This document shows positions 1 to 64,000 of a stretch of 64,000 nucleotides of DNA, piece after piece. Both the position numbers and the translations under genes were made by a program. The first letter of the stretch is position 1, and each line of letters starts with the position of its first letter. The notes below the pieces were generated by a model. That model made no database searches and was not told the DNA's origin. It was given only the letters and a program-made list of their open reading frames with translations. The stretch comes from Escherichia coli. GTDB taxonomy: Bacteria > Pseudomonadota > Gammaproteobacteria > Enterobacterales > Enterobacteriaceae. The stretch lies in the NCBI RefSeq assembly GCF_016026235.1, contig NZ_CP065613.1; one strand, written 5' to 3'.

Positions 1-2480
1 TCGACGGGCAAACGGCGATCCTCGAAGATTATTTCGCGGTGAAACCGGAAAACAAAGACCGCGTGAAGAAACAGGTAGAAGCCGGCAAGTTGATTATCGG
101 CCCCTGGTATACCCAGACCGATACCACGATTGTTTCTGCGGAATCCATCGTCCGTAATCTGATGTACGGAATGCGTGACTGCCTCGCGTTTGGCGAGCCG
201 ATGAAAATAGGTTATTTACCAGATTCCTTTGGCATGTCCGGGCAACTGCCGCATATCTACAATGGATTTGGCATTACCCGCACCATGTTCTGGCGCGGAT
301 GTTCGGAGCGCCACGGTACTGATAAAACCGAGTTTTTGTGGCAAAGCAGTGACGGTAGCGAAGTGACGGCGCAGGTGCTGCCGCTGGGCTACGCCATCGG
401 TAAGTACTTACCTGCCGACGAAAACGGATTACGTAAACGCCTCGACAGTTATTTTGACGTGCTGGAAAAAGCGTCTGTAACCAAAGAGATTTTGCTGCCG
501 AATGGTCATGACCAGATGCCATTGCAGCAAAATATCTTCGAAGTGATGGATAAGCTACGTGAGATCTACCCTCAACGTAAGTTTGTGATGAGCCGCTTTG
601 AAGAGGTATTTGAGAAGATCGAAGCGCAGCGTGAAAGTCTGGCCACCCTGAAAGGTGAATTTATCGATGGCAAATATATGCGCGTACATCGCACCATCGG
701 TTCCACGCGCATGGATATCAAAATTGCCCACGCACGTATTGAAAATAAGATTGTTAATCTGCTGGAACCGCTGGCAACGCTGGCCTGGACGTTGGGTTTT
801 GAATACCACCACGGCTTGCTGGAGAAAATGTGGAAAGAGATCTTAAAAAATCATGCCCACGACAGTATCGGTTGTTGTTGCAGTGACAAAGTTCATCGCG
901 AAATTGTCGCCCGCTTCGAACTGGCTGAAGACATGGCGGATAATCTGCTGCGTTTCTACATGCGCAAAATTGCCGATAACATGCCACAGAGTGATGCCGA
1001 CAAACTCGTGCTGTTTAACCTGATGCCCTGGCCGCGGGAAGAAGTTATTAACACCACTGTGCGGCTGCGCGCCAGCCAGTTTAATCTACGAGACGATCGC
1101 GGTCAGCCTGTACCGTATTTTATTCGCCATGCCCGTGAGATCGATCCAGGCCTAATCGATCGGCAAATAGTTCATTACGGTAATTACGATCCCTTTATGG
1201 AGTTTGATATACAGATCAACCAGATTGTCCCTTCTATGGGCTATCGCACGCTTTATATCGAAGCGAATCAGCCTGGCAACGTGATTGCGGCAAAAAGTGA
1301 CGCTGAAGGGATACTGGAAAATGCTTTCTGGCAAATTGCGCTCAATGAGGATGGTTCTCTGCAACTGGTAGATAAAGACAGCGGTGTGCGCTATGACCGG
1401 GTATTGCAAATTGAAGAAAGCTCTGATGATGGTGATGAATATGACTATTCACCCGCAAAAGAAGAGTGGGTAATTACCGCAGCGAACGCGAAACCGCAAT
1501 GCGATATTATTCATGAAGCCTGGCAGAGCAGGGCTGTTATCCGCTATGACATGGCAGTGCCGCTCAATTTGTCAGAACGCAGCGCCCGGCAATCCACTGG
1601 CAGAGTAGGGGTGGTGTTGATTGTCACTCTTAGTCATAACAGCAGGCGTATTGATGTGGATATCAACCTTGATAACCAGGCTGACGATCATCGCCTTCGT
1701 GTCCTGGTCCCTACACCTTTTAACACCGACAGTGTTCTGGCAGATACGCAGTTTGGTTCGCTAACGCGCCCCGTGAACGACAGTGCAATAAACAACTGGC
1801 AGCAAGAAGGCTGGAAAGAAGCGCCGGTTCCGGTATGGAATATGCTCAACTATGTTGCCTTACAGGAAGGGCGTAACGGCATGGCTGTCTTTAGCGAAGG
1901 GTTACGTGAATTTGAAGTCATCGGTGAAGAGAAGAAAACCTTTGCCATTACGTTGCTGCGTGGCGTGGGCTTACTGGGCAAAGAAGATCTGCTTTTAAGG
2001 CCTGGGAGGCCTTCGGGAATTAAAATGCCAGTCCCGGACTCACAACTACGTGGTCTGCTTTTTTGTCGCCTAAGTTTATTGAGTTATACCGGTACGCCAA
2101 CCGCCGCTGGTGTAGCTCAGCAGGCGCGAGCATGGCTGACTCCAGTACAGTGTTACAACAAAATCCCATGGGATGCGATGAAGCTCAACAAAGCCGGATT
2201 CAACGTGCCGGAAAGTTATAGTTTGTTGAAAATGCCCCCAGTGGGATGCCTGATAAGCGCACTTAAGAAAGCTGAAGACCGACAAGAAGTGATTTTACGG
2301 CTGTTTAATCCGGCTGAATCAGCAACCTGTGATGCGACTGTTGCTTTCAGTCGCGAGGTGATTTCTTGCTCAGAAACGATGATGGATGAACACATTACCA
2401 CCGAGGAAAATCAAGGTTCAAATCTATCGGGGCCTTTTTTACCCGGCCAGTCACGGACGTTCAGTTACCGGCTTGCCTGA
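1..2480 (+). CDS. mngB: alpha-mannosidase (GH38), 5'-truncated at window edge; reading frame open from position 3
   Basis: 813-aa ORF with GH38 alpha-mannosidase-like sequence; no in-frame stop upstream to window start; lies directly upstream of cydAB as in E. coli. Confidence 0.8.
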
Positions 2481-2978
2481 ATAGCAATCAAACCGAAGCC
2501 ACATATGCGCGGCCAGATTGTTGACAAAGGGCGCTTTGTTCATGCCGGATACGGCATGAACGCTTTATTCGGTCTACAAAAGCAGGCAAATTCAATATAT
2601 TGCAGAGATGATGTAGACACTGGCAAGCGTAGTGCATCAGGTAATTTTGCGTTTATCTTCACTCTCAAGCCACGTATATGTGGCTTTATTTTTAACAAAA
2701 TAATAACCCTGGGTGAGTTAATTATAATATAATTATAAGTTAATTAAATGTTAATATTGGCGGGGTGGATTTATGCCTTTATTAGTAATCCTGAAACTCT
2801 GCGTCGTATTAGCCAGTGACCAAAAAAAGAATTAAGGTCAACCGTGCTGTTTTTGCTTCGTCTCTTTTTATCTTTAATTGCCAACCGAAACTAATTTCAG
2901 CCTTATAACTCACACATTTTAAACATAAATGTCACTAAAGTTACCTTATTGAAACATGATTAACATAATTTGTAGGAA

Positions 2979-2992
2979 TTGATATTTATCAA
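2979..2992. promoter_or_regulatory. FNR-type palindrome TTGAT-N4-ATCAA in the cydA upstream region
   Basis: ttgatatttatcaa about 330 bp upstream of cydA; cydAB is known to be FNR/ArcA controlled; AT-rich 840-bp leader. Confidence 0.45.
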
Positions 2993-3326
2993 TGTATAAG
3001 TCTTGGAAATGGGCATCAAAAAGAGATAAATTGTTCTCGATCAAATTAGCTGAAAGGCGGTAATTTAGCTATAAATTGATCACCGTCGAAAAATGCAAAT
3101 TTGCTTCAACAAAAACCTGTTTATTGTAAGGATTTTGCGGCGTAATATATACGTGGGATCAATTTGAGTTTTTATTAACATGTTTGCAACCTTTCTTTAC
3201 GCCGTTTTTGTGTGCATTCACATGGTATGATGAAAGTGTTCAAACAAATTTCTATTGGGGCATGCGTGTGACCCTTTCTAACGGGGTTCACTCTCGGAGT
3301 CTTCATGCGATGAGCAAGGAGTCATG

Positions 3327-4895
3327 ATGTTAGATATAGTCGAACTGTCGCGCTTACAGTTTGCCTTGACCGCGATGTACCACTTCCTTTTTGTGCCACT
3401 GACGCTCGGTATGGCGTTCCTGCTGGCCATTATGGAAACGGTCTACGTCCTCTCCGGCAAACAGATTTATAAAGATATGACCAAGTTCTGGGGCAAGTTG
3501 TTTGGTATCAACTTCGCTCTGGGTGTGGCTACCGGTCTGACCATGGAGTTCCAGTTCGGGACTAACTGGTCTTACTATTCCCACTATGTAGGGGATATCT
3601 TCGGTGCGCCGCTGGCAATCGAAGGTCTGATGGCCTTCTTCCTCGAATCCACCTTTGTAGGTCTGTTCTTCTTCGGTTGGGATCGTCTGGGTAAAGTTCA
3701 GCATATGTGTGTCACCTGGCTGGTGGCGCTCGGTTCAAACCTGTCCGCACTGTGGATTCTGGTTGCGAACGGCTGGATGCAAAACCCAATCGCGTCCGAT
3801 TTCAACTTTGAAACTATGCGTATGGAGATGGTGAGCTTCTCCGAGCTGGTGCTTAACCCGGTTGCTCAGGTGAAATTCGTTCACACTGTAGCGTCTGGTT
3901 ATGTGACTGGCGCGATGTTCATCCTCGGTATCAGCGCATGGTATATGCTGAAAGGTCGTGACTTCGCCTTCGCTAAACGCTCCTTTGCTATCGCTGCCAG
4001 CTTCGGTATGGCTGCTGTTCTGTCTGTTATTGTTCTGGGTGATGAATCCGGCTACGAAATGGGCGACGTGCAGAAAACCAAACTGGCTGCTATTGAAGCC
4101 GAGTGGGAAACGCAACCTGCGCCTGCTGCCTTTACTCTGTTCGGCATTCCTGATCAGGAAGAGGAGACGAACAAATTTGCGATTCAGATCCCTTACGCAC
4201 TGGGCATCATTGCAACGCGTTCCGTGGATACCCCGGTTATCGGCCTGAAAGAGCTGATGGTGCAGCATGAAGAACGCATTCGTAACGGGATGAAGGCGTA
4301 CTCTCTGCTCGAACAACTGCGTTCTGGTTCTACCGACCAGGCGGTTCGTGACCAGTTCAATAGCATGAAGAAAGACCTCGGTTACGGTCTGCTGCTGAAA
4401 CGCTATACGCCAAACGTGGCTGATGCGACTGAAGCGCAGATTCAACAGGCAACCAAAGACTCCATCCCGCGTGTAGCGCCGCTGTACTTTGCGTTCCGTA
4501 TCATGGTGGCGTGTGGCTTCCTGCTTCTGGCAATCATCGCGCTCTCTTTCTGGAGTGTCATCCGCAACCGCATTGGCGAGAAAAAATGGCTTCTGCGCGC
4601 CGCGCTGTACGGTATTCCGCTGCCGTGGATTGCTGTAGAAGCGGGCTGGTTCGTGGCTGAATATGGCCGCCAACCGTGGGCTATCGGTGAAGTGCTGCCG
4701 ACAGCTGTGGCGAACTCGTCACTGACCGCAGGCGATCTCATCTTCTCAATGGTGCTGATTTGCGGCCTGTATACTCTGTTCCTGGTGGCAGAATTGTTCT
4801 TAATGTTCAAGTTTGCACGCCTCGGCCCAAGCAGCCTGAAAACCGGTCGCTATCACTTTGAGCAGTCTTCCACGACTACTCAGCCGGCACGCTAA
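3327..4895 (+). CDS. cydA: cytochrome bd-I ubiquinol oxidase subunit I
   Basis: 522-aa translation [29 protein letters not shown]... recognised as CydA; ORF-track start 3324 is one codon upstream of the likely start. Confidence 0.97.
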
Positions 4896-4910
4896 GACAG
4901 GAGTCGTCAA

Positions 4911-6050
4911 ATGATCGATTATGAAGTATTGCGTTTTATCTGGTGGCTGCTGGTTGGCGTTCTGCTGATTGGTTTTGCAGTCACTGACGGTTTCGACATG
5001 GGGGTGGGCATGCTCACCCGTTTCCTCGGTCGTAACGACACCGAGCGTCGAATTATGATTAACTCCATTGCACCACACTGGGACGGTAACCAGGTTTGGC
5101 TGATCACCGCGGGCGGCGCACTCTTTGCTGCCTGGCCGATGGTCTATGCCGCTGCGTTCTCCGGCTTCTATGTGGCGATGATCCTCGTGCTGGCGTCTTT
5201 GTTCTTCCGTCCGGTCGGTTTTGACTACCGCTCCAAGATTGAAGAAACCCGCTGGCGTAACATGTGGGACTGGGGCATCTTCATTGGTAGCTTCGTTCCG
5301 CCGCTGGTAATTGGTGTAGCGTTCGGTAACCTGTTGCAGGGCGTACCGTTCAACGTTGATGAATATCTGCGTCTGTACTACACCGGTAACTTCTTCCAGT
5401 TGCTCAACCCGTTCGGCCTGCTGGCAGGCGTGGTGAGCGTAGGGATGATCATTACTCAGGGCGCAACCTATCTGCAAATGCGTACCGTGGGCGAACTGCA
5501 CCTGCGTACCCGTGCAACGGCTCAGGTGGCTGCGCTGGTGACACTGGTCTGTTTCGCACTGGCTGGCGTATGGGTGATGTACGGTATCGATGGTTATGTC
5601 GTGAAATCGACAATGGACCATTACGCAGCCTCTAACCCACTGAATAAAGAAGTGGTTCGTGAAGCTGGCGCATGGCTGGTTAACTTCAACAACACGCCAA
5701 TTCTGTGGGCTATTCCGGCACTGGGTGTGGTTCTGCCGCTGCTGACCATCCTGACTGCACGTATGGATAAAGCCGCGTGGGCGTTTGTGTTCTCCTCCCT
5801 GACGCTGGCCTGCATCATCCTGACAGCCGGTATCGCAATGTTCCCGTTTGTGATGCCGTCCAGCACCATGATGAACGCAAGTCTGACAATGTGGGATGCA
5901 ACTTCCAGCCAGCTGACGCTTAACGTCATGACCTGGGTTGCGGTGGTTCTGGTACCGATCATTCTGCTCTACACCGCCTGGTGTTACTGGAAAATGTTCG
6001 GTCGTATCACCAAAGAAGATATTGAACGTAACACCCACTCTCTGTACTAA
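4911..6050 (+). CDS. cydB: cytochrome bd-I ubiquinol oxidase subunit II
   Basis: 379-aa translation MIDYEVLRFIWWLLVGVLLIGFAVTDGFDMGVGML... recognised as CydB. Confidence 0.97.
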   Translation: MIDYEVLRFIWWLLVGVLLIGFAVTDGFDMGVGMLTRFLGRNDTERRIMINSIAPHWDGNQVWLITAGGALFAAWPMVYAAAFSGFYVAMILVLASLFFRPVGFDYRSKIEETRWRNMWDWGIFIGSFVPPLVIGVAFGNLLQGVPFNVDEYLRLYYTGNFFQLLNPFGLLAGVVSVGMIITQGATYLQMRTVGELHLRTRATAQVAALVTLVCFALAGVWVMYGIDGYVVKSTMDHYAASNPLNKEVVREAGAWLVNFNNTPILWAIPALGVVLPLLTILTARMDKAAWAFVFSSLTLACIILTAGIAMFPFVMPSSTMMNASLTMWDATSSQLTLNVMTWVAVVLVPIILLYTAWCYWKMFGRITKEDIERNTHSLY

Positions 6051-6064
6051 GTAAGGAGCTAAAA

Positions 6065-6178
6065 ATGTGGTATTTCGCATGGATTCTGGGAACGCTTCTT
6101 GCCTGTTCGTTTGGGGTAATCACCGCGCTGGCGCTTGAACACGTCGAATCAGGCAAAGCCGGTCAAGAAGACATCTGA
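6065..6178 (+). CDS. cydX: cytochrome bd-I small subunit CydX (37 aa), below ORF-track size cutoff
   Basis: ATG 6 nt after AAGGAG; translation MWYFAWILGTLLACSFGVITALALEHVESGKAGQEDI; single TM helix; position right after cydB. Confidence 0.85.
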   Translation: MWYFAWILGTLLACSFGVITALALEHVESGKAGQEDI

Positions 6179-6471
6179 TGAGTAAGATTATCGCGACCTT
6201 GTATGCGGTAATGGACAAGCGCCCCCTGCGGGCGCTTTCCTTCGTGATGGCGCTTCTGTTAGCAGGATGTATGTTTTGGGACCCATCTCGTTTTGCCGCG
6301 AAGACCAGTGAACTGGAAATCTGGCATGGTTTATTGCTGATGTGGGCCGTCTGTGCTGGTGTGATTCACGGCGTGGGCTTTCGTCCGCAGAAGGTTCTTT
6401 GGCAAGGGATTTTTTGCCCATTGCTTGCCGATATTGTTCTCATTGTCGGGCTGATTTTCTTCTTCTTTTAA
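6178..6471 (+). CDS. ybgE: small inner-membrane protein YbgE (cyd operon)
   Basis: 97-aa hydrophobic ORF overlapping the cydX stop; conserved synteny cydABX-ybgE. Confidence 0.85.
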   Translation: MSKIIATLYAVMDKRPLRALSFVMALLLAGCMFWDPSRFAAKTSELEIWHGLLLMWAVCAGVIHGVGFRPQKVLWQGIFCPLLADIVLIVGLIFFFF

Positions 6472-6492
6472 ATCAGAATTCTCTTTAAAAAA

Positions 6493-6524
6493 TTATGGGC
6501 CGCTCCAGGCCCATAAATTTTTAC
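6493..6524 (+). terminator. rho-independent terminator after the cyd operon
   Basis: hairpin atgggcc-gctcca-ggcccat followed by aaatttttac. Confidence 0.5.
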
Positions 6525-6620
6525 GCTCCCTTAACTTGCCCTCATTCCCAAACCTCAATCGCGCGCGTATAGTAGCAGCGTTTAAAAGCTCTAACTTTTG
6601 TTGCATTACCGGGATGTAAA

Positions 6621-7714
<1,094 letters not shown>

Positions 7715-7717
7715 GCC

Positions 7718-8146
7718 ATGGCCAGAGCGCGTGGACGAGGTCGTCGCGATCTCAAGTCCGAAATCAACATTGTACCGTTGCTGGACGTACTGCTGGTGCT
7801 GTTGCTGATCTTTATGGCGACAGCGCCCATCATCACCCAGAGCGTGGAGGTCGATCTGCCAGACGCTACTGAATCACAGGCGGTGAGCAGTAACGATAAT
7901 CCGCCAGTGATTGTTGAAGTGTCTGGTATTGGTCAGTACACCGTGGTGGTTGAGAAAGATCGCCTGGAGCGTTTACCACCAGAGCAGGTGGTGGCGGAAG
8001 TGTCCAGCCGTTTCAAGGCCAACCCGAAAACGGTCTTTCTGATCGGTGGCGCAAAAGATGTGCCTTACGATGAAATAATTAAAGCACTGAACTTGTTACA
8101 TAGTGCGGGTGTGAAATCGGTTGGTTTAATGACGCAGCCTATCTAA
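7718..8146 (+). CDS. tolR: Tol-Pal system protein TolR
   Basis: 142 aa; ExbD/TolR family; immediately after tolQ. Confidence 0.95.
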   Translation: MARARGRGRRDLKSEINIVPLLDVLLVLLLIFMATAPIITQSVEVDLPDATESQAVSSNDNPPVIVEVSGIGQYTVVVEKDRLERLPPEQVVAEVSSRFKANPKTVFLIGGAKDVPYDEIIKALNLLHSAGVKSVGLMTQPI

Positions 8147-8210
8147 ACATCTGCGTTTCCCTTGCTTGAAAGAGAGCGGGTAACAGGCGAACAGTTTTTG
8201 GAAACCGAGA

Positions 8211-9476
8211 GTGTCAAAGGCAACCGAACAAAACGACAAGCTCAAGCGGGCGATAATTATTTCAGCAGTGCTGCATGTCATCTTATTTGCGGCGCTGATC
8301 TGGAGTTCGTTCGATGAGAATATAGAAGCTTCAGCCGGAGGCGGCGGTGGTTCGTCCATCGACGCTGTTATGGTTGATTCAGGTGCGGTAGTTGAGCAGT
8401 ACAAACGCATGCAAAGCCAGGAATCAAGTGCGAAGCGTTCTGATGAACAGCGCAAGATGAAGGAACAGCAGGCTGCTGAAGAACTGCGTGAGAAACAAGC
8501 GGCTGAACAGGAACGCCTGAAGCAACTTGAGAAAGAGCGGTTAGCTGCTCAGGAACAGAAAAAGCAGGCTGAAGAAGCCGCAAAACAGGCCGAGTTAAAG
8601 CAGAAGCAAGCGGAAGAGGCGGCAGCGAAAGCGGCGGCAGATGCTAAAGCGAAGGCCGAAGCGGATGCTAAAGCTGCGGAAGATGCAGCGAAGAAAGCGG
8701 CTGCAGATGCGAAGAAAAAAGCAGAAGCAGAAGCCGCCAAAGCCGCAGCCGAAGCGCAGAAAAAAGCCGAGGCAGCCGCTGCGGCGCTGAAGAAGAAAGC
8801 GGAAGCGGCAGAAGCAGCTGCAGCTGAAGCAAGAAAGAAAGCGGCAACTGAAGCTGCTGAAAAAGCCAAGGCAGAAGCTGAGAAGAAAGCGGCTGCTGAA
8901 AAGGCTGCAGCTGATAAGAAAGCGGCAGCAGAGAAAGCTGCAGCCGACAAAAAAGCAGCAGAAAAAGCGGCTGCTGAAAAGGCAGCAGCTGATAAGAAAG
9001 CAGCGGCAGAAAAAGCCGCCGCAGACAAAAAAGCGGCAGCGGCAAAAGCTGCAGCTGAAAAAGCCGCTGCAGCAAAAGCGGCCGCAGAGGCAGATGATAT
9101 TTTCGGTGAGCTAAGCTCTGGTAAGAATGCACCGAAAACGGGGGGAGGGGCGAAAGGGAACAATGCTTCGCCTGCCGGGAGTGGTAATACTAAAAACAAT
9201 GGCGCATCAGGGGCCGATATCAATAACTATGCCGGGCAGATTAAATCTGCTATCGAAAGTAAGTTCTATGACGCATCGTCCTATGCAGGCAAAACCTGTA
9301 CGCTGCGCATAAAACTGGCACCCGATGGTATGTTACTGGATATCAAACCTGAAGGTGGCGATCCCGCACTTTGTCAGGCTGCGTTGGCAGCAGCTAAACT
9401 TGCGAAGATCCCGAAACCACCAAGCCAGGCAGTATATGAAGTGTTCAAAAACGCGCCATTGGACTTCAAACCGTAA
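8211..9476 (+). CDS. tolA: Tol-Pal system protein TolA (GTG start)
   Basis: 421 aa; N-terminal TM segment, long Ala/Lys/Glu-rich helical domain (AAEKAAADKKAA repeats), C-terminal globular domain. Confidence 0.95.
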   Translation: MSKATEQNDKLKRAIIISAVLHVILFAALIWSSFDENIEASAGGGGGSSIDAVMVDSGAVVEQYKRMQSQESSAKRSDEQRKMKEQQAAEELREKQAAEQERLKQLEKERLAAQEQKKQAEEAAKQAELKQKQAEEAAAKAAADAKAKAEADAKAAEDAAKKAAADAKKKAEAEAAKAAAEAQKKAEAAAAALKKKAEAAEAAAAEARKKAATEAAEKAKAEAEKKAAAEKAAADKKAAAEKAAADKKAAEKAAAEKAAADKKAAAEKAAADKKAAAAKAAAEKAAAAKAAAEADDIFGELSSGKNAPKTGGGAKGNNASPAGSGNTKNNGASGADINNYAGQIKSAIESKFYDASSYAGKTCTLRIKLAPDGMLLDIKPEGGDPALCQAALAAAKLAKIPKPPSQAVYEVFKNAPLDFKP

Positions 9477-9608
9477 TCGCGATGTTGACTGTTCGGACGG
9501 TCAACATCAGGCACCGGTTGCCACGGGGTTCTGGTAGTTTTGTGTATTTTAGTTTGTTAACATTCTGCTAAATTATCGTGGGCCATCGGTCCAGATAAGG
9601 GAGATATG

Positions 9609-10901
9609 ATGAAGCAGGCATTACGAGTAGCATTTGGTTTTCTCATACTGTGGGCATCAGTTCTGCATGCTGAAGTCCGCATTGTGATCGACAGCGGTGT
9701 AGATTCCGGTCGTCCTATTGGTGTTGTTCCTTTCCAGTGGGCGGGGCCTGGTGCGGCACCTGAAGATATTGGCGGCATCGTTGCTGCTGACTTGCGTAAC
9801 AGCGGTAAATTTAATCCGTTAGATCGCGCTCGTCTGCCACAGCAGCCGGGTAGTGCGCAGGAAGTACAACCAGCTGCATGGTCCGCACTGGGCATTGACG
9901 CTGTAGTTGTCGGTCAGGTCACTCCGAATCCGGATGGTTCTTACAATGTTGCTTATCAACTTGTTGACACTGGCGGCGCACCGGGTACTGTACTTGCTCA
10001 GAACTCGTACAAAGTGAACAAGCAGTGGCTGCGTTATGCTGGTCATACCGCCAGTGATGAAGTGTTTGAAAAACTGACCGGCATTAAAGGTGCGTTCCGT
10101 ACCCGTATTGCCTACGTTGTTCAGACCAACGGCGGTCAGTTCCCGTATGAACTGCGCGTATCTGACTATGACGGTTACAACCAGTTTGTCGTTCACCGTT
10201 CACCGCAGCCGCTGATGTCTCCGGCGTGGTCACCAGACGGTTCTAAACTGGCTTATGTGACCTTCGAAAGCGGTCGTTCCGCGCTGGTTATTCAGACGCT
10301 GGCAAATGGCGCTGTACGTCAGGTGGCTTCATTCCCGCGTCACAACGGTGCACCTGCATTCTCGCCAGACGGCAGCAAACTGGCATTCGCCTTGTCGAAA
10401 ACCGGTAGTCTGAACCTGTACGTAATGGATTTGGCTTCTGGTCAGATCCGCCAGGTGACTGATGGTCGCAGTAACAATACCGAACCGACCTGGTTCCCGG
10501 ATAGCCAGAACCTGGCATTTACTTCTGACCAGGCCGGTCGTCCGCAGGTTTATAAAGTGAATATCAACGGCGGTGCGCCACAACGTATTACCTGGGAAGG
10601 TTCGCAGAACCAGGATGCGGATGTCAGCAGCGACGGTAAATTTATGGTAATGGTCAGCTCCAATGGTGGGCAGCAGCACATTGCCAAACAAGATCTGGCA
10701 ACGGGAGGCGTACAAGTTCTGTCGTCCACGTTCCTGGATGAAACGCCAAGTCTGGCACCTAACGGCACTATGGTAATCTACAGCTCTTCTCAGGGGATGG
10801 GATCCGTGCTGAATTTGGTTTCTACAGATGGGCGTTTCAAAGCGCGTCTTCCGGCAACTGATGGACAGGTCAAATTCCCTGCCTGGTCGCCGTATCTGTG
10901 A
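9609..10901 (+). CDS. tolB: Tol-Pal periplasmic beta-propeller protein TolB
   Basis: [21 protein letters not shown] signal peptide, 430 aa; ORF-track start is one codon upstream. Confidence 0.95.
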
Positions 10902-10911
10902 TAATAATTAA

Positions 10912-11457
<546 letters not shown>

Positions 11458-11466
11458 GAGAATTGC

Positions 11467-12258
11467 ATGAGCAGTAACTTCAGACATCAACTATTGAGTC
11501 TGTCGTTACTGGTTGGTATAGCGGCCCCCTGGGCCGCTTTTGCTCAGGCACCAATCAGTAGTGTCGGCTCAGGCTCGGTCGAAGACCGCGTCACTCAACT
11601 TGAGCGTATTTCTAATGCTCACAGCCAGCTTTTAACCCAACTCCAGCAACAACTTTCTGATAATCAATCCGATATTGATTCCCTGCGTGGTCAGATTCAG
11701 GAAAATCAGTATCAACTGAATCAGGTCGTGGAGCGGCAAAAGCAGATCCTGTTGCAGATCGACAGCCTCAGCAGCGGTGGTGCAGCGGCGCAATCAACCA
11801 GCAGCGATCAAAGCGGTGCGGCGGCATCAACGACGCCGACAGCTGATGCTGGTACTGCGAATGCTGGCGCGCCGGTGAAAAGCGGTGATGCAAACACGGA
11901 TTACAATGCAGCTATTGCGCTGGTGCAGGATAAATCCCGCCAGGATGACGCAATGGTGGCATTTCAGAATTTCATCAAAAATTACCCTGATTCAACTTAC
12001 CTGCCAAACGCCAATTATTGGCTGGGTCAGTTAAACTACAACAAGGGTAAAAAAGATGATGCGGCGTACTATTTTGCTTCGGTAGTGAAAAACTATCCGA
12101 AGTCACCAAAGGCTGCTGATGCGATGTTTAAAGTCGGCGTCATCATGCAGGACAAAGGTGACACCGCAAAAGCGAAAGCCGTATACCAGCAGGTTATCAG
12201 TAAATACCCTGGTACTGATGGCGCTAAACAGGCACAAAAACGTCTGAACGCGATGTAA
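11467..12258 (+). CDS. cpoB: cell division coordinator CpoB (YbgF), TPR protein
   Basis: 263 aa with signal peptide, coiled-coil region and TPR-like C-terminus; last gene of the tol-pal cluster. Confidence 0.9.
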   Translation: MSSNFRHQLLSLSLLVGIAAPWAAFAQAPISSVGSGSVEDRVTQLERISNAHSQLLTQLQQQLSDNQSDIDSLRGQIQENQYQLNQVVERQKQILLQIDSLSSGGAAAQSTSSDQSGAAASTTPTADAGTANAGAPVKSGDANTDYNAAIALVQDKSRQDDAMVAFQNFIKNYPDSTYLPNANYWLGQLNYNKGKKDDAAYYFASVVKNYPKSPKAADAMFKVGVIMQDKGDTAKAKAVYQQVISKYPGTDGAKQAQKRLNAM

Positions 12259-12266
12259 TGCATAAC

Positions 12267-12300
12267 ACACGACCAGAAGTCGCATTATTTCTGGTCGTGT
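12267..12300 (+). other. stem-loop downstream of cpoB (possible terminator/attenuator, no clear U-tract)
   Basis: cacgaccagaa-gtcgcatta-ttctggtcgtg inverted repeat. Confidence 0.35.
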
Positions 12301-12422
12301 CGTGCGAATCATAAGCAGTTGAGTGATCTGCATCGAAATTTTTGTTGCGCTCAAGTCTGAAATCAGTAATATATGCCGCCGTTGCCACGGGATATCAAAC
12401 AAACCGAAAGCAACGAAAAAGT

Positions 12423-12498
12423 GGGTCGTTAGCTCAGTTGGTAGAGCAGTTGACTTTTAATCAATTGGTCGCAGGTTCGAATCCTGCACGACCCACCA
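12423..12498 (+). tRNA. lysT: tRNA-Lys (anticodon UUU)
   Basis: GGGTCGTTAGCTCAGTTGGTAGAGCAGTTGACTTTTAATCAATTGGTCGCAGGTTCGAATCCTGCACGACCCACCA; cloverleaf and CCA end. Confidence 0.97.
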
Positions 12499-12525
12499 AT
12501 CGCTAAGGTGGAAGCGGTAGTAAAA

Positions 12526-12598
12526 CGTGAAGGATAACGTTGCATCAGCAACGGCCCGAAGGGCGAGACGAAGTCGAGTCATCCTGCACGACCCACCA
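12526..12598 (+). repeat. spacer repeat copy 1 ending in a duplicated tRNA-Lys 3'-end fragment (..gtcatcctgcacgacccacca)
   Basis: about 72 nt, near-identical to copies at 12815-12885 and 13119-13189; last ~19 nt match the T-arm/acceptor 3' end of tRNA-Lys. Confidence 0.8.
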
Positions 12599-12633
12599 CT
12601 AACATAGTTAGTTGTAGTATCCAGCGTAGTATT

Positions 12634-12709
12634 GGGTGATTAGCTCAGCTGGGAGAGCACCTCCCTTACAAGGAGGGGGTCGGCGGTTCGATCCCGTCAT
12701 CACCCACCA
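12634..12709 (+). tRNA. valT: tRNA-Val (anticodon UAC)
   Basis: GGGTGATTAGCTCAGCTGGGAGAGCACCTCCCTTACAAGGAGGGGGTCGGCGGTTCGATCCCGTCATCACCCACCA. Confidence 0.97.
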
Positions 12710-12711
12710 CC

Positions 12712-12787
12712 GGGTCGTTAGCTCAGTTGGTAGAGCAGTTGACTTTTAATCAATTGGTCGCAGGTTCGAATCCTGCACGACCCACCA
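12712..12787 (+). tRNA. lysW: tRNA-Lys (anticodon UUU)
   Basis: identical to lysT copy. Confidence 0.97.
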
Positions 12788-12814
12788 GTTTTAGCATCGA
12801 AGACAGATGTTAAG

Positions 12815-12885
12815 CGTGTAGGATAACGTTGCGTCAGCAACGGCCCGTAGGGCGAGCGAAGCGAGTCATCCTGCACGACCCACCA
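12815..12885 (+). repeat. spacer repeat copy 2 with tRNA-Lys 3'-end fragment
   Basis: cgtgtaggataacgttgcgtcagcaacggcccgtagggcgagcgaagcgagtcatcctgcacgacccacca. Confidence 0.8.
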
Positions 12886-12936
12886 CTAATTACGGTGGGT
12901 TCGGTGGAAGTAGTTTGTAGTATCCAGCGCAGTATC

Positions 12937-13012
12937 GGGTGATTAGCTCAGCTGGGAGAGCACCTCCCTTACAAGGAGGGGGTCGGCGGTTCGATCCCGT
13001 CATCACCCACCA
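12937..13012 (+). tRNA. valZ: tRNA-Val (anticodon UAC)
   Basis: identical to valT copy. Confidence 0.97.
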
Positions 13013-13015
13013 CTC

Positions 13016-13091
13016 GGGTCGTTAGCTCAGTTGGTAGAGCAGTTGACTTTTAATCAATTGGTCGCAGGTTCGAATCCTGCACGACCCACCA
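13016..13091 (+). tRNA. lysY: tRNA-Lys (anticodon UUU)
   Basis: identical to lysT copy. Confidence 0.97.
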
Positions 13092-13118
13092 ATTTTAACA
13101 TCAAACTCAGATGTTAAG

Positions 13119-13189
13119 CGTGAAGGATAACGTTGCGCCAGCAACGGCCCGAAGGGCGAGCGAAGCGAGTCATCCTGCACGACCCACCA
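13119..13189 (+). repeat. spacer repeat copy 3 with tRNA-Lys 3'-end fragment
   Basis: cgtgaaggataacgttgcgccagcaacggcccgaagggcgagcgaagcgagtcatcctgcacgacccacca. Confidence 0.8.
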
Positions 13190-13237
13190 ATCTTAAAGAT
13201 TGGCCCCGAGTAAAAATCTTTCAGGTAACACCCGTAT

Positions 13238-13313
13238 GGGTCGTTAGCTCAGTTGGTAGAGCAGTTGACTTTTAATCAATTGGTCGCAGGTTCGAATCCT
13301 GCACGACCCACCA
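13238..13313 (+). tRNA. lysZ: tRNA-Lys (anticodon UUU)
   Basis: identical to lysT copy. Confidence 0.97.
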
Positions 13314-13346
13314 TCCTGAATGATTAAAGCAGCATAATCCCGCAAG

Positions 13347-13422
13347 GGGTCGTTAGCTCAGTTGGTAGAGCAGTTGACTTTTAATCAATTGGTCGCAGGT
13401 TCGAATCCTGCACGACCCACCA
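13347..13422 (+). tRNA. lysQ: tRNA-Lys (anticodon UUU)
   Basis: identical to lysT copy. Confidence 0.97.
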
Positions 13423-13426
13423 ATGT

Positions 13427-13455
13427 AAAAAAGCGCCCTAAAGGCGCTTTTTTGC
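13427..13455 (+). terminator. rho-independent terminator of the lysT tRNA operon
   Basis: aaaaagcgccctaaaggcgcttttttg: GC stem plus T-run right after lysQ. Confidence 0.85.
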
Positions 13456-13609
13456 TATTCAGGCATCTCTCAATTTCAATTCTTGACCCTGATGACATAC
13501 TCCGCGCTTGCTGCGTAAACAACTTTACGTCGGAGGAATAAGACGCAAAGTGTGGCATTCGGCATCTCATACGTAATTCGAGTGACTTTTCCCCACCATT
13601 CGACTATCT

Positions 13610-13627
13610 TGTTTAGCATATAAAACA
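13610..13627. promoter_or_regulatory. NadR-type operator (NAD box) upstream of nadA
   Basis: palindrome tgtttagcatataaaaca (TGTTTA..TAAACA type) about 75 bp upstream of nadA. Confidence 0.6.
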
Positions 13628-13699
13628 AATCACGCCGATAACAGCGAATATCACGCTAATGTCGGTTTTAACGTTAAGCCTGTAAAACGAGATGGTAAG

Positions 13700-14743
13700 A
13701 TGAGCGTGATGTTTGATCCAGACACGGCGATTTATCCTTTCCCCCCGAAGCCGACGCCGTTAAGCATTGATGAAAAAGCGTATTACCGCGAGAAGATAAA
13801 ACGTCTGCTAAAAGAACGTAATGCGGTGATGGTTGCCCACTACTATACCGATCCCGAAATTCAACAACTGGCAGAAGAAACCGGTGGCTGTATTTCTGAT
13901 TCTTTGGAAATGGCGCGCTTCGGTGCAAAGCATCCCGCCTCTACGTTGTTAGTCGCTGGGGTGAGATTTATGGGAGAAACCGCCAAAATTCTCAGTCCGG
14001 AAAAAACAATTCTGATGCCGACACTTCAGGCTGAATGTTCACTGGATCTCGGCTGCCCTGTTGAAGAATTTAACGCATTTTGCGATGCCCATCCCGATCA
14101 TACTGTCGTCGTCTACGCCAACACTTCTGCTGCGGTAAAAGCGCGGGCAGATTGGGTGGTAACTTCAAGCATTGCCGTCGAACTTATTGATCATCTGGAT
14201 AGTTTGGGTGAAAAAATCATCTGGGCACCCGACAAACATCTGGGGCGTTACGTGCAAAAACAGACGGGCGCAGACATTTTATGCTGGCAGGGTGCCTGCA
14301 TTGTGCATGATGAATTTAAGACTCAGGCGTTAACCCGCTTGCAAGAAGAATACCCGGATGCTGCCATACTGGTGCATCCAGAATCACCACAAGCTATTGT
14401 CGATATGGCGGATGCGGTCGGTTCCACCAGTCAACTGATCGCTGCTGCGAAAACATTGCCACATCAGAGGCTTATTGTGGCAACCGATCGGGGTATTTTC
14501 TACAAAATGCAGCAGGCGGTGCCAGATAAAGAGTTACTGGAAGCACCAACCGCGGGTGAGGGCGCAACCTGCCGCAGCTGCGCGCATTGTCCGTGGATGG
14601 CCATGAATGGCCTTCAGGCTATCGCAGAGGCATTAGAACAGGAAGGAAGTAATCACGAGGTTCATGTCGATGAGAGGCTGCGAGAGAGGGCGCTGGTGCC
14701 GCTCAATCGTATGCTGGATTTTGCGGCTACACTACGTGGATAA
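13700..14743 (+). CDS. nadA: quinolinate synthase NadA
   Basis: 347 aa; [22 protein letters not shown]...; conserved Cys ligands; synteny nadA-pnuC. Confidence 0.95.
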
Positions 14744-14780
14744 CGAATAATAAGGCGTAACGTTACGCTTTGGGGGAAAG

Positions 14781-15500
14781 ATGGATTTTTTTAGTGTGCA
14801 GAATATCCTGGTACATATACCAATAGGGGCGGGCGGTTATGATCTCTCATGGATCGAAGCGGTAGGCACGATCGCCGGGTTGCTGTGTATTGGCCTTGCC
14901 AGTCTGGAGAAGATCAGCAACTACTTCTTTGGCCTGATCAACGTCACCTTGTTTGGCATTATTTTCTTTCAGATTCAGCTGTATGCCAGCCTGCTATTAC
15001 AGGTGTTTTTCTTTGCCGCGAATATTTACGGTTGGTATGCGTGGTCGCGACAAACCAGTCAGAACGAGGCGGAGTTGAAAATTCGCTGGTTGCCATTGCC
15101 GAAGGCGCTAAGCTGGTTGGCGGTTTGCGTTGTTTCGATTGGTCTGATGACGGTATTTATCAATCCGGTGTTTGCATTTTTGACCCGCGTGGCAGTCATC
15201 ATCATGCAAGCATTAGGATTACAGGTTGTAATGCCTGAACTGCAACCGGACGCTTTCCCGTTCTGGGATTCATGCATGATGGTGTTATCTATCGTGGCAA
15301 TGATTCTGATGACGCGTAAGTATGTGGAAAACTGGCTGTTGTGGGTGATTATTAACGTGATTAGCGTCGTTATTTTTGCACTTCAGGGCGTTTACGCCAT
15401 GTCTCTGGAGTACATCATCCTGACCTTTATTGCGCTCAACGGCAGCCGGATGTGGATCAACAGCGCACGTGAAAGAGGCTCACGCGCGCTGTCCCATTAA
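14781..15500 (+). CDS. pnuC: nicotinamide riboside transporter PnuC
   Basis: 239-aa polytopic membrane protein; 3' end overlaps convergent zitB by 4 nt. Confidence 0.93.
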
Positions 15501-16438
15501 TGGTGATGATGTGAATGGCCAGACACCCCTTCATTCAGGTGGCAGTCTGGCCCATGACAAGGTTGATATTCCATCTGAATGGTGGCGTGCTCAATCTGAT
15601 AGTGATCCATCAGGTAGTGTTGGATCTGATCCAACAAGGCATCGTGATCGTGTGGCGGGATCACCTGCACATGCAACGTCATCACCGGCTTCTCGCCTAC
15701 CATCCATACATGCACATGGTGCACATTGCGGACTTCCGGGATTTCCCGGCACATACGACGCTTCAGTTCAGCGATATCCAGCGATACCGGTGCACCCTCA
15801 AGTAATTCATTCACGCTATCTTTCAACAGTCGCCACGCGCTACGCAGAACCAGAAGCGACACCAGTATCGAGAGAATGGGGTCAGCAGGTGTCCAGCCGG
15901 TCCAGATAATAATCAACGCGGCAATAATAGCCCCAACCGAACCCAGCAGGTCCCCGAGCACATGCAGTGCCGCTGCGCGCACGTTGAGGTTTTTCTCTTC
16001 GCTGCCGTGATGAAGTAACCAGAAAGAAAGTATATTTGCCAGCAACCCAGCCACGGCAATTGCCATCATCATGCCGCCCTCGACCGGACGCGGCGTGCGG
16101 AAGCGTTCAATCGCCTCCCAGACAATCAAAATGGTAATTACCACGAGGGCGATGGCATTCACAAACGCCGCGAGCGTGGTCAGTCTTAGCCAACCGAAAG
16201 TGTGGCGAATGGTGGGAGGACGACGTGAAAATTGCACGGCGAGTAGGGCGAAAAGCAGGGCGGCAGTATCGGTCAACATATGACCCGCATCGGCCAGCAA
16301 AGCCAGAGAACCAGAAAGAAAACCACCAATGACTTCTACCAGCATAAACCCGGCAGTCACGCCGAAAGCATACAACAAGCGACGAGCATTATTATCTTCT
16401 GGCAGGTGTGAGGACGTGTGTGAGTGTGAGTGCGCCAT
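15497..16438 (-). CDS. zitB: zinc efflux transporter ZitB (cation diffusion facilitator)
   Basis: 313 aa; [11 protein letters not shown]... His-rich termini, CDF TM core. Confidence 0.93.
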
Positions 16439-16497
16439 GACGAGTCATCCCTTAATTATTCTCACTTAACTTTATGACATCTTACTGCTTTTAGAAG

Positions 16498-16530
16498 GGA
16501 AAAATTAAAAGGGAGAGACTCCGCTCTCCC
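16498..16530 (-). terminator. rho-independent terminator downstream of ybgS
   Basis: gggagag-actccg-ctctccc hairpin; on the minus strand it is followed by a T-rich tract. Confidence 0.5.
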
Positions 16531-16551
16531 ATTATTGGCTATTTTGCAGGG

Positions 16552-16932
16552 TTACTGCGTAGTACCGTCGGTTTTGGTATCGACATCATTATTGATGCCA
16601 TCACCGGTTTGTACCTTTTTATTGATATCCGGGCAGCGACCATCTTTGCACATGGTGTTCTTGTGCTCTTCATATTTGGTCATGCCATCATTGTTCATTG
16701 AAGAACCATCCGGATGCAGCATAGTGCCGCCAGAACCGGTATTTACCCCGTTATTGTCGACGTTATTTGGCGCGACATTTTCACGGGCGTCAGGGGCTAC
16801 CTGGCCCGCATCAGCTGCGGCGTTTGCCTGGCCGTTATTGGTTTGCGCTCCGCTATCGGCAGCCAGTGCGGCACCGCTGGCAAGGCTTAGAGTGGCAGTC
16901 AGAAATAGTGTGGCCAGTTTTGTCATTTTCAT
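16552..16932 (-). CDS. ybgS: secreted low-complexity protein YbgS
   Basis: 126 aa, signal peptide [24 protein letters not shown] then Asn/Gly/Asp-rich region. Confidence 0.85.
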
Positions 16933-17159
16933 AGGATGCTCCTGTTATGGTCGTTATGTCGGATAACCTCTTCCAACAGTGCATTTGCAGGTGAATATAA
17001 GGCATTGGTTTAAGATTTCAGCCAGGCAAAGAAATCCAGCAGAGAATCTTGAAATAATTAACAAACAAAGGAGTTACAGTTAGAAATTGTAGGAGAGATC
17101 TCGTTTTTCGCGACAATCTGGCGTTTTTCTTGCTAATTCCAGGATTAATCCGTTCATAG

Positions 17160-17177
17160 TGTAAAACCCCGTTTACA
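17160..17177. promoter_or_regulatory. TyrR box upstream of aroG
   Basis: tgtaaaaccccgtttaca = TGTAAA-N6-TTTACA, about 70 bp upstream of the aroG start. Confidence 0.65.
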
Positions 17178-17247
17178 CATTCTGACGGAAGATATAGATT
17201 GGAGGTATTGCATTCACTAAGATAAGTATGGCAACACTGGAACAGAC

Positions 17248-18300
17248 ATGAATTATCAGAACGACGATTTACGCATCAAAGAAATCAAAGAGTTACTTCC
17301 TCCTGTCGCATTGCTGGAAAAATTCCCCGCTACTGAAAATGCCGCGAATACGGTTGCCCATGCCCGAAAAGCGATCCATAAGATCCTGAAAGGTAATGAT
17401 GATCGCCTGTTGGTGGTGATTGGCCCGTGCTCAATTCATGATCCTGTCGCGGCTAAAGAGTATGCCACTCGCTTGCTGGCGCTGCGTGAAGAGCTGAAAG
17501 ATGAGCTGGAAATCGTAATGCGCGTCTATTTTGAAAAGCCGCGCACCACGGTGGGCTGGAAAGGGCTGATTAACGATCCGCATATGGACAATAGCTTCCA
17601 GATCAACGACGGTTTGCGTATTGCCCGTAAATTGCTGCTCGATATTAACGACAGCGGTCTGCCAGCTGCGGGTGAATTCCTCGATATGATCACTCCTCAG
17701 TATCTCGCTGACCTGATGAGCTGGGGCGCAATTGGTGCACGTACCACGGAATCGCAGGTGCACCGCGAACTGGCGTCTGGTCTTTCTTGTCCGGTAGGTT
17801 TTAAAAATGGCACAGACGGTACGATTAAAGTGGCTATCGATGCCATTAATGCCGCCGGTGCGCCGCACTGCTTCCTGTCCGTAACTAAATGGGGGCATTC
17901 GGCGATTGTGAATACCAGCGGTAACGGCGATTGCCATATCATTCTGCGCGGCGGTAAAGAGCCTAACTACAGCGCGAAGCACGTTGCTGAAGTGAAAGAA
18001 GGGCTGAACAAAGCAGGTCTGCCAGCTCAGGTGATGATCGATTTCAGCCATGCTAATTCGTCCAAACAATTCAAAAAGCAGATGGATGTTTGTGCTGACG
18101 TTTGCCAGCAGATTGCCGGTGGCGAAAAGGGCATTATCGGTGTGATGGTGGAAAGTCATCTGGTTGAAGGCCATCAGAGCCTGGAGAGCGGGGAGCCGCT
18201 GGCCTATGGTAAGAGCATCACCGATGCCTGCATTGGCTGGGAAGATACCGATGCTCTGTTACGTCAACTGGCGAACGCAGTGAAAGCGCGTCGCGGGTAA
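17248..18300 (+). CDS. aroG: DAHP synthase, Phe-sensitive
   Basis: 350 aa; MNYQNDDLRIKEIKELLPPVALLEKFPATENAANTVAHARKAIHKILKGNDDRLLVVIGPCSIHDP... Confidence 0.96.
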   Translation: MNYQNDDLRIKEIKELLPPVALLEKFPATENAANTVAHARKAIHKILKGNDDRLLVVIGPCSIHDPVAAKEYATRLLALREELKDELEIVMRVYFEKPRTTVGWKGLINDPHMDNSFQINDGLRIARKLLLDINDSGLPAAGEFLDMITPQYLADLMSWGAIGARTTESQVHRELASGLSCPVGFKNGTDGTIKVAIDAINAAGAPHCFLSVTKWGHSAIVNTSGNGDCHIILRGGKEPNYSAKHVAEVKEGLNKAGLPAQVMIDFSHANSSKQFKKQMDVCADVCQQIAGGEKGIIGVMVESHLVEGHQSLESGEPLAYGKSITDACIGWEDTDALLRQLANAVKARRG

Positions 18301-18340
18301 GGTTTCATTGTTGGATGCGCCGCATGGATGGCGCATCCGA

Positions 18341-18380
18341 TGAATAACCGTAGGTCTGATAATATGCGAGCGTCGCATCA
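18341..18380. repeat. REP (repetitive extragenic palindrome)-like element
   Basis: cgtaggtctgataa...gcgtcgcatcaggc motif typical of REP units, between aroG and gpmA. Confidence 0.5.
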
Positions 18381-18409
18381 GGCAGTGCTTCGTGGTTAGC
18401 GACGAAAAA

Positions 18410-18450
18410 CAAAAAAGCCGACTCATTTGCAGTCGGCTTTCTCATTTTTA
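18410..18450. terminator. bidirectional rho-independent terminator between convergent aroG and gpmA
   Basis: aaaaaagccgact-catttgc-agtcggcttt flanked by A-run on one side and T-rich tract on the other. Confidence 0.7.
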
Positions 18451-18462
18451 AGCGAATAACGT

Positions 18463-19215
18463 TTACTTCGCTTTACCCTGATTAGCAACCGCCGCTGCTT
18501 TCGCCGCGATCTCGTCAGCATTACCCAGATAATAACGTTTCAGCGGTTTGAAGTTCTCGTCGAACTCATATACCAGCGGCACGCCAGTCGGGATATTCAG
18601 CTCAAGAATCTCTTCTTCGCTCATGTTATCGAGATATTTCACCAGCGCACGTAACGAGTTACCGTGTGCAGCGATGATTACGCGCTCACCGCTCTTCATA
18701 CGCGGCAGAATGGTTTCATTCCAGTAAGGGATCACGCGGTCAATAGTCAGCGCCAGGCTTTCAGTCAGCGGCAGCTCTTTCTCGCTTAGTTTCGCGTAAC
18801 GCGGATCGTGACCCGGATAACGCTCATCATCTTTGGTCAGTTCCGGCGGAGTCACTGCAAAACCACGACGCCACTGTTTCACCTGCTCGTCGCCATACTT
18901 TTCAGCAGTTTCCGCTTTGTTCAGACCCTGCAACGCACCGTAGTGACGTTCGTTCAGTTTCCAGGATTTCTCAACGGGCAGCCATGCCTGATCCAGTTCG
19001 TCCAGCACATTCCACAGGGTATGGATAGCACGTTTCAGCACAGAGGTGTAAGCAAAGTCAAAGCTGTAACCTTCCTCTTTCAGCAGCTTACCTGCTGCTT
19101 TTGCTTCGCTTACGCCTTTCTCAGACAGATCCACGTCGTACCAACCGGTGAAACGGTTTTCTTTGTTCCACTGACTTTCGCCATGACGAACCAGAACCAG
19201 CTTAGTTACAGCCAT
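18463..19215 (-). CDS. gpmA: 2,3-bisphosphoglycerate-dependent phosphoglycerate mutase
   Basis: [31 protein letters not shown]... (RHGE motif); ORF-track start is 5 codons upstream. Confidence 0.95.
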
Positions 19216-19392
19216 ATACTTACTCCTCAAATCATCTTTTAATGATAATAATTCTCATTATATTGCCGTGACGAAGCAACAGCAATGCTTACGCATAACC
19301 ATAGCGAAAATAGTGTCGCAGTGTAAGGTTGTTGTGAATATTGAGTTGCAAATATGTCGGTGTTTGCTGGTGATTTGAACAATACAAGGGGA

Positions 19393-19414
19393 AAGCCCTC
19401 ATCGCGAGGGCTTA
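19393..19414 (-). terminator. hairpin downstream of galM (probable gal operon terminator)
   Basis: aagccctc-atcgc-gagggctt inverted repeat just past the galM stop. Confidence 0.45.
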
Positions 19415-19417
19415 AAC

Positions 19418-20458
19418 TTACTCAGCAATAAACTGATATTCCGTCAGGCTGGAATACTCTTCACCAGGATGCAGGAAGCAGTCCGGTTGCGGCCATTCAG
19501 GGTGGTTCGGGCTGTCCGGCAGAAACTCGCTTTCCAGAGCCAGCCCTTGCCAGTCGGCGTAAGGTTCGGTTCCCCGCGACGGTGTGCCGCCGAGGAAGTT
19601 GCCGGAGTAGAATTGCAGAGCCGGAGCGGTGGTGTAGACCTTCAACTGCAATTTTTCATCTGCTGACCAGAGATGTGCCGCCACTTTTTTGCCATCGCCT
19701 TTGGCCTGTAACAAGAACGCGTGATCGTAACCTTTCACTTTGCGCTGATCGTCGTCGGCAAGAAACTCACTGGCGATGATTTTGGCGCTGCGGAAATCAA
19801 AAGACGTTCCGGCGACAGATTTCAGGCCGTCGTGCGGAATGCCGCCTTCATCAACCGGCAGATATTCGTCCGCCAGAATCTGCAACTTGTGATTGCGCAC
19901 GTCAGACTGCTCGCCGTCAAGATTGAAATAGACGTGATTAGTCATATTCACCGGGCAAGGTTTATCAACTGTGGCGCGATAAGTAATGGAGATACGGTTA
20001 TCGTCGGTCAGACGATATTGCACCGTCGCGCCGAGATTACCCGGGAAGCCCTGATCGCCATCATCTGAACTCAGGGCAAACAGCACCTGACGATCGTTCT
20101 GGTTCACAATCTGCCAGCGACGTTTGTCGAACCCTTCCGGGCCGCCGTGCAATTGGTTGACGCCCTGACTTGGCAACAGCGTCACGGTTTCACCGTCAAA
20201 GGTATAACGGCTATTGGCGATGCGGTTAGCATAACGACCAATAGAGGCCCCCAGAAACGCGGCCTGATCCTGATAGCATTCCGGGCTGGCACAGCCGAGC
20301 AGCGCCTCGCGGACGCTGCCATCGGAAAGCGGAATACGGGCTGAAAGTAAAGTCGCACCCCAGTCCATCAGCGTGACTACCATCCCTGCGTTGTTACGCA
20401 AAGTTAACAGTCGGTACGGCTGACCATCGGGTGCCAGTGCGGGAGTTTCGTTCAGCAC
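19418..20458 (-). CDS. galM: galactose mutarotase (aldose 1-epimerase)
   Basis: 346 aa; [43 protein letters not shown]... Confidence 0.95.
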
Positions 20459-21600
20459 TGTCCTGCTCCTTGTGATGGTTTACAAACGTAAAAAGTCTCT
20501 TTAATACCTGTTTTTGCTTCATATTGTTCAGCGACAGCTTGCTGTACGGCAGGCACCAGCTCTTCCGGGATCAGCGCGACGATACAGCCGCCAAATCCGC
20601 CGCCGGTCATGCGTACGCCACCTTTGTCGCCAATCACAGCTTTGACGATTTCAACCAGAGTGTCAATTTGCGGCACGGTGATTTCGAAATCATCGCGCAT
20701 AGAGGCATGAGACTCCGCCATCAACTCGCCCATACGTTTCAGGTCGCCTTGCTCCAGCGCGCTGGCAGCTTCAACGGTACGGGCGTTTTCAGTCAGGATA
20801 TGACGCACGCGTTTCGCCACGATTGGGTCCAGCTCATGTGCAACAGCGTTGAACTCTTCAATGGTGACATCGCGCAGAGCTGGCTGCTGGAAGAAACGCG
20901 CACCGGTTTCGCACTGTTCACGACGGGTGTTGTATTCGCTGCCAACCAGGGTACGTTTGAAGTTACTGTTGATGATGACGACAGCCACACCTTTCGGCAT
21001 GGAAACTGCTTTGGTCCCCAGTGAGCGACAGTCAATCAGCAAGGCGTGATCTTTTTTGCCGAGCGCGGAAATAAGCTGATCCATGATCCCGCAGTTACAG
21101 CCAACAAACTGGTTTTCTGCTTCCTGACCGTTAAGCGCGATTTGTGCGCCGTCCAGCGGCAGATGATAAAGCTGCTGCAATACGGTTCCGACCGCCACTT
21201 CCAGTGAGGCGGAAGAACTTAACCCGGCACCCTGCGGCACGTTGCCGCTGATCACCATGTCCACGCCGCCGAAGCTGTTGTTACGCAGTTGCAGATGTTT
21301 CACCACGCCACGAACGTAGTTAGCCCATTGATAGTTTTCATGCGCGACAATGGGCGCATCAAGGGAAAACTCGTCAAGCTGATTTTCATAATCGGCTGCC
21401 ATTACGCGAACTTTACGGTCATCGCGTGGTGCACAGCTGATCACGGTTTGATAATCAATCGCGCAGGGCAGAACGAAACCGTCGTTGTAGTCGGTGTGTT
21501 CACCAATCAAATTCACGCGGCCAGGCGCCTGAATGGTGTGAGTGGCAGGGTAGCCAAATGCGTTGGCAAACAGAGATTGCGTTTTTTCTTTCAGACTCAT
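20452..21600 (-). CDS. galK: galactokinase
   Basis: 382 aa; GHMP kinase motifs ([23 protein letters not shown]); looks full length. Confidence 0.96.
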
Positions 21601-21603
21601 TTC

Positions 21604-22650
21604 TTACACTCCGGATTCGCGAAAATGGATATCGCTGACTGCGCGCAAACGCTCTGCTGCCTGTTCTGCCGTCAGATCACGCTGGGTTTCTGCCAGCATT
21701 TCATAACCGACCATAAATTTACGTACGGTGGCGGAGCGCAACAGAGGCGGATAAAAGTGCGCGTGCAGCTGCCAGTGTTGATTCTCTTCGCCATTAAATG
21801 GCGCGCCGTGCCAGCCCATAGAGTAGGGGAAGGAGCACTGGAAGAGGTTGTCATAACGACTGGTCAGCTTTTTCAACGCCAGCGCCAGATCGCTGCGCTG
21901 GGCGTCGGTCAAATCGGTGATCCGTAAAACGTGGGCTTTGGGCAGCAGTAGCGTTTCGAACGGCCAGGCAGCCCAGTAAGGCACTACGGCTAACCAGTGT
22001 TCGGTTTCAACAACGGTACGGCTACCGTCTGCCAGCTCGCGCTGAACATAATCCACCAGCATTGGTGATTTCTGCTCGGCAAAATATTCTTTTTGCAGGC
22101 GGTCTTCGCGCTCAGCTTCGTTAGGCAGGAAGCTATTTGCCCAAACCTGTCCGTGCGGATGCGGGTTAGAGCAGCCCATCGCCGCGCCTTTATTTTCAAA
22201 GACCTGCACCCATGGGTACGTTTTCCCCAGTTCTGCGGTTTGCTCCTGCCAGGTTTTGACGATTTCCGTCAATGCCGCAACACTGAGCTCTGGCAGCGTT
22301 TTACTGTGATCCGGTGAAAAGCAGATCACCCGGCTGGTACCGCGCGCGCTCTGGCAACGCATCAAAGGATCGTTGCTTTCTGGCGCATCTGGCGTGTCAG
22401 ACATCAAGGCCGCAAAGTCATTAGTGAAAACGTAAGTCCCGGTGTAATCGGGGTTTTTATCGCCTGTCACCCGCACATTACCTGCGCAGAGGAAGCAATC
22501 TGGATCGTGCGCAGGTAACACCTGTTTGGCTGGCGTTTCCTGCGCCCCCTGCCAGGGGCGCTTAGCGCGGTGCGGTGAAACCAGAATCCATTGCCCGGTG
22601 AGCGGGTTGTAGCGGCGATGTGGATGATCAACGGGATTAAATTGCGTCAT
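21604..22650 (-). CDS. galT: galactose-1-phosphate uridylyltransferase domain; here in the same ORF as galE because the galE stop codon is absent
   Basis: C-terminal 348 aa of the 704-aa ORF starting [35 protein letters not shown]...; HPH motif present. Confidence 0.9.
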
Positions 22651-22659
22651 GGTCGTTCC

Positions 22660-23676
22660 TTTATCGGGATATCCCTGTGGATGGCGTGACTGCCAGTGCC
22701 AGGTGTCCTGCGCCATTTCATCGAGTGTGCGCGTTACGCGCCAGTTCAGTTCACGGTCGGCTTTGCTGGCGTCCGCCCAGTAGGCCGGAAGGTCGCCCTC
22801 GCGACGCGGTGCAAAATGATAGTTAACCGGTTTGCCGCAGGCTTTGCTGAAGGCATTAACCACGTCCAGCACGCTGCTGCCTACGCCAGCACCGAGGTTG
22901 TAGATGTGTACGCCTGGCTTGTTCGCCAGTTTTTCCATCGCCACGACGTGACCGTCCGCCAGATCCATTACGTGGATGTAATCGCGTACGCCAGTACCGT
23001 CTTCGGTCGGATAATCGTTACCAAAAATCGCCAGCGAGTCGCGACGGCCTACAGCAACCTGGGCGATGTATGGCATCAGGTTATTCGGAATGCCTTGCGG
23101 ATCTTCGCCCATATCGCCCGACGGATGCGCGCCAACCGGGTTGAAGTAGCGCAGCAGGGCAATGCTCCAGTCCGGCTGGGCTTTTTGCAGATCGGTGAGG
23201 ATCTGTTCCACCATCAGCTTGCTTTTGCCGTAAGGGCTTTGCGGTGTGCCGGTCGGGAAGCTTTCAACGTATGGAATTTTGGGCTGATCGCCATAAACGG
23301 TGGCGGAGGAGCTAAAAATAAAGTTTTTGACGTTAGCGGCGCGCATGGCGCTAATCAGGCGCAGAGTACCGTTGACATTGTTGTCGTAATATTCCAGCGG
23401 TTTTTGTACCGATTCGCCAACGGCTTTCAGCCCGGCGAAGTGGATCACGGTGTCGATAGCGTGATCGTGCAGGATCTCGGTCATCAACGCTTCGTTACGG
23501 ATATCGCCTTCAACAAACGTTGGATGTTTGCCGCCTAAACGCTCGATAACAGGCAGTACGCTGCGCTTACTGTTACAGAGGTTATCAAGAATGATGACAT
23601 CATGACCGTTTTGCAGTAATTGCACACAGGTATGACTTCCAATGTAACCGCTACCACCGGTGACCAGAACTCTCAT
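22660..23676 (-). CDS. galE: UDP-glucose 4-epimerase; its terminal codon reads AAA (Lys) instead of a stop, giving an in-frame GalE-KGTT-GalT read-through ORF
   Basis: [21 protein letters not shown]... to ...[13 protein letters not shown] (338 aa), then KGTT and the GalT Met in the same frame; ORF-track ORF 21604..23718 spans both. Confidence 0.9.
23642..23657. promoter_or_regulatory. gal internal operator OI (GalR/GalS site) inside galE
   Basis: atgtaaccgctaccac (coding strand GTGGTAGCGGTTACAT) about 20-35 nt into galE. Confidence 0.7.
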
Positions 23677-23750
23677 AATTCGCTCCATTAGGCTTATGGT
23701 ATGAAATAACCATAGCATAACAAAGATGCGAAAAGTGTGACATGGAATAA
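23677..23750 (-). promoter_or_regulatory. gal P1/P2 promoter region with CRP site
   Basis: coding strand reads ...AATTTATTCCATGTCACACTTTTCGCATCTTTGTTATGCTATGGTTATTTCATACCATAAGCCTAATGGAGCGAATTATG, the classic gal regulatory sequence. Confidence 0.75.
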
Positions 23751-23754
23751 ATTA

Positions 23755-23770
23755 GTGGAATCGTTTACAC
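23755..23770. promoter_or_regulatory. gal external operator OE (GalR/GalS site)
   Basis: gtggaatcgtttacac (coding strand GTGTAAACGATTCCAC) upstream of gal promoters. Confidence 0.75.
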
Positions 23771-23937
23771 AAGAGTTTAGCCATTTTTTATGTGCGATTA
23801 AGTGATTATAAAACAGAGGCTTTATGAATGATTGCGCTTTTTATCTGAAAAAAAGACGCGGTTTCATGTCTGCATGCGTCGAACCGTTGGCCGGATAGGG
23901 CGCTTAGGCCGCCTCCGGCAAGGTCAGCACTACCGAC

Positions 23938-25410
23938 TCAATATATTTTTGTCAGCACATAGCGATAGAGTCCACCGTCCGGCACGAACTCAAGACGATG
24001 GGTAATACAGGCAGGCGCATCTTCAGCGTGGTGCGAAACAAACAACAATTGCGTTTCACCTTCGCTAATCAGCACATCAACAAAACGGCGGATAAGCTGG
24101 CGATTCAGCGGATCAAGCCCCTGTAGTGGTTCATCGAGAATAAGCAACGTCGGATGTTTCACCAGTGCGCGGACAATCAGCGCCAGACGCTGCTGTCCCC
24201 AGGAAAGACTATGGAACGGAGCGTCAGCCGTGCGTTTATCAATGCCGAGAATATCCAGCCACTGCTGCACCAGTTTTTGCTGGCGATCCGAAACGGCCTG
24301 ATAAATGCCAATCGAATCAAAATAGCCAGAAAGAATCACATTACGCACAGTAGTACTGACCCGGTAATCCAGATGCAAACTACTGCTGACGTAACCGATA
24401 TGCTTTTTGATATCCCAGATGGTTTCGCCGCTGCCACGACGTCGTCCGAAAAGCGTCAAATCGTTGCTGTAACCTTGCGGATGATCGCCAGTAATCAGGC
24501 TTAATAACGTCGATTTTCCCGCGCCATTTGGCCCGATAATTTGCCAGTGTTCACCTGGATTCACCTGCCAGCTAAGGTTATTAAGAATGGGGCGATCGTT
24601 ATAAGAAACCACGCCATTATTCAGCACAATGCGCGGTTCGTTGGCGGGTAAGGCGTGACGTGCTGAAGGTTCATCCGGCTCCGGCAGTTGCACACCTTCA
24701 AGCTGTTCACTATGCGCCAGTTGCGCGACGAGTGCTTGTTGGAGCAGCTCCTCTTTAGCGCCAGTTTCCGCTAACGTGCAATCCGCCAGCACGCCAGCAA
24801 ACTGGACAAATTCCGGGATCTCATCGAAGCGATTGAGCACCAGTACCAGAGTAATACCGGACTGATGTAACGAGGCGAGTCGCTCAGCCAGCTGCTGACG
24901 TGAGGCAACATCCAGGCCATCGAACGGCTCATCAAGAATCAACAAGTCAGGCTCCGACATCAGCGCCTGACACAGCAGGGTTTTTCGCGTCTCGCCAGTG
25001 GAAAGGTATTTAAAGCGTCGGTCGAGGAGGGCGGTAATACCGAACTGCTGTGCCAGTTGCATGCAGCGCGGTGCATCCTTTACTTCATCCTGAATAATCT
25101 CAGCCGTAGAGCGTCCGGTGTCATCTTCGCCAGGGCCGAGCATATCGGTGTTATTCCGCTGCCATTCGTCGCTGACGAGCTTTTGCAATTGCTCGAAGGA
25201 GAGACGAGTGATGTGGGAAAACTGGCTTTGCCGTTCACCTTTCAAAAGCGGAAGTTCCCCCGCCAGCGCGCGGGCCAGCGCCGATTTCCCGCTTCCATTC
25301 GAACCGACAAACGCCCAACTATCCCCCGCGTTTAACGTTAGCTGAGGCAATTGCAGCGTTTTTGTGTCGCCAAGACGAAACGTGCCTTGCAAGATTTGCA
25401 ATGATGACAT
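23938..25410 (-). CDS. modF: ABC-type ATPase ModF (tandem ATP-binding domains)
   Basis: MSSLQILQGTFRLGDTKTLQLPQ...; two Walker A motifs (GSNGSGKS, GPNGAGKS); ORF-track start is 4 codons upstream. Confidence 0.92.
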   Translation of the reverse strand: MSSLQILQGTFRLGDTKTLQLPQLTLNAGDSWAFVGSNGSGKSALARALAGELPLLKGERQSQFSHITRLSFEQLQKLVSDEWQRNNTDMLGPGEDDTGRSTAEIIQDEVKDAPRCMQLAQQFGITALLDRRFKYLSTGETRKTLLCQALMSEPDLLILDEPFDGLDVASRQQLAERLASLHQSGITLVLVLNRFDEIPEFVQFAGVLADCTLAETGAKEELLQQALVAQLAHSEQLEGVQLPEPDEPSARHALPANEPRIVLNNGVVSYNDRPILNNLSWQVNPGEHWQIIGPNGAGKSTLLSLITGDHPQGYSNDLTLFGRRRGSGETIWDIKKHIGYVSSSLHLDYRVSTTVRNVILSGYFDSIGIYQAVSDRQQKLVQQWLDILGIDKRTADAPFHSLSWGQQRLALIVRALVKHPTLLILDEPLQGLDPLNRQLIRRFVDVLISEGETQLLFVSHHAEDAPACITHRLEFVPDGGLYRYVLTKIY

Positions 25411-25477
25411 TTTATATCCCATTTTGTGCAGCGATTACTGACAGGGATACGTGTTTCATAACAAATTGTCAACACGC

Positions 25478-26266
25478 TTAGCACAGCGTGGCGATAATCA
25501 CGCTGTCGGCATTAAAGTAGGCCGTGACATTCTGTCCTTGCTGAAGAGAAGTCGCTTCATTTACCGGCACTGTGGCGCACAGTGTTTGCCCGTCCGGTAG
25601 TGCCATTAATACTTCGCACTGCTCTGCGCCGCGCTCAATATGGCTAATAATACCCGGTAATTGGTTGTCAGCGTTTTGCGCGACCGCTTCGTCCTGAGTA
25701 ATGCCTACCCACGGCGCTTTTAGCAATATCAACACTTCTTTGCCTTCATCCAGCCCCAGACGCGCGCCGCTTTGTGCGGTAATTGCGACTTTCAGGCGTG
25801 TTTTTCCATCAGCCAGTAAGACATCAACATGCTGTTGAACGTCATCATGATCGCGGGCGGTGATGGTACCGAACCACTGGTTACGGGCGCTGGTTTGCAG
25901 TGAAAAACGTGAGATCGCGGCCAGCAGGCTGTTCAGCGGCAGGGCGTCATCGTAACTTAACACATCAAAGGCTTTTTGCTGGATTTGCGCCAGTAAGTCA
26001 TAGAGCTGAATCAGTCGCTGACCATAGCGGGTCAGTACTGCGCCGCCGCCACCTTTACCGCCTGTTGCGCGCTCGACCAGAATATGCTCACTTAACTGAT
26101 TCATCTCGTTAATGGCATCCCAGGCGCTTTTATAGCTGATACCGGCATCTTTCGCTCCCTGGCTAATGGAACCGGAAAGCGCAATGTGTTTTAGTAGCGA
26201 AATGCGGCGCGGGTCGGCGAATAATTTTTGTTGGAGCTTAAGGGTGAGAAGGATTTCGGCCTGCAT
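25478..26266 (-). CDS. modE: molybdate-responsive transcriptional regulator ModE
   Basis: 262 aa; N-terminal HTH and C-terminal Mop domains; divergent from modABC. Confidence 0.94.
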   Translation of the reverse strand: MQAEILLTLKLQQKLFADPRRISLLKHIALSGSISQGAKDAGISYKSAWDAINEMNQLSEHILVERATGGKGGGGAVLTRYGQRLIQLYDLLAQIQQKAFDVLSYDDALPLNSLLAAISRFSLQTSARNQWFGTITARDHDDVQQHVDVLLADGKTRLKVAITAQSGARLGLDEGKEVLILLKAPWVGITQDEAVAQNADNQLPGIISHIERGAEQCEVLMALPDGQTLCATVPVNEATSLQQGQNVTAYFNADSVIIATLC

Positions 26267-26376
26267 AACAATGTCCTGGCAAAAGTCTTATTGTGACGGA
26301 AAACGAACGCCACGCAAAGCTGACCGCACAAAAGGGGAGTGCTTTTCTGTGCTTAGCGGTTAGAATAGTCTCATGA

Positions 26377-26544
<168 letters not shown>

Positions 26545-26667
26545 TTCCCTGAATGCCCGCTTAGTCGGGCATTTTCTTTTTCTCAACTTCCTGCTTTTCC
26601 TGCCGATATTTTTTCTTATCTACCTCACAAAGGTTAGCAATAACTGCTGGGAAAATTCCGAGTTAGT

Positions 26668-26691
26668 CGTTATATTGTCGCCTACATAACG
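26668..26691. promoter_or_regulatory. ModE operator at the modABC promoter
   Basis: cgttatattgtcgcctacataacg, inverted repeat CGTTAT..ATAACG immediately upstream of modA. Confidence 0.75.
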
Positions 26692-26710
26692 TTACATTAA
26701 GGGGTTACCA

Positions 26711-27484
26711 ATGGCTCGTAAATGGTTGAACTTGTTTGCCGGGGCGGCACTCTCTTTCGCTGTTGCTGGCAATGCACTGGCAGATGAAGGGAAAATCACG
26801 GTGTTCGCCGCCGCATCACTGACTAACGCAATGCAGGACATTGCTACGCAGTATAAAAAAGAGAAAGGCGTGGATGTGGTTTCTTCTTTCGCTTCGTCAT
26901 CTACTCTCGCCCGTCAGATTGAAGCGGGTGCGCCTGCGGATCTGTTTATTTCTGCCGATCAGAAATGGATGGATTATGCGGTTGATAAAAAAGCGATCGA
27001 TACAGCTACGCGTCAGACACTGCTCGGCAATAGCCTGGTCGTTGTAGCACCGAAAGCCAGCGAGCAGAAAGATTTCATCATCGACAGCAAAACTAACTGG
27101 ACTTCGCTGCTGAATGGCGGTCGCCTCGCGGTTGGCGATCCGGAACATGTCCCTGCTGGCATTTATGCAAAAGAAGCACTGCAAAAACTGGGCGCATGGG
27201 ATACGCTCTCCCCGAAACTGGCTCCGGCGGAAGATGTTCGTGGCGCGCTGGCGTTGGTCGAACGCAATGAAGCGCCGTTGGGCATTGTTTACGGTTCTGA
27301 CGCAGTTGCCAGCAAAGGGGTAAAAGTGGTTGCCACCTTCCCGGAAGATTCACATAAAAAAGTGGAATATCCGGTTGCTGTTGTGGAAGGGCATAACAAT
27401 GCGACAGTGAAAGCATTTTATGATTATCTGAAGGGACCGCAGGCAGCGGAAATCTTTAAACGTTACGGATTTACAACCAAGTAA
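26711..27484 (+). CDS. modA: molybdate ABC transporter periplasmic binding protein
   Basis: 257 aa with signal peptide MARKWLNLFAGAALSFAVAGNALA. Confidence 0.95.
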   Translation: MARKWLNLFAGAALSFAVAGNALADEGKITVFAAASLTNAMQDIATQYKKEKGVDVVSSFASSSTLARQIEAGAPADLFISADQKWMDYAVDKKAIDTATRQTLLGNSLVVVAPKASEQKDFIIDSKTNWTSLLNGGRLAVGDPEHVPAGIYAKEALQKLGAWDTLSPKLAPAEDVRGALALVERNEAPLGIVYGSDAVASKGVKVVATFPEDSHKKVEYPVAVVEGHNNATVKAFYDYLKGPQAAEIFKRYGFTTK

Positions 27485-28173
27485 TGATACTGACCGATCC
27501 AGAATGGCAGGCAGTTTTATTAAGCCTGAAAGTTTCTTCCCTGGCTGTGCTGTTTAGCCTGCCGTTTGGGATCTTTTTTGCCTGGTTACTGGTGCGTTGC
27601 ACGTTTCCGGGCAAAGCTCTGCTCGACAGCGTACTGCATCTACCGCTGGTGTTACCGCCCGTGGTCGTAGGTTACTTATTATTAGTTTCGATGGGACGGC
27701 GCGGATTTATCGGTGAACGTCTGTATGACTGGTTTGGCATTACCTTCGCCTTTAGCTGGCGCGGCGCGGTTCTCGCTGCCGCCGTCATGTCGTTTCCGCT
27801 GATGGTGCGGGCAATTCGTCTGGCGCTGGAAGGGGTTGATGTCAAACTGGAACAGGCCGCAAGAACACTGGGGGCCGGGCGCTGGCGCGTTTTCTTTACT
27901 ATCACGTTACCGCTGACCTTACCGGGAATTATTGTTGGTACGGTACTGGCTTTTGCTCGTTCTCTCGGTGAATTTGGCGCAACCATCACCTTTGTGTCGA
28001 ACATTCCTGGTGAAACGCGAACCATTCCTTCTGCCATGTATACCCTGATTCAGACCCCCAGCGGGGAAAGTGGCGCAGCGAGACTGTGCATTATTTCTAT
28101 TGCGCTGGCGATGATCTCCCTGTTGATTTCAGAATGGCTGGCCAGAATCAGCCGTGAACGGGCGGGGCGCTAA
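27484..28173 (+). CDS. modB: molybdate ABC transporter permease
   Basis: 229 aa polytopic membrane protein; stop/start overlap with modA. Confidence 0.95.
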
Positions 28174-28175
28174 TC

Positions 28176-29234
28176 ATGCTGGAACTGAATTTTTCCCAGA
28201 CGTTGGGCAACCATTGCCTGACTATTAATGAAACGCTGCCCGCCAATGGCATCACTGCTATCTTTGGCGTCTCCGGTGCCGGAAAAACTTCGCTGATTAA
28301 CGCCATCAGTGGACTGACGCGCCCGCAAAAAGGGAGGATTGTCCTCAATGGTCGGGTACTAAATGATGCCGAAAAAGGTATCTGCCTGACGCCAGAAAAG
28401 CGTCGCGTTGGCTATGTTTTTCAGGATGCGCGGCTGTTTCCGCATTACAAAGTGCGTGGCAATCTGCGCTACGGCATGGCGAAAAGCATGGTCGATCAGT
28501 TCGATAAGCTGGTGGCGCTTTTAGGCATTGAACCGTTGCTTGACCGTTTACCAGGCAGCCTGTCCGGAGGCGAAAAACAGCGCGTAGCGATTGGACGGGC
28601 TTTGCTGACGGCACCAGAATTGCTGTTGCTGGATGAACCGCTGGCGTCACTGGATATTCCGCGTAAACGCGAACTGTTGCCTTATCTGCAACGTCTGACG
28701 CGGGAAATCAACATCCCGATGTTGTATGTCAGCCATTCGCTGGATGAGATCCTCCATCTGGCAGACAGAGTGATGGTACTGGAAAACGGTCAGGTGAAAG
28801 CCTTTGGCGCGCTGGAAGAAGTCTGGGGTAGTAGCGTGATGAATCCGTGGCTGCCGAAAGAGCAACAAAGTAGCATTCTGAAAGTGACGGTACTTGAGCA
28901 TCATCCGCATTACGCGATGACTGCGCTGGCGCTGGGCGATCAGCATTTGTGGGTCAATAAGCTGGACGAACCGCTGCAAGCTGCGCTACGTATCCGCATT
29001 CAGGCTTCCGATGTTTCTCTGGTTTTACAACCGCCGCAGCAAACCAGCATTCGTAACGTATTGCGGGCAAAAGTTGTTAATAGTTATGACGACAACGGCC
29101 AGGTGGAAGTGGAGCTGGAAGTCGGCGGTAAAACGCTGTGGGCGCGTATCAGCCCGTGGGCCAGGGATGAACTGGCGATCAAACCTGGCCTGTGGCTGTA
29201 CGCGCAAATTAAAAGTGTGTCGATAACCGCCTGA
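28176..29234 (+). CDS. modC: molybdate ABC transporter ATPase
   Basis: 352 aa; Walker [10 protein letters not shown], signature LSGGEKQR, C-terminal Mop domain. Confidence 0.95.
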
Positions 29235-30053
29235 TTAAATCAGGTGGCTATAAATGAACTGGGCAATGCTGTCGGTGGTGTTATCACCAATCACAATATT
29301 GGCGCGCGCTTTTACCGCGTCATCGGCGTTGCCCATCGCCACGCCTGTACCAGCGGCTTCCAGCATACTGATATCATTAAAGTTATCGCCGAATGCCACG
29401 ACGTTTTCCATCGACCAACCTTGCGCCTCAACCCATTTCGTCAAACGTTTACCTTTGCTGTTGCCGCCGCGTGCAATATCAACCTGATCGTGCCAGGACC
29501 ATTCACACTCCAGTCCCAGTTCATGTTCGACATGCTTACCAAAATGCTGCAATTGCGGCAGGTCATCGTGCGTCAGGGCGAACTTCCATACGGCGTTAAC
29601 TTGTTGCGCCGTTTCAGCCAGAGAAGCGACTTGTGTGAAAGTCGGACGCTGTTCCGGCGGCAGGGTTTGCGCCCAGTTAGATGTGCGAATGACATGCCCG
29701 GTCGGGTGCTCATAGACCATTGCATCATCGACATACATCAGACCGTGAATGTGGTGTTCATTCAGCATCTCAATGAGTTGCAGGGCTTTAATAACGGGCA
29801 TTGGGTCCGCTTCCAGCACGGTTTTTGCATGATAATCATACAAATAGGTGCCATTACAGCAAATAGCAGGTGTATCCAGCGCCAGCGCCTGATAAAAAGG
29901 ATGAATAGCGACGTGATGGCGACCTGTGACGATGATTAATTGATAGCCTGCTTCGCGAGCGCGGGCCAGGGCTTCTATCGATGATGGAAGCAAGGTCTTT
30001 TTCGGGGTCAATAAGGTGCCGTCTAAGTCGAGAGCAATCACGCGTGTGGTCAT
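29235..30053 (-). CDS. ybhA: HAD-family sugar phosphatase YbhA (Cof-type)
   Basis: MTTRVIALDLDGTLL... DxD HAD motif; 272 aa; ORF-track N-terminal extension is not real. Confidence 0.9.
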   Translation of the reverse strand: MTTRVIALDLDGTLLTPKKTLLPSSIEALARAREAGYQLIIVTGRHHVAIHPFYQALALDTPAICCNGTYLYDYHAKTVLEADPMPVIKALQLIEMLNEHHIHGLMYVDDAMVYEHPTGHVIRTSNWAQTLPPEQRPTFTQVASLAETAQQVNAVWKFALTHDDLPQLQHFGKHVEHELGLECEWSWHDQVDIARGGNSKGKRLTKWVEAQGWSMENVVAFGDNFNDISMLEAAGTGVAMGNADDAVKARANIVIGDNTTDSIAQFIYSHLI

Positions 30054-30288
30054 GGCGTATTCCAGATTAAGGTTAAGAATTTTCGTCTGCGCGAATGGTA
30101 CACCGATACCACTATCGGACAAAATTCTGCGTTTTAATTCAGCATTCACCGCCAAAAGCGACTAATTTTAGCTGTTACAGTCAGTTGCTAAATGCAAAGG
30201 AGCATTCATGAAGCAAATGCCTCTTAGGAATTAATCCTTTATAATCAATTAATTACAAGTGGCGTTTCGAAATCATTCGAAATTAATT

Positions 30289-31335
30289 CTAAATGTCTTT
30301 CCATTCCCTCCCTCGTCCGTCACGGTATTTATCCGTCATGCTGGATGAACGATGTCCAAGGAGCGCCTGAGTGAAATCACTGCCTTTTTCTGCTGAGTGC
30401 AGGCGACCGGATAAACTTCGGATTTCATGAAATGGCGGTGGGTCACCTTCCCATTTCAATCCGGATGTGTCTCGGGCAATCCTGAACTGTGCTGCGATTG
30501 TCCTGGCTGTCTTCCCTCCGAGTAACTTTTCGTTTTTACCGTTTATTTTTTTCAAGTTATCCAGTACATCGGCAAGTGTTAAATTCAATCTGGAAATCGT
30601 GGTGGGGAGAGAAATGCGAATTTTTGCCCCTGTTTTTTGTTGTTCCACGTATAGCCTGCCATCTCTTATATCCTCCCATCTCATAGCCGCCAGATCTCCT
30701 TCGCGCTGTCCTGTTACCAGTGCAAGATCCATGCAAAGGCCGAACCATTCGTTCTGGACGTCTGCTATTTTCCTGATTAACAGATACTCGTCAATTAACA
30801 GTCGACTGCGCTTCACTTCAGTTCTGAATGGCTTGGTTGCAGAAGCTGGATCTTCTTCGGCAAGACCAGAAGCTATAGCTGTTTTAAAAATGTCTGATAA
30901 AAGCGCCCTGTACTGGTTAGCAATAGCAAATTTACTCCCAGCTGCTCTGATTTCAAGAAAGCTGTACACCTCCCTTATGCCTATATTTTTAACCGGAACA
31001 CCACCAAAGTATTCACTTATGATTTTCAACCTCTGGTTGTGTCTTTTCATGGTGTTTGTGCTTAATTGTCTACGCTCTATTTCATTTCTGAAATTTAATA
31101 TCAGCTCGCAGAATAATGTTACGCTATTACCTTTTATTCTATCCAGTAAGCTTATATGTTGCGTGGATAATAATTCCATATTTGCCGCAATAGCCTCATT
31201 AACTGCAATTCTTTTGTCTCTTCCGATTCCAAACTCCCTTCCTGAACGTGGGTCACGATAACTATAATATCCACCTCGATTGTAAAGATTGGGTGGTAGA
31301 TCACGTGTGTTTGAGTTTCTTCTTCGTCCGGTCAT
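30289..31335 (-). CDS. int: lambda-type tyrosine integrase
   Basis: MTGRRRNSNTRDLPPNLYNRGGYYSYRDPRSGREFGIGRDKRIAV... closely parallels lambda Int; C-terminal HxxR...Y catalytic region (LLGHRSSSMTDKYRD). Confidence 0.93.
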   Translation of the reverse strand: MTGRRRNSNTRDLPPNLYNRGGYYSYRDPRSGREFGIGRDKRIAVNEAIAANMELLSTQHISLLDRIKGNSVTLFCELILNFRNEIERRQLSTNTMKRHNQRLKIISEYFGGVPVKNIGIREVYSFLEIRAAGSKFAIANQYRALLSDIFKTAIASGLAEEDPASATKPFRTEVKRSRLLIDEYLLIRKIADVQNEWFGLCMDLALVTGQREGDLAAMRWEDIRDGRLYVEQQKTGAKIRISLPTTISRLNLTLADVLDNLKKINGKNEKLLGGKTARTIAAQFRIARDTSGLKWEGDPPPFHEIRSLSGRLHSAEKGSDFTQALLGHRSSSMTDKYRDGRGREWKDI

Positions 31336-31525
31336 TTCTGATTCTCTGCAAAAGCCCGCCAGTCGTTTGAGGTGTAATTTTTTTTGCTGACTCATGAAAT
31401 AAATATTCACGCCCATCCTTTATCGGTGGTGGAAAAATCTTACATTCTCGCACCCAGCGGCGAACCGTTTCTGGGCTTCGTGGACGTAACTGACGGGCGT
31501 TCCATTCTTTGAGTGTCAAATACAT
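31301..31525 (-). CDS. xis: excisionase
   Basis: MYLTLKEWNARQLRPRSPETVRRWVRECKIFPPPIKDGREYLFHESA... near-identical architecture to lambda Xis; overlaps int start. Confidence 0.92.
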   Translation of the reverse strand: MYLTLKEWNARQLRPRSPETVRRWVRECKIFPPPIKDGREYLFHESAKKITPQTTGGLLQRIRNDRTKKKLKHT

Positions 31526-31629
31526 GTCATATTCCTGTAATATGACCGCCAGTAAATATACAGAATACTGGCGGGCGTGGTTGATTTTTAATAATCAGCT
31601 ATGAAGTTCTAATTTTGATATAATGCAAC

Positions 31630-31824
31630 TCACGAGGACAGAAGTTTCTCGCAATTAAAATTTATCAGTTTTACTTTCTGCTCTCTGGAAACGCCTGCTT
31701 CTTTTTTCCCTGAGAGCATTTTTTCGCATTCTGATTTCGTTAGTTTAGATTTTGAATATCTTGTCCAGCTGGTAGGAGAACCACCTTCCTTTTCAATAGT
31801 GGCTGTAATTTTATACATGAACAC
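31630..31824 (-). CDS. hypothetical phage protein (64 aa)
   Basis: ORF in the leftward early operon between the ATPase gene and xis. Confidence 0.4.
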   Translation of the reverse strand: MFMYKITATIEKEGGSPTSWTRYSKSKLTKSECEKMLSGKKEAGVSREQKVKLINFNCEKLLSS

Positions 31825-31868
31825 CTACATTAATATTTTCAAAAACCGTGTTCAAAATGCACTTGGTT

Positions 31869-32966
31869 TTACACCGGAATATTCTCATCGTATCCTGCTT
31901 GTTGCGTTTCGTTTTGTGTTTGTGGATCCGGGAATGCATATTCAACGCCTTCCAGTTCAATCCATAGTGCATTACGACCAGCTTTGATTGTCGGCCAGTC
32001 CATACCTTTGATTCTTTCCCATGAGCGGGAGGTGAATGTTTTTTCCAGCAAATCAGCTTTTGCGCGTTTGGCGTCGTTACTGGTGCCCCCATGGTGCTTG
32101 TTGAGCAACTCGATAATTTCATCAAGTGCGATTTCTTTTGCACGCTTTTCTTTTAGCCATGTCGGTGTACCGTCGTTGGCAAATAATTCACTGTTATCCC
32201 GTGAGGTATCGATGCCGAGGTGTTCACCTCCCAGGTTAAGAAACTCGATATGAGGAAGAAAGTTTTTAAATGTTGGGTTTGAAAATACCTGTCCATCAAT
32301 ACGGGTGGAGCGATCTTTTAGTATTCTGGCGGTGCGCCACACCTGACCGGTTTCTATGTTCATTTGCTTCTCCATCTGGATCAGGATGGAGGGTTCATAA
32401 CCGGTTTCTGTTTCTGCTTTCATTTTTATACCGGTTTTTGCCAACTGGCGTTTGCCATCATCACCTTCGAAAAAGTCATACTCATATCCTGCACGCCCGC
32501 ACATAATAATGTGCGCCTGACTGTTAACAAATCGATCGGTAAAGCGTCGCCACTCCTGTTTGAGCCACGCCCAGTCTGAAAATTCCAGTCCTCGTTTACG
32601 GTTTCGGCGTCTGGCATACTCGTCGCATAATCCGGTCCAGAAGTGACTGATGGAGTCGATGATCATTACGGAACCGCTGCTTTCCGCTTCATTAATGGCT
32701 TCAAGCAGATCAACAAACGAGCGGGTTTTTGCCGTAAATAATTCGATATTTTCCGCATCAAAGCGGGGTTTAACCCAGTCAGAGCCTGTTTCTGTGTCCA
32801 GAAACATTACCGGGCGGTTACCAGCTTCAATTCCCCGTTGCCGCATAAGCATTACCAGACCAATAGCCAGTTCGCTTGCTGTGTAGGTTTTGCCGTCGCC
32901 AGCAAACCCCATAATTCCTGCTTTTAGATAGGCCTGTGTGTTTATTGCTCGTTGAAAAAGCGCCAT
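31869..32966 (-). CDS. AAA_24-type (Sak4/RecA-like) phage ATPase
   Basis: Walker A GFAGDGKTYTA and Walker B VMIIDSISHFW motifs; 365 aa; sits where recT/bet lies in Rac/lambda. Confidence 0.55.
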   Translation of the reverse strand: MALFQRAINTQAYLKAGIMGFAGDGKTYTASELAIGLVMLMRQRGIEAGNRPVMFLDTETGSDWVKPRFDAENIELFTAKTRSFVDLLEAINEAESSGSVMIIDSISHFWTGLCDEYARRRNRKRGLEFSDWAWLKQEWRRFTDRFVNSQAHIIMCGRAGYEYDFFEGDDGKRQLAKTGIKMKAETETGYEPSILIQMEKQMNIETGQVWRTARILKDRSTRIDGQVFSNPTFKNFLPHIEFLNLGGEHLGIDTSRDNSELFANDGTPTWLKEKRAKEIALDEIIELLNKHHGGTSNDAKRAKADLLEKTFTSRSWERIKGMDWPTIKAGRNALWIELEGVEYAFPDPQTQNETQQAGYDENIPV

Positions 32967-32971
32967 AGATT

Positions 32972-33271
32972 TTAGTCCTCCAAATCAATATCAACCTGGT
33001 GGTGGGCAATGGTTTCAGCCATGTACCGGATGTGTTCTGCCATGCGCTCCTGAAACTCAACATCATCATCAAATGCGTGGCTGATTGCCTGTTTATTGGC
33101 ACCGTGGCGTTGCAAATGGTCGATGCAGAGCGATTCAAACAGGTGCTGAGGCAGACCTTTTTCCAGGTCGTCCGCCAGTTCCGTTTCTTTTTCTTCACGA
33201 ACGATCTGCTGGTAGTGGCGAGCCCATGCCATTTCTTCAATACGATCAAAAATCGGGTAAGCGCTCATCAC
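32972..33271 (-). CDS. hypothetical acidic phage protein (99 aa)
   Basis: ORF between the RecE-like gene and the ATPase gene, same strand, tightly packed. Confidence 0.4.
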
Positions 33272-35204
33272 TGGTCACTCCAAAATTTTCAAGCTTGTTG
33301 GCAATCATCATTGCGATGTCAGGGATTGCAGGCGCATAGGCTATGCACGCAGGATTCGCACATAAACCGTAAACCGCCGCAATCAACACCTGTTTTTTCC
33401 AGTTGAGTTCATCTTCGCCAGTTTCATTATTGCTATCATTATGCTGATCGCTGCCAGCGTTCTCCGGTAACAAATCATCAGCTTTTTCCGTTTTCTTCGG
33501 CTCTTCTTCCTGTGCTTCATCTGGTTTTTTTTCGTCAAAAGTTTCCTGATAAGTTGCGTCTCCCATCACCGCGCCACAGTCAGGGCAGTTATCCTCGCCA
33601 GTCTGATTGCAGGGTGTTCCCTCCTCCGGTTCGCTGTTCTGGTGCTGTTTATCTTCAGTCTGTCGCACTTCATTTTCCGTTTTTTTGACTTCATTTGAGG
33701 AGATATGATGACCGGGAATCCATTTCGGATCATTCGGGTCGCTAATCCCTTCAACAAATTCTCCGCGAGAGGCAGCCAGTAATTTGTCTGCATCGACAGG
33801 ATTTTTGGGCGGAATGTTTTTCCGGGCTTCATGGAGTTCTGCCCGCAGTTCCTGATATTTCGCATCAACAGCATTTACCTGTGACTGAGCATCCAGCGGC
33901 TGCGTGTCCTGATGATGTTCAGTTGCATCCGGTTCCACTGTTTCAGCCGTTGCCTGTTCATCTGCCATTGCGCAAGATGGTTGCGGTTTTTCTTCATCAT
34001 CCTGTTTTCCTTCTTCTGTTACTCGCTGCGGCATCGGGGCAGAGGAGCGACCGCAGGCAATATCCACGATTTCCGGATCAGGGTTGGCATGATCGGTTTC
34101 AGTCAGTACTTTGTTCAGATATTCAGTGACGTGTGCGGGGATGACCTCGATCCCAATTGGTGCTTCTTTCACGGACGCAACCACGATGGCGCGGGAATAA
34201 TCCAGCCCGCCAGGCATGGTGATGAATTTGTCGCGGAAAACAGAAAAGGGTGGTTTATTTTCAGCGATAATTTCCTCAATGCGTTTAGCGTGTGCCGGAT
34301 GAAGGTTATAGATGTCCACGTCCATTGAACGGGCCAGTACGCCAGTGGCTACATCGCGCGTCAGTGACGTCAGATCGTGGACGAAACCTTCGCCGCGATC
34401 GGTGAGGTTCCCGCCGCCAGCATTAGCACCGGAAGTCGTGCGAGTGATGCGTGAAACACGATTCCCTTTTCGCCATTCTTTTGTCAGAAGACCGCGATCA
34501 ATGTGTTCGGTATCCAGCCAGGCTGAAATGAAATTCTTAAATTCATAGGGCTGATGTTTTTTCGTGATAGAGAAAACTGCCTTAATTGCATCAGTCAGGC
34601 GGAGCAGGGCGGCATTATCCAGAGTTGTCGGTTCTGCCATGCCGCGTATGGCCAACAGCAGATTCTGGACATAGCTGTTTTCCTGATCCATCTCAAGAGC
34701 AGTAATGTGTTTGCGTTGTTCACGGGTGGCATGATGCAGGTATTTCCGATCCCCGGCAGCATACGTAAAAATGTGCAGAAGACGCTGTGTGAACCGCAAA
34801 GTGGCTACAGAGACTTCGCAATCCTGGCAATCCTCGTGGGCGTCTGCCTGCGCGTTTTCTTCCTGGCCTCCCGCCAGTTCTTTGGTTTCTTGAGCATTAT
34901 CCTGGTGGTGAACGTCGTCTGGCGCTGCTCCCGGTTTTAGTTCCCATGTCATGGAGTCTTTGCTGAGTTGATAGCGTTCACTCCAGGTAAAATCGATCTC
35001 ACCTTCAGGGGGAAGGTCATTAACGACAGGAAAATTTGTGGCAACAGCTTTAAAATAGTTGCTCAGTTTTTTACCTGACTTAACGAGCAGATAGTCCAGA
35101 GTGGTGCTGGTCGATTCAAAATCGTCGCTTGCCCACAGGACGACGTCAGGTTCACCGGATGATTTTTTCGCTTTCCGTAACAGGAAGAGTGGTTTTGTGC
35201 TCAT
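33246..35204 (-). CDS. RecE (exonuclease VIII) N-terminal-region homolog; C-terminal nuclease domain apparently absent
   Basis: N-terminus [31 protein letters not shown]... and internal block [35 protein letters not shown]...[64 protein letters not shown] match my recollection of Rac RecE; 652 aa vs about 866 aa for RecE. Confidence 0.55.
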
Positions 35205-35332
35205 TGTTTTTTAACCTCAACTCAGATTAAAATTACTGCGAGTGATGAATAAATGTCCCAGGTTCTTCACTCAGGCCTGCACACTGTGCAGGCTTTCTTT
35301 TTTTCAGATTTCACCTTTTAATTTCATTGCAA

Positions 35333-35578
35333 TCAGAGTTGCCAGAAATTCGGCTTTTTTTCTGCGGGCAGATTATTTCCGATGTAAACCAGGCACATTT
35401 TTGTGGCACCTTCAACAAGAGTTTTAAAGTTTCCTGATAGACCGTCGATATCAACCACAGTGAATGGGGTTTCTTTATTTTCTGTTTTAATTACGTAGCC
35501 AATATGCTTTCCTTCCAGGTAAACCTCGTGAACAATGTTATCAGTAGTTGCAACAGTGGCTTCATAATTGGTGTTCAT
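35333..35578 (-). CDS. hypothetical phage protein (81 aa)
   Basis: ORF with GGAG RBS before MNTNYEATVATT... Confidence 0.4.
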   Translation of the reverse strand: MNTNYEATVATTDNIVHEVYLEGKHIGYVIKTENKETPFTVVDIDGLSGNFKTLVEGATKMCLVYIGNNLPAEKKPNFWQL

Positions 35579-35652
35579 GTTTTTCTCCTTAATTAAGGTT
35601 GAGCGAATCCCTGCCATTGCTGGCATAAATTCAGTTTCGAATAGTCAGTTAA

Positions 35653-35934
35653 TTAAAGTTCGTGTGCCATCTGGTCTTTTTCGGCGCAGATTTCACTACA
35701 ATATTTGCGTTTCTTTTTCCTCATCATGGTTCCGTGCATGTAAATAAGTTCAGCAGTGTAAGCCTTATCAGGGCTTACTTGTCTGTCACACAGGCCATAA
35801 GCACAGGGAATTAAATCGGGATCACCTTTCTGCTGGAGGGTTTTTTTGATTATCCATAACAATTTTTTGATTCCGGTGTGTGTTATGGTCTGCTGAGGTG
35901 CAGAGGTAAAACAATAATCAAGCATAGGGTTCAT
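35653..35934 (-). CDS. hypothetical zinc-ribbon protein (93 aa)
   Basis: two Cys pairs (CAYGLC ... CSEIC). Confidence 0.4.
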   Translation of the reverse strand: MNPMLDYCFTSAPQQTITHTGIKKLLWIIKKTLQQKGDPDLIPCAYGLCDRQVSPDKAYTAELIYMHGTMMRKKKRKYCSEICAEKDQMAHEL

Positions 35935-35950
35935 ATCCGTAGCTCCATTT

Positions 35951-36505
35951 TTATTTTAAAGAAAGTAATTGTTCCACAGTCATATTTTTAATTGCGCCCC
36001 GGTTAACAAGAGTCCATCCCTGTTTTTCCAGATAAAACCGGAAAGTCTCCAGGGTACAGACCAGTGCGCCATCAGGAACGGTTTCGGTGAATTCGACATT
36101 GCCGAATTTGTCGAAGTGAACAACCAGAGTGCGACCATCACCCGGAATCATCTTGTCAGCAGGTGGGGTGTTATTCTGGCGCAGTTCGGCCTCCATGCGG
36201 TCGAACTCAGCAATGTAGGCTTCCTTGAATGCGGCGGCTTTTTTGCCAGTGAAGCCCATCATCAGGAAAACGAAGCCGTTTTTGGTGATTTGGTACATTG
36301 GGCGTTTTTCGCCTTTGGCGTCGGTATAGGTGACGGGCTTAAAATTAAGCCGGTTAAACTCCGGCGAGCATTCGAGAGTTTCGATCTTCTGAATAACGTT
36401 TTTGTGCATTTTCCGGAAGAACTTCGCAACCGCAACAGACGTAGTGACAGCGCGACCATTTTCGATGGTTACGTCAGGGTGAGAAAGGGTAAGGATAGTA
36501 GCCAT
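35951..36505 (-). CDS. Rha-family phage regulatory protein
   Basis: MATILTLSHPDVTIENGRAVTTSVAVAKFFRKMHKNVIQKIETL... matches Rha domain pattern; GAGG RBS before this Met; ORF is open further upstream to 36799. Confidence 0.5.
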   Translation of the reverse strand: MATILTLSHPDVTIENGRAVTTSVAVAKFFRKMHKNVIQKIETLECSPEFNRLNFKPVTYTDAKGEKRPMYQITKNGFVFLMMGFTGKKAAAFKEAYIAEFDRMEAELRQNNTPPADKMIPGDGRTLVVHFDKFGNVEFTETVPDGALVCTLETFRFYLEKQGWTLVNRGAIKNMTVEQLLSLK

Positions 36506-36821
36506 GATGGCAGCCTCGATAGTCAGTTTAAATAACTCACCACCAGAGGTAGCAATCTCATGGGTGGTGAGACGCACAGGGTTGCTACAACCGGTGACTA
36601 CCGAAACCGGCCAGCCTTGCGGCTGCCCTGCACGCCCCACCATAATCTGAATGTGGCTGTGCTTGACGCATAAAAAAACCGCCTGAGCGCGGTTATGCGC
36701 AGTAGTCATCGTCGGGGTAGCAATCCCGGCCCCCGTTTTATGAGGTGCAGGTGCACTATAATTCCACCCGTTCTGGTTTTCAATAGCTACATTCAACATT
36801 TTCTCTCACCTTTCATCACCG

Positions 36822-36976
36822 AAGTGAATTTTGTGATGCGGTGCCTGGTGCCTCCAGGTGACGTTAACCAGTTAACAATTACAGTCGGCTTTCCCACCCA
36901 AACCAATAAGGACTAACATGACTTTTAACTGTGCCGCGTGCGCTTAGCCGCATTCACCGCATCACAAAATTCACTT
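36822..36976. repeat. 22-bp perfect inverted repeat pair separated by about 111 bp
   Basis: aagtgaattttgtgatgcggtg at 36822-36843 and its exact reverse complement caccgcatcacaaaattcactt at 36955-36976; the intervening DNA holds smaller palindromes (cctggtgcctccagg, gttaaccagttaac). Confidence 0.8.
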
Positions 36977-37206
36977 TAAAAAGGGCGGACATCAGCCAGC
37001 AATTAAACCGATGCCGCCAACTGGTACTTCACACAGCAATGTCGTTATTTACAACCGGAAGCGCACTCCCACCATTTAAATTTCACAGACAAGACCGACT
37101 CTTTATGGATACCGGAAATGCGCCTTCGTGTTGTGCCCGGTTTTATTTCACCACCTCCGGGCTTTGGTGGTATCTTTACTGAAGTTCTCACACAACCAGT
37201 AAGGAA

Positions 37207-37503
37207 ATGAATATGCCAACGTATCTCGCCAGAGTAGAACTATATAATGCTGAGCCAGAGGATTACGAAGGGCTTCATAAATATATGCTCTCACTAGGAT
37301 TCAGGAGAACGATCCCCCATGGAGATGGTTCGTATAATCAACTCCCGGACGGAACTTATGTTTCCGAAAAGGGCGGTGATATTTATCAAATTCGCAGCCA
37401 GATATCTGACTATGCAGACCGACTATCCGGGTATCGCGCGTCTGTTTTTGTTTGCGAATTCAGTCAATGCGCATGGTATTTATACCCCGCCAAGACCCGG
37501 TGA
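37207..37503 (+). CDS. hypothetical small soluble protein on opposite strand (cargo gene at the sieB/rex-equivalent position)
   Basis: 98 aa, MNMPTYLARVELYNAEPEDYEGLHKYMLSLGF...; AGGAAA RBS; antisense to the flanking leftward genes; its 3' end slightly overlaps a convergent gene. Confidence 0.5.
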   Translation: MNMPTYLARVELYNAEPEDYEGLHKYMLSLGFRRTIPHGDGSYNQLPDGTYVSEKGGDIYQIRSQISDYADRLSGYRASVFVCEFSQCAWYLYPAKTR

Positions 37504-37692
37504 ATATCCTGCACGGCCTTCTGCTTTGTAGAAGGCTTCTTCGCTATCATAATCGCCAGATTCCAGCGCTTCTTTAGCCAGCCAGATGCGTGCCCCAGTG
37601 CCTGCATTTGGCTCCAGTTGCTGGAGGCGTTTTGCATCTTCTGGGAGTAGAGCGATAACGTGTTTTAATTCTGTCTCGTTCATTTTACTCAC
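37480..37692 (-). CDS. small phage protein, YdaG-like
   Basis: 70-aa ORF adjacent to the ydaF-like gene as in Rac. Confidence 0.4.
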   Translation of the reverse strand: MSKMNETELKHVIALLPEDAKRLQQLEPNAGTGARIWLAKEALESGDYDSEEAFYKAEGRAGYSPGLGGV

Positions 37693-37840
37693 CTGAATGT
37701 CTTCCCAACCAACGACGTGCGCCAGCTTCGGTTTTAAACGTTTTGCTTTTGGTATACGTCATGGCGGTGAATGTGCCGTCCTGGTTGGGGAACACGCCGT
37801 ACACCAGAGATTCGTTGTTGCCAAGATCGATAGTATTCAT
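37685..37840 (-). CDS. small phage protein, YdaF-like
   Basis: MNTIDLGNNESLVYGVFPNQDGTFTAMTYTKSKTFKTE... matches my recollection of Rac YdaF (51 aa). Confidence 0.5.
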   Translation of the reverse strand: MNTIDLGNNESLVYGVFPNQDGTFTAMTYTKSKTFKTEAGARRWLGRHSGE

Positions 37841-37894
37841 GTTGACCCCATTTCCCCTTAACGCCGGGGTAGCGGAACTGTTTGCTGAGAACAC

Positions 37895-38042
37895 CGTGCG
37901 GTGTCTTGATGAATGAAATTTAGAATAACCTAAGATGGGCGGCCAAGATTTTTATGTAGAAAAACCTAAGTTTTTTGATGTAAAAAACACAAGTGTTTGA
38001 AAGTTTGTGCTTTTTATTACAGGGTGTGGAGAAAAAAGGGGA
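37895..38042. promoter_or_regulatory. putative leftward early promoter/operator region (OL-like) downstream of the repressor gene
   Basis: direct repeats tagaataacctaag and tagaaaaacctaag sharing the CCTAAG half-site seen at OR. Confidence 0.4.
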
Positions 38043-38450
38043 TTATTTGTTTGCGCTTCTTTTGCGAGCTTTGAGTAGTTCTTCAAAAAGTTTGTTGAAA
38101 TTTTCAACTCGAGCACGCATCTCTGACAACAGGGCCTTTTGCTCTGACTCAGGCAGTGCGTCGAACAGTTGAAGTAACTCTTTTTGATCTTCTGTCAGAA
38201 TGGCTGGCTGATTATCCGGGATCGGTTCGCCTGGTTGTTTATCTTCATCCCCAAAAAGAAGCCAAGTCGGTGAGCACTGAAGCGCTTGGCTCAGTGCGAA
38301 TAATCTTTTCCCCGCCGGCTGTGTTTCATCTCTTTCCCATTGAGAAATTGTTACGTGAGCCACTTTGACCAGCTTACCTAATGCGGCCTGAGACAGTTTT
38401 AATTTTTTACGCCTATGTAAGAGGCGAGCACCGAAGGTTTCGTTTTTCAT
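38043..38450 (-). CDS. prophage repressor (HTH-XRE; cI/RacR-like)
   Basis: N-terminal HTH LSQAALGKLVKVAHVTISQWERDE; divergent from the cro-like gene. Confidence 0.75.
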   Translation of the reverse strand: MKNETFGARLLHRRKKLKLSQAALGKLVKVAHVTISQWERDETQPAGKRLFALSQALQCSPTWLLFGDEDKQPGEPIPDNQPAILTEDQKELLQLFDALPESEQKALLSEMRARVENFNKLFEELLKARKRSANK

Positions 38451-38526
38451 ATTAGGGAATTCTAATTTTTCTTGACTTAGGTTTCTCTACGATCTAGTTT
38501 CCTTAGGAAAATCTAAGGAGCTCGAT
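38451..38526. promoter_or_regulatory. divergent promoter/operator region (OR-like) between repressor and cro-like gene
   Basis: TTGACT -35-like hexamer and inverted repeat CCTTAG-gaaaat-CTAAGG. Confidence 0.5.
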
Positions 38527-38754
38527 ATGTTGAAAATTGATGCTATAGCGTTTTTTGGCAGCAAAACAAAGCTTGCCAATGCCGCAGGAGTTAGGCTGGC
38601 AAGCATTGCTGCATGGGGGGAACTGGTTCCTGAAGGTCGCGCGATGCGCCTGCAAGAGGCATCTGGCGGGGAACTTCAGTACGACCCCAAAGTTTATGAC
38701 GAATATCGTAAGGCAAAACGACCTGGGAAGGTGATTCATGAAAATCAGGCATGA
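38527..38754 (+). CDS. Cro/YdaS-like small DNA-binding protein
   Basis: 75 aa, MLKIDAIAFFGSKTKLANAAGVRLASIAAWGE...; first rightward gene. Confidence 0.6.
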   Translation: MLKIDAIAFFGSKTKLANAAGVRLASIAAWGELVPEGRAMRLQEASGGELQYDPKVYDEYRKAKRPGKVIHENQA

Positions 38755-39160
38755 GCACATCGAATCAGTGCTGTTAGCCCTGGCAGCCGAAAAAGGGCAG
38801 GCGTGGGTCGCTAACGCAATTACTGAAGAATATCTGCGGCAGGGGGGCGGCGAATTGTCTCTGGTACCAGGCAAGGACTGGAACAATCAGCAGAATATCT
38901 ATCACCGTTGGTTGAAAGGTGAAACGAAAGCGCAAAGGGAAAAAATTCAGAAACTGATCCCTGTGGTTCTGGCAATTCTTCCGCGTGAGCTGCGTCACCG
39001 ACTCTGTATCTTCGATACCCTGGAACGCCGTGCATTACTGGCGGCGCAGGAAGCGTTGAGTACGGCAATTGATGCGCATGATGATGCTGTCCAGGCCGTT
39101 TACCGGAAAGCACATTTCAGCGGTGGTGGGTCGCCCGGCGATTCTGTCGTAGTGCATTGA
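38738..39160 (+). CDS. YdaT-like protein (CII-position)
   Basis: 140 aa, MKIRHEHIESVLLALAAEKGQAWVANAITEEYLRQGGGELSLVPGKDWNNQQNIYHRWLKGETKAQREKIQKLIP... resembles Rac YdaT. Confidence 0.6.
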   Translation: MKIRHEHIESVLLALAAEKGQAWVANAITEEYLRQGGGELSLVPGKDWNNQQNIYHRWLKGETKAQREKIQKLIPVVLAILPRELRHRLCIFDTLERRALLAAQEALSTAIDAHDDAVQAVYRKAHFSGGGSPGDSVVVH

Positions 39161-39237
39161 TTGAAATTAATCGTGCCGGATTGTTTTGTTCGGTATCAGT
39201 TAAATGTAACGCTGCGAGCGTTACAAGGTGAAAACAA

Positions 39238-40026
39238 ATGGCTTCAAACTGGATAAAGCTCGAGGTTATTACGCCGGATAAGCCGGAAATATTCAGGCTT
39301 GCTGAGATTCTGAATATTGATCCAGATGCCGCATTAGGGAAGGTTATTCGCTTCTGGGCATGGGCGGATCAACAAATGATAGACGGTAATGCAGATTGTA
39401 ACGCTCGCGGCGTTACAAAAAGTGCAATAGATCGCATCACTTTTATGTCTGGTTTTGCTGATGCGTTAATTCAGGTTGGATGGCTGGTCGAAAATGACGG
39501 TGGGCTTTCTCTACCTAACTTTGAACGTCATAACGGAAAAAGCTCTAAAAAACGGGCGGTTACAAACGAGCGAGTAACAAAAATACGCGAACTGAAACGA
39601 AAAGGTAACGCTGCCAGCGTTACACAAACGGATCAAAAAGCGTTACCAGAGGAAGAGGAAGAGGAAGATCTAAATACTGATCTCCCCCTAAATCCCCCTC
39701 GCCAAAAACGAGCGTCTAAAAAATTCGAGCCGGAGGCTATTGAGCTGCCCGATTGGTTGCCGGAAACACTCTGGCATGAGTGGGTCCGGTTCAGACAGGC
39801 ATTGCGAAAACCGATTCGAACGGAGCAGGGCGCTAACGGGGCGATACGGGAACTGGAAAAATTCCGTCAGCAGGGTTTTACACCTGAGCAGGTGATTCGA
39901 CACAGCATCGCCAATGAATACCAGGGCCTGTTCGCGCCGAAAGGTGTTCGGCCTGAGACGTTGCTCCGACAGGTTAACACCGTCTCGTTGCCGGACAGTG
40001 CGATCCCGCCAGGCTTCAGGGGGTAA
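39238..40026 (+). CDS. replication initiation/replisome organizer protein (YdaU/O-like)
   Basis: 262 aa with acidic linker; followed by DnaC-like gene. Confidence 0.55.
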   Translation: MASNWIKLEVITPDKPEIFRLAEILNIDPDAALGKVIRFWAWADQQMIDGNADCNARGVTKSAIDRITFMSGFADALIQVGWLVENDGGLSLPNFERHNGKSSKKRAVTNERVTKIRELKRKGNAASVTQTDQKALPEEEEEEDLNTDLPLNPPRQKRASKKFEPEAIELPDWLPETLWHEWVRFRQALRKPIRTEQGANGAIRELEKFRQQGFTPEQVIRHSIANEYQGLFAPKGVRPETLLRQVNTVSLPDSAIPPGFRG

Positions 40027-40032
40027 CGGACC

Positions 40033-40779
40033 ATGAAAAATATTGCGACAGGCGGCGTTCTGGAACGCATCCGCCGACTGACCCCGCCACATGTAACCGC
40101 CCCATTCAGAACGGTAGCGGAGTGGCGCGAGTGGCAACTTGCTGAAGGCCAGAAACGTAGCGAGGAGATCAACCGCCTGAATCGCCAGTTGCGGGTGGAA
40201 AAAATTCTGAATCGCTCAGGCATCCAGCCGTTGCACCGTAAATGCTCGTTTGCGAATTACCAGGTGCAGAACGACGGCCAGCGATACGCGTTAAGCCAGG
40301 CGAAATCCATCGCCGATGAACTGATGACCGGGTGTACAAATTTTGCGTTCAGCGGAAAACCTGGTACCGGGAAGAATCACTTAGCGGCAGCTATCGGGAA
40401 TCGCCTGCTGAAAGACGGTCAGACAGTGATTGTGGTTACCGTGGCTGATGTTATGAGCGCCCTGCACGCCAGCTATGACGACGGGCAGTCAGGCGAAAAA
40501 TTTTTGCGGGAGCTGTGCGAAGTGGATCTGCTGGTTCTTGATGAAATTGGCATTCAGCGCGAGACGAAAAACGAGCAGGTGGTGCTGCACCAGATTGTTG
40601 ATCGCCGGACAGCGTCGATGCGCAGCGTGGGGATGCTGACAAACCTGAACTATGAGGTGATGAAAACATTGCTCGGCGAGCGGGTGATGGATCGCATGGT
40701 CATGAACGGCGGGCGCTGGGTGAATTTTAACTGGGAGAGCTGGCGTCCGAATGTTAGCCATTCGAGGGTTGTTAAGTAG
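40033..40779 (+). CDS. DnaC-like helicase loader ATPase (YdaV-like)
   Basis: Walker A GKPGTGKNHLAAAIG, Walker B LLVLDEIG. Confidence 0.75.
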   Translation: MKNIATGGVLERIRRLTPPHVTAPFRTVAEWREWQLAEGQKRSEEINRLNRQLRVEKILNRSGIQPLHRKCSFANYQVQNDGQRYALSQAKSIADELMTGCTNFAFSGKPGTGKNHLAAAIGNRLLKDGQTVIVVTVADVMSALHASYDDGQSGEKFLRELCEVDLLVLDEIGIQRETKNEQVVLHQIVDRRTASMRSVGMLTNLNYEVMKTLLGERVMDRMVMNGGRWVNFNWESWRPNVSHSRVVK

Positions 40780-40793
40780 TTTCAGGAGGATTT

Positions 40794-41216
40794 ATGGCGA
40801 AACCTTTTACTCCCGAACAGCGGGAAGAACTGAAGACGCGAATTGTGGAACTCGTGCATCAGGACGGTCGGGTCACGATTCGGCAGTTGTCAGATGAAAC
40901 AGGTATCAGTCGTGCGTCTGTCGGTCGCTTATGCATGGAACTGGTCGCAAGTGGTGATGTATATAATTCTGGCTACGGCTTATTCCCGTCTGAACAGGCT
41001 CGCAAGGACTGGCAAAGCGCCCGCAAAAAACTCTCGAGAGTAAAGGTGAGGAAACCGGTTGTTGTTGATCCGGACCTTATCTGGTCATTACCTGACGGAG
41101 AAATACGCCGCTACGACAGGCGCCTGAATATAATCTGTCGCGAGTGCCGGAAGAGCGAAGCTATGCAGCGTGTACTGGCTTTCTATCAGGGTAATTTTCA
41201 GGAGGCGATACTGTGA
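40794..41216 (+). CDS. hypothetical phage protein (140 aa)
   Basis: ORF with winged-helix-like N-terminus (IRQLSDETGISRASVGRL). Confidence 0.4.
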   Translation: MAKPFTPEQREELKTRIVELVHQDGRVTIRQLSDETGISRASVGRLCMELVASGDVYNSGYGLFPSEQARKDWQSARKKLSRVKVRKPVVVDPDLIWSLPDGEIRRYDRRLNIICRECRKSEAMQRVLAFYQGNFQEAIL

Positions 41217-41273
41217 ATGAAATTAGCTATCAGGCTTCAATTACCGCTGGCATTCGCATCAAAGGAGAGGAGC

Positions 41274-41630
41274 ATGGAAATAAAACCAGAAGATGAGTTA
41301 AGCAATATCGTTTTATTTCCGATAAAAGAGGATGACCCTCGTAATCAGGTTAATTTTCTTTATGAGCCATCGGAAAGACCATATTGCCATCACGCCTCTG
41401 TACGGGTTGACGAAAAAGAGCGTCAGGTCCGCTGTAAAATCTGCGGTGCGGTTGTGGAGCCGTTTGACTGGATGCTCTCTGTGGCAAAAAGAGAAACCAG
41501 ACTGGCAGATGATGTAAGGCTATTGCGCCAGGAGGAACAGGAAAGGCGGAGAAATATAGAAAAGCTGATACAGATTGAGCGTAACGCGAAAGCGCGGATA
41601 CGCAGGGCGACAAAATCCAGAACTGAATAA
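41274..41630 (+). CDS. hypothetical zinc-ribbon phage protein
   Basis: GGAGAGGAG RBS before MEIKPEDEL; CHH...CKICG motif. Confidence 0.45.
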   Translation: MEIKPEDELSNIVLFPIKEDDPRNQVNFLYEPSERPYCHHASVRVDEKERQVRCKICGAVVEPFDWMLSVAKRETRLADDVRLLRQEEQERRRNIEKLIQIERNAKARIRRATKSRTE

Positions 41631-41777
41631 TTAAATTTAGCACTGTTAAAAATTTAATCCTTAACCGGAGGGATTTCTGCACCCTCAAATCATCAGGAGA
41701 CCGCCCGAAAGGGCGGGGAGCAGTCACACATCTGTTTCCGATAGCCCCGTTCTAATGCTACACTCTTTGATATTTTT

Positions 41778-42464
41778 ATGACCCCAATAAACATATTTAT
41801 GACAGTTGCTGATTTCAAACGGCCCAAATTGGAGCTCCCAAACGGGGCAAACAAACTACTACTGCACTCTTGCTGTGCTCCATGTTCCGGTGAGGTGATG
41901 GAGGCGCTTCAGGCCTCGGGAATCGACTACACCATCTTTTTCTACAACCCGAACATTCATCCTCAGAAAGAGTATTTAATTCGTAAGGATGAGAATATTC
42001 GCTTTGCTGAACAACACGGCGTGCCGTTTATTGATGCTGATTACGACACAGACAACTGGTTTGAACGAGCCAAAGGAATGGAATGGGAGCCCGAACGAGG
42101 GATCCGTTGCACCATGTGTTTTGACATGCGTTTTGAGCGGACAGCGCTGTACGCCGCTGAAAATGGTTTCAGTGTGATCAGCAGTTCACTGGGCATTTCA
42201 CGCTGGAAAAATATGCAGCAGGTTAACGACTGTGGGCGGCGAGCCGTCGCGCATTATCCGGGCATGGTGTACTGGGATTATAACTGGCGCAAGCAGGGCG
42301 GCTCGTCCCGTATGATTGAAATCAGCAAGCGCGAAAAATTCTATCAGCAGGAATATTGTGGCTGTGTGTATTCTCTGCGCGATACCAATCTACACCGCAA
42401 ATCTCAGGGACGCCCTCTTATCAAAATTGGTCAACTCCACTACGGTAAAGAAGAGAAGGAGTGA
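41778..42464 (+). CDS. queH: QueH-like (DUF208) epoxyqueuosine reductase family protein
   Basis: motifs [40 protein letters not shown] as I recall for QueH; 228 aa; located in the nin-like region. Confidence 0.6.
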
Positions 42465-42691
42465 TTTTATGGGGCACCTTTCTGATTGATTTCATATTGG
42501 CGAGGTAAGTAGAATGACTGCGGGTGCTTGAGGCTATCTGCTTCAGGCATGAACACCAAAAGGCAGATAGAGAAAAGCCCCAGTTAACATTACGCGTCCG
42601 GCAAGACGCTTAACATTAATCTGAGGCCAATTTCATGCTTTGCACATGTAGGTTAGCCTCTTACATGCCGAAAGGCAAGGAGAAGCAGGCT

Positions 42692-42847
42692 ATGAAGCAG
42701 CAAAAGGCGATGTTAATCGCCCTGATCGTCATCTGTTTAACCGTCATAGTGACGGCACTGGTAACGAGGAAAGACCTCTGTGAGGTACGAATCCGAACCG
42801 GCCAGACGGAGGTCGCTGTCTTCGTAGACTACGAATCCAGGAAGTAA
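42692..42847 (+). CDS. hok: Hok/Gef-family type I toxin (51 aa)
   Basis: MKQQKAMLIALIVICLTVIVTALVTRKDLCEVRIRTGQTEVAVFVDYESRK; in-frame upstream extension from 42635 resembles a mok-like leader ORF. Confidence 0.85.
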   Translation: MKQQKAMLIALIVICLTVIVTALVTRKDLCEVRIRTGQTEVAVFVDYESRK

Positions 42848-42919
42848 GAGTGACCGGGCGGGGAGCTGATCCCATCCCCGCCCACCTCTGATGTGTCAGG
42901 CATCCTCAACGCACCCGCA

Positions 42920-42975
42920 CTTAACCCGCCCATCGCTGTGATCTCTCAGCGTTTCGGCGGGTTTTTTGTTGTTTA
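42920..42975 (+). terminator. GC-rich hairpin plus T-tract downstream of hok
   Basis: cccgcc...ggcgggttttttgttg; long loop, so boundaries are approximate. Confidence 0.45.
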
Positions 42976-43096
42976 TTTCCGGTGAATTTGATTCGCGCAC
43001 CTTCGCAGATAGAATCGACTCACTTAAGTAGCGCGCAGGGAGAAGAGGGATGGACCCCGAACAGGGGAGAGCTATTTATCTGGAAGGATTCTGAAG

Positions 43097-43384
43097 ATGA
43101 AAATCGAAGAATTGCGTGAAATTTTTAGTGAAAATGGCCTCTATGCTGTGCGCGTTGAGAATGGAGCGATTGTCAGCCATTGCCGCATTAGATGTTTGCA
43201 ATCTCAACAAAGGAAGAGCGGTGCTGTGTTATTTTATTTTTGTAATGGACTTCTGACGGACGGTTTTATTTTGCGTGAGGACGAATTTGTCACATCATTA
43301 CGGGTTTTGAAAGAGATTGGTTTTAAGGCTGGTTTTCTGCTTTTGCTGAAGAATAAACTCATCTACAATCTTGAGCAGGATTGA
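43097..43384 (+). CDS. hypothetical phage protein (95 aa)
   Basis: ORF with RBS, nin-like region. Confidence 0.35.
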   Translation: MKIEELREIFSENGLYAVRVENGAIVSHCRIRCLQSQQRKSGAVLFYFCNGLLTDGFILREDEFVTSLRVLKEIGFKAGFLLLLKNKLIYNLEQD

Positions 43385-43422
43385 ACTCCTGCTGTGTAAC
43401 ACCGTGCCACCGGAGAAAGCCG

Positions 43423-44022
43423 ATGGCACATATACAACTGGTCAAACAAACCTCTTCCGGATTACTTCTCCCGGCGACGCCGGAGAGTTGCGATTTTCTG
43501 CATCAAATCAAAATAGGTGAGTGGATACACGCAGACTTTAAGCGTGTGCGTAACTACGCATTCCACAAGCGTTTTTTCAAACTCCTGCAACTGGGTTTCG
43601 ATTACTGGACTCCGGTCGGTGGGGCGATCACGCCTCGCGAACGAAAACTGGTGTCCGGTTTCGTTGATTACCTGTGTGAATCAGTAGGCCGGGAACATAC
43701 GCCAGCTCTGAGCGAAGCCGCAGAGCAATATCTGAATACAGTTGCGACACGCAGAACCCGTGATACGGCATTGCTAAAGTCGTTTGAGGCTTTCCGCGAG
43801 TGGGTAGCCATTCAGGCCGGATTTTACACCGAGCATTTTTATCCGGACGGTAGCCGTGGGTGTCGGGCGAAATCTATCGCGTTTGCGAATATGGACGAAA
43901 CCGAGTTTCAGCAGGTTTATAAATCTGTACTGAATGTGCTGTGGAACTGGATTCTGTTCCGTAAATTTTCCTCTCCGGAACAAGTCGAAAATGTGGCCGC
44001 GCAGCTGCTGGAGTTTGCGTAA
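43423..44022 (+). CDS. hypothetical nin-region protein (199 aa)
   Basis: GGAGAAAG RBS before MAHIQLVKQT. Confidence 0.45.
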   Translation: MAHIQLVKQTSSGLLLPATPESCDFLHQIKIGEWIHADFKRVRNYAFHKRFFKLLQLGFDYWTPVGGAITPRERKLVSGFVDYLCESVGREHTPALSEAAEQYLNTVATRRTRDTALLKSFEAFREWVAIQAGFYTEHFYPDGSRGCRAKSIAFANMDETEFQQVYKSVLNVLWNWILFRKFSSPEQVENVAAQLLEFA

Positions 44023-44312
44023 TGGTGGATTTACTTAAAGCGGCGCGGGGGCAGATGTGCACCGTCAGAATTCCTGGCTACTGCAATCACGATCCGGAAA
44101 CGTCTGTGCTGGCGCATTACCGACTGGCGGGAACGTGCGGAACAGCGATAAAGCCACACGATATGCAGGCAGCGATTGCCTGTAGCTCGTGCCACGATTT
44201 AATCGACGGGCGGGTAAAAACCAGCGATTACACCAAAGAAGAATTACGCCTGATGCATGCAGAAGGTGTTTTTCGCACACAAGAAATCTGGAGAAAGGAG
44301 GGATATTTATGA
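44022..44312 (+). CDS. YbcO-like (DUF1364) putative nuclease
   Basis: MVDLLKAARGQMCTVRIPGYCNHDPETSVLAHYRLAGTCGTAIKPHDMQAAIACSSCHDLIDGR resembles DLP12 YbcO. Confidence 0.6.
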   Translation: MVDLLKAARGQMCTVRIPGYCNHDPETSVLAHYRLAGTCGTAIKPHDMQAAIACSSCHDLIDGRVKTSDYTKEELRLMHAEGVFRTQEIWRKEGYL

Positions 44313-44863
44313 TTTACCCAACGAATACAGGAAAAAGCGGAGAACACCTTCGTCTCACCACGCTGGAAAGTGTCTGGATTCAGGGAAAACTACGTATGTG
44401 GGGGCGCTGGTCGTATATTGGTGGCGGTAAGACGGGGAATATGTTTAACCTGATGTTGACCTCTAAAAAGCTGACAAAAACGGCAATTAACGAGGCGCTC
44501 CGGAGGATGAAAAAAGCAGGTCTGAACAAGTCTGAACTTGAGGCTTTTTTGCGGGATATGATTAACGGTAAGCAAAAGAGCTGGCTGGCGCATTGTACTG
44601 ATGCAGAGGCGTTATGTATTGATCGGGTCATAAGTGAGGTGCTGGCAGAGCATCCAGGATTGATTAGCGTCCTTCGGCAACGGTATGAGGGGCGGGGGAT
44701 GACCAAACGCAAAATGGCTGAACTGCTGAATGATGCACACCCGAAATGGAGTTTAAGAACCTGTGAAAGACGCATTGAGCATTGGCTAAAGGTGGCAGAA
44801 TTTATTTTGTACAAACCAATGGTTATGGCTTTTGGTATAGAGAAAAAAGTTATTGCTTTTTGA
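44309..44863 (+). CDS. late-gene antiterminator Q-like protein
   Basis: AGGAGG RBS before MIYPTNTGKSGEHL; located immediately upstream of a terminator, tRNAs and lysis genes. Confidence 0.5.
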   Translation: MIYPTNTGKSGEHLRLTTLESVWIQGKLRMWGRWSYIGGGKTGNMFNLMLTSKKLTKTAINEALRRMKKAGLNKSELEAFLRDMINGKQKSWLAHCTDAEALCIDRVISEVLAEHPGLISVLRQRYEGRGMTKRKMAELLNDAHPKWSLRTCERRIEHWLKVAEFILYKPMVMAFGIEKKVIAF

Positions 44864-44937
44864 CGTAAAAACTGCTTCAATTCTTGTACGCTTCGCAAAG
44901 CTGTACCGCGAGGCGAATAGCAGACATGGACATTTGA

Positions 44938-44967
44938 AAGAGCCCGCTTTATGCGGGTTTTTTTATA
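44938..44967 (+). terminator. rho-independent terminator downstream of Q (tR'-like)
   Basis: agcccgc-ttta-tgcgggt followed by 7 T. Confidence 0.7.
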
Positions 44968-45052
44968 CCTGAAAAACGGCACAGGACGTTAAACGTGCTG
45001 GTGGTCAGATGAGTTTGCAGATGTGATGACATATGGTTATTATTCTGCCTCC

Positions 45053-45129
45053 GGCCCTTTAGCTCAGTTGGTCAGAGCGAGCGACTCATAATCGCCAGGT
45101 CGCTGGTTCAAGTCCAGCAAGGGCCACCA
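45053..45129 (+). tRNA. tRNA-Ile2 (anticodon CAU, lysidine-type; close relative of E. coli ileX)
   Basis: GGCCCTTTAGCTCAGTTGGTCAGAGCGAGCGACTCATAATCGCCAGGTCGCTGGTTCAAGTCCAGCAAGGGCCACCA; cannot fully exclude Met by sequence alone. Confidence 0.8.
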
Positions 45130-45130
45130 A

Positions 45131-45207
45131 CCACCACTAGCTCATCCGGATAGAGCATCAACCTTCTAAGTTGACGGTGCGAGGTTCGAGTCCTCGGTGG
45201 TGGGCCA
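45131..45207 (+). tRNA. tRNA-Arg (anticodon UCU)
   Basis: CCACCACTAGCTCATCCGGATAGAGCATCAACCTTCTAAGTTGACGGTGCGAGGTTCGAGTCCTCGGTGGTGGGCCA; cloverleaf folds, C1-G72 pair. Confidence 0.75.
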
Positions 45208-45209
45208 GC

Positions 45210-45285
<76 letters not shown>

Positions 45286-45288
45286 TAT

Positions 45289-45363
<75 letters not shown>

Positions 45364-45810
45364 GCGAGATTTGAGACGAAGGTTGTTATTTGCACTGACA
45401 CAATATTGTGTGGGAATGTCTGACTCCTTACCATCTCCTGTTCTGTGATGTTGTTTTGTTGCAGTTCCAGTGCTCTTTTTTCAGCACCAGAATGGTGCAT
45501 TGTCGGTCAGGTTACGTAGTGAACCTCTGGCAGGGGACTGATAATGCATCATTCTGGTGTTGTAAATATCTCTTCGGACAACTTACAAAATATTCTAAGC
45601 AAACCCCGGGAACACACTCTTAACTGCCTTGGCTGGCGGTTTTTTGTACAGTGCTCGGTATGTGTGAGCTGGAAATCAGATTTTGCATGGACTGGAATCA
45701 TGCTGTTATTTAGGGGCGAAGAACTGGCTTTTTCTTCCGCCTTCTCACCAGTAATGATTAGAAAAATAATGAAATGCCCCCTCCGGGGAGGAGGACCGTA
45801 GAAAAAAGGA

Positions 45811-45867
45811 CCCGCCAGCAAAAACATTGGGGATGAACAGCTTTCGCTACTCAGATTGCTGGCGGGT
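45811..45867. other. 11-bp perfect inverted repeat with about 35-nt loop in noncoding DNA
   Basis: cccgccagcaa ... ttgctggcggg. Confidence 0.6.
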
Positions 45868-45974
45868 AAAGTTCCTCATGAATTAAGAATGCTACGCGAT
45901 CTTTTTTAATGGAAATGAAAATTATTGTCAATTAGACGTGCGTGTTTTTTCATACAATATTGGTAAAGGTGATT

Positions 45975-46008
45975 CAGGCCATCAGAGTTTTGCTGATGGC
46001 CTTTTTTC
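45975..46008 (+). terminator. rho-independent terminator just upstream of the holin gene
   Basis: ggccatcag-agttttg-ctgatggcc followed by tttttt. Confidence 0.7.
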
Positions 46009-46042
46009 TTTCCGATAGCACAGGTCTGTCGGGGGGCGGGAT

Positions 46043-46258
46043 ATGTATCAGATGGAAAAAATATCAACAGGCATTGCCTACGGCACCTCCGCCGGCAGTG
46101 CCGGCTACTGGTTTTTGCAGTGGTTGGATCAGGTCAGTCCATCACAGTGGGCTGCGATTGGTGTGCTGGGAAGTCTGCTTCTGGGGCTTCTGACTTATCT
46201 GACGAATCTGTATTTCAAAATAAGAGAAGATAAGCGTAAGGCTGCGAGAGGTGAATAA
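46043..46258 (+). CDS. S: phage-21-type pinholin S with dual start
   Basis: [71 protein letters not shown]; Met1 and Met4 give antiholin/holin starts; two TM segments. Confidence 0.85.
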
Positions 46259-46755
46259 TGTCGCCATCATTACGCAAGGCTGTTGCAGTTGCTATTGGTG
46301 GCGGGGCTGTTGCTATAGCATCTGTGTTAATCACTGGCCCAGGTGGTAACGATGGTCTGGAAGGTGTCAGCTACATACCATACAAAGATATCATTGGTGT
46401 ATGGACTGTATGTCACGGACACACCGGAAAAGACATCATGCCTGGTAAAACGTATACCGAAGCAGAATGCAAAGCTCTCCTGAATAAAGACCTTGCCACT
46501 GTCGCCAGACAAATTAACCCGTACATCAAAGTCGATATACCGGAAACAACGCGCGGCGCTCTTTACTCGTTCGTTTACAACGTGGGCGCTGGCAATTTCA
46601 GAACATCGACGCTTCTTCGCAAAATAAACCAGGGCGATATCAAAGGCGCATGTGACCAGCTACGTCGCTGGACATATGCTGGCGGTAAGCAATGGAAAGG
46701 GCTGATGACCCGTCGTGAGATTGAGCGTGAAGTCTGTTTGTGGGGGCAGCAATGA
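46258..46755 (+). CDS. R: SAR endolysin (lysozyme with N-terminal signal-arrest-release segment)
   Basis: weakly hydrophobic Gly/Ala-rich N-terminal segment [20 protein letters not shown] then lysozyme-like domain; ATG overlaps holin stop. Confidence 0.8.
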
Positions 46756-47222
46756 GCAGAGTCACCGCGATTATCTCCGCTCTGGTTATCTGCATCATCG
46801 TCTGCCTGTCATGGGCTGTTAATCATTACCGTGATAACGCCATTACCTACAAAGAGCAGCGCGACAAAAACGCAAGAGAACTGAAGCTGGCGAACGCAAC
46901 CATTACTGACATGCAGCAGCGCCAGCGTGCTGCTGATGCACTCGATGCTAAATACACGAAGGAGTTAGCCAATGCGAAAGCTGAAAATGATGCTCTTCGG
47001 CGCAAGCTTGATAATGGTGGTTGGGTGCTCGTCAAAGGAAAATGCCCTGTGCCATCCTCAGCCGAAACCTCCAGCGCCTCCGGCATGGGCAATGATGCCA
47101 CCGTCGAACTCTCTCCAGTTGCTGGACGAAACGTTCTCGGTATCCGGGACGGAATCATCAGCGACCAGACAGCATTGAGAATGCTTCAGGAGTACATCAG
47201 GATCCAATGCCTTGGGGGGTAG
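46752..47222 (+). CDS. Rz: i-spanin Rz
   Basis: [24 protein letters not shown]-terminal TM, coiled-coil periplasmic domain; follows endolysin. Confidence 0.8.
46972..47178 (+). CDS. Rz1: o-spanin Rz1, embedded in +1 frame within Rz
   Basis: [21 protein letters not shown] lipobox, proline-rich mature part ([18 protein letters not shown]). Confidence 0.8.
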
Positions 47223-47310
47223 CGGTAATTTTACTCATTATCCTTCAAATCAGATTCTGTTGTCAGAGGAATGGGGGAAGCTGGATTCGCAAGAGCTTTT
47301 TATGGGCAGT

Positions 47311-47823
47311 TTAGCTAAAAAAAGGCAACACGAAGCTAAAACTACCAACATAAAGTGCTGACCAGCTAGCAGCTGAAATCAGACTCACTGTATACACTTT
47401 CACTGGATGAAGTTGCAACATTCCTGCCACCAAAGGAGCAATATAACGCAGCACGGCGATAAAGCGCGAAGTGAAAAGTATTGACACAGAGTTATTTTGC
47501 AACTGAAGGCGAACCCGTTCTATTGTATTGGAACGGCTCGATATTATACATGCAAGTTGAGGGATATGCCCAATTATTATACCAAGATGGTAATTAACGA
47601 TAGTACCGCACCATGCGCCACTCATGACCGTGATTCCAGCTTCCCATGGTGAAAGAGTCGTCTTGCTGACTGTAATTACAGTGGCCATCATAATTGATGC
47701 TGGTGGCAATATCGCCGAAATGAGTAAAGTGGATTTTGTGAACGCTATTATAAAAAGAAGCCCCCATAGGCGATATGGATGAAGTACAAAATAGTTCATC
47801 AAAGCATTTATCCACTCCATCAA
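47311..47823 (-). CDS. YqaA/DedA-like inner-membrane protein (cargo gene between lysis and terminase)
   Basis: 170-aa polytopic protein; segment LISAILPPASIMMATVITVSKTTLSPWEAGITVMSGAWCGTIVNYHLG resembles the YqaA TLLPGNSEVVLVAM...GNSLGG region; opposite strand to flanking late genes. Confidence 0.45.
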   Translation of the reverse strand: MMEWINALMNYFVLHPYRLWGLLFIIAFTKSTLLISAILPPASIMMATVITVSKTTLSPWEAGITVMSGAWCGTIVNYHLGIIIGHIPQLACIISSRSNTIERVRLQLQNNSVSILFTSRFIAVLRYIAPLVAGMLQLHPVKVYTVSLISAASWSALYVGSFSFVLPFFS

Positions 47824-48017
47824 TGTCTTTCCTTCTGTGAATTTTTCTTTGCTATTTAACCGTGATACGACTTAATTTAGGCTTAAACACCTTACATTTA
47901 CAAGGTACTCCTGTGGGGGGCCCTGCCACGGAGCGTCGCAGGAGTGAGTGATGAGGAAGAATTAAAGCAACCTATTGTGACAGGCAGCGATAACAGTAAA
48001 TCACAGGAAGCATAATC

Positions 48018-48782
48018 ATGGCAAAACCGGACTGGGAGGCCATCGAATCGGCATACCGGGCCGGAGTCCTTAGCCTCCGTGATATAGGCGAGAAATACGG
48101 CGTTACAGAAGGGGCTATCAGGAAGAGGGCCAAAAAGCTTGGTTGGGCACGCAGTGGCGGTACGCAGGTTTGCAAAAATGGTACGCAAAAAAGGAAAGTG
48201 CGTACCAGCAGAAAGCCTGCCATTACTGGCCTTACACAAAAAAGTACGCAACTAAAAACAGAATCTACACCGGATACGAAACCGATACGCGGAATGCGTA
48301 CCGATCCCCCGACTAACCCATTCCAACCCGGTAACCAGCAGGCATTAAAACACGGTGGTTATGCCCGTCGCCTTCTGCTCAAAGATGAGGTGATAGAGGA
48401 CGCTAAAGCGTTGACGCTCGAGGACGAATTATTTCGCCTTCGTGCTAACAACCTTGTCGCTGCAGAGAATATTGGCCGGTGGTTGGTGTCGCTGGAAGAT
48501 GCTAATGGGGACCAGGAAAGGAAGATGCTGATTGAAAATATCAGCGCCGCCGAGAAAGCAATGATGCGCAATACAGTTCGTATTGAGTCCATCGTTGGCA
48601 CGCTTGCGACGGTAGGAAAAATATTTGCTGATACAGCCTACCGCAAGGCCGCCACTGATAAGGTGTCTCTGGAGGCTGATCGTCTTCGCCGTGATGCAGG
48701 TATTGATGATGGCAATGGAGAGCGTGACCTCAATGACTTCTACTCTGACATCCAAACCGACGCTGAATCCGGCTTTACGTAG
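48018..48782 (+). CDS. terminase small subunit
   Basis: N-terminal HTH-like region (VLSLRDIGEKYGVTEGAIRKRAKKLGW), basic linker; directly precedes large terminase. Confidence 0.55.
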   Translation: MAKPDWEAIESAYRAGVLSLRDIGEKYGVTEGAIRKRAKKLGWARSGGTQVCKNGTQKRKVRTSRKPAITGLTQKSTQLKTESTPDTKPIRGMRTDPPTNPFQPGNQQALKHGGYARRLLLKDEVIEDAKALTLEDELFRLRANNLVAAENIGRWLVSLEDANGDQERKMLIENISAAEKAMMRNTVRIESIVGTLATVGKIFADTAYRKAATDKVSLEADRLRRDAGIDDGNGERDLNDFYSDIQTDAESGFT

Positions 48783-50136
48783 TTTCTGGACTATGCGGGC
48801 ACGTAACAAAGTGCTTTATGGTGGTCGGTCATCGTCAAAATCATGGGATGCCGCTGGCATTGCCATATTTCTGTCGAATAAATACACCCTGCGTTTTTGT
48901 TGTGCCCGTCAGATCCAGAATAAAATCGAAGAGTCGGTGTATACCCTGCTCAAAATTCAGATAGACAGGTTTGGTCTGCGGCACCGTTTCCGTATTCTGA
49001 ACAACAAAATCATAAACCGGGTTACTGGCTCGGAATTTGTTTTTTATGGATTATGGCGCAACATCGAAGAAATTAAGTCACTGGAGGGGATCGATGTGTT
49101 GTGGCTGGAAGAAGCCCACGCACTGACGGAATACCAGTGGAAAATTCTGGAGCCAACGATCCGTAAAGAGGGTTCGGAATGCTGGTTCATATTCAACCCC
49201 GGACTTGTTACTGATTTCGTCTGGCGCAACTTCGTTGTTGATCCGCCCGAAGGCACTCTCATCCGCAAAATTAACTATGACGAAAATCCGTTTCTGTCTG
49301 ACACCATGCTTAAGGTTATCGACGCGGCGCGACGCCGTGATCCGGATGGTTTTAAACATGTGTATGAGGGCGTTCCGGAGTCTGATGATGATGCGGCAAT
49401 CATCAAACTGTCTTGGATAGAAGCCGCAGTGGATGCGCACAAAACGTTAAATTTCGAACCCAGTGGAAGAAAGCGTATTGGCTTTGACGTGGCTGACAGT
49501 GGTACAGATAAGTGCGCTAACGTTTACCGTCACGGATCCGTTGTTTTCTGGGCCGACGAATGGAAGGCCAAAGAAGATGAATTACTGAAGAGCTGCCAGC
49601 GTACTTATCAGGCGGCGCTGGAGCGTGAAGCAGATATTGTTTACGACTCTATCGGTGTTGGTGCGTCTGCCGGTGCTAAATTCTCTGAAATTAACGCTGA
49701 CCGGAAGAGCGAGAACGCATACGCGCGACGTGTGAATTACCAGAGGTTTAACGCCGGTGCTGGTGTGCATGAGCCAGATGACGAGTACAACGGCATCCCC
49801 AACAAAGACTTTTTCGCAAATCTTAAGGCTCAGGCATGGTGGCTGGTGGCTGACCGTTTCAGAAATACGTTTAACGCCATTAACAACGGAGAACAGTATC
49901 CTGTGGATGAGCTGATCAGCATAGATTCTCGTTGTCCGTTGCTTGAAAAGCTGAAACTGGAACTGACAACACCTCATCGTGATTTCGACCGTAACGGACG
50001 TGTGATGGTCGAAAGTAAAAAAGCCCTCGCAAAACGCGAGATACCGTCACCAAACGTTGCTGATGCATTCATTATGGCCTTCGCGCCAATCGATACATCG
50101 CTGGATATCTGGGAACAGCTGGGGAGACAGGCCTGA
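48733..50136 (+). CDS. terminase large subunit (start uncertain; alternative ATG at about 48793)
   Basis: Walker A-like YGGRSSSKSWDAAG near N-terminus, Walker B VLWLEEAH, nuclease-like C-terminal region. Confidence 0.6.
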   Translation: MTSTLTSKPTLNPALRSFWTMRARNKVLYGGRSSSKSWDAAGIAIFLSNKYTLRFCCARQIQNKIEESVYTLLKIQIDRFGLRHRFRILNNKIINRVTGSEFVFYGLWRNIEEIKSLEGIDVLWLEEAHALTEYQWKILEPTIRKEGSECWFIFNPGLVTDFVWRNFVVDPPEGTLIRKINYDENPFLSDTMLKVIDAARRRDPDGFKHVYEGVPESDDDAAIIKLSWIEAAVDAHKTLNFEPSGRKRIGFDVADSGTDKCANVYRHGSVVFWADEWKAKEDELLKSCQRTYQAALEREADIVYDSIGVGASAGAKFSEINADRKSENAYARRVNYQRFNAGAGVHEPDDEYNGIPNKDFFANLKAQAWWLVADRFRNTFNAINNGEQYPVDELISIDSRCPLLEKLKLELTTPHRDFDRNGRVMVESKKALAKREIPSPNVADAFIMAFAPIDTSLDIWEQLGRQA

Positions 50137-51602
50137 TGGCACGAAACAAACAAGCCCTGCGGCGAACTGTGCAGGCCACAGCTGATGGTTATGAGAATTT
50201 TATTGCCCGCGTAGGGATGCAGACACCTAACCAGCACTCAGCATCCACCTACCGGGCTAATTTCACCAGTCGTAACCGCATGCTGGTGGAATGGTCCTAT
50301 CGTTCATCCTGGATCATCGGCGAAGCAGTCGATGCTATCCCGGATGATATGACCCGCAAAGGCATTCGCATCACTTCGGAAATTGATGCAAAAGATCGTG
50401 GCATTCTCGAATCACAACTGGATGAGTTGCAAATCTGGGATGCGCTGAATGACGTGCTGAAATGGTCGCGCCTCTACGGCGGCGCGGTGGGTTTCATCAT
50501 GATTGAGGGGCAGGCACCAATGACCCCGCTGCGACCCGAAACCATCGGTAAGGGCAAGTTTAAGGGGATTCTCCCGCTCGACCGCTGGATGGTCGACCCG
50601 GCACTGACCCGCCGCATTAAAGATATGGGGCCGGACCTGGGTAAACCTGAGTTTTACGATGTGGTGACCACAGCAACGGGAATTCCTGCCTGGCGCATTC
50701 ATCACAGTCGCCTGATTCGCTTTGATGGCGTCACGTTGCCATTTCAGCAGAAGATGACCGAGAACGAATGGGGAATGTCGGTTGTAGAGCGTATCTGGGA
50801 TCGTCTTACCGCGTTCGACAGCGCTACTGTCGGCGCGGCGCAGCTGGTCTACAAGGCGCATTTGCGTACCTACAGCGTGGAGAAGCTACGCGAGCTTATC
50901 GCACTTGGTGGTCCTGCGTATGAAGCGTTGCTGAAGAATATCGACCTGATTCGACAGTTCCAGAGTAATGAAGGCATGACGCTCATGGACTCGCGGGATA
51001 AGTTTGAAACCCATCAGTACAGCTTCAGTGGTCTGGATGACATCCTTTCGCAGTTTGCAGAACAGATTAGTGGCGCTGTTGGTATCCCACTGGTGCGGTT
51101 GTTCGGACAGTCCCCGAAAGGATTTTCTACCGGTGATGCAGACCTTGCCAACTATTACGATCGCATCAGTTCGTTGCAGGAGAGGCGTTTACGTCTTCCG
51201 GTGCGGCGGATACTGGACATCATGCATCGTTCGGAACTTGGCAAGCCGCTGCCGGACGATTTCACGTTTGAGTTTAACCCGCTCTGGCAAATGTCTGATG
51301 TCGATCGCTCAACGGTGGCGTTAAACACCACCAACGCAATCAGTACGGCGCTGGGTGATGGTCTGATGACACTGAAAGCCGCTATGACTGATTTGCGAGA
51401 AAATTCTGACGTAACCGGCATCGGGGCATCCATTACCGACGAGGACATCGAGAATGCCGAAGATGAAGCGCCGCCCGGCATCGGCGAACCTGATGACGAA
51501 CCGCAGGAGCCGTCAGGCGGAAATCCGGTATCGAACCAGCCTACGCAGGATAGCGAGGGCGGTCGGAGACATCGTAAATGGTCGCTACGATGGTTCAAAT
51601 GA
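50136..51602 (+). CDS. portal protein
   Basis: 488-aa protein directly after terminase with acidic C-terminus; synteny. Confidence 0.5.
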   Translation: MARNKQALRRTVQATADGYENFIARVGMQTPNQHSASTYRANFTSRNRMLVEWSYRSSWIIGEAVDAIPDDMTRKGIRITSEIDAKDRGILESQLDELQIWDALNDVLKWSRLYGGAVGFIMIEGQAPMTPLRPETIGKGKFKGILPLDRWMVDPALTRRIKDMGPDLGKPEFYDVVTTATGIPAWRIHHSRLIRFDGVTLPFQQKMTENEWGMSVVERIWDRLTAFDSATVGAAQLVYKAHLRTYSVEKLRELIALGGPAYEALLKNIDLIRQFQSNEGMTLMDSRDKFETHQYSFSGLDDILSQFAEQISGAVGIPLVRLFGQSPKGFSTGDADLANYYDRISSLQERRLRLPVRRILDIMHRSELGKPLPDDFTFEFNPLWQMSDVDRSTVALNTTNAISTALGDGLMTLKAAMTDLRENSDVTGIGASITDEDIENAEDEAPPGIGEPDDEPQEPSGGNPVSNQPTQDSEGGRRHRKWSLRWFK

Positions 51603-52236
51603 CAGTATCACGGAAATTATTGCGGCGCTGGAGCGTTACAGTGAAATCATCACCCCCTGGGCGACAAAGGTCGCGGAAAACTTTACTGCGGACCTAACCC
51701 GGCAGAACGAGAAAGTTTGGCGGCAACACAGCAAGAACATCAGTCGCGAGCTCCGCAATCTTGTGGAAAGCGCTCCTGTGGGCCAGGTGATGCAATCCAT
51801 CATCGCCGAACAGGTCAAGTACATCAAATCTCTGCCTCTCGAGGCCGCAGACAGGGTGTACGACATCCAGAACAAAGCGATAGAGGCTGTTGTCACCGGT
51901 GGTCGGGCGGAGCAGTTTGCTAAAGAGATTGCATCTACCGGCGATGTTGCTAAGTCTAGGGCCGATCTGATTGCCCGAACGGAACTGGGAAGAGCAACGG
52001 GCGCGCTGGATATGGCCCGAGCGATAGCTATTGGCTCGGATGGTTATATTTGGCGTACAGCCGATGATGGCGATGTCCGAGATTCCCACGATCACATGAA
52101 AGGTAAATTCGTCCGCTGGGATTCACCTCCAACTTTGGACGGCATGACCGGCCACGCGGGCGAGCTGCCAAACTGCCGCTGCTATAAAGAGATCGTGTTT
52201 GTTCGCGTTCCATTCGCAATGAAAAGGGCAGCATAA
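51454..52236 (+). CDS. head morphogenesis protein (SPP1 gp7 / Mu F-like)
   Basis: C-terminal motif YIWRTADDGDVRDSHDHMKGKF...NCRCY typical of this family; overlaps portal 3' end in another frame. Confidence 0.55.
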   Translation: MPKMKRRPASANLMTNRRSRQAEIRYRTSLRRIARAVGDIVNGRYDGSNDSITEIIAALERYSEIITPWATKVAENFTADLTRQNEKVWRQHSKNISRELRNLVESAPVGQVMQSIIAEQVKYIKSLPLEAADRVYDIQNKAIEAVVTGGRAEQFAKEIASTGDVAKSRADLIARTELGRATGALDMARAIAIGSDGYIWRTADDGDVRDSHDHMKGKFVRWDSPPTLDGMTGHAGELPNCRCYKEIVFVRVPFAMKRAA

Positions 52237-52239
52237 CCC

Positions 52240-53460
52240 ATGAAATACTTTTTTGAGACCAGGCTCGGGGAAACCCGATACCGCCTGGCTGACGGCTCGT
52301 TGCTGTGCAAAGACGTGCCGATAGGACGAACAGGTAAGCAGCTCTATGGTGCTGATGACCTGCCAAAACTGAAACCCGATAAGTTCGGTGAAATAGTCGT
52401 CACGCGTTCTCCTGAGCAGGTATTCCATCCGGCCACGCTTGCCTCATTCGAAGGGATGAGCATCACGATCCTGCATCCTGAAGATGAAAACGGGAATGTG
52501 CGGCTGGTAAATCCCGAGAACTGGAAAGAGCTTGCTGTCGGGCACCTCCAGAATGTCCGGCGCGGGACGGGTGAGCAGTCTGATTTGATGCTGGCTGACC
52601 TTATCGTCAAAGACGAAAGCGCCATTCAGCTTATCGAAGATGGCCTGCGCGAAGTGTCGTGCGGCTATGACGCGGAGTACGAGCAGACCGAGCCAGGTAA
52701 AGCCGAGCAGGTCGATATTACCGGAAACCATGTGGCTCTTGTCCCTAAAGGCAGAGCCGGAAATCGTTGTGCAATTGGAGACAGAGACACAATGGCAAAT
52801 CAAAAGAAAAACTGGTGGAACCGCATGCGTGCGGCCATCAAGACAGGAGATGCCGACACCATGAACGAACTGGTGGAGTCGGCTCCCGCATCGGTTACAG
52901 GAGATGAGGGGGATTTGCCGCAGGGCGTTAATCTCAACATCAACCTGTCCCCGCAGCAACCACTACCGGACAAAGCACCAGAGATGGGCGGAGATCCAAC
53001 CGGCGACAGTGATGATGACCTCAAAACATTACTGAAAGCCCTGCTGGCTAAGCTGGAAAGAAATGCCACGGGCGATAACGATAATAAGCCTGACGATAAT
53101 CCGACCGGTGACGGCGAGGACGATGAAGAGGAAACCACGATTACTGGTGACTCAGCCTGGCGTGCCGAAGTTATCGTTCCGGGTATCGATCTGAGCCGTA
53201 AGATGAAACCGACCGCGTTCAAACGCGAGGTTCTGGCTTCTGCTGACAAAACGCTGGTTCGCCAGATAGTCGGTGATGCGGATATCCGCAAATTACCGAA
53301 ACAATCGGTCGACATGGCGTTTAATGCCGTGTCTGAGGTTGCCAAAGGGCGAAACACCCGCGCCACCACCGGCGATGCACAGCGCCTAAACATGGGCATG
53401 ACCAGTATCGCTTCCCTGAACAAACAAAACGCTGAATTCTGGGCAAGCCGTAAAGGGTAA
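52240..53460 (+). CDS. putative scaffold/prohead-processing protein
   Basis: 406 aa with acidic low-complexity middle; position between morphogenesis and capsid genes. Confidence 0.3.
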   Translation: MKYFFETRLGETRYRLADGSLLCKDVPIGRTGKQLYGADDLPKLKPDKFGEIVVTRSPEQVFHPATLASFEGMSITILHPEDENGNVRLVNPENWKELAVGHLQNVRRGTGEQSDLMLADLIVKDESAIQLIEDGLREVSCGYDAEYEQTEPGKAEQVDITGNHVALVPKGRAGNRCAIGDRDTMANQKKNWWNRMRAAIKTGDADTMNELVESAPASVTGDEGDLPQGVNLNINLSPQQPLPDKAPEMGGDPTGDSDDDLKTLLKALLAKLERNATGDNDNKPDDNPTGDGEDDEEETTITGDSAWRAEVIVPGIDLSRKMKPTAFKREVLASADKTLVRQIVGDADIRKLPKQSVDMAFNAVSEVAKGRNTRATTGDAQRLNMGMTSIASLNKQNAEFWASRKG

Positions 53461-53463
53461 AAA

Positions 53464-53970
53464 ATGAATAATGTATTTCTGTACCGGATGCCTGTTGGCA
53501 TTGCCGGGGCTGTCTCTCGCCCGCAGGACTTAACCGTCGAACCGGTGGTCCTTAAATCCGATAACGCCTTCGCTGCCTATGGCCTGGCTGGTAAATACGA
53601 TGATGACGGTTTTTTCGTGCCGCTGGCAGATGGTGATACCGCAGACAAGGTGAAGGGGATCTACGTGCGCCCTTATCCGACCACGTCGCAGCCGGACATG
53701 GTTCGCCAGGTGGGAACAGGCAAGAACTTCCCGGGCGACGCCATGAAGCGTGGCTACGTGACCGTTAATCTCGGTTCTGATTTTGATGCCAGCACTATCA
53801 AAAAAGGCGATCCGGTATACGTTGTCGTCTCCACTGATGAATCCATCAAAGTGCCGCTGGGTGGATTCATGTCCACGTCAGTCAGTGGCAAAAACGTGGT
53901 GCTGACCAACGCTGAATTCACAGGTGCCGGTGATGCTGACGGCAATGCAGAAATTTCCTGGAAGATTTAA
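53464..53970 (+). CDS. head structural/decoration-like protein
   Basis: 168 aa, directly precedes the putative major capsid gene. Confidence 0.3.
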   Translation: MNNVFLYRMPVGIAGAVSRPQDLTVEPVVLKSDNAFAAYGLAGKYDDDGFFVPLADGDTADKVKGIYVRPYPTTSQPDMVRQVGTGKNFPGDAMKRGYVTVNLGSDFDASTIKKGDPVYVVVSTDESIKVPLGGFMSTSVSGKNVVLTNAEFTGAGDADGNAEISWKI

Positions 53971-53981
53971 GGAACAGACGA

Positions 53982-54923
53982 ATGATTACTTTTGATCAGG
54001 CAACCGTTGACAGCTCTGGTGCCTTTCTCATCGGGGAGCTGGAGCGACTCGACCAGACGCTGAACCTGCCACTGGTGGGGTACACCTGGAGCCGCGATAT
54101 TCAACTGCGTGAAGACGTCTCCATCGCAGATGACATTTCCAGCTGGACGAATACCAGCTTCGCCGCTGCGGGTACTGGCGCAAATCCGAATGGAAAAAAC
54201 TGGGTAGGCAAAGACTCAACCGCTATTGCTGGCGTGAACGTGGATATCGGCAAATCCGGTAACCCGCTGAACCTGTGGGGGATGGAACTTGGCTGGACGG
54301 TCATAGAATTGCAGGCTGCTCAGCAGGTCGGCCGCCCGATTGATACGCAGAAGTATGACGGTATGCAACTGAAATGGCAGATGGATAACGATGAACAGGT
54401 ATATGTTGGCGATTCCGCATTAAACCTGAAAGGCCTTGTTACCCTGGACGGCGTGCCTGTCAACAACGCTGCCAAAACGTGGGCAACCTCAACACCGGAC
54501 GAAATCCGCGCAAGCATTAACCAGGTGCTGTCTGATGCGTGGGCCGCTTCTGGTTACTCTGTGGTTCCGCGTGATTTGCTGATCCCGCCTGAGCAGTTTG
54601 CTCTGTTGTCCAGCATCATCGTTTCATCTGCAGGTAACCAGTCCCTGTTGACGTACCTTCAGACCAACACCATCAGCTATCACCAGAACGGTGTTCCGCT
54701 GAATATCCGCGCGGTTAAATGGCTGAAAGGCCGTGGTGTGGGGAATAAGGATCGCATGGTTGCGTACACCAACGATAAAAAATACGTCCGCTACCCGCTG
54801 GTTCCGCTTCAGAGCGTGCCGGTGCAGTATCGCGGTCTGTATCAGATCGTCACTTACTACGGCAAGCTGGGTGCAGTCGAGCCAGTGTACAAAGAAACCA
54901 TTTCGTACGTTGATGGCATTTAA
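53982..54923 (+). CDS. putative major capsid protein
   Basis: 313 aa, size and position typical; no search run. Confidence 0.45.
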   Translation: MITFDQATVDSSGAFLIGELERLDQTLNLPLVGYTWSRDIQLREDVSIADDISSWTNTSFAAAGTGANPNGKNWVGKDSTAIAGVNVDIGKSGNPLNLWGMELGWTVIELQAAQQVGRPIDTQKYDGMQLKWQMDNDEQVYVGDSALNLKGLVTLDGVPVNNAAKTWATSTPDEIRASINQVLSDAWAASGYSVVPRDLLIPPEQFALLSSIIVSSAGNQSLLTYLQTNTISYHQNGVPLNIRAVKWLKGRGVGNKDRMVAYTNDKKYVRYPLVPLQSVPVQYRGLYQIVTYYGKLGAVEPVYKETISYVDGI

Positions 54924-54964
54924 CAGCCATATGGCCCCCTGGCGGGGCCATTAAGGATGACCCG

Positions 54965-55186
54965 ATGGCAAAAAATAATGCAGTAATACACGTACATACC
55001 CCGTTTGTGCTCACGCTTCCCGACGGTTCGCGGCGCGAGTTTGTTAAAGGCCGTCATGCAGTGGAGGAAGACGTTGCCACGCACTGGTTCACTCGTGCGC
55101 ACGCGGAAGTATCCGTTGGCAAAGCCACAGACGCGCGTAACGAGGTAAAAAATGCCAAAGAATCAAAGTCTGCCAGCGGTAAGTGA
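54965..55186 (+). CDS. hypothetical head protein (73 aa)
   Basis: ORF in structural operon. Confidence 0.3.
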
Positions 55187-55559
55187 TTTTCGCCGCGACT
55201 TCCCGCAGTTTGCTGACCCTGCCAAATATCCCGAAGCGCAAATCCAGTTTCGTCTGAATCTGGCCGATGAACTGCTGAGCGAAAACGTCACCGAAAAAAA
55301 GTTGTTTCCGTACTTTGCCGGATTGTTCGTTGCGCACTACATGACGCTCTGGGCGGCAGACAGCCGGGCGATGCTGGCTGGTGGTCCGGGCGGTTCAACC
55401 AATGGTGTTCAGTCCTCAAAGTCCGTGGATAAGGTAAGCGTCAGTTATGACACCAGCGCGACGCTGAATCCTGATGCAGGTTTCTGGAATAACACCCGAT
55501 ATGGCGCTGAATTTTATCAGTTGATCACGATGTTCGGTGCAGGCGGTCGCCAGCTATGA
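55152..55559 (+). CDS. hypothetical head-tail joining protein
   Basis: 135 aa, overlapping stop/start arrangement. Confidence 0.3.
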
Positions 55560-56044
55560 GTTTCAAAAGCGGTGTAACAACGAGGGTGGATAACGCTCAG
55601 GCCATTCTGGATGCGCTCAGGTCGTTAACCAAAAAAGATGTGCTGGTCGGCATCCCTTCGGAAGACAGCGAGCGGGATGATGTTCCGTTTGGTAATGCGG
55701 GCATCGGTTACCTCAACGAATACGGCTCACCGGCGCAAAACATCCCGCCACGACCTCACCTGGTCCCCGGCGTTAAATCGGTAGAAGAACAGACAGTGCC
55801 GCAGCTCAAAGCAGCGGCGCAGGCTGCGCTTGATGGTAATGCGGCGGGTGCGGAAAGAGCGCTCAACCGTGCCGGAACGCTGGCCGCTAATGGCGTCAGG
55901 CGTTACATGACCATTACCGGCTTTACGCCGCTTGCTGACAGTACTGTTGAAGCCCGGGCTCGTCGGGGCGCAAGGGGGCAACACTGGAACTTGCCCGGCG
56001 TGCTGCTGGCGAATCTCCGGGAACCGAACTGGCGAAACCATTAA
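55556..56044 (+). CDS. hypothetical head-tail joining protein
   Basis: 162 aa, translationally coupled. Confidence 0.3.
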
Positions 56045-56095
56045 TTGACACCGGGCAATATCGCAGAGCGATTACCCATGTTGTGAGGGATAAAG

Positions 56096-56485
56096 ATGCC
56101 GACTCTTGATGTAACAGATGTGCTTTTTGACCCCGATTTTTGCGACTTCAATTTGTGGGTAACACGCCGTGTGCAAACGGTGGATGAGGATGGGATCGGC
56201 AGCGACAGCGAAGTTAAAAAGCAGTTTGCCGGAGTCGTTACTGTTGATCGCTCTCTGGAAAACCGTCGTATGCAGGCCGGGCAGGTAATCAGTGGTGCAA
56301 TTCTGATTGTGACGACTGAGCGACTGACGCAGGGACAGACTGGCCGTGATGCCGATATCGTGACGTATCAGGGCCGTGATTATCGTGTGACTTTCGTCGA
56401 CCCGTATACAGCGTATGGTGCCGGATTCGTTCAGGCGCATTGTGAGTTGCTGCCGTTTGATGGGGGAATTCCGGTTGAGCAATAA
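56096..56485 (+). CDS. hypothetical structural protein
   Basis: 129 aa with RBS. Confidence 0.3.
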   Translation: MPTLDVTDVLFDPDFCDFNLWVTRRVQTVDEDGIGSDSEVKKQFAGVVTVDRSLENRRMQAGQVISGAILIVTTERLTQGQTGRDADIVTYQGRDYRVTFVDPYTAYGAGFVQAHCELLPFDGGIPVEQ

Positions 56486-57023
56486 CACCAGCACAGAGCG
56501 CGGATGGCTGATACCAACCAGTGGCGATCCGGATTATGACGAAGCGCTCGACAGGCTGTTAAGCCAGTGGATGCGTAACGTTTCCGGTCTGTCTGCCGGG
56601 ATGGTTCGTCCGCGCTGGCAGAAAGAGCAGCCGCCACTGCTACCGGCTGAAACGAGCTGGTGTGCGTTTGGGGTTATCGGATGGTCAGGTGATGACAGTC
56701 CGGCATTCACCAGACAGACCGATGATGGCTCTCAGCTCTGGCGGCATGAAACGATTGAGTGTATGGCTTCGTTTTATGGTCCGGCGGGGATGGTGTATGC
56801 GTCCCGGTTTCGTGACGGTATATCTGTGCCGCAGAACAATGCAGCACTGAATGCGCTGGGGCTGTCTCTTGGCGATTACACAGGTCTGACTCCCTTCCCT
56901 GAACTTATTAATCAGCAATGGGTCCGCCGCTACGATATGACGGTGCGTCTGCGCCGGAAGGTTGTGCGCGAGTACGGTATTAAATCGCTGGTGGAAGCAC
57001 CAGTCATCTTTTTCGGAGATTAA
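56460..57023 (+). CDS. hypothetical structural protein (start uncertain)
   Basis: ORF-track ORF 56415..57023; internal Met chosen to limit overlap. Confidence 0.3.
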   Translation: MGEFRLSNNTSTERGWLIPTSGDPDYDEALDRLLSQWMRNVSGLSAGMVRPRWQKEQPPLLPAETSWCAFGVIGWSGDDSPAFTRQTDDGSQLWRHETIECMASFYGPAGMVYASRFRDGISVPQNNAALNALGLSLGDYTGLTPFPELINQQWVRRYDMTVRLRRKVVREYGIKSLVEAPVIFFGD

Positions 57024-57026
57024 GCT

Positions 57027-58172
57027 ATGGCACAGGGCTTGCCTGTATCAAACGTTGTTAATGTTGATGTGATCATGTCGCCGCGTGCAGCATCAGGGCG
57101 AAATTTTGGTGCATTACTCATTCTCGGCCCGTCCACAATCATTCCGGTAAGTGAGCGCATTCGCCGTTATTCTGCTGCGGAAGATATTGGAAAAGATTTT
57201 GGCGTGGAATCACCAGAATATAAGGCTGCGCAGGTGTTTTTCTCACAATCACCGAAACCTCAGGAGGTTTTTGTTGGTCGTTGGGTGAAAACGAAGGGAG
57301 ACAGCGAACAGGCCACGCCTGAGACGCTGGAGCAGGCTGTGAATGCCATGCTTGATTATACTTCATGGTATGGGCTGGGGATTGCAGACGATGCAGATAT
57401 TCCGGATGCAGACTGGCTGAAAGTGGCTGCGGCGATCGAATCCTCTTCTGTAAGCCGTATTCTGGCGATTACGACAAGCGATGAGAAATGCCTGCAGACT
57501 GCATCCAGCGATGATTTGGCATCAAAACTGAAAACCGCCGGATATTCACGCAGTTTTATTCAGTATTCATCGGGTAATAAATACGCTGCGTTATCTGCAT
57601 TTGGCCGGGCATTCACGGTTAATTTCAATGGCAGTAATACCGCGATTACGCTCAAGTTTAAGCAGGAGCCGGGTGTCGGGTATGAAACACTGACAGTCAG
57701 CCAGGCATCGGCACTTGATGCAAAAAACTGCAATGTATTCGTGTACTACCAGAATGATACGGCTATCCTCCAGCAGGGAGTGATGGCTAACGGCGATTTC
57801 TTTGATGAACGCCACGGCCTGGACTGGTTACAGAATTATGTGCAGACCAACCTCTATAACCTGCTTTATACCAGCACCACGAAAGTACCCCAGAGTGAAG
57901 CCGGTATTACCCGACTGTTATCAAGTGTTGAAAAATCACTGGATCAGGCCGTTCAGAATGGACTGATTGCTCCGGGCGTATGGAACGGTGGCGACCTTGG
58001 TCAGTTGTCATCAGGTGACACGCTGCCCAAAGGTTATTACGTATACGCCCAGCCGCTGGATGAACAGGCACAATCAGAACGTGAAGCCCGTAAGGCTCCG
58101 GTGATTCAGGCTGCAATAAAACTTGCAGGCGCGGTTCATTACGCTGACGTACAGATTAACGTTGTTCGCTAA
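57027..58172 (+). CDS. putative tail sheath protein
   Basis: 381 aa, followed by a tube-sized protein, chaperone-sized protein and tape measure. Confidence 0.4.
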
Positions 58173-58182
58173 GGGGAAGTGA

Positions 58183-58623
58183 ATGTCTACCTATTCTTTT
58201 ATGGATGTCACTGCGACGCTGACCGGGCCGACCGGTTCGATTGACCTCGGGTACGGTTCGGCAAGTTCTGAAGAGGGGATTGTGGTTGCGATGGGCGGTC
58301 CTAAAAACACCATGACCATCGGTGCTGATGGCGAAGTGATGCACAGTCTCCATGCAGATAAAAGCGGGACGATTACCGTTAACCTTCTGAAGACATCACC
58401 GACAAATAAAAAATTGTCGCTGGCGTATAACGCACAGAGCCAGTCTTCTGCCACATGGGGGAATAACGTTATTGTGATCCGAAACAAGGTCAGCGGCGAC
58501 ATCATCACGGCACGCAGTGTTGCGTTCCAGAAACAACCGGATAACGCCAACGCTAAAACCGGTAATACGATGCCGTGGGTGCTTGACTGCGGCAAGATTG
58601 ACCAGGTTCTCGGGGAGTTTTAA
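58183..58623 (+). CDS. putative tail tube protein
   Basis: 146 aa directly after sheath candidate. Confidence 0.4.
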   Translation: MSTYSFMDVTATLTGPTGSIDLGYGSASSEEGIVVAMGGPKNTMTIGADGEVMHSLHADKSGTITVNLLKTSPTNKKLSLAYNAQSQSSATWGNNVIVIRNKVSGDIITARSVAFQKQPDNANAKTGNTMPWVLDCGKIDQVLGEF

Positions 58624-58626
58624 TAC

Positions 58627-59079
58627 ATGGAATTCGAAATCAAAGGCGTGAAATATCGCGCGGCAAAACTCAGCGTTTTTGACCAGCTGAAAGTGACCCG
58701 CAAACTTCTGCCGGTGCTGGCAGGAATGATGTCAGATTTCGGGAGCATTCGCTCCCGTTTGCCTGCTGACGGCAAAATAGACACCGTGAAATTCGAGCAG
58801 TTAAAACCGGTGTTTGAAACCATGCTCCCGCGTATCGCTGAGGAACTGTCTTCCCTGACCGAAGATGACACCAGTGCAATTATTCATCCCTGTCTTGCGG
58901 TGGTGTCGCGGCGTCATATGGACGGATGGGTGCCGGTATTTACCCAGGGCGAACTGATGTTTGATGATATTGACCTGCTGGTCATGCTGCAGCTGGTGGC
59001 GCGGGTGGTCGCCGATTCGCTAGGAAATTTTTTGCAAGGACACCCTACCAAAGAGACGCCCATCCCGCCAGCGGAATAA
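58627..59079 (+). CDS. putative tail assembly chaperone
   Basis: 150 aa, position before tape measure. Confidence 0.3.
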   Translation: MEFEIKGVKYRAAKLSVFDQLKVTRKLLPVLAGMMSDFGSIRSRLPADGKIDTVKFEQLKPVFETMLPRIAEELSSLTEDDTSAIIHPCLAVVSRRHMDGWVPVFTQGELMFDDIDLLVMLQLVARVVADSLGNFLQGHPTKETPIPPAE

Positions 59080-59256
59080 CCTTCAATAGCCTGCCGGGTG
59101 GTGAAGATTTTATTCTTCGTCCGGCGCTTGCCTTCCATATTGACCAGAAAGATCTTAACAGTGGTGCGGTAGATCTCTGTCGCATCGCGCTTCTTAATGA
59201 CTACCTTGATATGTGCGAGGACAACGATGTCCGGGTAGAAAAATGGAGAGAGGATA

Positions 59257-61209
59257 ATGAACGCCGAGACTATTAAAGATTTCCTCGTCTCGCTTGGCTT
59301 CAGTGTGGATGATGCAGGAGCGAAAAAGTTCGGTTCTGTCCTCGCCGGTACAACTGCAAATGTCATCAAAATGGGGCTGGCTGTTGAAGGAGCTGCGCTG
59401 TCCGTGGTGGCCTTCACGGCTAAGATCGCCTCCGGTCTGGATAATCTTTACTGGGCGTCACAGCGCACCGGCGCGACAGTCCAGGGAATTCAGTCTATTG
59501 GCTATGCGGTTTCGCAGGTTGGCGGCAGCGTGGACGCTGCGCGATCTTCTCTGGAAAGCCTCTCCCGGTTTATTCGTAACAATCCCGGTGCAGAAGGCTT
59601 TCTGAATCGCCTGGGCGTACAGACCCGTGATGCCAGCGGTAACATGCGTGACATGGCCGCTATTTTTACTGGTGTAGGCCAGAAGCTCAGCGGTATGCCG
59701 TATTACCGGGCTAACCAGTATGCGCAGATGCTGGGCATTGACGAAAATACCCTTATGGCTATGCGTCGCGGAGTGGGGCAGTTCAGCGCTCAGTATTCAG
59801 AAATGGTGAAAGCGATCGGATTTAATGCCGATCAGGCTGCCTTATCGTCAAACCGGTTTATGACCTCGCTGAAATCGCTCGGTGAAATGGCCGGGATGGC
59901 GCGGGACAAAATCGGATCGAATCTTGCGGACGGACTGGCGGGGCAGATTGATAACCTGCGCAAAAAGATAATTGAAAATTTTCCCAAAATTGAAGTCACC
60001 ATCACAAAGGTCATAAAGGGGATCCTCTGGCTGGGTGAGATAGTCGGGCGGGGTGCATTCCGGATAGTCGATGGTGTCGGAGATATCATCGAGTGGTGGG
60101 GGAAACTGGATGCCGAAACGAAAACCCTGATAGAGGTTATCGGCGGTCTGGTTGTCGCCATGCGGATACTTAACTCTACTTTCTGGATGTCACCTATAGG
60201 GCTGATTACCGGTCTGATCGTGGCTCTCGGTCTCTTGTGGGAAGACTACAAAACATGGAAAGAAGGCGGTAACAGTCTTATCGACTGGGAAAAATGGCAA
60301 CCAGCAATAGATAAAGCGAAGGATGCGATCACCTGGCTTCGTGATCACCTTCTGGAACTAAAAGATGGTGTTGGCGGCTGGCAAAATGCACTGGAAATCC
60401 TCGGTACATTCATCGCGGGTGTCTGGGTATCCAAGGTTCTGGGGGCTTTCGGGAAAATATCAGGTTTGCTGGTCCCGCCGTGGTTAAAAGGCTGGATGGC
60501 TTATGCTGCGTATTTGTACTCTGATCGCGAAAATATTGGTGCCAGTGCGAAGTCATCCTGGGATTACACGAAACAAAATATTGGAGGTTCATTGCGCTGG
60601 CTTGGCATTGATACCGATTTTGGTCGTAATCCTCATACCGTAAAAGGCGCAAATATTCAGTCAGATATTCCAGGTGCTGAGCCGGAACAACATGCGCAGT
60701 CTACGAAGCGTACTTTAGCCGATCGGAATAACAATCCAGGGAATATTCGCCCGGTGAGCGGTAAAGGGTTCCGGTTTTTCGAATCAGCTCTTGAGGGCTG
60801 GGAGGCGATGAAAAACCAGCTCATGCGTTACTTTACTGGGAAAACAACCGGACGGGCATTACAGACTATTCAGGATATTGTCAGTACCTGGGCCCCGGCA
60901 GGTGATAACAACGATCCGAAAAAGTATGCACAGGATGTTGCGAAATGGATGGGAGTATCACCGAATGCAATATTGAATCTTACAGATCCCCGGACTATGG
61001 GAGCATTGATGCAGTCGATGGCGCGCAAAGAAGGTTATTCAAACTGGAACAGCCCGCTGGCGTATCAGGCCGCCGCTGGCAACCTTAACCAGCAGACTGT
61101 TATAAATGTTCATGGAGTTAACAACCCTCAGGAGGCGGCTAATCTGATCGCTGACAAGCAGGGGGCTGTAAATGCCAGGGCGGTACAGCAATTGAAAGGA
61201 CCTGCGTAA
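59257..61209 (+). CDS. putative tail tape measure protein
   Basis: 650 aa, helical N-terminal half with central hydrophobic segments (LIEVIGGLVVAMRILNSTFWMSPIGLITGLIVALGLL). Confidence 0.45.
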   Translation: MNAETIKDFLVSLGFSVDDAGAKKFGSVLAGTTANVIKMGLAVEGAALSVVAFTAKIASGLDNLYWASQRTGATVQGIQSIGYAVSQVGGSVDAARSSLESLSRFIRNNPGAEGFLNRLGVQTRDASGNMRDMAAIFTGVGQKLSGMPYYRANQYAQMLGIDENTLMAMRRGVGQFSAQYSEMVKAIGFNADQAALSSNRFMTSLKSLGEMAGMARDKIGSNLADGLAGQIDNLRKKIIENFPKIEVTITKVIKGILWLGEIVGRGAFRIVDGVGDIIEWWGKLDAETKTLIEVIGGLVVAMRILNSTFWMSPIGLITGLIVALGLLWEDYKTWKEGGNSLIDWEKWQPAIDKAKDAITWLRDHLLELKDGVGGWQNALEILGTFIAGVWVSKVLGAFGKISGLLVPPWLKGWMAYAAYLYSDRENIGASAKSSWDYTKQNIGGSLRWLGIDTDFGRNPHTVKGANIQSDIPGAEPEQHAQSTKRTLADRNNNPGNIRPVSGKGFRFFESALEGWEAMKNQLMRYFTGKTTGRALQTIQDIVSTWAPAGDNNDPKKYAQDVAKWMGVSPNAILNLTDPRTMGALMQSMARKEGYSNWNSPLAYQAAAGNLNQQTVINVHGVNNPQEAANLIADKQGAVNARAVQQLKGPA

Positions 61210-61859
61210 TGGACTTTTTATCTGTTTTACTGCAGCAGCGAACCCGCTCAATAGGAATCATTATTCCTGATGTGGTTATTACCGAAAAGCACACTGACGC
61301 CTTGGAAATTACGGAACATCCGGTTGAACAGCCCACGAATGCTGGTGCCAGTGGTGAGGGCGCTGGTTACATATCAGAACACGCATTCAGGCGCCCTTCT
61401 GAGGTTGTGATGGAAACCGGTTTTTCCGGAGGCGGATCGCTGCTTGATTTTGCCAGTAACCTGACTGCTACCAGTTTACTGGGGCTGAGCCCGAAAGAAC
61501 TGTATCAGGAACTGCTTAACTTGCAGCGGAATCGTATTCCTTTCGATGTGACAACCGGCAAGCGTATTTACAACAATATGTTGATAAAAACGCTGGAGGT
61601 CACGACCGATAAGAGTAGTGAAAATGTGCTTCTGGCGACACTTACCCTCAGGGAAGTAATTATTACCTCCACGCAGTCAGTCAGGGTTGCCCCGAAAAAC
61701 AATATGACCGAGGGAGTCGGAACGTCTGCTGTGCAGAATACAGGCACCAAAACAACGGTGCCGCCGAATAATTCCATTCTGAAATCGCTGCCACAGATGG
61801 CGCAAGAAGGTATCTCCACTGTTGATGGGTATTTGAGCAATTTATTTCTGGGAAGGTGA
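61209..61859 (+). CDS. putative tail/baseplate protein
   Basis: 216 aa, stop/start overlap with tape measure. Confidence 0.3.
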   Translation: MDFLSVLLQQRTRSIGIIIPDVVITEKHTDALEITEHPVEQPTNAGASGEGAGYISEHAFRRPSEVVMETGFSGGGSLLDFASNLTATSLLGLSPKELYQELLNLQRNRIPFDVTTGKRIYNNMLIKTLEVTTDKSSENVLLATLTLREVIITSTQSVRVAPKNNMTEGVGTSAVQNTGTKTTVPPNNSILKSLPQMAQEGISTVDGYLSNLFLGR

Positions 61860-61862
61860 TTC

Positions 61863-62165
61863 ATGAAAGCCGTAGAAATCCCACTGGTTGCTGACAATCA
61901 GACTTTTGCCACCACAATTAACGGTTCGGTTTATCACCTGTCTGTCATCTGGCGAGGCGAGTGCTGGGTTCTGGATCTTGCTGACAGCAATGGCTCCGCC
62001 ATTATATCAGGTATACCGATGATTACGGGGGCTGACCTGCTGGCACAGTATCGATATATGGATCTGGGTTTTTCTCTGGTGGTGCTCTGCGACGTGGCAG
62101 GGCAGGAGAATCCGACGCAATTCGATCTTGGAACGCTCTCACACCTCTATGTTTTCACGGAGTAA
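61863..62165 (+). CDS. hypothetical tail protein
   Basis: 100 aa. Confidence 0.3.
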   Translation: MKAVEIPLVADNQTFATTINGSVYHLSVIWRGECWVLDLADSNGSAIISGIPMITGADLLAQYRYMDLGFSLVVLCDVAGQENPTQFDLGTLSHLYVFTE

Positions 62166-62167
62166 CA

Positions 62168-63208
62168 ATGTCGAAAAACTGGATGCGTCACTTTGAATTA
62201 TTGCTTGTTGATGATAAGGGCGACGGGATAAAAATTTCTGAGCTTAAAGTCACTTTCAATATTCAGAAAATGCCTGCGACCATATTTAATGGATTTGTTG
62301 GAAATTTTAAGGTTTATAACCTGTCTCCTACCACTCAGAACCGGATTATGCAGAAGGAGTTTTCGCGTATACAGGTTATTGCCGGATACAAGGGGCAACC
62401 GGATGCAGCAGGTAATTATCCTGATGAAAACGTTGGTATGATATTCAATGGAGATATCCGTTTTACTGTCACTGGTAAAGATAATGCCACAGACAGTTGG
62501 ATCATGTTGCAGTGTATTGACAGCTGGGAAGGCCACCTGAACGCAAGTGTGAAAACCACAGTGGCTGCTGGCTGGAAGTACAGCGATCTTTTCAGTCTGG
62601 GTATGAAATCATTCGAACCATATGGCATCGAATCCGGTGCAGTTCCTGACATGCCTGAAACGGTATTTCCCCGAGGTCGCGTTGTTTATCAAAACACATC
62701 AAGGTTGATGAATCATATCGCAGGGCAGTGTAAAGCTAACTGGTGGTATGAAAATAATCTGGTAAATATTGTTCCTGAAGATAAATATATTGGTGTTGCT
62801 ACGGTGTTGAATGCTAACACCGGGCTTATCAGTATGCCACAGCAGACGATGGGAGCTGGCGTAAATGTCAGATGTCTGATTAATCCAAATATTAAGCTCG
62901 GTGGGCTTATTCGTCTGGATCAGGCATCTGTATACCGTGCCTCTTTGAGTAATGACCAGGTAGCGAAATCGCCAGCACGACTGGATGAGTCTGAAAGCGA
63001 CGGTAATCTCTACGTTAACGGTCTGCCAGGCATGTCACAGCCTGCCAGCATTAATACTGACGGTGATTACATTGTGGGCAGCATTGATTATACTGGCGAC
63101 ACCCGAGGGCAGGCGTGGTATATGGACCTGCTTTGCCTGGCTAAAGGGAGTAAAAGTTTACTCACTCCTGATACGATAGCGAAAATAAGTGGGGTACCAA
63201 ATGCTTAA
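62168..63208 (+). CDS. putative baseplate protein
   Basis: 346 aa. Confidence 0.3.
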   Translation: MSKNWMRHFELLLVDDKGDGIKISELKVTFNIQKMPATIFNGFVGNFKVYNLSPTTQNRIMQKEFSRIQVIAGYKGQPDAAGNYPDENVGMIFNGDIRFTVTGKDNATDSWIMLQCIDSWEGHLNASVKTTVAAGWKYSDLFSLGMKSFEPYGIESGAVPDMPETVFPRGRVVYQNTSRLMNHIAGQCKANWWYENNLVNIVPEDKYIGVATVLNANTGLISMPQQTMGAGVNVRCLINPNIKLGGLIRLDQASVYRASLSNDQVAKSPARLDESESDGNLYVNGLPGMSQPASINTDGDYIVGSIDYTGDTRGQAWYMDLLCLAKGSKSLLTPDTIAKISGVPNA

Positions 63209-63443
63209 ATGGATCTTATTACTGGTATATTTTGTGACTTTGTCTTCTGTGGCTGCGGTAACATGCACCACTTCAAATACAGGAACAACTTACTGTACTG
63301 GTACAGACAGTAGTGGTTCTACAGTTAAAACAGAATCTTATACAACCAATACAGGTACTACGTATACCACAGGAACGATTAATGGGAGTGCAGTACATCG
63401 TGAATGCCAGGCGACCAATACTGGCACAACGTACTGTAATTAA
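63189..63443 (+). CDS. small secreted Thr/Gly-rich repeat protein
   Basis: signal peptide MLKWILLLVYFVTLSSVAAV then three TNTGTTY(C/T) repeats with spaced Cys. Confidence 0.4.
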   Translation: MGYQMLKWILLLVYFVTLSSVAAVTCTTSNTGTTYCTGTDSSGSTVKTESYTTNTGTTYTTGTINGSAVHRECQATNTGTTYCN

Positions 63444-63478
63444 TTTTTTTAAGAAATCAGCTATAAGAGACATTTGTA

Positions 63479-63820
63479 ATGAAGAAAATATTCCTTCTCG
63501 CAGTGTTGACTCCAACAATTTGTGTAGGTGGAACGCTGAATGATTTTTTTGGACTGCACACCTCACTGGCTGATAACTACATCATCAAGAGAGAGATCAC
63601 AAATAGGGCTGTTTCTAATGCGGCTATGGACGCTGTATCTAATGGTCGTGAGGCGGATTTTGGTGATGAGTTAATGAAAGAACATGGTGATAGTTATGGT
63701 GAAATAGCTCTGCGTCAACTCGCTTTCGAGTGCGGTTATTCTTTTTCCGATAGTGGCCAATCTCTTACGATTCTAAAAAAAGAAGAATGTAGATTGGTGC
63801 TATCTGAAAATAAGAAATGA
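63479..63820 (+). CDS. small secreted hypothetical protein
   Basis: signal peptide MKKIFLLAVLTPTICVGG; own RBS; AT-rich, lower GC than neighbours. Confidence 0.4.
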   Translation: MKKIFLLAVLTPTICVGGTLNDFFGLHTSLADNYIIKREITNRAVSNAAMDAVSNGREADFGDELMKEHGDSYGEIALRQLAFECGYSFSDSGQSLTILKKEECRLVLSENKK

Positions 63821-63882
63821 GTTCGCTAAATTAACTTTTCACGGTAATTGCTTCTATCACCATGGAAAGAAAACTAGCTACA

Positions 63883-63912
63883 TAAAACCCGCCTTCGAGT
63901 GGGTTTTTTGCT
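63883..63912 (+). terminator. rho-independent terminator
   Basis: aaacccgcc-ttcgag-tgggtttttt. Confidence 0.6.
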
Positions 63913-63928
63913 TTCTGGAGGCATATGA

Positions 63929-64000
63929 ATGCCAGTTTCTTTAAGCGCTCAACTTGGTAGCAAAGAACAGGCCGATGTAAGACTTGCTGGCTCTGTCATG
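63929..64000 (+). CDS. 5' end of a further prophage gene (truncated by window end)
   Basis: GGAGG RBS then ATG; MPVSLSAQLGSKEQADVRLAGSVM... continues past window. Confidence 0.35.
   Translation, partial: MPVSLSAQLGSKEQADVRLAGSVM

Follow-up and report, generated by a model that had tools for sequence, protein, structure and literature searches.

A probable non-coding spacer with two RNA-signal modules between the tRNA operon and the holin gene of a lambdoid Escherichia coli prophage

Results and Discussion

Overall organization of the interval

On balance, we read the interval from 45364 to 46042 of the window (the whole 64,000-nucleotide stretch of Escherichia coli DNA analyzed here) as a non-coding spacer at the "moron site" of a lambdoid prophage, in which two RNA-signal modules have been joined by recombination. 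Its layout is an ordinary one, though incompletely described: a folded RNA follows the tRNAs, a probable small RNA gene points backward, and stop signals come before the lysis genes. The initial annotation had offered a structured noncoding RNA as one alternative for this interval, and the analysis supports it with one conserved RNA structure backed by covariation and one candidate small RNA gene. The features of the region are listed below, with + and - giving the strand.

44850 to 44940, +: conserved block at and just after the stop codon (44863) of the Q gene, kept across 47 distinct Q-relative loci
44941 to 44966, +: predicted intrinsic terminator resembling tR', closing a short ~80-nt leader RNA (hairpin and U-run, z = -3.9)
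45014 to 45043, +: sigma-70-like promoter (TTTGCA, 18 nt, TATTAT) from the promoter scan, ending 10 nt before the first tRNA
45053 to 45363, +: four tRNA genes, CAT (Ile in RefSeq), Arg-TCT, Thr-TGT and Gly-TCC, from ARAGORN, Rfam and RefSeq (the last at locus L001, which is near-identical)
45364 to 45648, +: module A, a structured 3' trailer of the tRNA operon (~285 nt), following tRNA-Thr/tRNA-Gly and having a consensus fold
45478 to 45566, +: long imperfect hairpin, with a stem of ~24 to 27 bp in the window, from folding and covariation
45622 to 45647, +: predicted intrinsic terminator closing module A, from the scan (stem 45622 to 45641, then T6)
45649 to 45662, no strand: module A/B junction; similarity to module A stops at 45648 and similarity to module B begins at 45663
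45663 to 46042, no strand: module B, a conserved holin-leader module with 85 to 87% identity in relatives
45799 to 45897, -: candidate antisense (convergent) small RNA of ~100 nt, from fold and conservation, with predicted ends
45903 to 45931, -: candidate antisense promoter, TTGACA (45931 to 45926), 17 nt, TAAAAA (45908 to 45903), from conservation
45976 to 46011, +: predicted strong intrinsic terminator, from scan and folding, its stem ending 40 nt before the holin start codon
46043 to 46258, +: class II holin of 71 aa, the first lysis gene and right border of the interval, from the ORF list and the RefSeq "class II holin family protein" in L001

Judging by where the two similarities end, the stretch at 45649 to 45662 is a mosaic recombination joint. 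The two modules have separate distributions across genomes, and the modules of the interval assort independently of Q. Module A is present in 399 of 5,426 E. coli genomes, always 3' of tRNA-Thr/tRNA-Gly and whatever the lysis cassette downstream (loci L003 to L006 and L326). Module B, at 85 to 87% identity, precedes the class II holin in 1,450 of 5,426 E. coli genomes, and its carriers include intact prophages as well as remnants adjoining iss on conjugative plasmids. By searching a phage genome collection, we obtained no match to the interval with megablast, while the distant mode returned SerU-LTIIb and one other phage, both for module A only.

Module A as a probable structured trailer of the tRNA operon

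The hexamers of the promoter at 45014 to 45043 are kept in L003 although the spacer has diverged, and at the same place in that locus the scan calls TTGCAA-17-TATTAT; this element is probably the tRNA operon's own promoter. Downstream of the tRNAs, module A has a consensus fold of 63 pairs, and its single-sequence fold gives z = -3.7. The strongest structure of the whole interval, missed by the initial annotation, is the hairpin at 45478 to 45566, whose 31-nt arms are 84% complementary. On the + strand it reaches -48 kcal/mol (z = -9.3), on the - strand -31 kcal/mol, and it contains many G-U pairs that are compatible with the + strand only. By comparing 50 variants, we found that 98.1% of cells are paired, against 33 to 58% in slid controls, and that six pairs have changed on both sides. 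None of 500 shuffles reached the observed value on four of the five covariation measures, and 5 of 500 did so on the fifth. The module A hairpin is a conserved RNA structure backed by covariation, and it may act as an RNase III or stability element.

The terminator at 45622 to 45647, likewise missed earlier, keeps its ACYGCC/GGCGGT stem and a T run of 6 to 8 while its loops have changed (12 relatives), and a terminator is called at the equivalent site in L326 and L003. It seems that the tRNA operon would be self-contained, with its own promoter, four tRNAs and a trailer halted by its own terminator at 45622 to 45647. Because the trailer has this terminator, tRNA transcription in a lysogen would stop at this point, the product being a stable, structured ~285-nt RNA.

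The curated Rfam 15 covariance models assign module A to no described RNA family; at 45476 to 45568 they give only sub-threshold eukaryotic microRNA-precursor matches, which amount to a generic hairpin likeness. An Rfam scan of 44000 to 47000 with E values up to 1 returned generic hairpin matches only within the interval. Neither the tRNA-trailer RNA nor the candidate antisense RNA belongs to any described family.

Module B carries a candidate antisense small RNA gene

The initial annotation had noted a perfect 11-bp inverted repeat at 45811 to 45867. The repeat is real, and its length is 12 bp (ACCCGCCAGCAA at 45810 to 45821 and TTGCTGGCGGGT at 45856 to 45867); when the interval was dinucleotide-shuffled 300 times, a perfect stem of at least 12 bp arose once. 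This stem fits best as the terminator of a candidate antisense small RNA of ~100 nt. At the 3' end of the candidate, it encloses an inner GAAA-loop hairpin (45834 to 45853) and is followed by UCCUUUUUUCU, and the - strand fold reaches -34.2 kcal/mol (z = -3.4; in L002, z = -4.8). Conservation of module B peaks at 45797 to 45874 and drops to 0.2 to 0.45 directly past the - strand U-run.

Upstream of the predicted antisense start near 45896, TTGACA and an A-rich -10 element are invariant in five clades while their flanks vary, and the equivalent position in L002 is called by the scan as TTGACA-18-AAAAAT. Across the 64-kb window this promoter pattern has no second occurrence, against a chance expectation of 0.17 matches. 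The standard promoter scan of the window did not call this promoter; its -10 element, TAAAAA, is without the usual final T, and the other clades have a T one base further on. Taken together, the antisense RNA would run from ~45896 to 45799 off the TTGACA -35 element and end at the inverted repeat as its terminator stem, and module B would be a lysis-cassette leader with a small RNA gene aimed against the late operon. We infer each transcript named here, together with its ends, the Q read-through and any trans-acting role.

An alternative that we consider doubtful confines the function of module B, its 12-bp stem included, to the + strand, where it would be a structure of the late-mRNA leader (an RNase III/RNase E processing site or a stabilizer of the lysis transcript), with no antisense gene and with TTGACA an incidental part of the near-palindrome ATTGTCAAT. 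The late transcript must traverse the region anyway, and the + strand version of the stem folds nearly as well (-31.7 kcal/mol, z = -3.0, against -34.2 kcal/mol on the - strand). The stem variants speak on both sides: that of L072 fits the - strand, and the plasmid remnant L007 retains the stem as a G-U pair that fits the + strand only. However, the U-run follows the stem on the - strand only, the inner GAAA-loop hairpin relies on G-U pairs present on the - strand only, and conservation halts at the - strand U-run. The spacing between -35 and -10 is also maintained across clades, and validated antisense small RNAs, PasA/PasC, PapR and AsxR among them, occupy the same slot elsewhere. The stem shows no compensatory change among the module B clades, because module B is limited to about five close clades.

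Two further ideas were dropped. The hairpin CCCCCTCCGGGGAGGAGG (45777 to 45794) was considered as a second terminator and is not conserved in relatives; and the duplex that the RNA would form with the holin initiation region, a conceivable target in trans, had an energy no better than that of 42% of background windows.

Distribution of module B

Module B is known from about five closely related clades with 85 to 100% identity. Many ExPEC prophages have its candidate antisense RNA ahead of their holin, and ColV-type plasmids have it next to iss. Copies of the module include those at 574765 to 575143 of IHE3034 and at 35905 to 36248 of pZJ3920-1. The abundance of the module is not independent evidence of selection, because much of it consists of clonal remnants travelling with iss or pap. 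A search for distant relatives with a conserved 19-mer, using one genome per species, gave only four chance matches in unrelated MAGs, and a 16-mer scan of viral contigs returned the same three or four clades. The K-12 DLP12 site (upstream of essD) and the UTI89 DLP12 site were uninformative for comparison, their modules being different or absent.

These observations bear on the possibility that module B, and perhaps the linkers of module A, are functionless leftovers of deleted morons, in which only the terminators matter and conservation reflects recent spread and hitch-hiking alongside the lysis cassette, iss or pap. The low diversity of module B, the hundreds of copies that are clonal remnants beside iss on plasmids or beside pap, the failure of the one-genome-per-species scan to find it beyond the E. 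coli lineage and the mosaic nature of the region would all agree with it. Even so, we think it quite unlikely, given that conservation in module B is uneven and tracks the predicted unit, and that hitch-hiking leaves the compensatory changes in the module A hairpin (50 variants) unexplained.

Terminators at the lysis border

A strong terminator just before the holin, reported at 45975 to 46008, was confirmed: its stem spans 45976 to 46002 with 10 pairs (6 G-C) and is followed by TTTTTTCTTTC. The site at 45976 to 46011 folds at -22.7 kcal/mol (z = -4.1) and is identical in all clades of intact prophages. Both this site and the one at 45622 to 45647 have the G+C-rich hairpin, U-run and conservation by which intrinsic (Rho-independent) terminators are predicted. 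Looking up to 150 nt before the holin, we found terminator-like sites in 15 of 25 unrelated upstream modules; among random segments the count was 55 of 460. Given this frequency and its position 40 nt before the holin, the site at 45976 to 46011 would act as a pre-lysis insulator rather than terminating a promoter-proximal leader.

The stop signals of the interval would shield the lysis genes. As the mechanism that we propose, the three + strand terminators (44941 to 44966, 45622 to 45647 and 45976 to 46011) would keep ordinary RNA polymerase off these genes, and none of the three would stop polymerase that the Q-like protein has modified at a late promoter immediately behind the Q gene.

A probable late promoter upstream of the tRNAs

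The Q-like protein encoded at 44309 to 44860 matches phrog_753 with E = 9e-80. By comparing 47 distinct loci, we found that the Q-linked block consists of ~75 nt right after the Q stop codon plus the terminator at 44941 to 44966, with divergence immediately beyond; the stem of this terminator is maintained with changed bases in Q relatives. The late promoter and Q-utilization region are probably located at ~44850 to 44966, upstream of the tRNAs, as this conservation suggests. Exact late-promoter hexamers at 44850 to 44940 were identified neither by the scan nor by the Q-relative comparison. IsrK of Salmonella Gifsy-1 is a prophage late-leader RNA, as is the 6S RNA of lambda; the gathering score for IsrK is 50 bits, and the weak IsrK-like match at 44890 to 44963 reached 19.9 bits (E = 0.28). 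The predicted leader-like PR'-tR' unit of the window, at ~44888 to 44966, lies directly after the Q gene, outside the interval and upstream of the tRNAs. In Stx phages, StxS is such a short PR'-tR' leader RNA (PMC7547250).

The initial annotation had instead found the interval compatible with a late promoter, a Q-utilization site and a short transcript closed by a terminator, in the manner of phages 21 and 82, with the promoter formed by TTGTCA/TACAAT and the transcript ending at 45976 to 46011. This arrangement was not supported, and we regard it as very improbable. Both hexamers are present (45925 to 45930 and 45953 to 45958) and a strong terminator does follow ~20 to 50 nt downstream. They do not make a promoter, because their spacer is 22 nt and the pair is not conserved, TACAAT reading TACATG in every other clade; the scan for spacers of 16 to 18 nt did not call the pair. 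A transcript from it would comprise little beyond the terminator hairpin, and the Q-linked block with its own terminator sits directly after the Q gene, upstream of the tRNAs.

Coding content of the interval

The earlier statement that the interval holds no convincing ORF was borne out by the absence of family matches and of any ORF kept across relatives. Its ORFs of at least 25 aa matched no PHROG or NCBIfam family, and their counts of intact copies in relatives were 0/11, 0/11, 0/4 and 1/4. The two longest, of 85 aa (+) and 92 aa (-), straddle the junction of modules that are found separately elsewhere. RefSeq has no annotation beneath the full-length match in all 8 of the 8 E. coli genomes carrying the whole interval. 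One lysogen with this prophage is E. coli FDAARGOS_943 (NZ_CP065615.1, 2081334 to 2082012). Two shorter frames were rejected: for the 17-aa ORF MNSFRYSDCWRVKFLMN inside the stem (45833 to 45886, +; intact in two of four relatives) and for the 43-aa frame that opens with an ATG at 45498, the differences from relatives are all non-synonymous or frame-shifting.

We find it hardly credible that any small protein is encoded here: RefSeq does annotate a 63-aa "hypothetical protein" under module B in L002-type prophages and an 80-aa CDS beneath module A in L004, but in the window the 63-aa frame has ATT at its start codon and is closed after 27 codons by a 1-nt insertion, an 8-nt indel shifts the 80-aa frame, which also passes through the terminator, and no ORF is intact across clades or matches a family. 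The two RefSeq "hypothetical proteins" of the region are probably not genes.

Comparison with described prophage RNAs

The slot between Q and the holin of lambdoid prophages hosts toxins and virulence-linked small RNAs (AsxR, AgvB, PasA/C, PapR and StxS). The analogy with the toxin position of Stx phages, drawn in the initial annotation, proved sound: this is the same moron site downstream of PR', and EHEC prophages carry convergent small RNA pairs there, 3' of PR', including the anti-sRNAs AsxR and AgvB (Tree et al. 2014, PMC4104026). As in those pairs, the interval lies downstream of Q and PR' and upstream of the conserved late genes. In EHEC, terminated sense and antisense RNAs face each other; in the window, the predicted + strand terminator ending at 45647 (45622 to 45647) faces the predicted - strand terminator at ~45800 (stem plus U-run, 45867 to 45800), and convergent units of this kind are also found in L326, L003 and L002. 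The EHEC anti-sRNAs are 51 to 60 nt long, unlike the window candidate of ~100 nt, and the Rfam search for AsxR/AgvB, which share a conserved 3' region of ~42 nt, gave no family match on either strand with E up to 1.

PapR, an Hfq- and LRP-dependent small RNA of UPEC UTI89 (Khandige et al. 2015, PMC4546395), is an antisense small RNA flanked by the tRNA array of a prophage and a class II holin, the same slot as in the window. A PapR homolog lies just left of module B in L002-type prophages, a place that module A fills in the window, where PapR is absent. PapR is ~180 nt long and its sequence is unrelated to the window candidate; the candidate was rejected as a PapR homolog, since local alignment was not significant against shuffles.

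PasA and PasC are Hfq-dependent prophage small RNAs of EPEC E2348/69 (Pearl Mizrahi et al. 2021, PMC8550237; Zhu, Shabalina and Storz 2026, bioRxiv 10.64898/2026.05.13.724894). Like the candidate, they lie directly upstream of a class II holin and RrrD cassette of the same type and run against the late operon, with a + strand terminator between the small RNA gene and the holin. Their TTGACAA aligns with that of the window, and the mapped 5' end of PasA is 30 nt downstream of it. The window stem reads ACCC-GCCAGCAA...UUGCUGGC-GGGU, then UCCUUUUUU, which combines a 3' stem-loop, a U-tract and a seed. GCCAGC(A), the published PasA seed site, stands in the 5' arm of the terminator stem in the candidate and in PasA/PasC alike, a shared 7-mer that was noticed after the fact. 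PasA/PasC are also of similar length, ~80 to 85 nt. The candidate differs in its terminator loop, which spans 34 nt around an inner hairpin, far more than theirs. Smith-Waterman scores between the candidate and PasA/PasC were 14 to 17 against shuffle means of 13 to 15, with 244 and 435 of 1,000 shuffles scoring at least as high. A covariance model of 11 PasA/PasC variants gave no match at the window candidate, and the L002 ortholog scored 13.6 bits (E = 0.94). Membership of the candidate in the PasA/PasC family was dropped, both local alignment and covariance model being negative.

L326 and L003, whose sequences are unrelated, have the same layout of a + strand terminator, a convergent - strand terminator and a pre-holin + strand terminator. 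This recurrence with unrelated sequences suggests that the kept feature is the layout (a terminated sense RNA, a facing antisense unit and a pre-holin terminator) rather than any one sequence. If expressed, both RNAs of the window would lengthen the list of prophage regulatory RNAs, and they would help to explain how morons are expressed in lysogens without lysis being triggered.

For the trailer, the nearest parallel is 3'ETS-leuZ, a 3' external transcribed spacer of a tRNA operon that acts as an RNA in its own right. Module A resembles it as a terminated 3' trailer of a tRNA operon that tRNA 3' processing would release; it is much longer (~285 nt) and is dominated by its long hairpin. 3'ETS-leuZ appears as 3'ESTleuZ in table S2 of PMC8550237. 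A bolder reading, which we think unlikely, would make module A an undescribed and widespread phage RNA freed from the 3' trailers of prophage tRNA operons, its ~27-bp hairpin serving as a switch under RNase III control or, in trans, as a regulator or sponge; the antisense RNA opposite, with the PasA-type GCCAGCA seed in its terminator stem, would join it in a two-RNA lock that ties lysogenic tRNA expression to the silencing of lysis genes and to control of host mRNAs.

Module A is also present in a prophage of the laboratory strain DH5alpha (NZ_CP026085.1, 2580300 to 2580730), so existing laboratory RNA-seq data could test its expression.

Sequence content of the interval upstream of the holin

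The window holds the late region of a lambdoid prophage, with the following features.

44309-44860, Q-like antiterminator gene (matches phrog_753, E = 9e-80)
45053-45363, four tRNA genes, between the Q-like gene and the interval
45364-45648, module A of the interval
45663-46042, module B of the interval
45799-45897, minus strand, candidate antisense RNA in module B
46043-46258, class II holin (71 aa), directly 3' of the interval, then lysozyme and an Rz-type lysis gene

We conclude that the interval (45364-46042) is a mosaic, non-coding spacer at the moron site, belonging to a general type already known. The initial annotation saw no convincing ORF here, which our analysis confirmed: all ORFs are short and overlapping, the six tested (61 to 92 aa) had no PHROG or NCBIfam family match, and those of at least 25 aa are kept in 0/11, 0/11, 0/4 and 1/4 aligned relatives, with none maintained. 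A 17-aa frame is intact in 2/4 aligned relatives, and both of the longest ORFs cross the junction between modules A and B, which occur separately elsewhere. A 63-aa RefSeq "hypothetical protein" overlies the module B copy of relatives; the window has ATT in place of its ATG, and the frame is ended by a 1-nt insertion. We also looked for a conserved protein-coding gene in the interval and found none. RefSeq places "hypothetical proteins" over module B in the related locus L002 (3166-3357, WP_157911611.1) and over module A in L004 (3169-3408, WP_001695986.1); their reading frames are not conserved, and both are probably annotation artefacts.

By BLAST against the fetched relative loci, the interval splits cleanly in two. 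Module A aligns at about 70 to 76% identity and always lies 3' of tRNA-Thr/tRNA-Gly, with quite different lysis cassettes downstream, while module B aligns at 85 to 88% identity and is always followed by the class II holin, with varying content upstream. The full 679 bp was found at 98.8% identity or higher in 8 of 5426 complete E. coli genomes, and no annotated feature lies under the full-length match in any of these 8. Module A is present in 399/5426 E. coli genomes, including DH5alpha, where it lies 3' of tRNA-Thr/tRNA-Gly and a Q-like gene is found upstream, of the DUF1133 family to which the window's Q-like gene also belongs; the DH5alpha prophage is presumably phi80. Remnants of module B adjoin iss on conjugative plasmids (more than 550) and pap on chromosomes. 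Among 25 distinct sequences surveyed upstream of holins of this type, the slot proved highly mosaic. On plasmid pZJ3920-1 (L007 3001-3344) and about 558 other plasmids, ColV-type and conjugative, module B with the candidate antisense unit sits beside iss; in these copies holin and lysozyme are deleted, only Rz/Rz1 fragments are left, and the pre-holin terminator shows signs of decay.

A structured RNA in the proposed tRNA trailer

One well-supported structured RNA of no described family is contained in the interval, and no Rfam family matches module A. Its hairpin (45478-45566), which the initial annotation overlooked together with a second plus-strand terminator-like site (45622-45647), is the strongest structure of the interval (-48 kcal/mol, z = -9.3). 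Using a degenerate anchor in the 3' arm, we gathered 50 distinct variants of the hairpin region, which gave a consensus fold of 32 pairs; 98.1% of cells are paired in this consensus, compared with 33 to 58% in controls with the partner shifted by one to three columns. Double-sided changes occur in six pairs (28 cells), and the observed values were matched by 0/500 shuffles on four of five measures and by 5/500 on the fifth. Because many pairs switch among G-C, A-U and G-U in a way that would mismatch on the opposite strand, and the window hairpin is 17 kcal/mol more stable on the plus strand, we regard the hairpin as a plus-strand RNA feature.

In the full-length alignment of 12 relatives, the 5' domain of module A is closed by GCACUG/CAGUGC, a U-run lies 5' of the hairpin, and the terminator is formed by ACYGCC/GGCGGT with a run of 6 to 8 T and variable loops. 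The promoter scan called a sigma-70-like promoter whose end lies 10 nt from the start of the first tRNA; the related locus L003 retains its hexamers despite a diverged spacer, and there too the scan reports a promoter. Given this promoter, the conserved trailer and the terminator, we interpret the tRNA genes, together with the promoter before them and the trailer and terminator after them, as a single self-contained unit whose 3' trailer is module A.

The top-scoring sigma-70-like site of the region (TCGGCA, 16 nt, TATAAT; 10/12 matches; 45277-45304) spans the tRNA-Thr/tRNA-Gly boundary in the window, as in L326 (2376-2403) and L003 (2895-2922), and may be either a by-product of tRNA sequence or a promoter within the array that serves tRNA-Gly and the trailer. 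Related prophages carry repeated motifs 3' of the tRNA array, namely GGGAGGCACCCGGCACCATGCA, CCCCTCCGGAGAGGGG hairpins and GGTGAATCCCCC-like segments akin to tRNA T-arms (L245 2740-3420, L002 2730-2880 and the 3' part of module A in L005/L006), some of them twice per locus; these may represent tRNA genes in decay or additional structured RNAs.

A candidate antisense small RNA in module B

Module B holds one plausible candidate antisense sRNA gene. The inverted repeat of the initial annotation is real, with a length of 12 rather than 11 bp (45810-45821/45856-45867), and a perfect stem this long arose in 1/300 dinucleotide shuffles. On the minus strand, the stem has UCCUUUUUUCU directly 3' and encloses an inner hairpin with a GAAA loop, whose G-U pairs form on this strand only. 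A perfect TTGACA lies about 30 nt upstream of the predicted antisense start, with TAAAAA 17 nt downstream of it; both hexamers are invariant in five clades while the flanks change, the scan calls TTGACA-18-AAAAAT in L002, and the motif is unique within the 64-kb window. Cross-clade conservation peaks at 45797-45874 (0.7 to 0.9 invariant) and drops to 0.2 to 0.45 just past the U-run. Judged from sequence, these features are those expected of an antisense small RNA, roughly 100 nt long, with its own terminator. As a weakness of this candidate, the window -10 (TAAAAA) lacks the final T; furthermore, the module B clades are too similar for compensatory changes in the stem, and the stem variants are split in strand preference, one favoring each strand.

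For EHEC prophages, convergent sRNAs have been described in the moron site that lies 3' of PR' (Tree et al. 2014, PMC4104026). In EPEC, PasA/PasC sit immediately 5' of a holin of this type and are oriented against it; the window candidate resembles them in slot and orientation, TTGACAA aligns, and the terminator stem contains GCCAGC(A) in its 5' arm in both cases, at the position assigned to the PasA seed. Membership in the PasA/PasC family was rejected, since local alignments of the candidate with PasA, PasC and PapR were not significant and the PasA/PasC covariance model gave no match at the candidate and only E = 0.94 at its L002 ortholog. By analogy, the candidate is predicted to work like these known RNAs, and we do not file it as a family member.

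The mapped 5' end of PasA (743499) lies 30 nt downstream of a perfect minus-strand TTGACA/TTGACAA (L074 3000-3035; 743499-743534 in the E2348/69 record), a spacing that fits a primary transcription start; a 2026 preprint (bioRxiv 10.64898/2026.05.13.724894) suggested that this end arises by cleavage of a longer transcript. PapR of UPEC is antisense and lies between the tRNA array and a class II holin, as seen in ATCC 11775, and this position makes it a moron-site convergent sRNA. The main text of the original PapR paper (PMC4546395) contains neither "phage" nor "prophage" and does not discuss this context. A clear PapR homolog (alignment score 115, 0/2000 shuffles) lies immediately left of module B in L002-type ExPEC prophages.

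L002 2886-2990, minus strand, PapR homolog
L245 2530-2709, PapR

The sequence TTGGCTGGCGG (45629-45639), the 3' half of the terminator of module A, shows 91% complementarity to CCGCCAGCAAA (45812-45822), the 5' arm of the 12-bp stem; such pairing could join the sense trailer RNA to the antisense candidate, or one part of the late mRNA to another.

Terminators and the probable late promoter

The initial annotation was mostly right in what it observed but wrong in its main interpretation, which placed a late promoter and Q-utilisation site inside the interval. About 75 nt after the Q stop, together with the terminator at 44941-44966, are conserved over 47 distinct Q-relative loci, with divergence right after the terminator. 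This Q-linked block points to a late promoter and Q-utilisation region upstream of the tRNAs. The sole IsrK-like signal from Rfam, which is sub-threshold, falls in the post-Q stretch. As for the TTGTCA/TACAAT pair, the hexamers are present (45925-45930, 45953-45958); as a promoter the pair fails, having a 22-nt spacer and no call by the scan, and TACAAT is TACATG in all other clades.

The terminator reported before the holin is real and strong (45976-46002 plus T-run). Terminator-like sites within 150 nt of the holin occur in 15/25 distinct upstream modules, against 55/460 random 160-nt segments from the same loci. A three-part layout of plus-strand terminator, facing minus-strand terminator and pre-holin plus-strand terminator recurs with unrelated sequences in L326 and L003.

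The mechanism proposed here builds on terminators and structures that the analysis shows, and on transcripts, read-through and any trans-acting role that it infers. In a lysogen, late-promoter transcription would halt at 44966 and tRNA-operon transcription at 45647, leaving the structured trailer; the antisense unit would be transcribed towards this trailer, and leaking polymerase would be halted at 46011, ahead of the holin. Once the prophage is induced, polymerase modified by Q would pass all three terminators.

In the pre-holin terminator, the 3' arm together with the U-run (45993-46017) is 72% complementary to holin codons 2 to 9 (46046-46070). The MYQM dual-start motif has its second in-frame ATG in this holin stretch, and the pairing might influence start-codon choice on the read-through mRNA or be a chance match between a T-run and an A-run. 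In FDAARGOS_943, the closest E. coli relative, an IS1 (L001 1831-2528) separates the Q-like gene from the tRNA array; it interrupts the presumed late promoter/leader and should cut the lysis genes off from Q control. A DedA-family membrane protein is encoded on the minus strand at 47311-47823, with the Rz lysis gene on one side and the terminase region on the other; its gene resembles an independent moron. The host array of seven tRNA-Lys/tRNA-Val genes (12423-13422), located roughly 30 kb upstream of the late region of the prophage, is what we take to be the enterobacterial lysT-valT operon, pointing to an E. coli/Shigella chromosome.

What the first reader, a model, noticed from the sequence alone, without database searches (positions are those of the whole stretch)
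47311..47823. YqaA/DedA-like membrane protein encoded on the opposite strand between Rz/Rz1 and terminase
This is the classic position of lysogenic-conversion genes such as bor in lambda. The 170-aa polytopic protein has a segment resembling the chromosomal YqaA/DedA-family core and is transcribed against the late operon, implying expression in the lysogen. It may modify envelope properties or exclude superinfecting phage.
Basis: partly seen in the sequence, partly recalled or inferred. Interest (0 to 1): 0.45.

Follow-up and report, generated by a model that had tools for sequence, protein, structure and literature searches.

The report
Prophage-borne DedA-family membrane protein gene
A real gene for a small inner-membrane protein of the DedA family sits as a self-contained add-on ("moron") in a Shigella/E. 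coli lambdoid prophage, in the slot where lambda carries bor. It belongs to a small, unstudied DedA branch in which a normally essential glutamate is replaced by lysine.

Summary
The ORF is real: 47311-47820 on the minus strand, 169 aa from the ATG. It matches Pfam VTT/DedA (E=1.5e-13), its predicted fold matches only DedA proteins, and dN/dS is 0.14-0.38. It lies antisense between the spanin genes Rz/Rz1 and the small terminase gene. GC is 0.40-0.43 against about 0.52 in the flanks. A Klebsiella sister phage lacks it. A roughly 600-bp cassette (80 bp upstream plus the ORF) recurs in the same slot of two other phage types. It is not YqaA-like; the closest K-12 paralogue is YabI (25% identity). 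It belongs to a tight Enterobacterales clade (12 representatives among 1.84 billion proteins). That clade keeps the two arginines that bind substrate phosphate but has Lys in place of the essential Glu39, and it lacks the C-terminal helix. No sigma-70 consensus promoter was found. A conserved upstream footprint (TGTTKA-N5-GATTGA-N12-TTAAAT) has the geometry of PhoP boxes, including the box of borD in the same slot of prophage DLP12. Chromosomal relatives sit beside smvA (cationic-biocide efflux) or mgtE. My best reading is an envelope-related lysogenic-conversion gene. Expression and biochemical function are untested. PGAP already annotates the family; the clade and its phage carriage appear undescribed.

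The parts
47311..47820 (-). Coding sequence of the short DedA/VTT-domain protein: 169 aa from ATG 47820-47818, stop codon 47313-47311. PGAP starts one codon earlier, at TTG 47823.
   Evidence: ORF. Pfam PF09335 E=1.5e-13. PGAP 'DedA family protein'. dN/dS 0.14-0.38. AF2 model with 3 TM helices, 2 re-entrant hairpins and an amphipathic helix. Fold matches are all DedA.
47828..47836 (-). Shine-Dalgarno-like GAAGGAAA, 7-8 nt before the ATG. A GGAG core is conserved in the homologous cassettes.
   Evidence: Read from the sequence; alignment of eight upstream regions.
47854..47859 (-). TTAAAT, a candidate -10 hexamer. It is invariant in all eight upstream regions aligned. The predicted transcription start is near 47846.
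   Evidence: The geometry is compared with K-12 PhoP-activated promoters. Inferred, not mapped.
47871..47889 (-). Direct-repeat element TGTTTA-AGCCT-AAATTA(AG). Relatives have TGTTKA-N5-GATTGA, followed by 12 nt and then TTAAAT, which is PhoP-box-like. The window copy has a 1-nt insertion and reads TTTAAG-CCTAA-ATTAAG, 11/12 matches to the PmrA/BasR box YTTAAK-N5-YTTAAK.
   Evidence: Conservation is concentrated in the three hexamers (Fisher p=0.002). The architecture appears in 137 of 200000 shuffles. A regulator is inferred only.
47301..47903 (-). Mobile cassette shared at 77-82% nucleotide identity with DedA genes in other phages and prophage remnants: about 80 bp upstream, the ORF, and about 10 bp downstream.
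   Evidence: blastn against L003, L023 and L008.
47213..48010 (.). Variable 'moron slot' of the prophage. Homology to the DedA-less Klebsiella phage ST16-OXA48phi5.2 stops at 47212 and resumes at 48011. That phage has 208 bp here.
   Evidence: GC is 0.40-0.43 inside against 0.52-0.54 in the flanks.
46043..47222 (+). Late lysis cassette upstream of the slot: holin 46043-46258, endolysin 46258-46755, Rz 46740-47222, Rz1 46972-47178.
   Evidence: PHROG hits phrog_9876/20, phrog_7, phrog_13 and phrog_3198.
48018..50136 (+). Packaging genes downstream of the slot: small terminase 48018-48782 and large terminase about 48733-50136. The late transcript has to cross the DedA cassette antisense to reach them.
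   Evidence: phrog_370 and phrog_3717/phrog_2. No terminator-like site on either strand in 46900-48200.

Best explanation
Shown. The locus is a self-contained moron of about 600 bp in the variable slot between the spanin and terminase genes of a lambdoid prophage with a contractile tail. It encodes a 169-aa inner-membrane protein of the DedA superfamily. The protein has the VTT core: three transmembrane helices and two re-entrant hairpins. It belongs to a small clade restricted to Enterobacterales that derives from the YabI-like part of COG0586. The clade keeps the two arginines of the second hairpin (R119/R125, equivalent to YqjA R130/R136) and the invariant Trp. It has Lys where canonical DedA proteins have the essential, putatively proton-binding Glu (E39), and it lacks the C-terminal oligomerisation helix.

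Inferred. The gene is transcribed on its own in the lysogen, antisense to the late operon. Transcription would start at a weak -10 (TTAAAT) that depends on an OmpR/PhoB-type response regulator bound to a direct repeat at the -35 position. The repeat looks like a PhoP box in the Citrobacter copies and like a PmrA/BasR box in this Shigella/E. coli copy. The protein inserts in the inner membrane and uses its cationic pocket (K29, R119, R125) to bind or move an anionic lipid head group. The most likely substrate is undecaprenyl phosphate or a related carrier or phospholipid. Because the Glu is missing, this would happen without the usual proton coupling. The outcome would be a change in carrier-lipid-dependent envelope chemistry or cation homeostasis that helps the lysogen tolerate cationic antimicrobials, low Mg2+ or biocides. 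That makes it a lysogenic-conversion gene of the same logic as bor/borD.

Approximate probabilities: DedA-family moron 0.9; independently expressed in the lysogen 0.6; envelope or cationic-stress benefit 0.35; PhoP/PmrA control 0.3.
For: Family and fold: Pfam VTT E=1.5e-13; fold matches are only DedA/VTT proteins; helix pattern of the AF2 model fits the YqjA topology model.

Selection and spread: dN/dS 0.14-0.38; at least 1000 contigs in Shigella flexneri, S. sonnei, S. dysenteriae and E. coli. The gene is intact in an E. coli prophage that is otherwise decaying through IS1 and IS2 insertions and an internal stop.

Moron status: GC dip; absent from Klebsiella phage ST16-OXA48phi5.2, which has the same lysis and terminase genes. 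The cassette is in the same slot and orientation in a GpA-terminase lambdoid phage and in a Terminase_2/Terminase_6N phage. borD occupies that slot in DLP12.

Clade signature: K29 and LPPAS are invariant, and R119, R125 and W153 are invariant. Among the 150 best of 4903 hits, every protein scoring 126 bits or more (where that segment is present) has K, and every full-length protein below has E or, rarely, D or Q.

Roles of those residues in canonical proteins: E39, D51, R130 and R136 are essential in YqjA and cluster at the hairpin tips (Todor et al.). The UptA arginines contribute to C55-P binding, and in the UptA model E32 bonds to R118.

Promoter footprint: the three hexamers are conserved across copies whose synonymous sites are saturated. 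The geometry is the same as the K-12 phoP, mgtA, mgrB and borD boxes. Chance rate is 7e-4 and Fisher p=0.002. The BasR-like box in the window copy appears in 0.6% of shuffles.

Physiological theme in chromosomal relatives: immediately downstream of TetR plus an SmvA-family efflux pump in Hafnia and Entomohabitans; beside mgtE with an M-box riboswitch in Arsenophonus and a metagenomic enterobacterium; retained in the 0.57-Mb genome of Candidatus Riesia.

Literature: DedA proteins are needed for Ara4N lipid A modification and polymyxin resistance. A YabI-type DedA is up-regulated in an mgrB-deleted Enterobacter strain. SmvA exports cationic biocides.
Against: There is no expression data of any kind. 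The sigma-70 scan finds no promoter upstream of 47823 and no terminator after the gene.

The PhoP- and PmrA-like boxes were recognised post hoc. The promoter-proximal half-site is conserved as GATTGA, not TGTTTA. The window copy has 3 mismatches to the PhoP box and a 1-nt insertion.

The published S. flexneri 301 phoPQ microarray paper mentions no DedA or phage gene, though I could not map the locus tag.

Loss of the essential Glu and of the C-terminal helix could mean a different activity from any characterised DedA. The first hairpin is the least confident part of the model (pLDDT below 50 for residues 25-38).

The NCBIfam equivalog cut-offs for DedA and UptA are missed by a wide margin.

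The synteny with smvA and mgtE concerns distant clade members (40-50% identity), not the phage copies.
Confidence: 0.55

Rival explanations
1. Superinfection exclusion or phage defence. The inner-membrane protein, made by the lysogen, would block DNA entry of incoming phages. Alternatively it would alter a surface receptor that depends on undecaprenyl phosphate (O-antigen, ECA).
For: Orientation and moron position are typical of prophage genes expressed in lysogens. It is a polytopic inner-membrane protein. It recurs in three unrelated phage backbones.
Against: There is no PADLOC match. The clade is mostly chromosomal and looks like housekeeping: core in Serratia and Hafnia, and kept in the reduced genome of Candidatus Riesia. 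Its neighbours there are efflux and Mg2+ transport genes, not defence islands. No known Sie protein is a DedA, as far as my literature searches show.
Confidence: 0.15
2. Decoy or dominant-negative DedA. With the proton-binding Glu replaced, the protein would bind undecaprenyl phosphate (or host DedA partners) without transporting it. It would thereby throttle host envelope synthesis for the phage's benefit, for example by tuning lysis or slowing competing pathways.
For: E39 is essential in canonical proteins and is Lys here, while the phosphate-binding arginines are kept. The oligomerisation helix is missing.
Against: The same Lys is invariant in chromosomal, vertically inherited members, including an obligate endosymbiont. 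This argues for an active physiological protein rather than an inhibitor. The gene is antisense to the late operon, so it is unlikely to be made during lytic growth. Purifying selection is ordinary.
Confidence: 0.08
3. Silent passenger. The gene was captured from a Citrobacter-like chromosome and is carried along without expression or function in Shigella/E. coli.
For: No consensus promoter or terminator. The window copy carries a 1-nt insertion and substitutions in the conserved upstream repeat. The gene is rare in complete E. coli genomes, 5 of 5426.
Against: The reading frame is intact on at least 1000 contigs and in a decaying prophage. dN/dS between phage copies is 0.25-0.38, clearly below 1. 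The upstream hexamers are conserved while the spacers drift. Insertion into the same slot happened independently in three phage types.
Confidence: 0.1
4. Lysis-timing accessory. The DedA-like protein would modulate membrane potential or holin triggering as part of the adjacent lysis cassette.
For: It lies next to the holin/endolysin/spanin genes in every phage copy. Canonical DedA mutants have phenotypes related to proton-motive force.
Against: It is on the opposite strand in all phage contexts, so it is not part of the Q-dependent late transcript. It is absent from sister phages with nearly identical lysis genes. Most clade members are not next to lysis genes at all.
Confidence: 0.04

Closest known systems
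E. coli YabI and the other COG0586 DedA proteins (YqjA, YghB, DedA; B. subtilis UptA; P. aeruginosa PA4029)
   Same: Same Pfam VTT domain and predicted core fold. YabI is the best K-12 match. The two arginines of the second re-entrant hairpin and the Trp that contacts them are conserved. As in YabI-like proteins, the position of D51 is not acidic.
   Different: Only about 24% identity. Lys replaces the essential Glu of the first hairpin across the whole clade. The C-terminal helix implicated in oligomerisation is absent. NCBIfam equivalog thresholds are far from met: 31 against 236 bits for DedA and 19.9 against 250 for UptA. The gene is carried by phages.
bor of lambda / borD of prophage DLP12 (lysogenic-conversion moron)
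   Same: Same genomic slot and antisense orientation, directly after a homologous holin-endolysin-Rz/Rz1 cassette. A small gene with a response-regulator-type box about 65-69 nt before the ATG; borD has a perfect PhoP box at -69.
   Different: The proteins are unrelated. Bor is an outer-membrane lipoprotein, whereas this is a polytopic inner-membrane DedA protein. The box here is degenerate: 2-3 mismatches to the PhoP consensus.
   Same: Similar small size (142 against 169 aa) and the same superfamily.
   Different: No detectable pairwise similarity. According to Todor et al., the YqaA type keeps the acidic residues and lacks the arginine pair. This protein shows the opposite pattern.
smvR-smvA loci of Enterobacterales (cationic-biocide efflux)
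   Same: In Hafnia and Entomohabitans a member of this Lys-type DedA clade lies 23-88 bp downstream of an SmvA-family pump gene with a divergent TetR regulator.
   Different: The phage copies have lost that context and carry only their own 80-bp upstream region. The link to biocide tolerance is by synteny only.

Membership tests
DedA superfamily (Pfam PF09335, VTT domain) | Significant match to the VTT-domain profile over nearly its full length | tested here: met
   E=1.5e-13, model positions 3-121 of 123, residues 42-162. phrog_33251 E=3.4e-7.
DedA superfamily (Pfam PF09335, VTT domain) | Core fold: transmembrane helices plus two re-entrant hairpins and an amphipathic helix | tested here: met
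   AF2 model, pLDDT 72, with the matching helix pattern. The top 50 AFDB50 hits are all DedA/VTT, TM-score 0.55-0.73. No solved structure exists for comparison.
COG0586-type DedA (YghB/YqjA/UptA; proposed proton-driven undecaprenyl-phosphate flippases) | Acidic residue at the tip of the first re-entrant hairpin (YqjA/YghB E39; UptA E32) | tested here: not met
   K29 occupies this column in all clade members. E is found in 122 of the other aligned rows.
COG0586-type DedA (YghB/YqjA/UptA; proposed proton-driven undecaprenyl-phosphate flippases) | Second acidic residue (D51) | tested here: not met
   A41 within the LPPAS motif. This column is also S/A/T/V in YabI and the nearest neighbours, so it is not specific to the clade.
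COG0586-type DedA (YghB/YqjA/UptA; proposed proton-driven undecaprenyl-phosphate flippases) | Two arginines at the tip of the second re-entrant hairpin (R130/R136) | tested here: met
   R119 and R125 are invariant in alignment A1; in the wider clade, two of the representatives from the 1.84-billion-protein search have K at R119.
COG0586-type DedA (YghB/YqjA/UptA; proposed proton-driven undecaprenyl-phosphate flippases) | Curated NCBIfam equivalog score (PRK10847 DedA; UptA models) | tested here: not met
   31 bits against a cut-off of 236; 19.9 against 250; 16.3 against 300.
COG0586-type DedA (YghB/YqjA/UptA; proposed proton-driven undecaprenyl-phosphate flippases) | Undecaprenyl-phosphate binding or translocation activity | not testable with these tools
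   Needs native mass spectrometry, amphomycin/MX2401 sensitivity or complementation assays.
COG1238-type DedA (YqaA) | Sequence affinity to YqaA; acidic pair present and arginine pair absent | tested here: not met
   No phmmer or blastp hit to YqaA. The residue pattern is the reverse.
Phage moron (independent add-on transcription unit) | Present or absent between otherwise homologous phages, with deviant base composition | tested here: met
   Missing in Klebsiella phage ST16-OXA48phi5.2, with breakpoints at 47212 and 48011. GC 0.40-0.43 against about 0.52. The same cassette occurs in two other phage backbones.
Phage moron (independent add-on transcription unit) | Own promoter and terminator | tested here: inconclusive
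   No sigma-70 consensus promoter or intrinsic terminator. An 80-bp upstream region travels with the ORF and carries conserved hexamers.
Phage moron (independent add-on transcription unit) | Expression from the repressed prophage | not testable with these tools
   No transcript data are available here.
PhoP regulon (or PmrA/BasR regulon) | Direct-repeat box about 12 nt upstream of the -10 hexamer | tested here: inconclusive
   Relatives: 2-3 mismatches to KGTTTA-N5-KGTTTA, with 12 nt to TTAAAT, the same geometry as phoP, mgtA, mgrB and borD. Window copy: 3 mismatches to the PhoP box and 1 mismatch to YTTAAK-N5-YTTAAK. The match was recognised post hoc.
Known anti-phage defence systems (PADLOC) | Match to any PADLOC model | tested here: not met
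   0 families at E up to 1.

The most novel reading that the evidence does not exclude
Temperate phages spread a proton-uncoupled (Glu to Lys) DedA variant among Shigella, E. coli and Citrobacter. It would be switched on by PhoP/PmrA-type envelope-stress regulators. It would change the handling of undecaprenyl phosphate or pyrophosphate, and with it lipid A or O-antigen modification. The lysogen would gain tolerance to polymyxins, host cationic peptides or cationic biocides. This would be a new class of lysogenic-conversion factor and a natural mechanistic variant of the DedA transporter.
Probability: 0.12. Interest if true: 0.65.

Novelty: new variant of a known kind. Interest (0 to 1): 0.4.

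Why it matters
DedA proteins have recently been identified as undecaprenyl-phosphate and phospholipid flippases and as determinants of polymyxin resistance. No structure is solved and the coupling mechanism is unknown. This clade is a natural, conserved variant: it reverses the charge of the putative proton-binding Glu and keeps the phosphate-binding arginines. That makes it a ready-made probe of the mechanism.

The gene is also carried by prophages that are very common in Shigella, in the classic lysogenic-conversion slot. If it affects tolerance to cationic peptides or biocides, it would be a phage-borne envelope fitness factor in an important pathogen.

If it does nothing measurable, the finding is simply one more annotated "DedA family protein" moron.

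Tried and rejected
- Sigma-70 promoter and intrinsic terminator scans of 46900-48200: nothing upstream or downstream of the gene.
- RNA folding of the 3' flank and of the GC-rich imperfect palindrome at 47906-47946: no better than shuffles, z = +0.6 and -0.85/-0.61.
- A hairpin reading of the conserved upstream element (GGCTC-GATT-GAGCC in L003): rejected, because other copies do not keep the pairing.
- Rfam at E up to 1: only two sub-threshold chance hits.
- PADLOC: none.
- PDB by sequence and by fold: no DedA structure to compare.
- Deposited phage genomes (50,697 records): no close copy. The best tblastn hits are about 30% identity or less, and several look like host DNA.
- Plasmids: only two Citrobacter freundii 'plasmid' records, which carry chromosomal genes (icd, purB) and a prophage remnant.
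- Literature: no paper on a prophage DedA, none containing the protein accession, and none combining DedA with moron and lysogen.
- The S. flexneri 301 phoPQ microarray paper lists no DedA or phage gene, but I could not map the SF locus tag, so this is uninformative.
- One viral contig (L045) is Mu-like, with the gene beyond the repressor end. It may be host flank, so I did not count it as a fourth phage context.
- The MFS gene upstream of the Serratia member is unrelated to SmvA, so 'MFS-DedA' is not a universal pairing.
Full report
**Observation.** The window holds an ORF at 47311-47823 on the minus strand, 170 aa from a TTG. The next codon is ATG (47820), preceded by GAAGGAAA at a normal distance. 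All relatives are 167-173 aa and begin MEW/MxW, so 169 aa from the ATG is the likelier product.

PHROG searches confirm the surroundings on the plus strand:
- Q-like antiterminator, 44189-44863
- holin, 46043-46258
- endolysin, 46258-46755
- Rz, 46740-47222, with Rz1 embedded at 46972-47178
- the antisense ORF
- small terminase, 48018-48782
- large terminase, about 48733-50136
- portal, 50136-51602

A four-tRNA cluster lies between the Q-like gene and the holin.

**Is it a real gene?** Yes. Pfam gives VTT_dom (PF09335, the DedA/SNARE-associated domain) at E=1.5e-13, covering 119 of 123 model positions. NCBIfam's DedA model hits at E=2e-7 but far below its equivalog cut-off. PGAP calls the identical protein (WP_011069285.1) 'DedA family protein' in five complete E. 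coli genomes.

An AlphaFold2 model (pLDDT 72) has the helix pattern of the published YqjA topology model: three membrane-spanning helices, two re-entrant hairpins and an amphipathic helix. All 50 best AFDB50 matches are DedA/VTT proteins. No DedA structure exists in the PDB copy.

Pairwise dN/dS among five copies is 0.14-0.38. The exact protein is on at least 1000 public contigs named Shigella flexneri, S. sonnei, S. dysenteriae or E. coli.

**It is a moron.**
- GC falls to 0.40-0.43 across the gene, against 0.52-0.54 on both sides.
- Klebsiella phage ST16-OXA48phi5.2 shares the lysis and terminase genes but has only 208 bp in between. Homology stops at 47212 and resumes at 48011.
- None of 50,697 deposited phage genomes has a close copy, and only 5 of 5426 complete E. 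coli genomes carry it.
- A compact cassette (window 47301-47903: about 80 bp upstream, the ORF, about 10 bp downstream) recurs at 77-82% nucleotide identity elsewhere.
- It recurs between lysis and terminase genes, again antisense, in a GpA-terminase lambdoid prophage of Citrobacter.
- It recurs in the same position in a third phage type with Terminase_2/Terminase_6N.
- It also lies in prophage remnants next to icd/DinI in Citrobacter.
- IMG/VR holds 13 loci.
- In K-12 prophage DLP12, whose essD-rrrD-rzpD/rzoD cassette is homologous to this one, the same slot holds borD, also antisense.

**Which DedA?** Not YqaA. Against the eight K-12 paralogues the order is YabI (39.9 bits, 24.6% identity), DedA, YqjA, YohD, with nothing for YqaA or YdjX/YdjZ.

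A profile of the close relatives was searched against 1.84 billion representative proteins. It finds 4903 DedA proteins but only 12 at E of 1e-30 or better. The clade members are about 170 aa long and come from these taxa:
- Hafnia/Obesumbacterium
- Entomohabitans
- Serratia, where it is core
- Proteus hauseri
- Arsenophonus
- Candidatus Riesia
- Enterobacter
- Citrobacter

The signature is sharp. Every member has F-x-K-S-T...L-P-P-A-S, and R119, R125 and W153 are invariant in the alignment with the K-12 paralogues; two distant clade representatives have K at R119. Nearly all non-clade proteins among the 150 best hits have Glu in the Lys column, with the same 10-residue spacing to the conserved Pro. 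That Glu is E39 of YqjA/YghB. [quoted passage not shown] In the UptA model it bonds to the second arginine, and the arginines contribute to C55-P binding.

The D51 column is already non-acidic in YabI and the nearest neighbours, so only the Glu-to-Lys change is specific to the clade. The clade also ends before the C-terminal helix that cross-links YqjA protomers. In the scheme of Todor et al. the residue pattern fits none of the three subfamilies. By sequence it is COG0586, with the basic pair kept and the acidic residue reversed.

**Expression signals.** The consensus scan finds no sigma-70 promoter upstream and no terminator on either strand. Folding of the 3' flank is unremarkable. The absence of terminators is at least compatible with the late transcript crossing the cassette to reach the terminase genes.

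Eight upstream regions were aligned, including copies whose synonymous sites are saturated against each other (dS 1.4-1.8). They share three conserved hexamers separated by drifting spacers: TGTT(T/G)A - N5 - GATT(G/A)A - N12 - TTAAAT, 65-69 nt before the ATG. In the hexamers 15 of 18 positions are invariant, against 5 of 17 in the spacers (Fisher p=0.002).

This is the geometry of PhoP-activated promoters that I extracted from K-12 for calibration:
- phoP: GGTTTA-N5-TGTTTA-N12-CATAAT
- mgtA
- mgrB, whose box has 2 mismatches
- borD: a perfect box at -69, then 12 nt, then TACGAT

The architecture occurs in 137 of 200000 shuffles of the Citrobacter-phage upstream region and nowhere else in the 64-kb window.

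The window copy differs by a 1-nt insertion and two G-to-A changes. These weaken the PhoP match to 3 mismatches but create TTTAAG-CCTAA-ATTAAG. That is 11/12 to the PmrA/BasR box, and it lies 11 nt from TTAAAT. The K-12 pmrR box lies 12 nt and the eptA box about 12-13 nt from a -10-like hexamer; for arnB the distance is unclear. Such a box appears in 0.6% of shuffles.

These readings are post hoc and unverified. I treat 'response-regulator-dependent promoter' as an inference, at roughly 0.3 for PhoP or PmrA specifically.

**Hints to function from chromosomal relatives.**
- In Hafnia and Entomohabitans the gene lies 23-88 bp downstream of an SmvA-family efflux pump gene with a divergent TetR regulator. 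SmvA/SmvR is the cationic-biocide efflux system.
- In Arsenophonus and in a metagenomic enterobacterium it is adjacent to mgtE, which has its M-box riboswitch. In Hafnia, mgtE is 2.6 kb away.
- Candidatus Riesia, with a 0.57-Mb genome, keeps it just after rpsU-dnaG-rpoD. This argues for an active housekeeping protein rather than an inert decoy.

The literature links DedA proteins to undecaprenyl-phosphate recycling, Ara4N modification of lipid A, polymyxin resistance, biocide and alkaline tolerance, and divalent-cation homeostasis. It also reports a YabI-type DedA up-regulated in an mgrB-deleted, colistin-resistant Enterobacter strain.

**Best explanation and rivals.** I conclude that this is a lysogenic-conversion moron encoding a Lys-type DedA inner-membrane protein.

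Shown: family, fold, clade signature, purifying selection, moron behaviour, and the slot shared with bor/borD.

Inferred:
- independent, probably stress-regulated transcription in the lysogen;
- binding or movement of an anionic carrier lipid through a cationic pocket (K29, R119, R125) without proton coupling;
- a benefit under cationic-antimicrobial, low-Mg2+ or biocide stress.

Rivals, with my confidence:
- superinfection exclusion, 0.15;
- silent passenger, 0.10;
- decoy or dominant-negative DedA, 0.08;
- lysis-timing accessory, 0.04.

Each is weakened by the chromosomal housekeeping distribution, the selection data or the antisense orientation. None is excluded experimentally.

**Novelty and score.** The family assignment is already in public annotation. 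No paper I could find describes a prophage-borne DedA or this Lys-type clade. I rate it a new variant of a known kind, with moderate interest (0.4). It is a clean natural variant for probing DedA mechanism and a possible envelope fitness factor carried by phages in Shigella. Nothing here is surprising enough, or close enough to proven function, to rank higher.

Noticed in passing
L046 (E. coli K-12 DLP12) 8601-9184; compare window 47213-48010: K-12 borD sits antisense in the same slot, after a homologous lysis cassette. It has a perfect PhoP box (TGTTTAGGGTTTGTTTA) 69 nt before its ATG and 12 nt before TACGAT. Two unrelated morons in this slot may therefore share a regulatory logic.
   Followed up: partly
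L026 3512-5522; L028 3357-5516: In Hafnia alvei and Entomohabitans teleogrylli the Lys-type DedA gene follows a TetR-regulated SmvA-family efflux pump gene by 23-88 bp. This looks like a smvR-smvA-dedA unit, and I found no description of it.
   Followed up: partly
L018 4512-6537 (M-box 5574-5743); L020 6001-8050 (M-box 6810-6979); L026 1352-2365: mgtE, with its M-box riboswitch, lies next to the Lys-type DedA gene in Arsenophonus and in a metagenomic enterobacterium. It lies 2.6 kb away in Hafnia. The orientation differs between loci.
   Followed up: partly
L052 6001-6516: The louse endosymbiont Candidatus Riesia pediculicola (0.57-Mb genome) retains a Lys-type DedA directly after rpsU-dnaG-rpoD. 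Riesia sp. GBBU lists two accessions for it. I could not check whether it is the only DedA there.
   Followed up: no
L001 (E. coli FDAARGOS_943) 2995-12373: The same prophage is decaying in this strain: IS1 lies next to the tRNA cluster, IS2 splits the large terminase gene, and the head-morphogenesis gene has an internal stop. The DedA gene is intact and 100% identical.
   Followed up: no
window 45053-45363: The prophage carries a four-tRNA cluster between the Q-like antiterminator and the holin gene. The anticodons are CAT, TCT (Arg), TGT (Thr) and TCC (Gly). PGAP calls the CAT tRNA tRNA-Ile in the E. coli copy.
   Followed up: no
window 12423-13422 and 28176-31416: The host part of the window has a seven-gene tRNA-Lys/tRNA-Val array, then modC (28176-29234) and a YbhA-type pyridoxal phosphatase gene (29235-30155). 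The prophage begins right after, with an integrase-sized ORF (30289-31416) that has no NCBIfam match at the E<=1e-10 limit used.
   Followed up: partly
window 47906-47946: A GC-rich imperfect palindrome (CTCCTGTGGGGGGCCCTGCCACGGAGCGTCGCAGGAG) lies between the DedA cassette and the small terminase gene. It is shared neither with the other DedA cassettes nor with the Klebsiella sister phage. Its folding energy is not better than that of shuffles.
   Followed up: partly
L045 179-4507: One IMG/VR contig carries a 73%-identical copy next to the repressor/transposase end of a Mu-like element. It is unclear whether the gene is inside the element or in host flank.
   Followed up: partly
window 48625-48782: The longest ORF for the large terminase starts at a TTG and overlaps the small terminase gene by 158 nt. 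PGAP in the E. coli copy starts it at the equivalent of 48733, which is more plausible.
   Followed up: no

Follow-up and report, generated by a model that had tools for sequence, protein, structure and literature searches.

Genes and signals between the baseplate hub and the central spike

Our study concerns two small open reading frames, ORF1 and ORF2, near the end of the window, by which we mean the whole 64,000-nucleotide stretch of Escherichia coli DNA that was analyzed. They lie in a SEN34-like temperate myovirus prophage, and their features are collected in Table 1. Both were recovered on the plus strand at the positions given by the first-pass annotation, which had placed them after the baseplate genes; they sit instead within the baseplate module, in a slot between the hub gene and the central spike gene. 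In E. coli VL40, whose locus is identical, the annotation gives the spike gene as a 250-aa membrane-puncturing spike protein, and genes for the sheath initiator, baseplate J and the wedge come next downstream. In homologous loci the spike carries the N-terminal and Apex domains of Pfam, and the hub homologues give faint matches to Pfam E217_GP41. The tape measure of this prophage, at 59257-61209 of the window, is annotated with a lytic transglycosylase domain; its C-terminal domain spans about residues 480-650. The lysis cassette is found at 46043-47222 of the window, away from both ORFs, and on this ground their identification as spanin or lysis genes was rejected.

Table 1. Features of the hub-to-spike slot and its anchors, in window coordinates; a slash marks the predicted cleavage site.
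Feature	Coordinates	Strand	Basis
Baseplate hub gene, 346 aa, left anchor of the slot	62168..63208	+	phrog_196 'baseplate hub', E=7e-79
ORF1, 80-aa precursor, Thr-rich four-Cys predicted secreted mini-protein	63201..63443	+	homologues, pS/pN
ORF1 signal peptide, 19 aa, MLKWILLLVYFVTLSSVAA/V	63201..63257	+	predicted signal peptidase I site, read from sequence
ORF1 mature peptide, 61 aa	63258..63440	+	predicted six-strand antiparallel beta meander
ORF2, 113-aa precursor, predicted periplasmic all-helical protein (phrog_13007)	63479..63820	+	profile match, homologues
ORF2 signal peptide	~63479-63529	+	read from sequence
Intrinsic-terminator-like hairpin AAAACCCGCC-TTCGAG-TGGGTTTT with T run	63884..63913	+	terminator scan
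Start of gp138-type membrane-puncturing spike gene, right anchor of the slot	63929..64000, continues past the window	+	VL40 annotation

ORF1 had been described as an 84-aa product starting at GTG 63189. All eight homologues are 79-81 aa long and align from the ATG at 63201 (MLKW...), so this ATG is the start and the precursor has 80 aa. The start codon overlaps the hub stop codon (ATGCTTAA), an arrangement that suggests co-translation with the late structural genes and not expression from a repressed prophage. A consensus scan compared with shuffled sequences identified no convincing sigma-70 promoter upstream of ORF1 and ORF2: there was one weak match (63066-63094), inside the hub gene, which is fewer than expected by chance. 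Downstream, the terminator hairpin has eight pairs, two of them with compensatory changes, and lies 15-19 nt before the spike start codon. The same hairpin and T run are kept in 11 of the 14 related loci irrespective of cargo, and the terminator thus belongs to the slot and not to the ORF1/ORF2 cargo itself. The lower GC content reported for this DNA was borne out, with 0.37-0.43 across 63200-63900 vs ~0.49 over 60000-63100. An Rfam scan of 61000-64000 gave sub-threshold matches only, and megablast of the same interval against phage genomes gave zero matches. Likewise, tblastn searches of 50,697 phage records with ORF1, ORF2, the diverged ORF2 of locus L013 and the divergent ORF1 relative P0016 returned 0 matches.

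The view that neither product is a virion component agrees with their organization as separate signal-peptide ORFs and with phage E217, in which gp43, the tip, attaches directly to the trimeric hub protein gp41, and gp42, encoded between hub and tip, is absent from the virion proteins described. The case that would have undone this view, in which the ORFs form the N-terminus of a tail fibre gene through a frameshift, is ruled out: what follows is the gene for the gp138-type spike, with the terminator hairpin in between.

Coding evidence and predicted folds of the two proteins

Judged by their substitution patterns, ORF1 and ORF2 are both real genes under purifying selection, with pS ~0.8 vs pN ~0.3 in ORF1 and pS ~0.8 vs pN ~0.23 in ORF2; over the two genes pN ranges from 0.23 to 0.48 and synonymous sites are saturated. 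The homologues of ORF1 are 54-93% identical, and C22, C32, C69 and C79, together with the TGTTYC/NTGTTY motif, are invariant. It is extremely improbable that the ORFs are untranslated chance frames or a fragment of a structural gene. Such a reading could appeal to PGAP, which leaves ORF1 uncalled in the E. coli records inspected (no CDS is annotated for it in the RefSeq records VL40 and BCE049), to the weak Shine-Dalgarno sequences and to overlapping ORFs in other frames. It is opposed by the conservation of frame, length, cysteines and motif at 50-65% identity while synonymous change is saturated, by the NCBI annotation of the Yokenella homologue of ORF1, by predicted folds with pLDDT >90 for both proteins and, for a structural fragment, by the spike gene that follows behind the terminator.

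Signal peptides were read by eye from the sequence and the alignments, and this reading upholds what had been claimed for both proteins. In ORF1, a basic n-region (MLK) precedes a hydrophobic core and a small-x-small site, VAA/V, where orthologues end in AS, AG or AT. In ORF2, n-, h- and c-regions are followed by CVG/G in the window copy and by AXA-type sites, VFA/G or ASA/G, in orthologues. The signal segment is variable and the mature part conserved among homologues of each protein. The residue preceding the first cysteine is T, E, S or M in the alignments; consequently, no lipobox is present, and none of the ORF1 orthologues has one. The identification of ORF1 and ORF2 as lipoproteins was rejected, the lipobox being absent.

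Mature ORF1 is 36% Thr and almost devoid of hydrophobic or cationic residues. The TNTGTTY repeats already noticed in it are recovered as three copies of NTGTTY at residues 26, 50 and 73, with a period of ~24 aa; when the mature sequence was shuffled 20,000 times with its composition kept, a 6-mer occurred three times in 83 of the shuffles. The three repeat units differ synonymously, so the repeat is not a recent DNA duplication. In the predicted meander, three NTG sequences form hairpin turns, and Cys3-Cys13 and Cys50-Cys60 (mature numbering) stand in cross-strand register. An exhaustive profile search of 1.84 billion representatives with the mature ORF1 alignment returned only three matches, all of 79-81 aa, and ORF1 therefore does not belong to any larger known family. 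For both proteins, searches of Pfam and NCBIfam gave no significant match and PDB sequence profiles gave none; with the PADLOC-DB v2 defence models, ORF1 had no match below E=0.04 and ORF2 had none. Literature searches on STY1065/STY2022 and on SEN34 cargo found nothing relevant. As far as sequence comparison goes, ORF1 and ORF2 represent tiny families of Enterobacterales prophages. One relative of ORF1 (L011) lies outside the slot, among clustered small ORFs for membrane or exported proteins, a context to which no known phage could be assigned.

ORF2 matches phrog_13007 with E=1.9e-38 (residues 1-113, 116 profile positions), as does its diverged relative in L013 (E=1.6e-18), and its homologues are found in E. 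coli/Shigella, Salmonella, Pantoea and Serratia. AlphaFold2 predicts an all-helical mature domain (pLDDT 92.2, pTM 0.84), in which two cysteines are conserved. One of its structural neighbours in AFDB50 (TM 0.88, 30% identity) is labelled as carrying the LprI lysozyme-inhibitor domain. Proteins with the LprI/DUF1311 domain, such as M. tuberculosis LprI, Salmonella ScwA and the T6SS immunity protein Etsi4, are small, three-helix, disulfide-stabilised periplasmic domains, encoded in low-GC, horizontally acquired DNA and linked to antagonism of lysozyme or peptidoglycan hydrolases. Despite this label, sequence comparison did not place ORF2 in the LprI/DUF1311 family (PF07007): no Pfam match to PF07007 was found in ORF2 and nine relatives (ORF2 itself had none at E<=10), while E. 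coli YecT was recognized in the profile check with E=1.4e-17, and hhalign of the ORF2 alignment against YecT gave a probability of 0.6%. A phmmer search for solved YecT relatives, which were wanted for a better profile, found none. PF07007 has four conserved cysteines, whereas ORF2 has two. No sequence relation between ORF2 and LprI/ScwA was detectable.

It is important to consider, in this context, that ORF2, and possibly ORF1, might be an orphan immunity protein against a toxin acting in the periplasm, for example a lysozyme-like effector of a T6SS or a muramidase of the colicin or pesticin type, and so protect lysogens when bacteria compete. Signal-peptide periplasmic proteins, DUF1311/LprI proteins among them, do serve as immunity proteins against lysozyme-like cell-wall effectors of T6SS (PMC12135965, PMC12981562), and the LprI-labelled structural neighbour of ORF2 fits this idea. 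We nevertheless regard it as improbable: ORF2 lacks the PF07007 match, an effector gene was adjacent in none of the loci inspected, and the ORF2 family was not seen beside T6SS genes.

Cargo of the slot in related prophages

Of 5426 complete E. coli genomes, only five contain the exact cassette with at least 80% query coverage; in a sixth it is truncated by an IS. Some 45 others have the same flanks with phrog_3443 and DUF4282 in the slot. One locus with alternative cargo, CFS3292, shows 96-99% identity over both flanks, hub and spike. Homology with CFS3292 stops ~54 nt 5' of the hub stop, so that the final ~55 nt of the hub gene (from ~63154) are part of the exchanged cassette, whose breakpoints are the hub 3' end and the terminator. 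By this comparison of related loci, the hub-spike slot is a hotspot of cargo exchange, and the earlier description of the ORFs as acquired cargo is sustained by the exchange of contents between near-identical flanks, by the low GC and by the closing terminator.

A small signal-peptide protein occupies the slot in all 14 loci examined. In 13 of them it is encoded directly 3' of the hub gene, a place that we call position 1, and it is of the ORF1 type in five and of the phrog_3443 type in eight; the slot of Burkholderia phage Magia encodes an unrelated protein with a signal peptide, on the opposite strand. Position 1 is filled in every relative examined, a pattern closer to that of a conserved phage function with different alleles than to that of an optional moron. 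The phrog_3443 protein (for example SEN34 gene 20 and gene 20 of Klebsiella phage RCIP0034) resembles ORF1 in its position overlapping the hub gene, in being a small signal-peptide protein with N-terminal and C-terminal cysteines and in changing places with ORF1 between near-identical prophages; it differs in its unrelated sequence, its length of 110-113 aa and its far wider distribution. A link between the position-1 allele and the spike type was also considered and rejected, given that a 99%-identical spike is found with either allele. Further contents of the slot are variable and include ORF2, DUF4282 and Phd/Fic, the last a defence-like toxin-antitoxin system.

The position-1 gene (ORF1 here, phrog_3443 elsewhere) could be a late helper of the lytic cycle and not a gene that benefits the lysogen. 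Its product, made together with the baseplate and sent to the periplasm, might ready the envelope or peptidoglycan or shield it, adjust lysis, or prevent the loss of progeny on debris or on already-infected cells. At nearly all loci the ORF1 or phrog_3443 start codon touches or overlaps the hub stop, as would be expected if its translation were coupled to that of a late gene, and no promoter is evident upstream. The exported protein right after the hub occurs also in sewage phage isolates, and the divergence of ORF1 tracks that of the hub (49-55% vs 54-67% identity). Even so, we consider this explanation unlikely. Two unrelated families, and a third in Magia, fill the position and are swapped between near-identical phages, which would be unusual for an essential function; the lysis genes lie elsewhere; and we know of no phage assembly or lysis step that requires an ORF1-like protein.

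The distribution of the two genes also bears on the suggestion, made in the first-pass annotation, of a bacteriocin-like product, read here as a pair in which ORF1 would be a secreted peptide and ORF2 its immunity protein. The two other roles put forward there, receptor mask or adhesin fragment, were neither favoured nor disfavoured by the analysis. ORF1 is predicted to be small, secreted, Cys-stabilised and repeat-containing, and it lies beside ORF2 in E. coli and Salmonella and, with both genes diverged, in L013 (ORF1 49% and ORF2 32% identity). On the other hand, ORF1 is found without ORF2 in Yokenella (L003 and L004) and ORF2 without ORF1 in Pantoea (L006 and L010), which makes an obligate pair of bacteriocin and immunity protein unlikely. 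In addition, ORF1 has a Sec signal and no double-glycine leader, the loci inspected contain neither an exporter nor a lysis gene, and mature ORF1 has almost no hydrophobic or cationic residues. Immunity proteins for peptides that act from outside are usually membrane-bound, whereas ORF2 is predicted to be soluble and helical. The attributes of class II microcins (double-glycine leader, exporter and linked immunity gene) were likewise missing from the loci examined, and we regard the bacteriocin pair as very improbable.

Elsewhere in their genomes, prophages of this type carry virulence-type cargo: ipaH in VL40, PagK in Salmonella L007 and Mig-14 in Yokenella L003. This observation would suit ORF1 and ORF2 as host-fitness or virulence cargo with no bearing on phages, whose products would alter the envelope, with effects on, for example, peptidoglycan homeostasis, stress tolerance, adhesion or interaction with an animal host. 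A precedent exists in ScwA, a low-GC, horizontally acquired, disulfide-stabilised periplasmic LprI-domain protein that modulates lytic transglycosylase levels (PMC7933661). This possibility seems to us less probable than the lytic helper, as ORF2 has no detectable sequence relation to LprI/ScwA, the ORF1 and ORF2 families sit in a phage slot and not in chromosomal loci (compare L011), and the slot is filled also in plant- and environment-associated hosts (Pantoea, Yersinia ruckeri and Burkholderia).

A possible role in superinfection exclusion

We consider it very probable that ORF1 and ORF2 are genuine exported accessory cargo. Three properties of a moron in the Juhala/Hendrix definition (PMC3594210) can be seen at the locus: extra DNA between conserved genes (CFS3292 flanks and the 14 loci), deviant base composition and a terminator. 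For a fourth, an own promoter active in the repressed prophage, the scan offered the one weak match within the hub gene. Our overall reading, to which we give somewhat less than even weight, is that they are two independent moron-type envelope genes in the hub-spike recombination hotspot, most plausibly acting in superinfection exclusion at the step of periplasmic penetration; exclusion as the function, taken by itself, is a more tentative proposal. Each product would be exported by Sec and then cut by signal peptidase I, which would place both proteins in the periplasm or envelope and not in the virion. Their disulfides would probably be made by DsbA and be stabilising. With expression in the lysogen, a lysogen or infected cell might be protected from an incoming phage as it penetrates the periplasm. 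ORF2, small and helical, may bind or inhibit a tail part with a puncturing or peptidoglycan-cleaving role, such as the lytic transglycosylase domain of the tape measure, and ORF1 may be a disulfide-stapled, Thr/Tyr-rich beta-sheet that would bind a tail-tip or envelope component. In favour of this reading we count the precedent of HK97 gp15, the LprI-labelled neighbour of ORF2, the defence-like Phd/Fic cargo of the slot and the transglycosylase domain of the tape measure; against it we count the overlap of ORF1 with the hub stop, the single weak promoter match, the filling of position 1 in every relative, and the negative results with PF07007, YecT and PADLOC.

Three known kinds of exclusion protein can be compared with this proposal. 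T4 Spackle (Sp, gp61.3) is a small helical signal-peptide protein of the periplasm that blocks the gp5 tail lysozyme of a superinfecting phage. ORF2 is like Spackle in its similar size, its helical fold, its predicted export and its cysteines, and in belonging to a phage whose tape measure has a lytic transglycosylase domain; comparison of ORF2 with Sp did not reveal similarity of sequence or fold. A genomic parallel is gp15 of HK97, an exclusion protein of the envelope that is encoded by a moron in the tail operon and blocks DNA entry in a tail-dependent manner (Juhala et al. 2000; Cumby et al. 2012; PMC3594210). Its gene, too, is small and lies between conserved tail genes of a temperate coliphage, with GC unlike its neighbours, a closing terminator and an envelope-bound product. 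It differs in encoding an inner-membrane YebO-family protein, in its location between the genes for tail chaperone and tape measure, and in having a demonstrated promoter, whereas ORF1 and ORF2 lie in the hub-spike slot and are predicted to be soluble Sec-exported proteins of unrelated sequence. Finally, Cor (phi80/N15/T1) and Llp (T5) are small exported phage proteins that prevent superinfection and protect progeny, and the cor gene adjoins tail genes, as here; they are lipoproteins that block FhuA, while ORF1 and ORF2 have no lipobox. The tail fibres suggest that the receptor of this phage type is LPS, in which case a periplasmic protein could not mask the receptor, in contrast to Cor and Llp.

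A more specific version of the exclusion reading, which we hold to be unlikely, is that the position-1 genes form a new allelic class of periplasmic 'tail-tip blockers' of SEN34/E217-like myoviruses, with ORF1 as a new mini-fold and ORF2 as a new inhibitor family. Small disulfide-stapled proteins would then bind the incoming complex of hub, spike and tape measure in the periplasm and abort penetration, and an allele swap would reset the specificity of exclusion. The fold of ORF1 would be a coreless, single-layer, Thr-rich beta meander held by two hairpin disulfides, and the ORF2 family would inhibit tail-borne peptidoglycan hydrolases.

Our study draws attention to a conserved 80-aa gene that annotation has overlooked in those E. 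coli records of RefSeq that we checked. If these genes are ordinary morons with another envelope role, their value would lie mainly in cataloguing, and the hotspot could be mined through its two anchors, the hub 3' end and the terminator hairpin. If the slot does encode periplasmic exclusion factors, it would constitute a compact, swappable module of resistance against contractile-tailed phages, relevant to E. coli, Shigella, Salmonella and Klebsiella and bearing on the choice of therapeutic phages, and it would offer two very small, confidently foldable probes for the passage of myovirus tail tips through the periplasm.

The hub-spike slot as a site of cargo exchange

The window ends in the tail and baseplate genes of an E. 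coli prophage. Based on Pfam matches in homologous loci (E217_gp31_N, Phage_Tube_PhiTE, Pam3_gp18, and E217_GP41) and a tblastn search of the hub, the element belongs to the SEN34-like (Brunovirus) temperate myoviruses of Enterobacterales. The gene order places ORF1 (80 aa) and ORF2 (113 aa) inside the baseplate module, in the slot between hub and central spike, and not after the baseplate genes, where the first-pass annotation had located them; the sheath initiator, baseplate J, and wedge come later. Because a terminator and then the spike gene follow them, the ORFs were ruled out as a tail-fibre fragment, including the N-terminal fibre part that had been named as the refuting case. They were also ruled out as lysis genes, which form their own cassette. 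The prophage tRNA-Thr(UGU) reads ACA, a codon enriched in ORF1 (10/23 Thr codons, 43%, versus 19% in neighbouring structural genes), possibly by coincidence.

Coordinates of the features (in the window unless a locus is named)
Feature	Coordinates	Remarks
Chromosomal tRNA array	12423-13422	upstream of prophage; tRNA-Lys(UUU)/tRNA-Val(UAC) alternating, n=7
Prophage tRNA cluster	45053-45363	Met/Ile-like CAT, Arg-TCT, Thr-TGT, Gly-TCC
Lysis cassette	46043-47222	complete: holin-like ORF (71 aa), endolysin-like ORF (165 aa), Rz-like ORF (160 aa), Rz1
Rz1-like lipoprotein ORF	46972-47178	embedded in Rz-like ORF
Sheath	57027-58172	first in module order
Tube, then chaperone		between sheath and tape measure
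Tape measure	59257-61209	intact in window
Dit-like protein, then plug		between tape measure and hub
Hub	62168-63208	directly upstream of ORF1 and ORF2
ORF1 (+ strand)	63201-63443; L001 (VL40) 12102-12344; L022 about 602-844; L007 (Salmonella) 7723-7965	conserved 80-aa gene
ORF2 (+ strand)	63479-63820	phrog_13007
GC-rich hairpin and T run	63884-63913	ACCCGCC..GGCGGGTTTTTT
Spike gene	start 63929	basis: identical VL40 locus, annotated membrane-puncturing spike protein
Sheath initiator, baseplate J, wedge, fibre genes		beyond spike gene; basis: identical VL40 locus
Secreted phrog_3443 (111 aa) and DUF4282 two-TM protein	L002 (CFS3292) 6100-6814	type seen in ~45 E. coli genomes
Phd/Fic(Doc) toxin-antitoxin pair	L007 8512-9332	after ORF1 and ORF2
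257-aa and 123-aa pair	L004 5225-6366	phrog_17809 and phrog_5176
188-aa protein, HEAGH metalloprotease-like motif	L016 4638-5204	Klebsiella phage
Decaying prophage	L001 7905-9274, 14186-15648, 21186-22949	same prophage
Region with the most divergent ORF1 relative	L011 145-2920	metagenome contig SRR14663240, 81 aa

Five of the 5426 complete E. coli genomes carry the ORF1-ORF2 cassette at a query coverage of at least 80%, and one further genome has an IS-truncated copy. In about 45 other genomes the match is confined to ~100 nt at the hub end and ~70 nt where the spike starts, and their alternative cargo is a 111-aa phrog_3443 protein and a DUF4282 membrane protein. Between the two cargo types the hub is 96% and the spike 99% identical, with the left breakpoint ~54 nt before the hub stop and the right one at a terminator-like hairpin. 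GC falls from ~0.49 to 0.37-0.43 across the cassette, in agreement with the lower-GC DNA initially described.

The comparison with related prophages proposed in the first-pass annotation was run on 14 loci (E. coli, Salmonella, Yokenella, Pantoea, Klebsiella phages, Yersinia phage YP3, SEN34, Burkholderia phage Magia, and metagenome contigs), and the slot cargo proved exchangeable. A small signal-peptide protein directly follows the hub (position 1) in 13 of them, five being of the ORF1 type and eight of the phrog_3443 type; in Magia, the signal-peptide protein is unrelated to both families and lies on the opposite strand. The deposited annotation of SEN34 gene 20 is truncated (77 aa), and a TTG start 108 nt upstream yields a 113-aa signal-peptide protein. 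Beyond position 1, the content of the slot differs between loci (ORF2, DUF4282, a toxin-antitoxin pair of the Phd/Fic type, DUF4236, and others). ORF1 occurs without ORF2 in Yokenella and locus L004, ORF2 accompanies phrog_3443 without ORF1 in Pantoea and locus L010, and both form a diverged pair in L013; because each is found without the other, an obligate toxin-immunity pair was ruled out. In distant loci, ORF1 is 49-55% identical to the window copy, in step with the hub (54-67%), which suggests that the two sequences have long resided together.

Regardless of cargo, the hairpin (ACCCGCC-loop-GGCGGG, T run, GGAG, spike ATG) is found 15-19 nt upstream of the start codon of the spike gene in 11 of the 14 related phages and prophages (the window, L002, L003, L004, L006, L007, L010, L013, L016, L017, and L019). 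Its loops vary, and its stem has two compensatory pair changes. A terminator at this point, midway through the late structural operon, implies that transcription reads through it (antitermination) during lytic growth, and the hairpin may also anchor the recombination by which cargo is exchanged.

Other strains carry decaying copies of this prophage: in VL40, IS150 sits inside the tape measure and IS2 inside baseplate J, IS911 and IS600 flank the cassette in an O121 strain (L023), and IS1 lies inside the matched region of FDAARGOS_943 (H1). VL40 also carries ipaH (a T3SS E3 ligase effector) just past the tail-fibre genes, beside ybhB/bioA. Decay and ipaH in strains with this prophage form a Shigella-like pattern.

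Properties of the two predicted proteins

ORF1 had been read as 84 aa from a GTG start; the eight homologues found (Salmonella, Yokenella, NCBI assembly L013, and several metagenome or read-archive contigs) are all 79-81 aa and align from ATG 63201. This ATG overlaps the hub stop (ATGCTTAA), which points to co-translation with the late genes. As first noted, there is a signal peptide: residues 1-19 form a typical Sec signal ending in VAA/V, freely variable among homologues, followed by a conserved 61-residue mature part. No homologue has a lipobox. The mature peptide is 36% Thr, its four Cys are invariant, and the TNTGTTY-type repeat is borne out by three NTGTTY units spaced ~24 residues apart. 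Composition-preserving shuffling produced a triple 6-mer in 83 of 20,000 trials, and the three units differ at synonymous DNA positions. Diverged copies have saturated synonymous sites (pS ~0.7-0.85) against a pN of ~0.3-0.45; therefore, the frame is under purifying selection.

Among 1.84 billion representative proteins, a search by profile returned only three representatives, and ORF1 had no match in Pfam, PHROG, NCBIfam, PADLOC, or PDB. Both of the inspected E. coli RefSeq records (VL40 and BCE049) lack an annotation for it, and it is uncalled in the Salmonella assembly. Its most divergent relative, with NSFGQTYC in place of NTGTTYC, lies outside any hub-spike slot, among small membrane or signal-peptide ORFs of 35, 61, 51, 128, and 131 aa, in an element with no phage match.

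ORF2 matches phrog_13007, a family without assigned function (E=1.9e-38). A search of 5.8 billion protein clusters yielded about nine that hold homologues, from E. coli/Shigella, Salmonella, Pantoea, Serratia, and metagenomes. Its signal peptide was likewise upheld, with a canonical VFA/G or ASA/G in orthologues and CVG/G in the window copy; pS is ~0.8 versus a pN of ~0.23. The 96 mature residues are predicted (pLDDT 92.2, pTM 0.84) to form three long helices and a short N-terminal pair, with the two conserved Cys placed on helix 2 and on the final helix. No family member matched PF07007 in a Pfam search, and hhalign against E. coli YecT, a confirmed PF07007 member, gave 0.6% probability; the LprI-like resemblance is a structural lead and not a membership.

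Proposed role and wider reach

The locus agrees with the published definition of a moron (PMC3594210) on three points: DNA inserted between tail genes that are otherwise conserved, an atypical GC content, and a terminator. A promoter also belongs to the definition, and a sequence scan revealed no convincing one. Variable slot content, low GC, and signal peptides sustain the original reading of acquired cargo encoding exported proteins, and both ORFs are very probably real exported accessory cargo.

Position-1 proteins are exported, other cargo is defence-like, and the flanking genes encode periplasm-crossing parts (hub, spike, and a tape measure with an annotated lytic-transglycosylase domain). 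For these reasons, both products may protect the envelope through superinfection exclusion at the penetration step, a function that we propose tentatively. HK97 gp15 and T4 Spackle are analogues of exclusion at this step. A candidate role for ORF2 would be to inhibit a component that punctures or that cleaves peptidoglycan, an idea to which the literature on LprI/DUF1311 immunity proteins lends weak support by analogy. It is doubtful whether the position-1 genes together form one allelic class whose products block the tail tip in the periplasm. The main rival to superinfection exclusion, a periplasmic helper of the late lytic cycle with alternative alleles, seems unlikely; lesser alternatives are cargo that serves host fitness or virulence, orphan immunity to periplasmic toxins, and the bacteriocin first suggested.

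Small envelope proteins encoded by tail-operon cargo are an already familiar kind. Our limited literature search found no prior description of the ORF1 and ORF2 families, the predicted ORF1 mini-fold, or a well-delimited hub-spike hotspot, which holds an exported-type protein in all 14 relatives examined. The signal peptides make it unlikely that the ORFs encode virion proteins, as the first-pass annotation had judged. In the solved virion of E217, a lytic Pseudomonas phage, the tip (gp43) is anchored directly on the hub trimer (gp41) (PMC10329688). By number, E217 gene 42 lies between hub and tip, and the account of the built virion proteins never mentions gp42 (PMC10329688), which suggests that a non-structural hub-spike slot reaches far beyond enterobacterial prophages.
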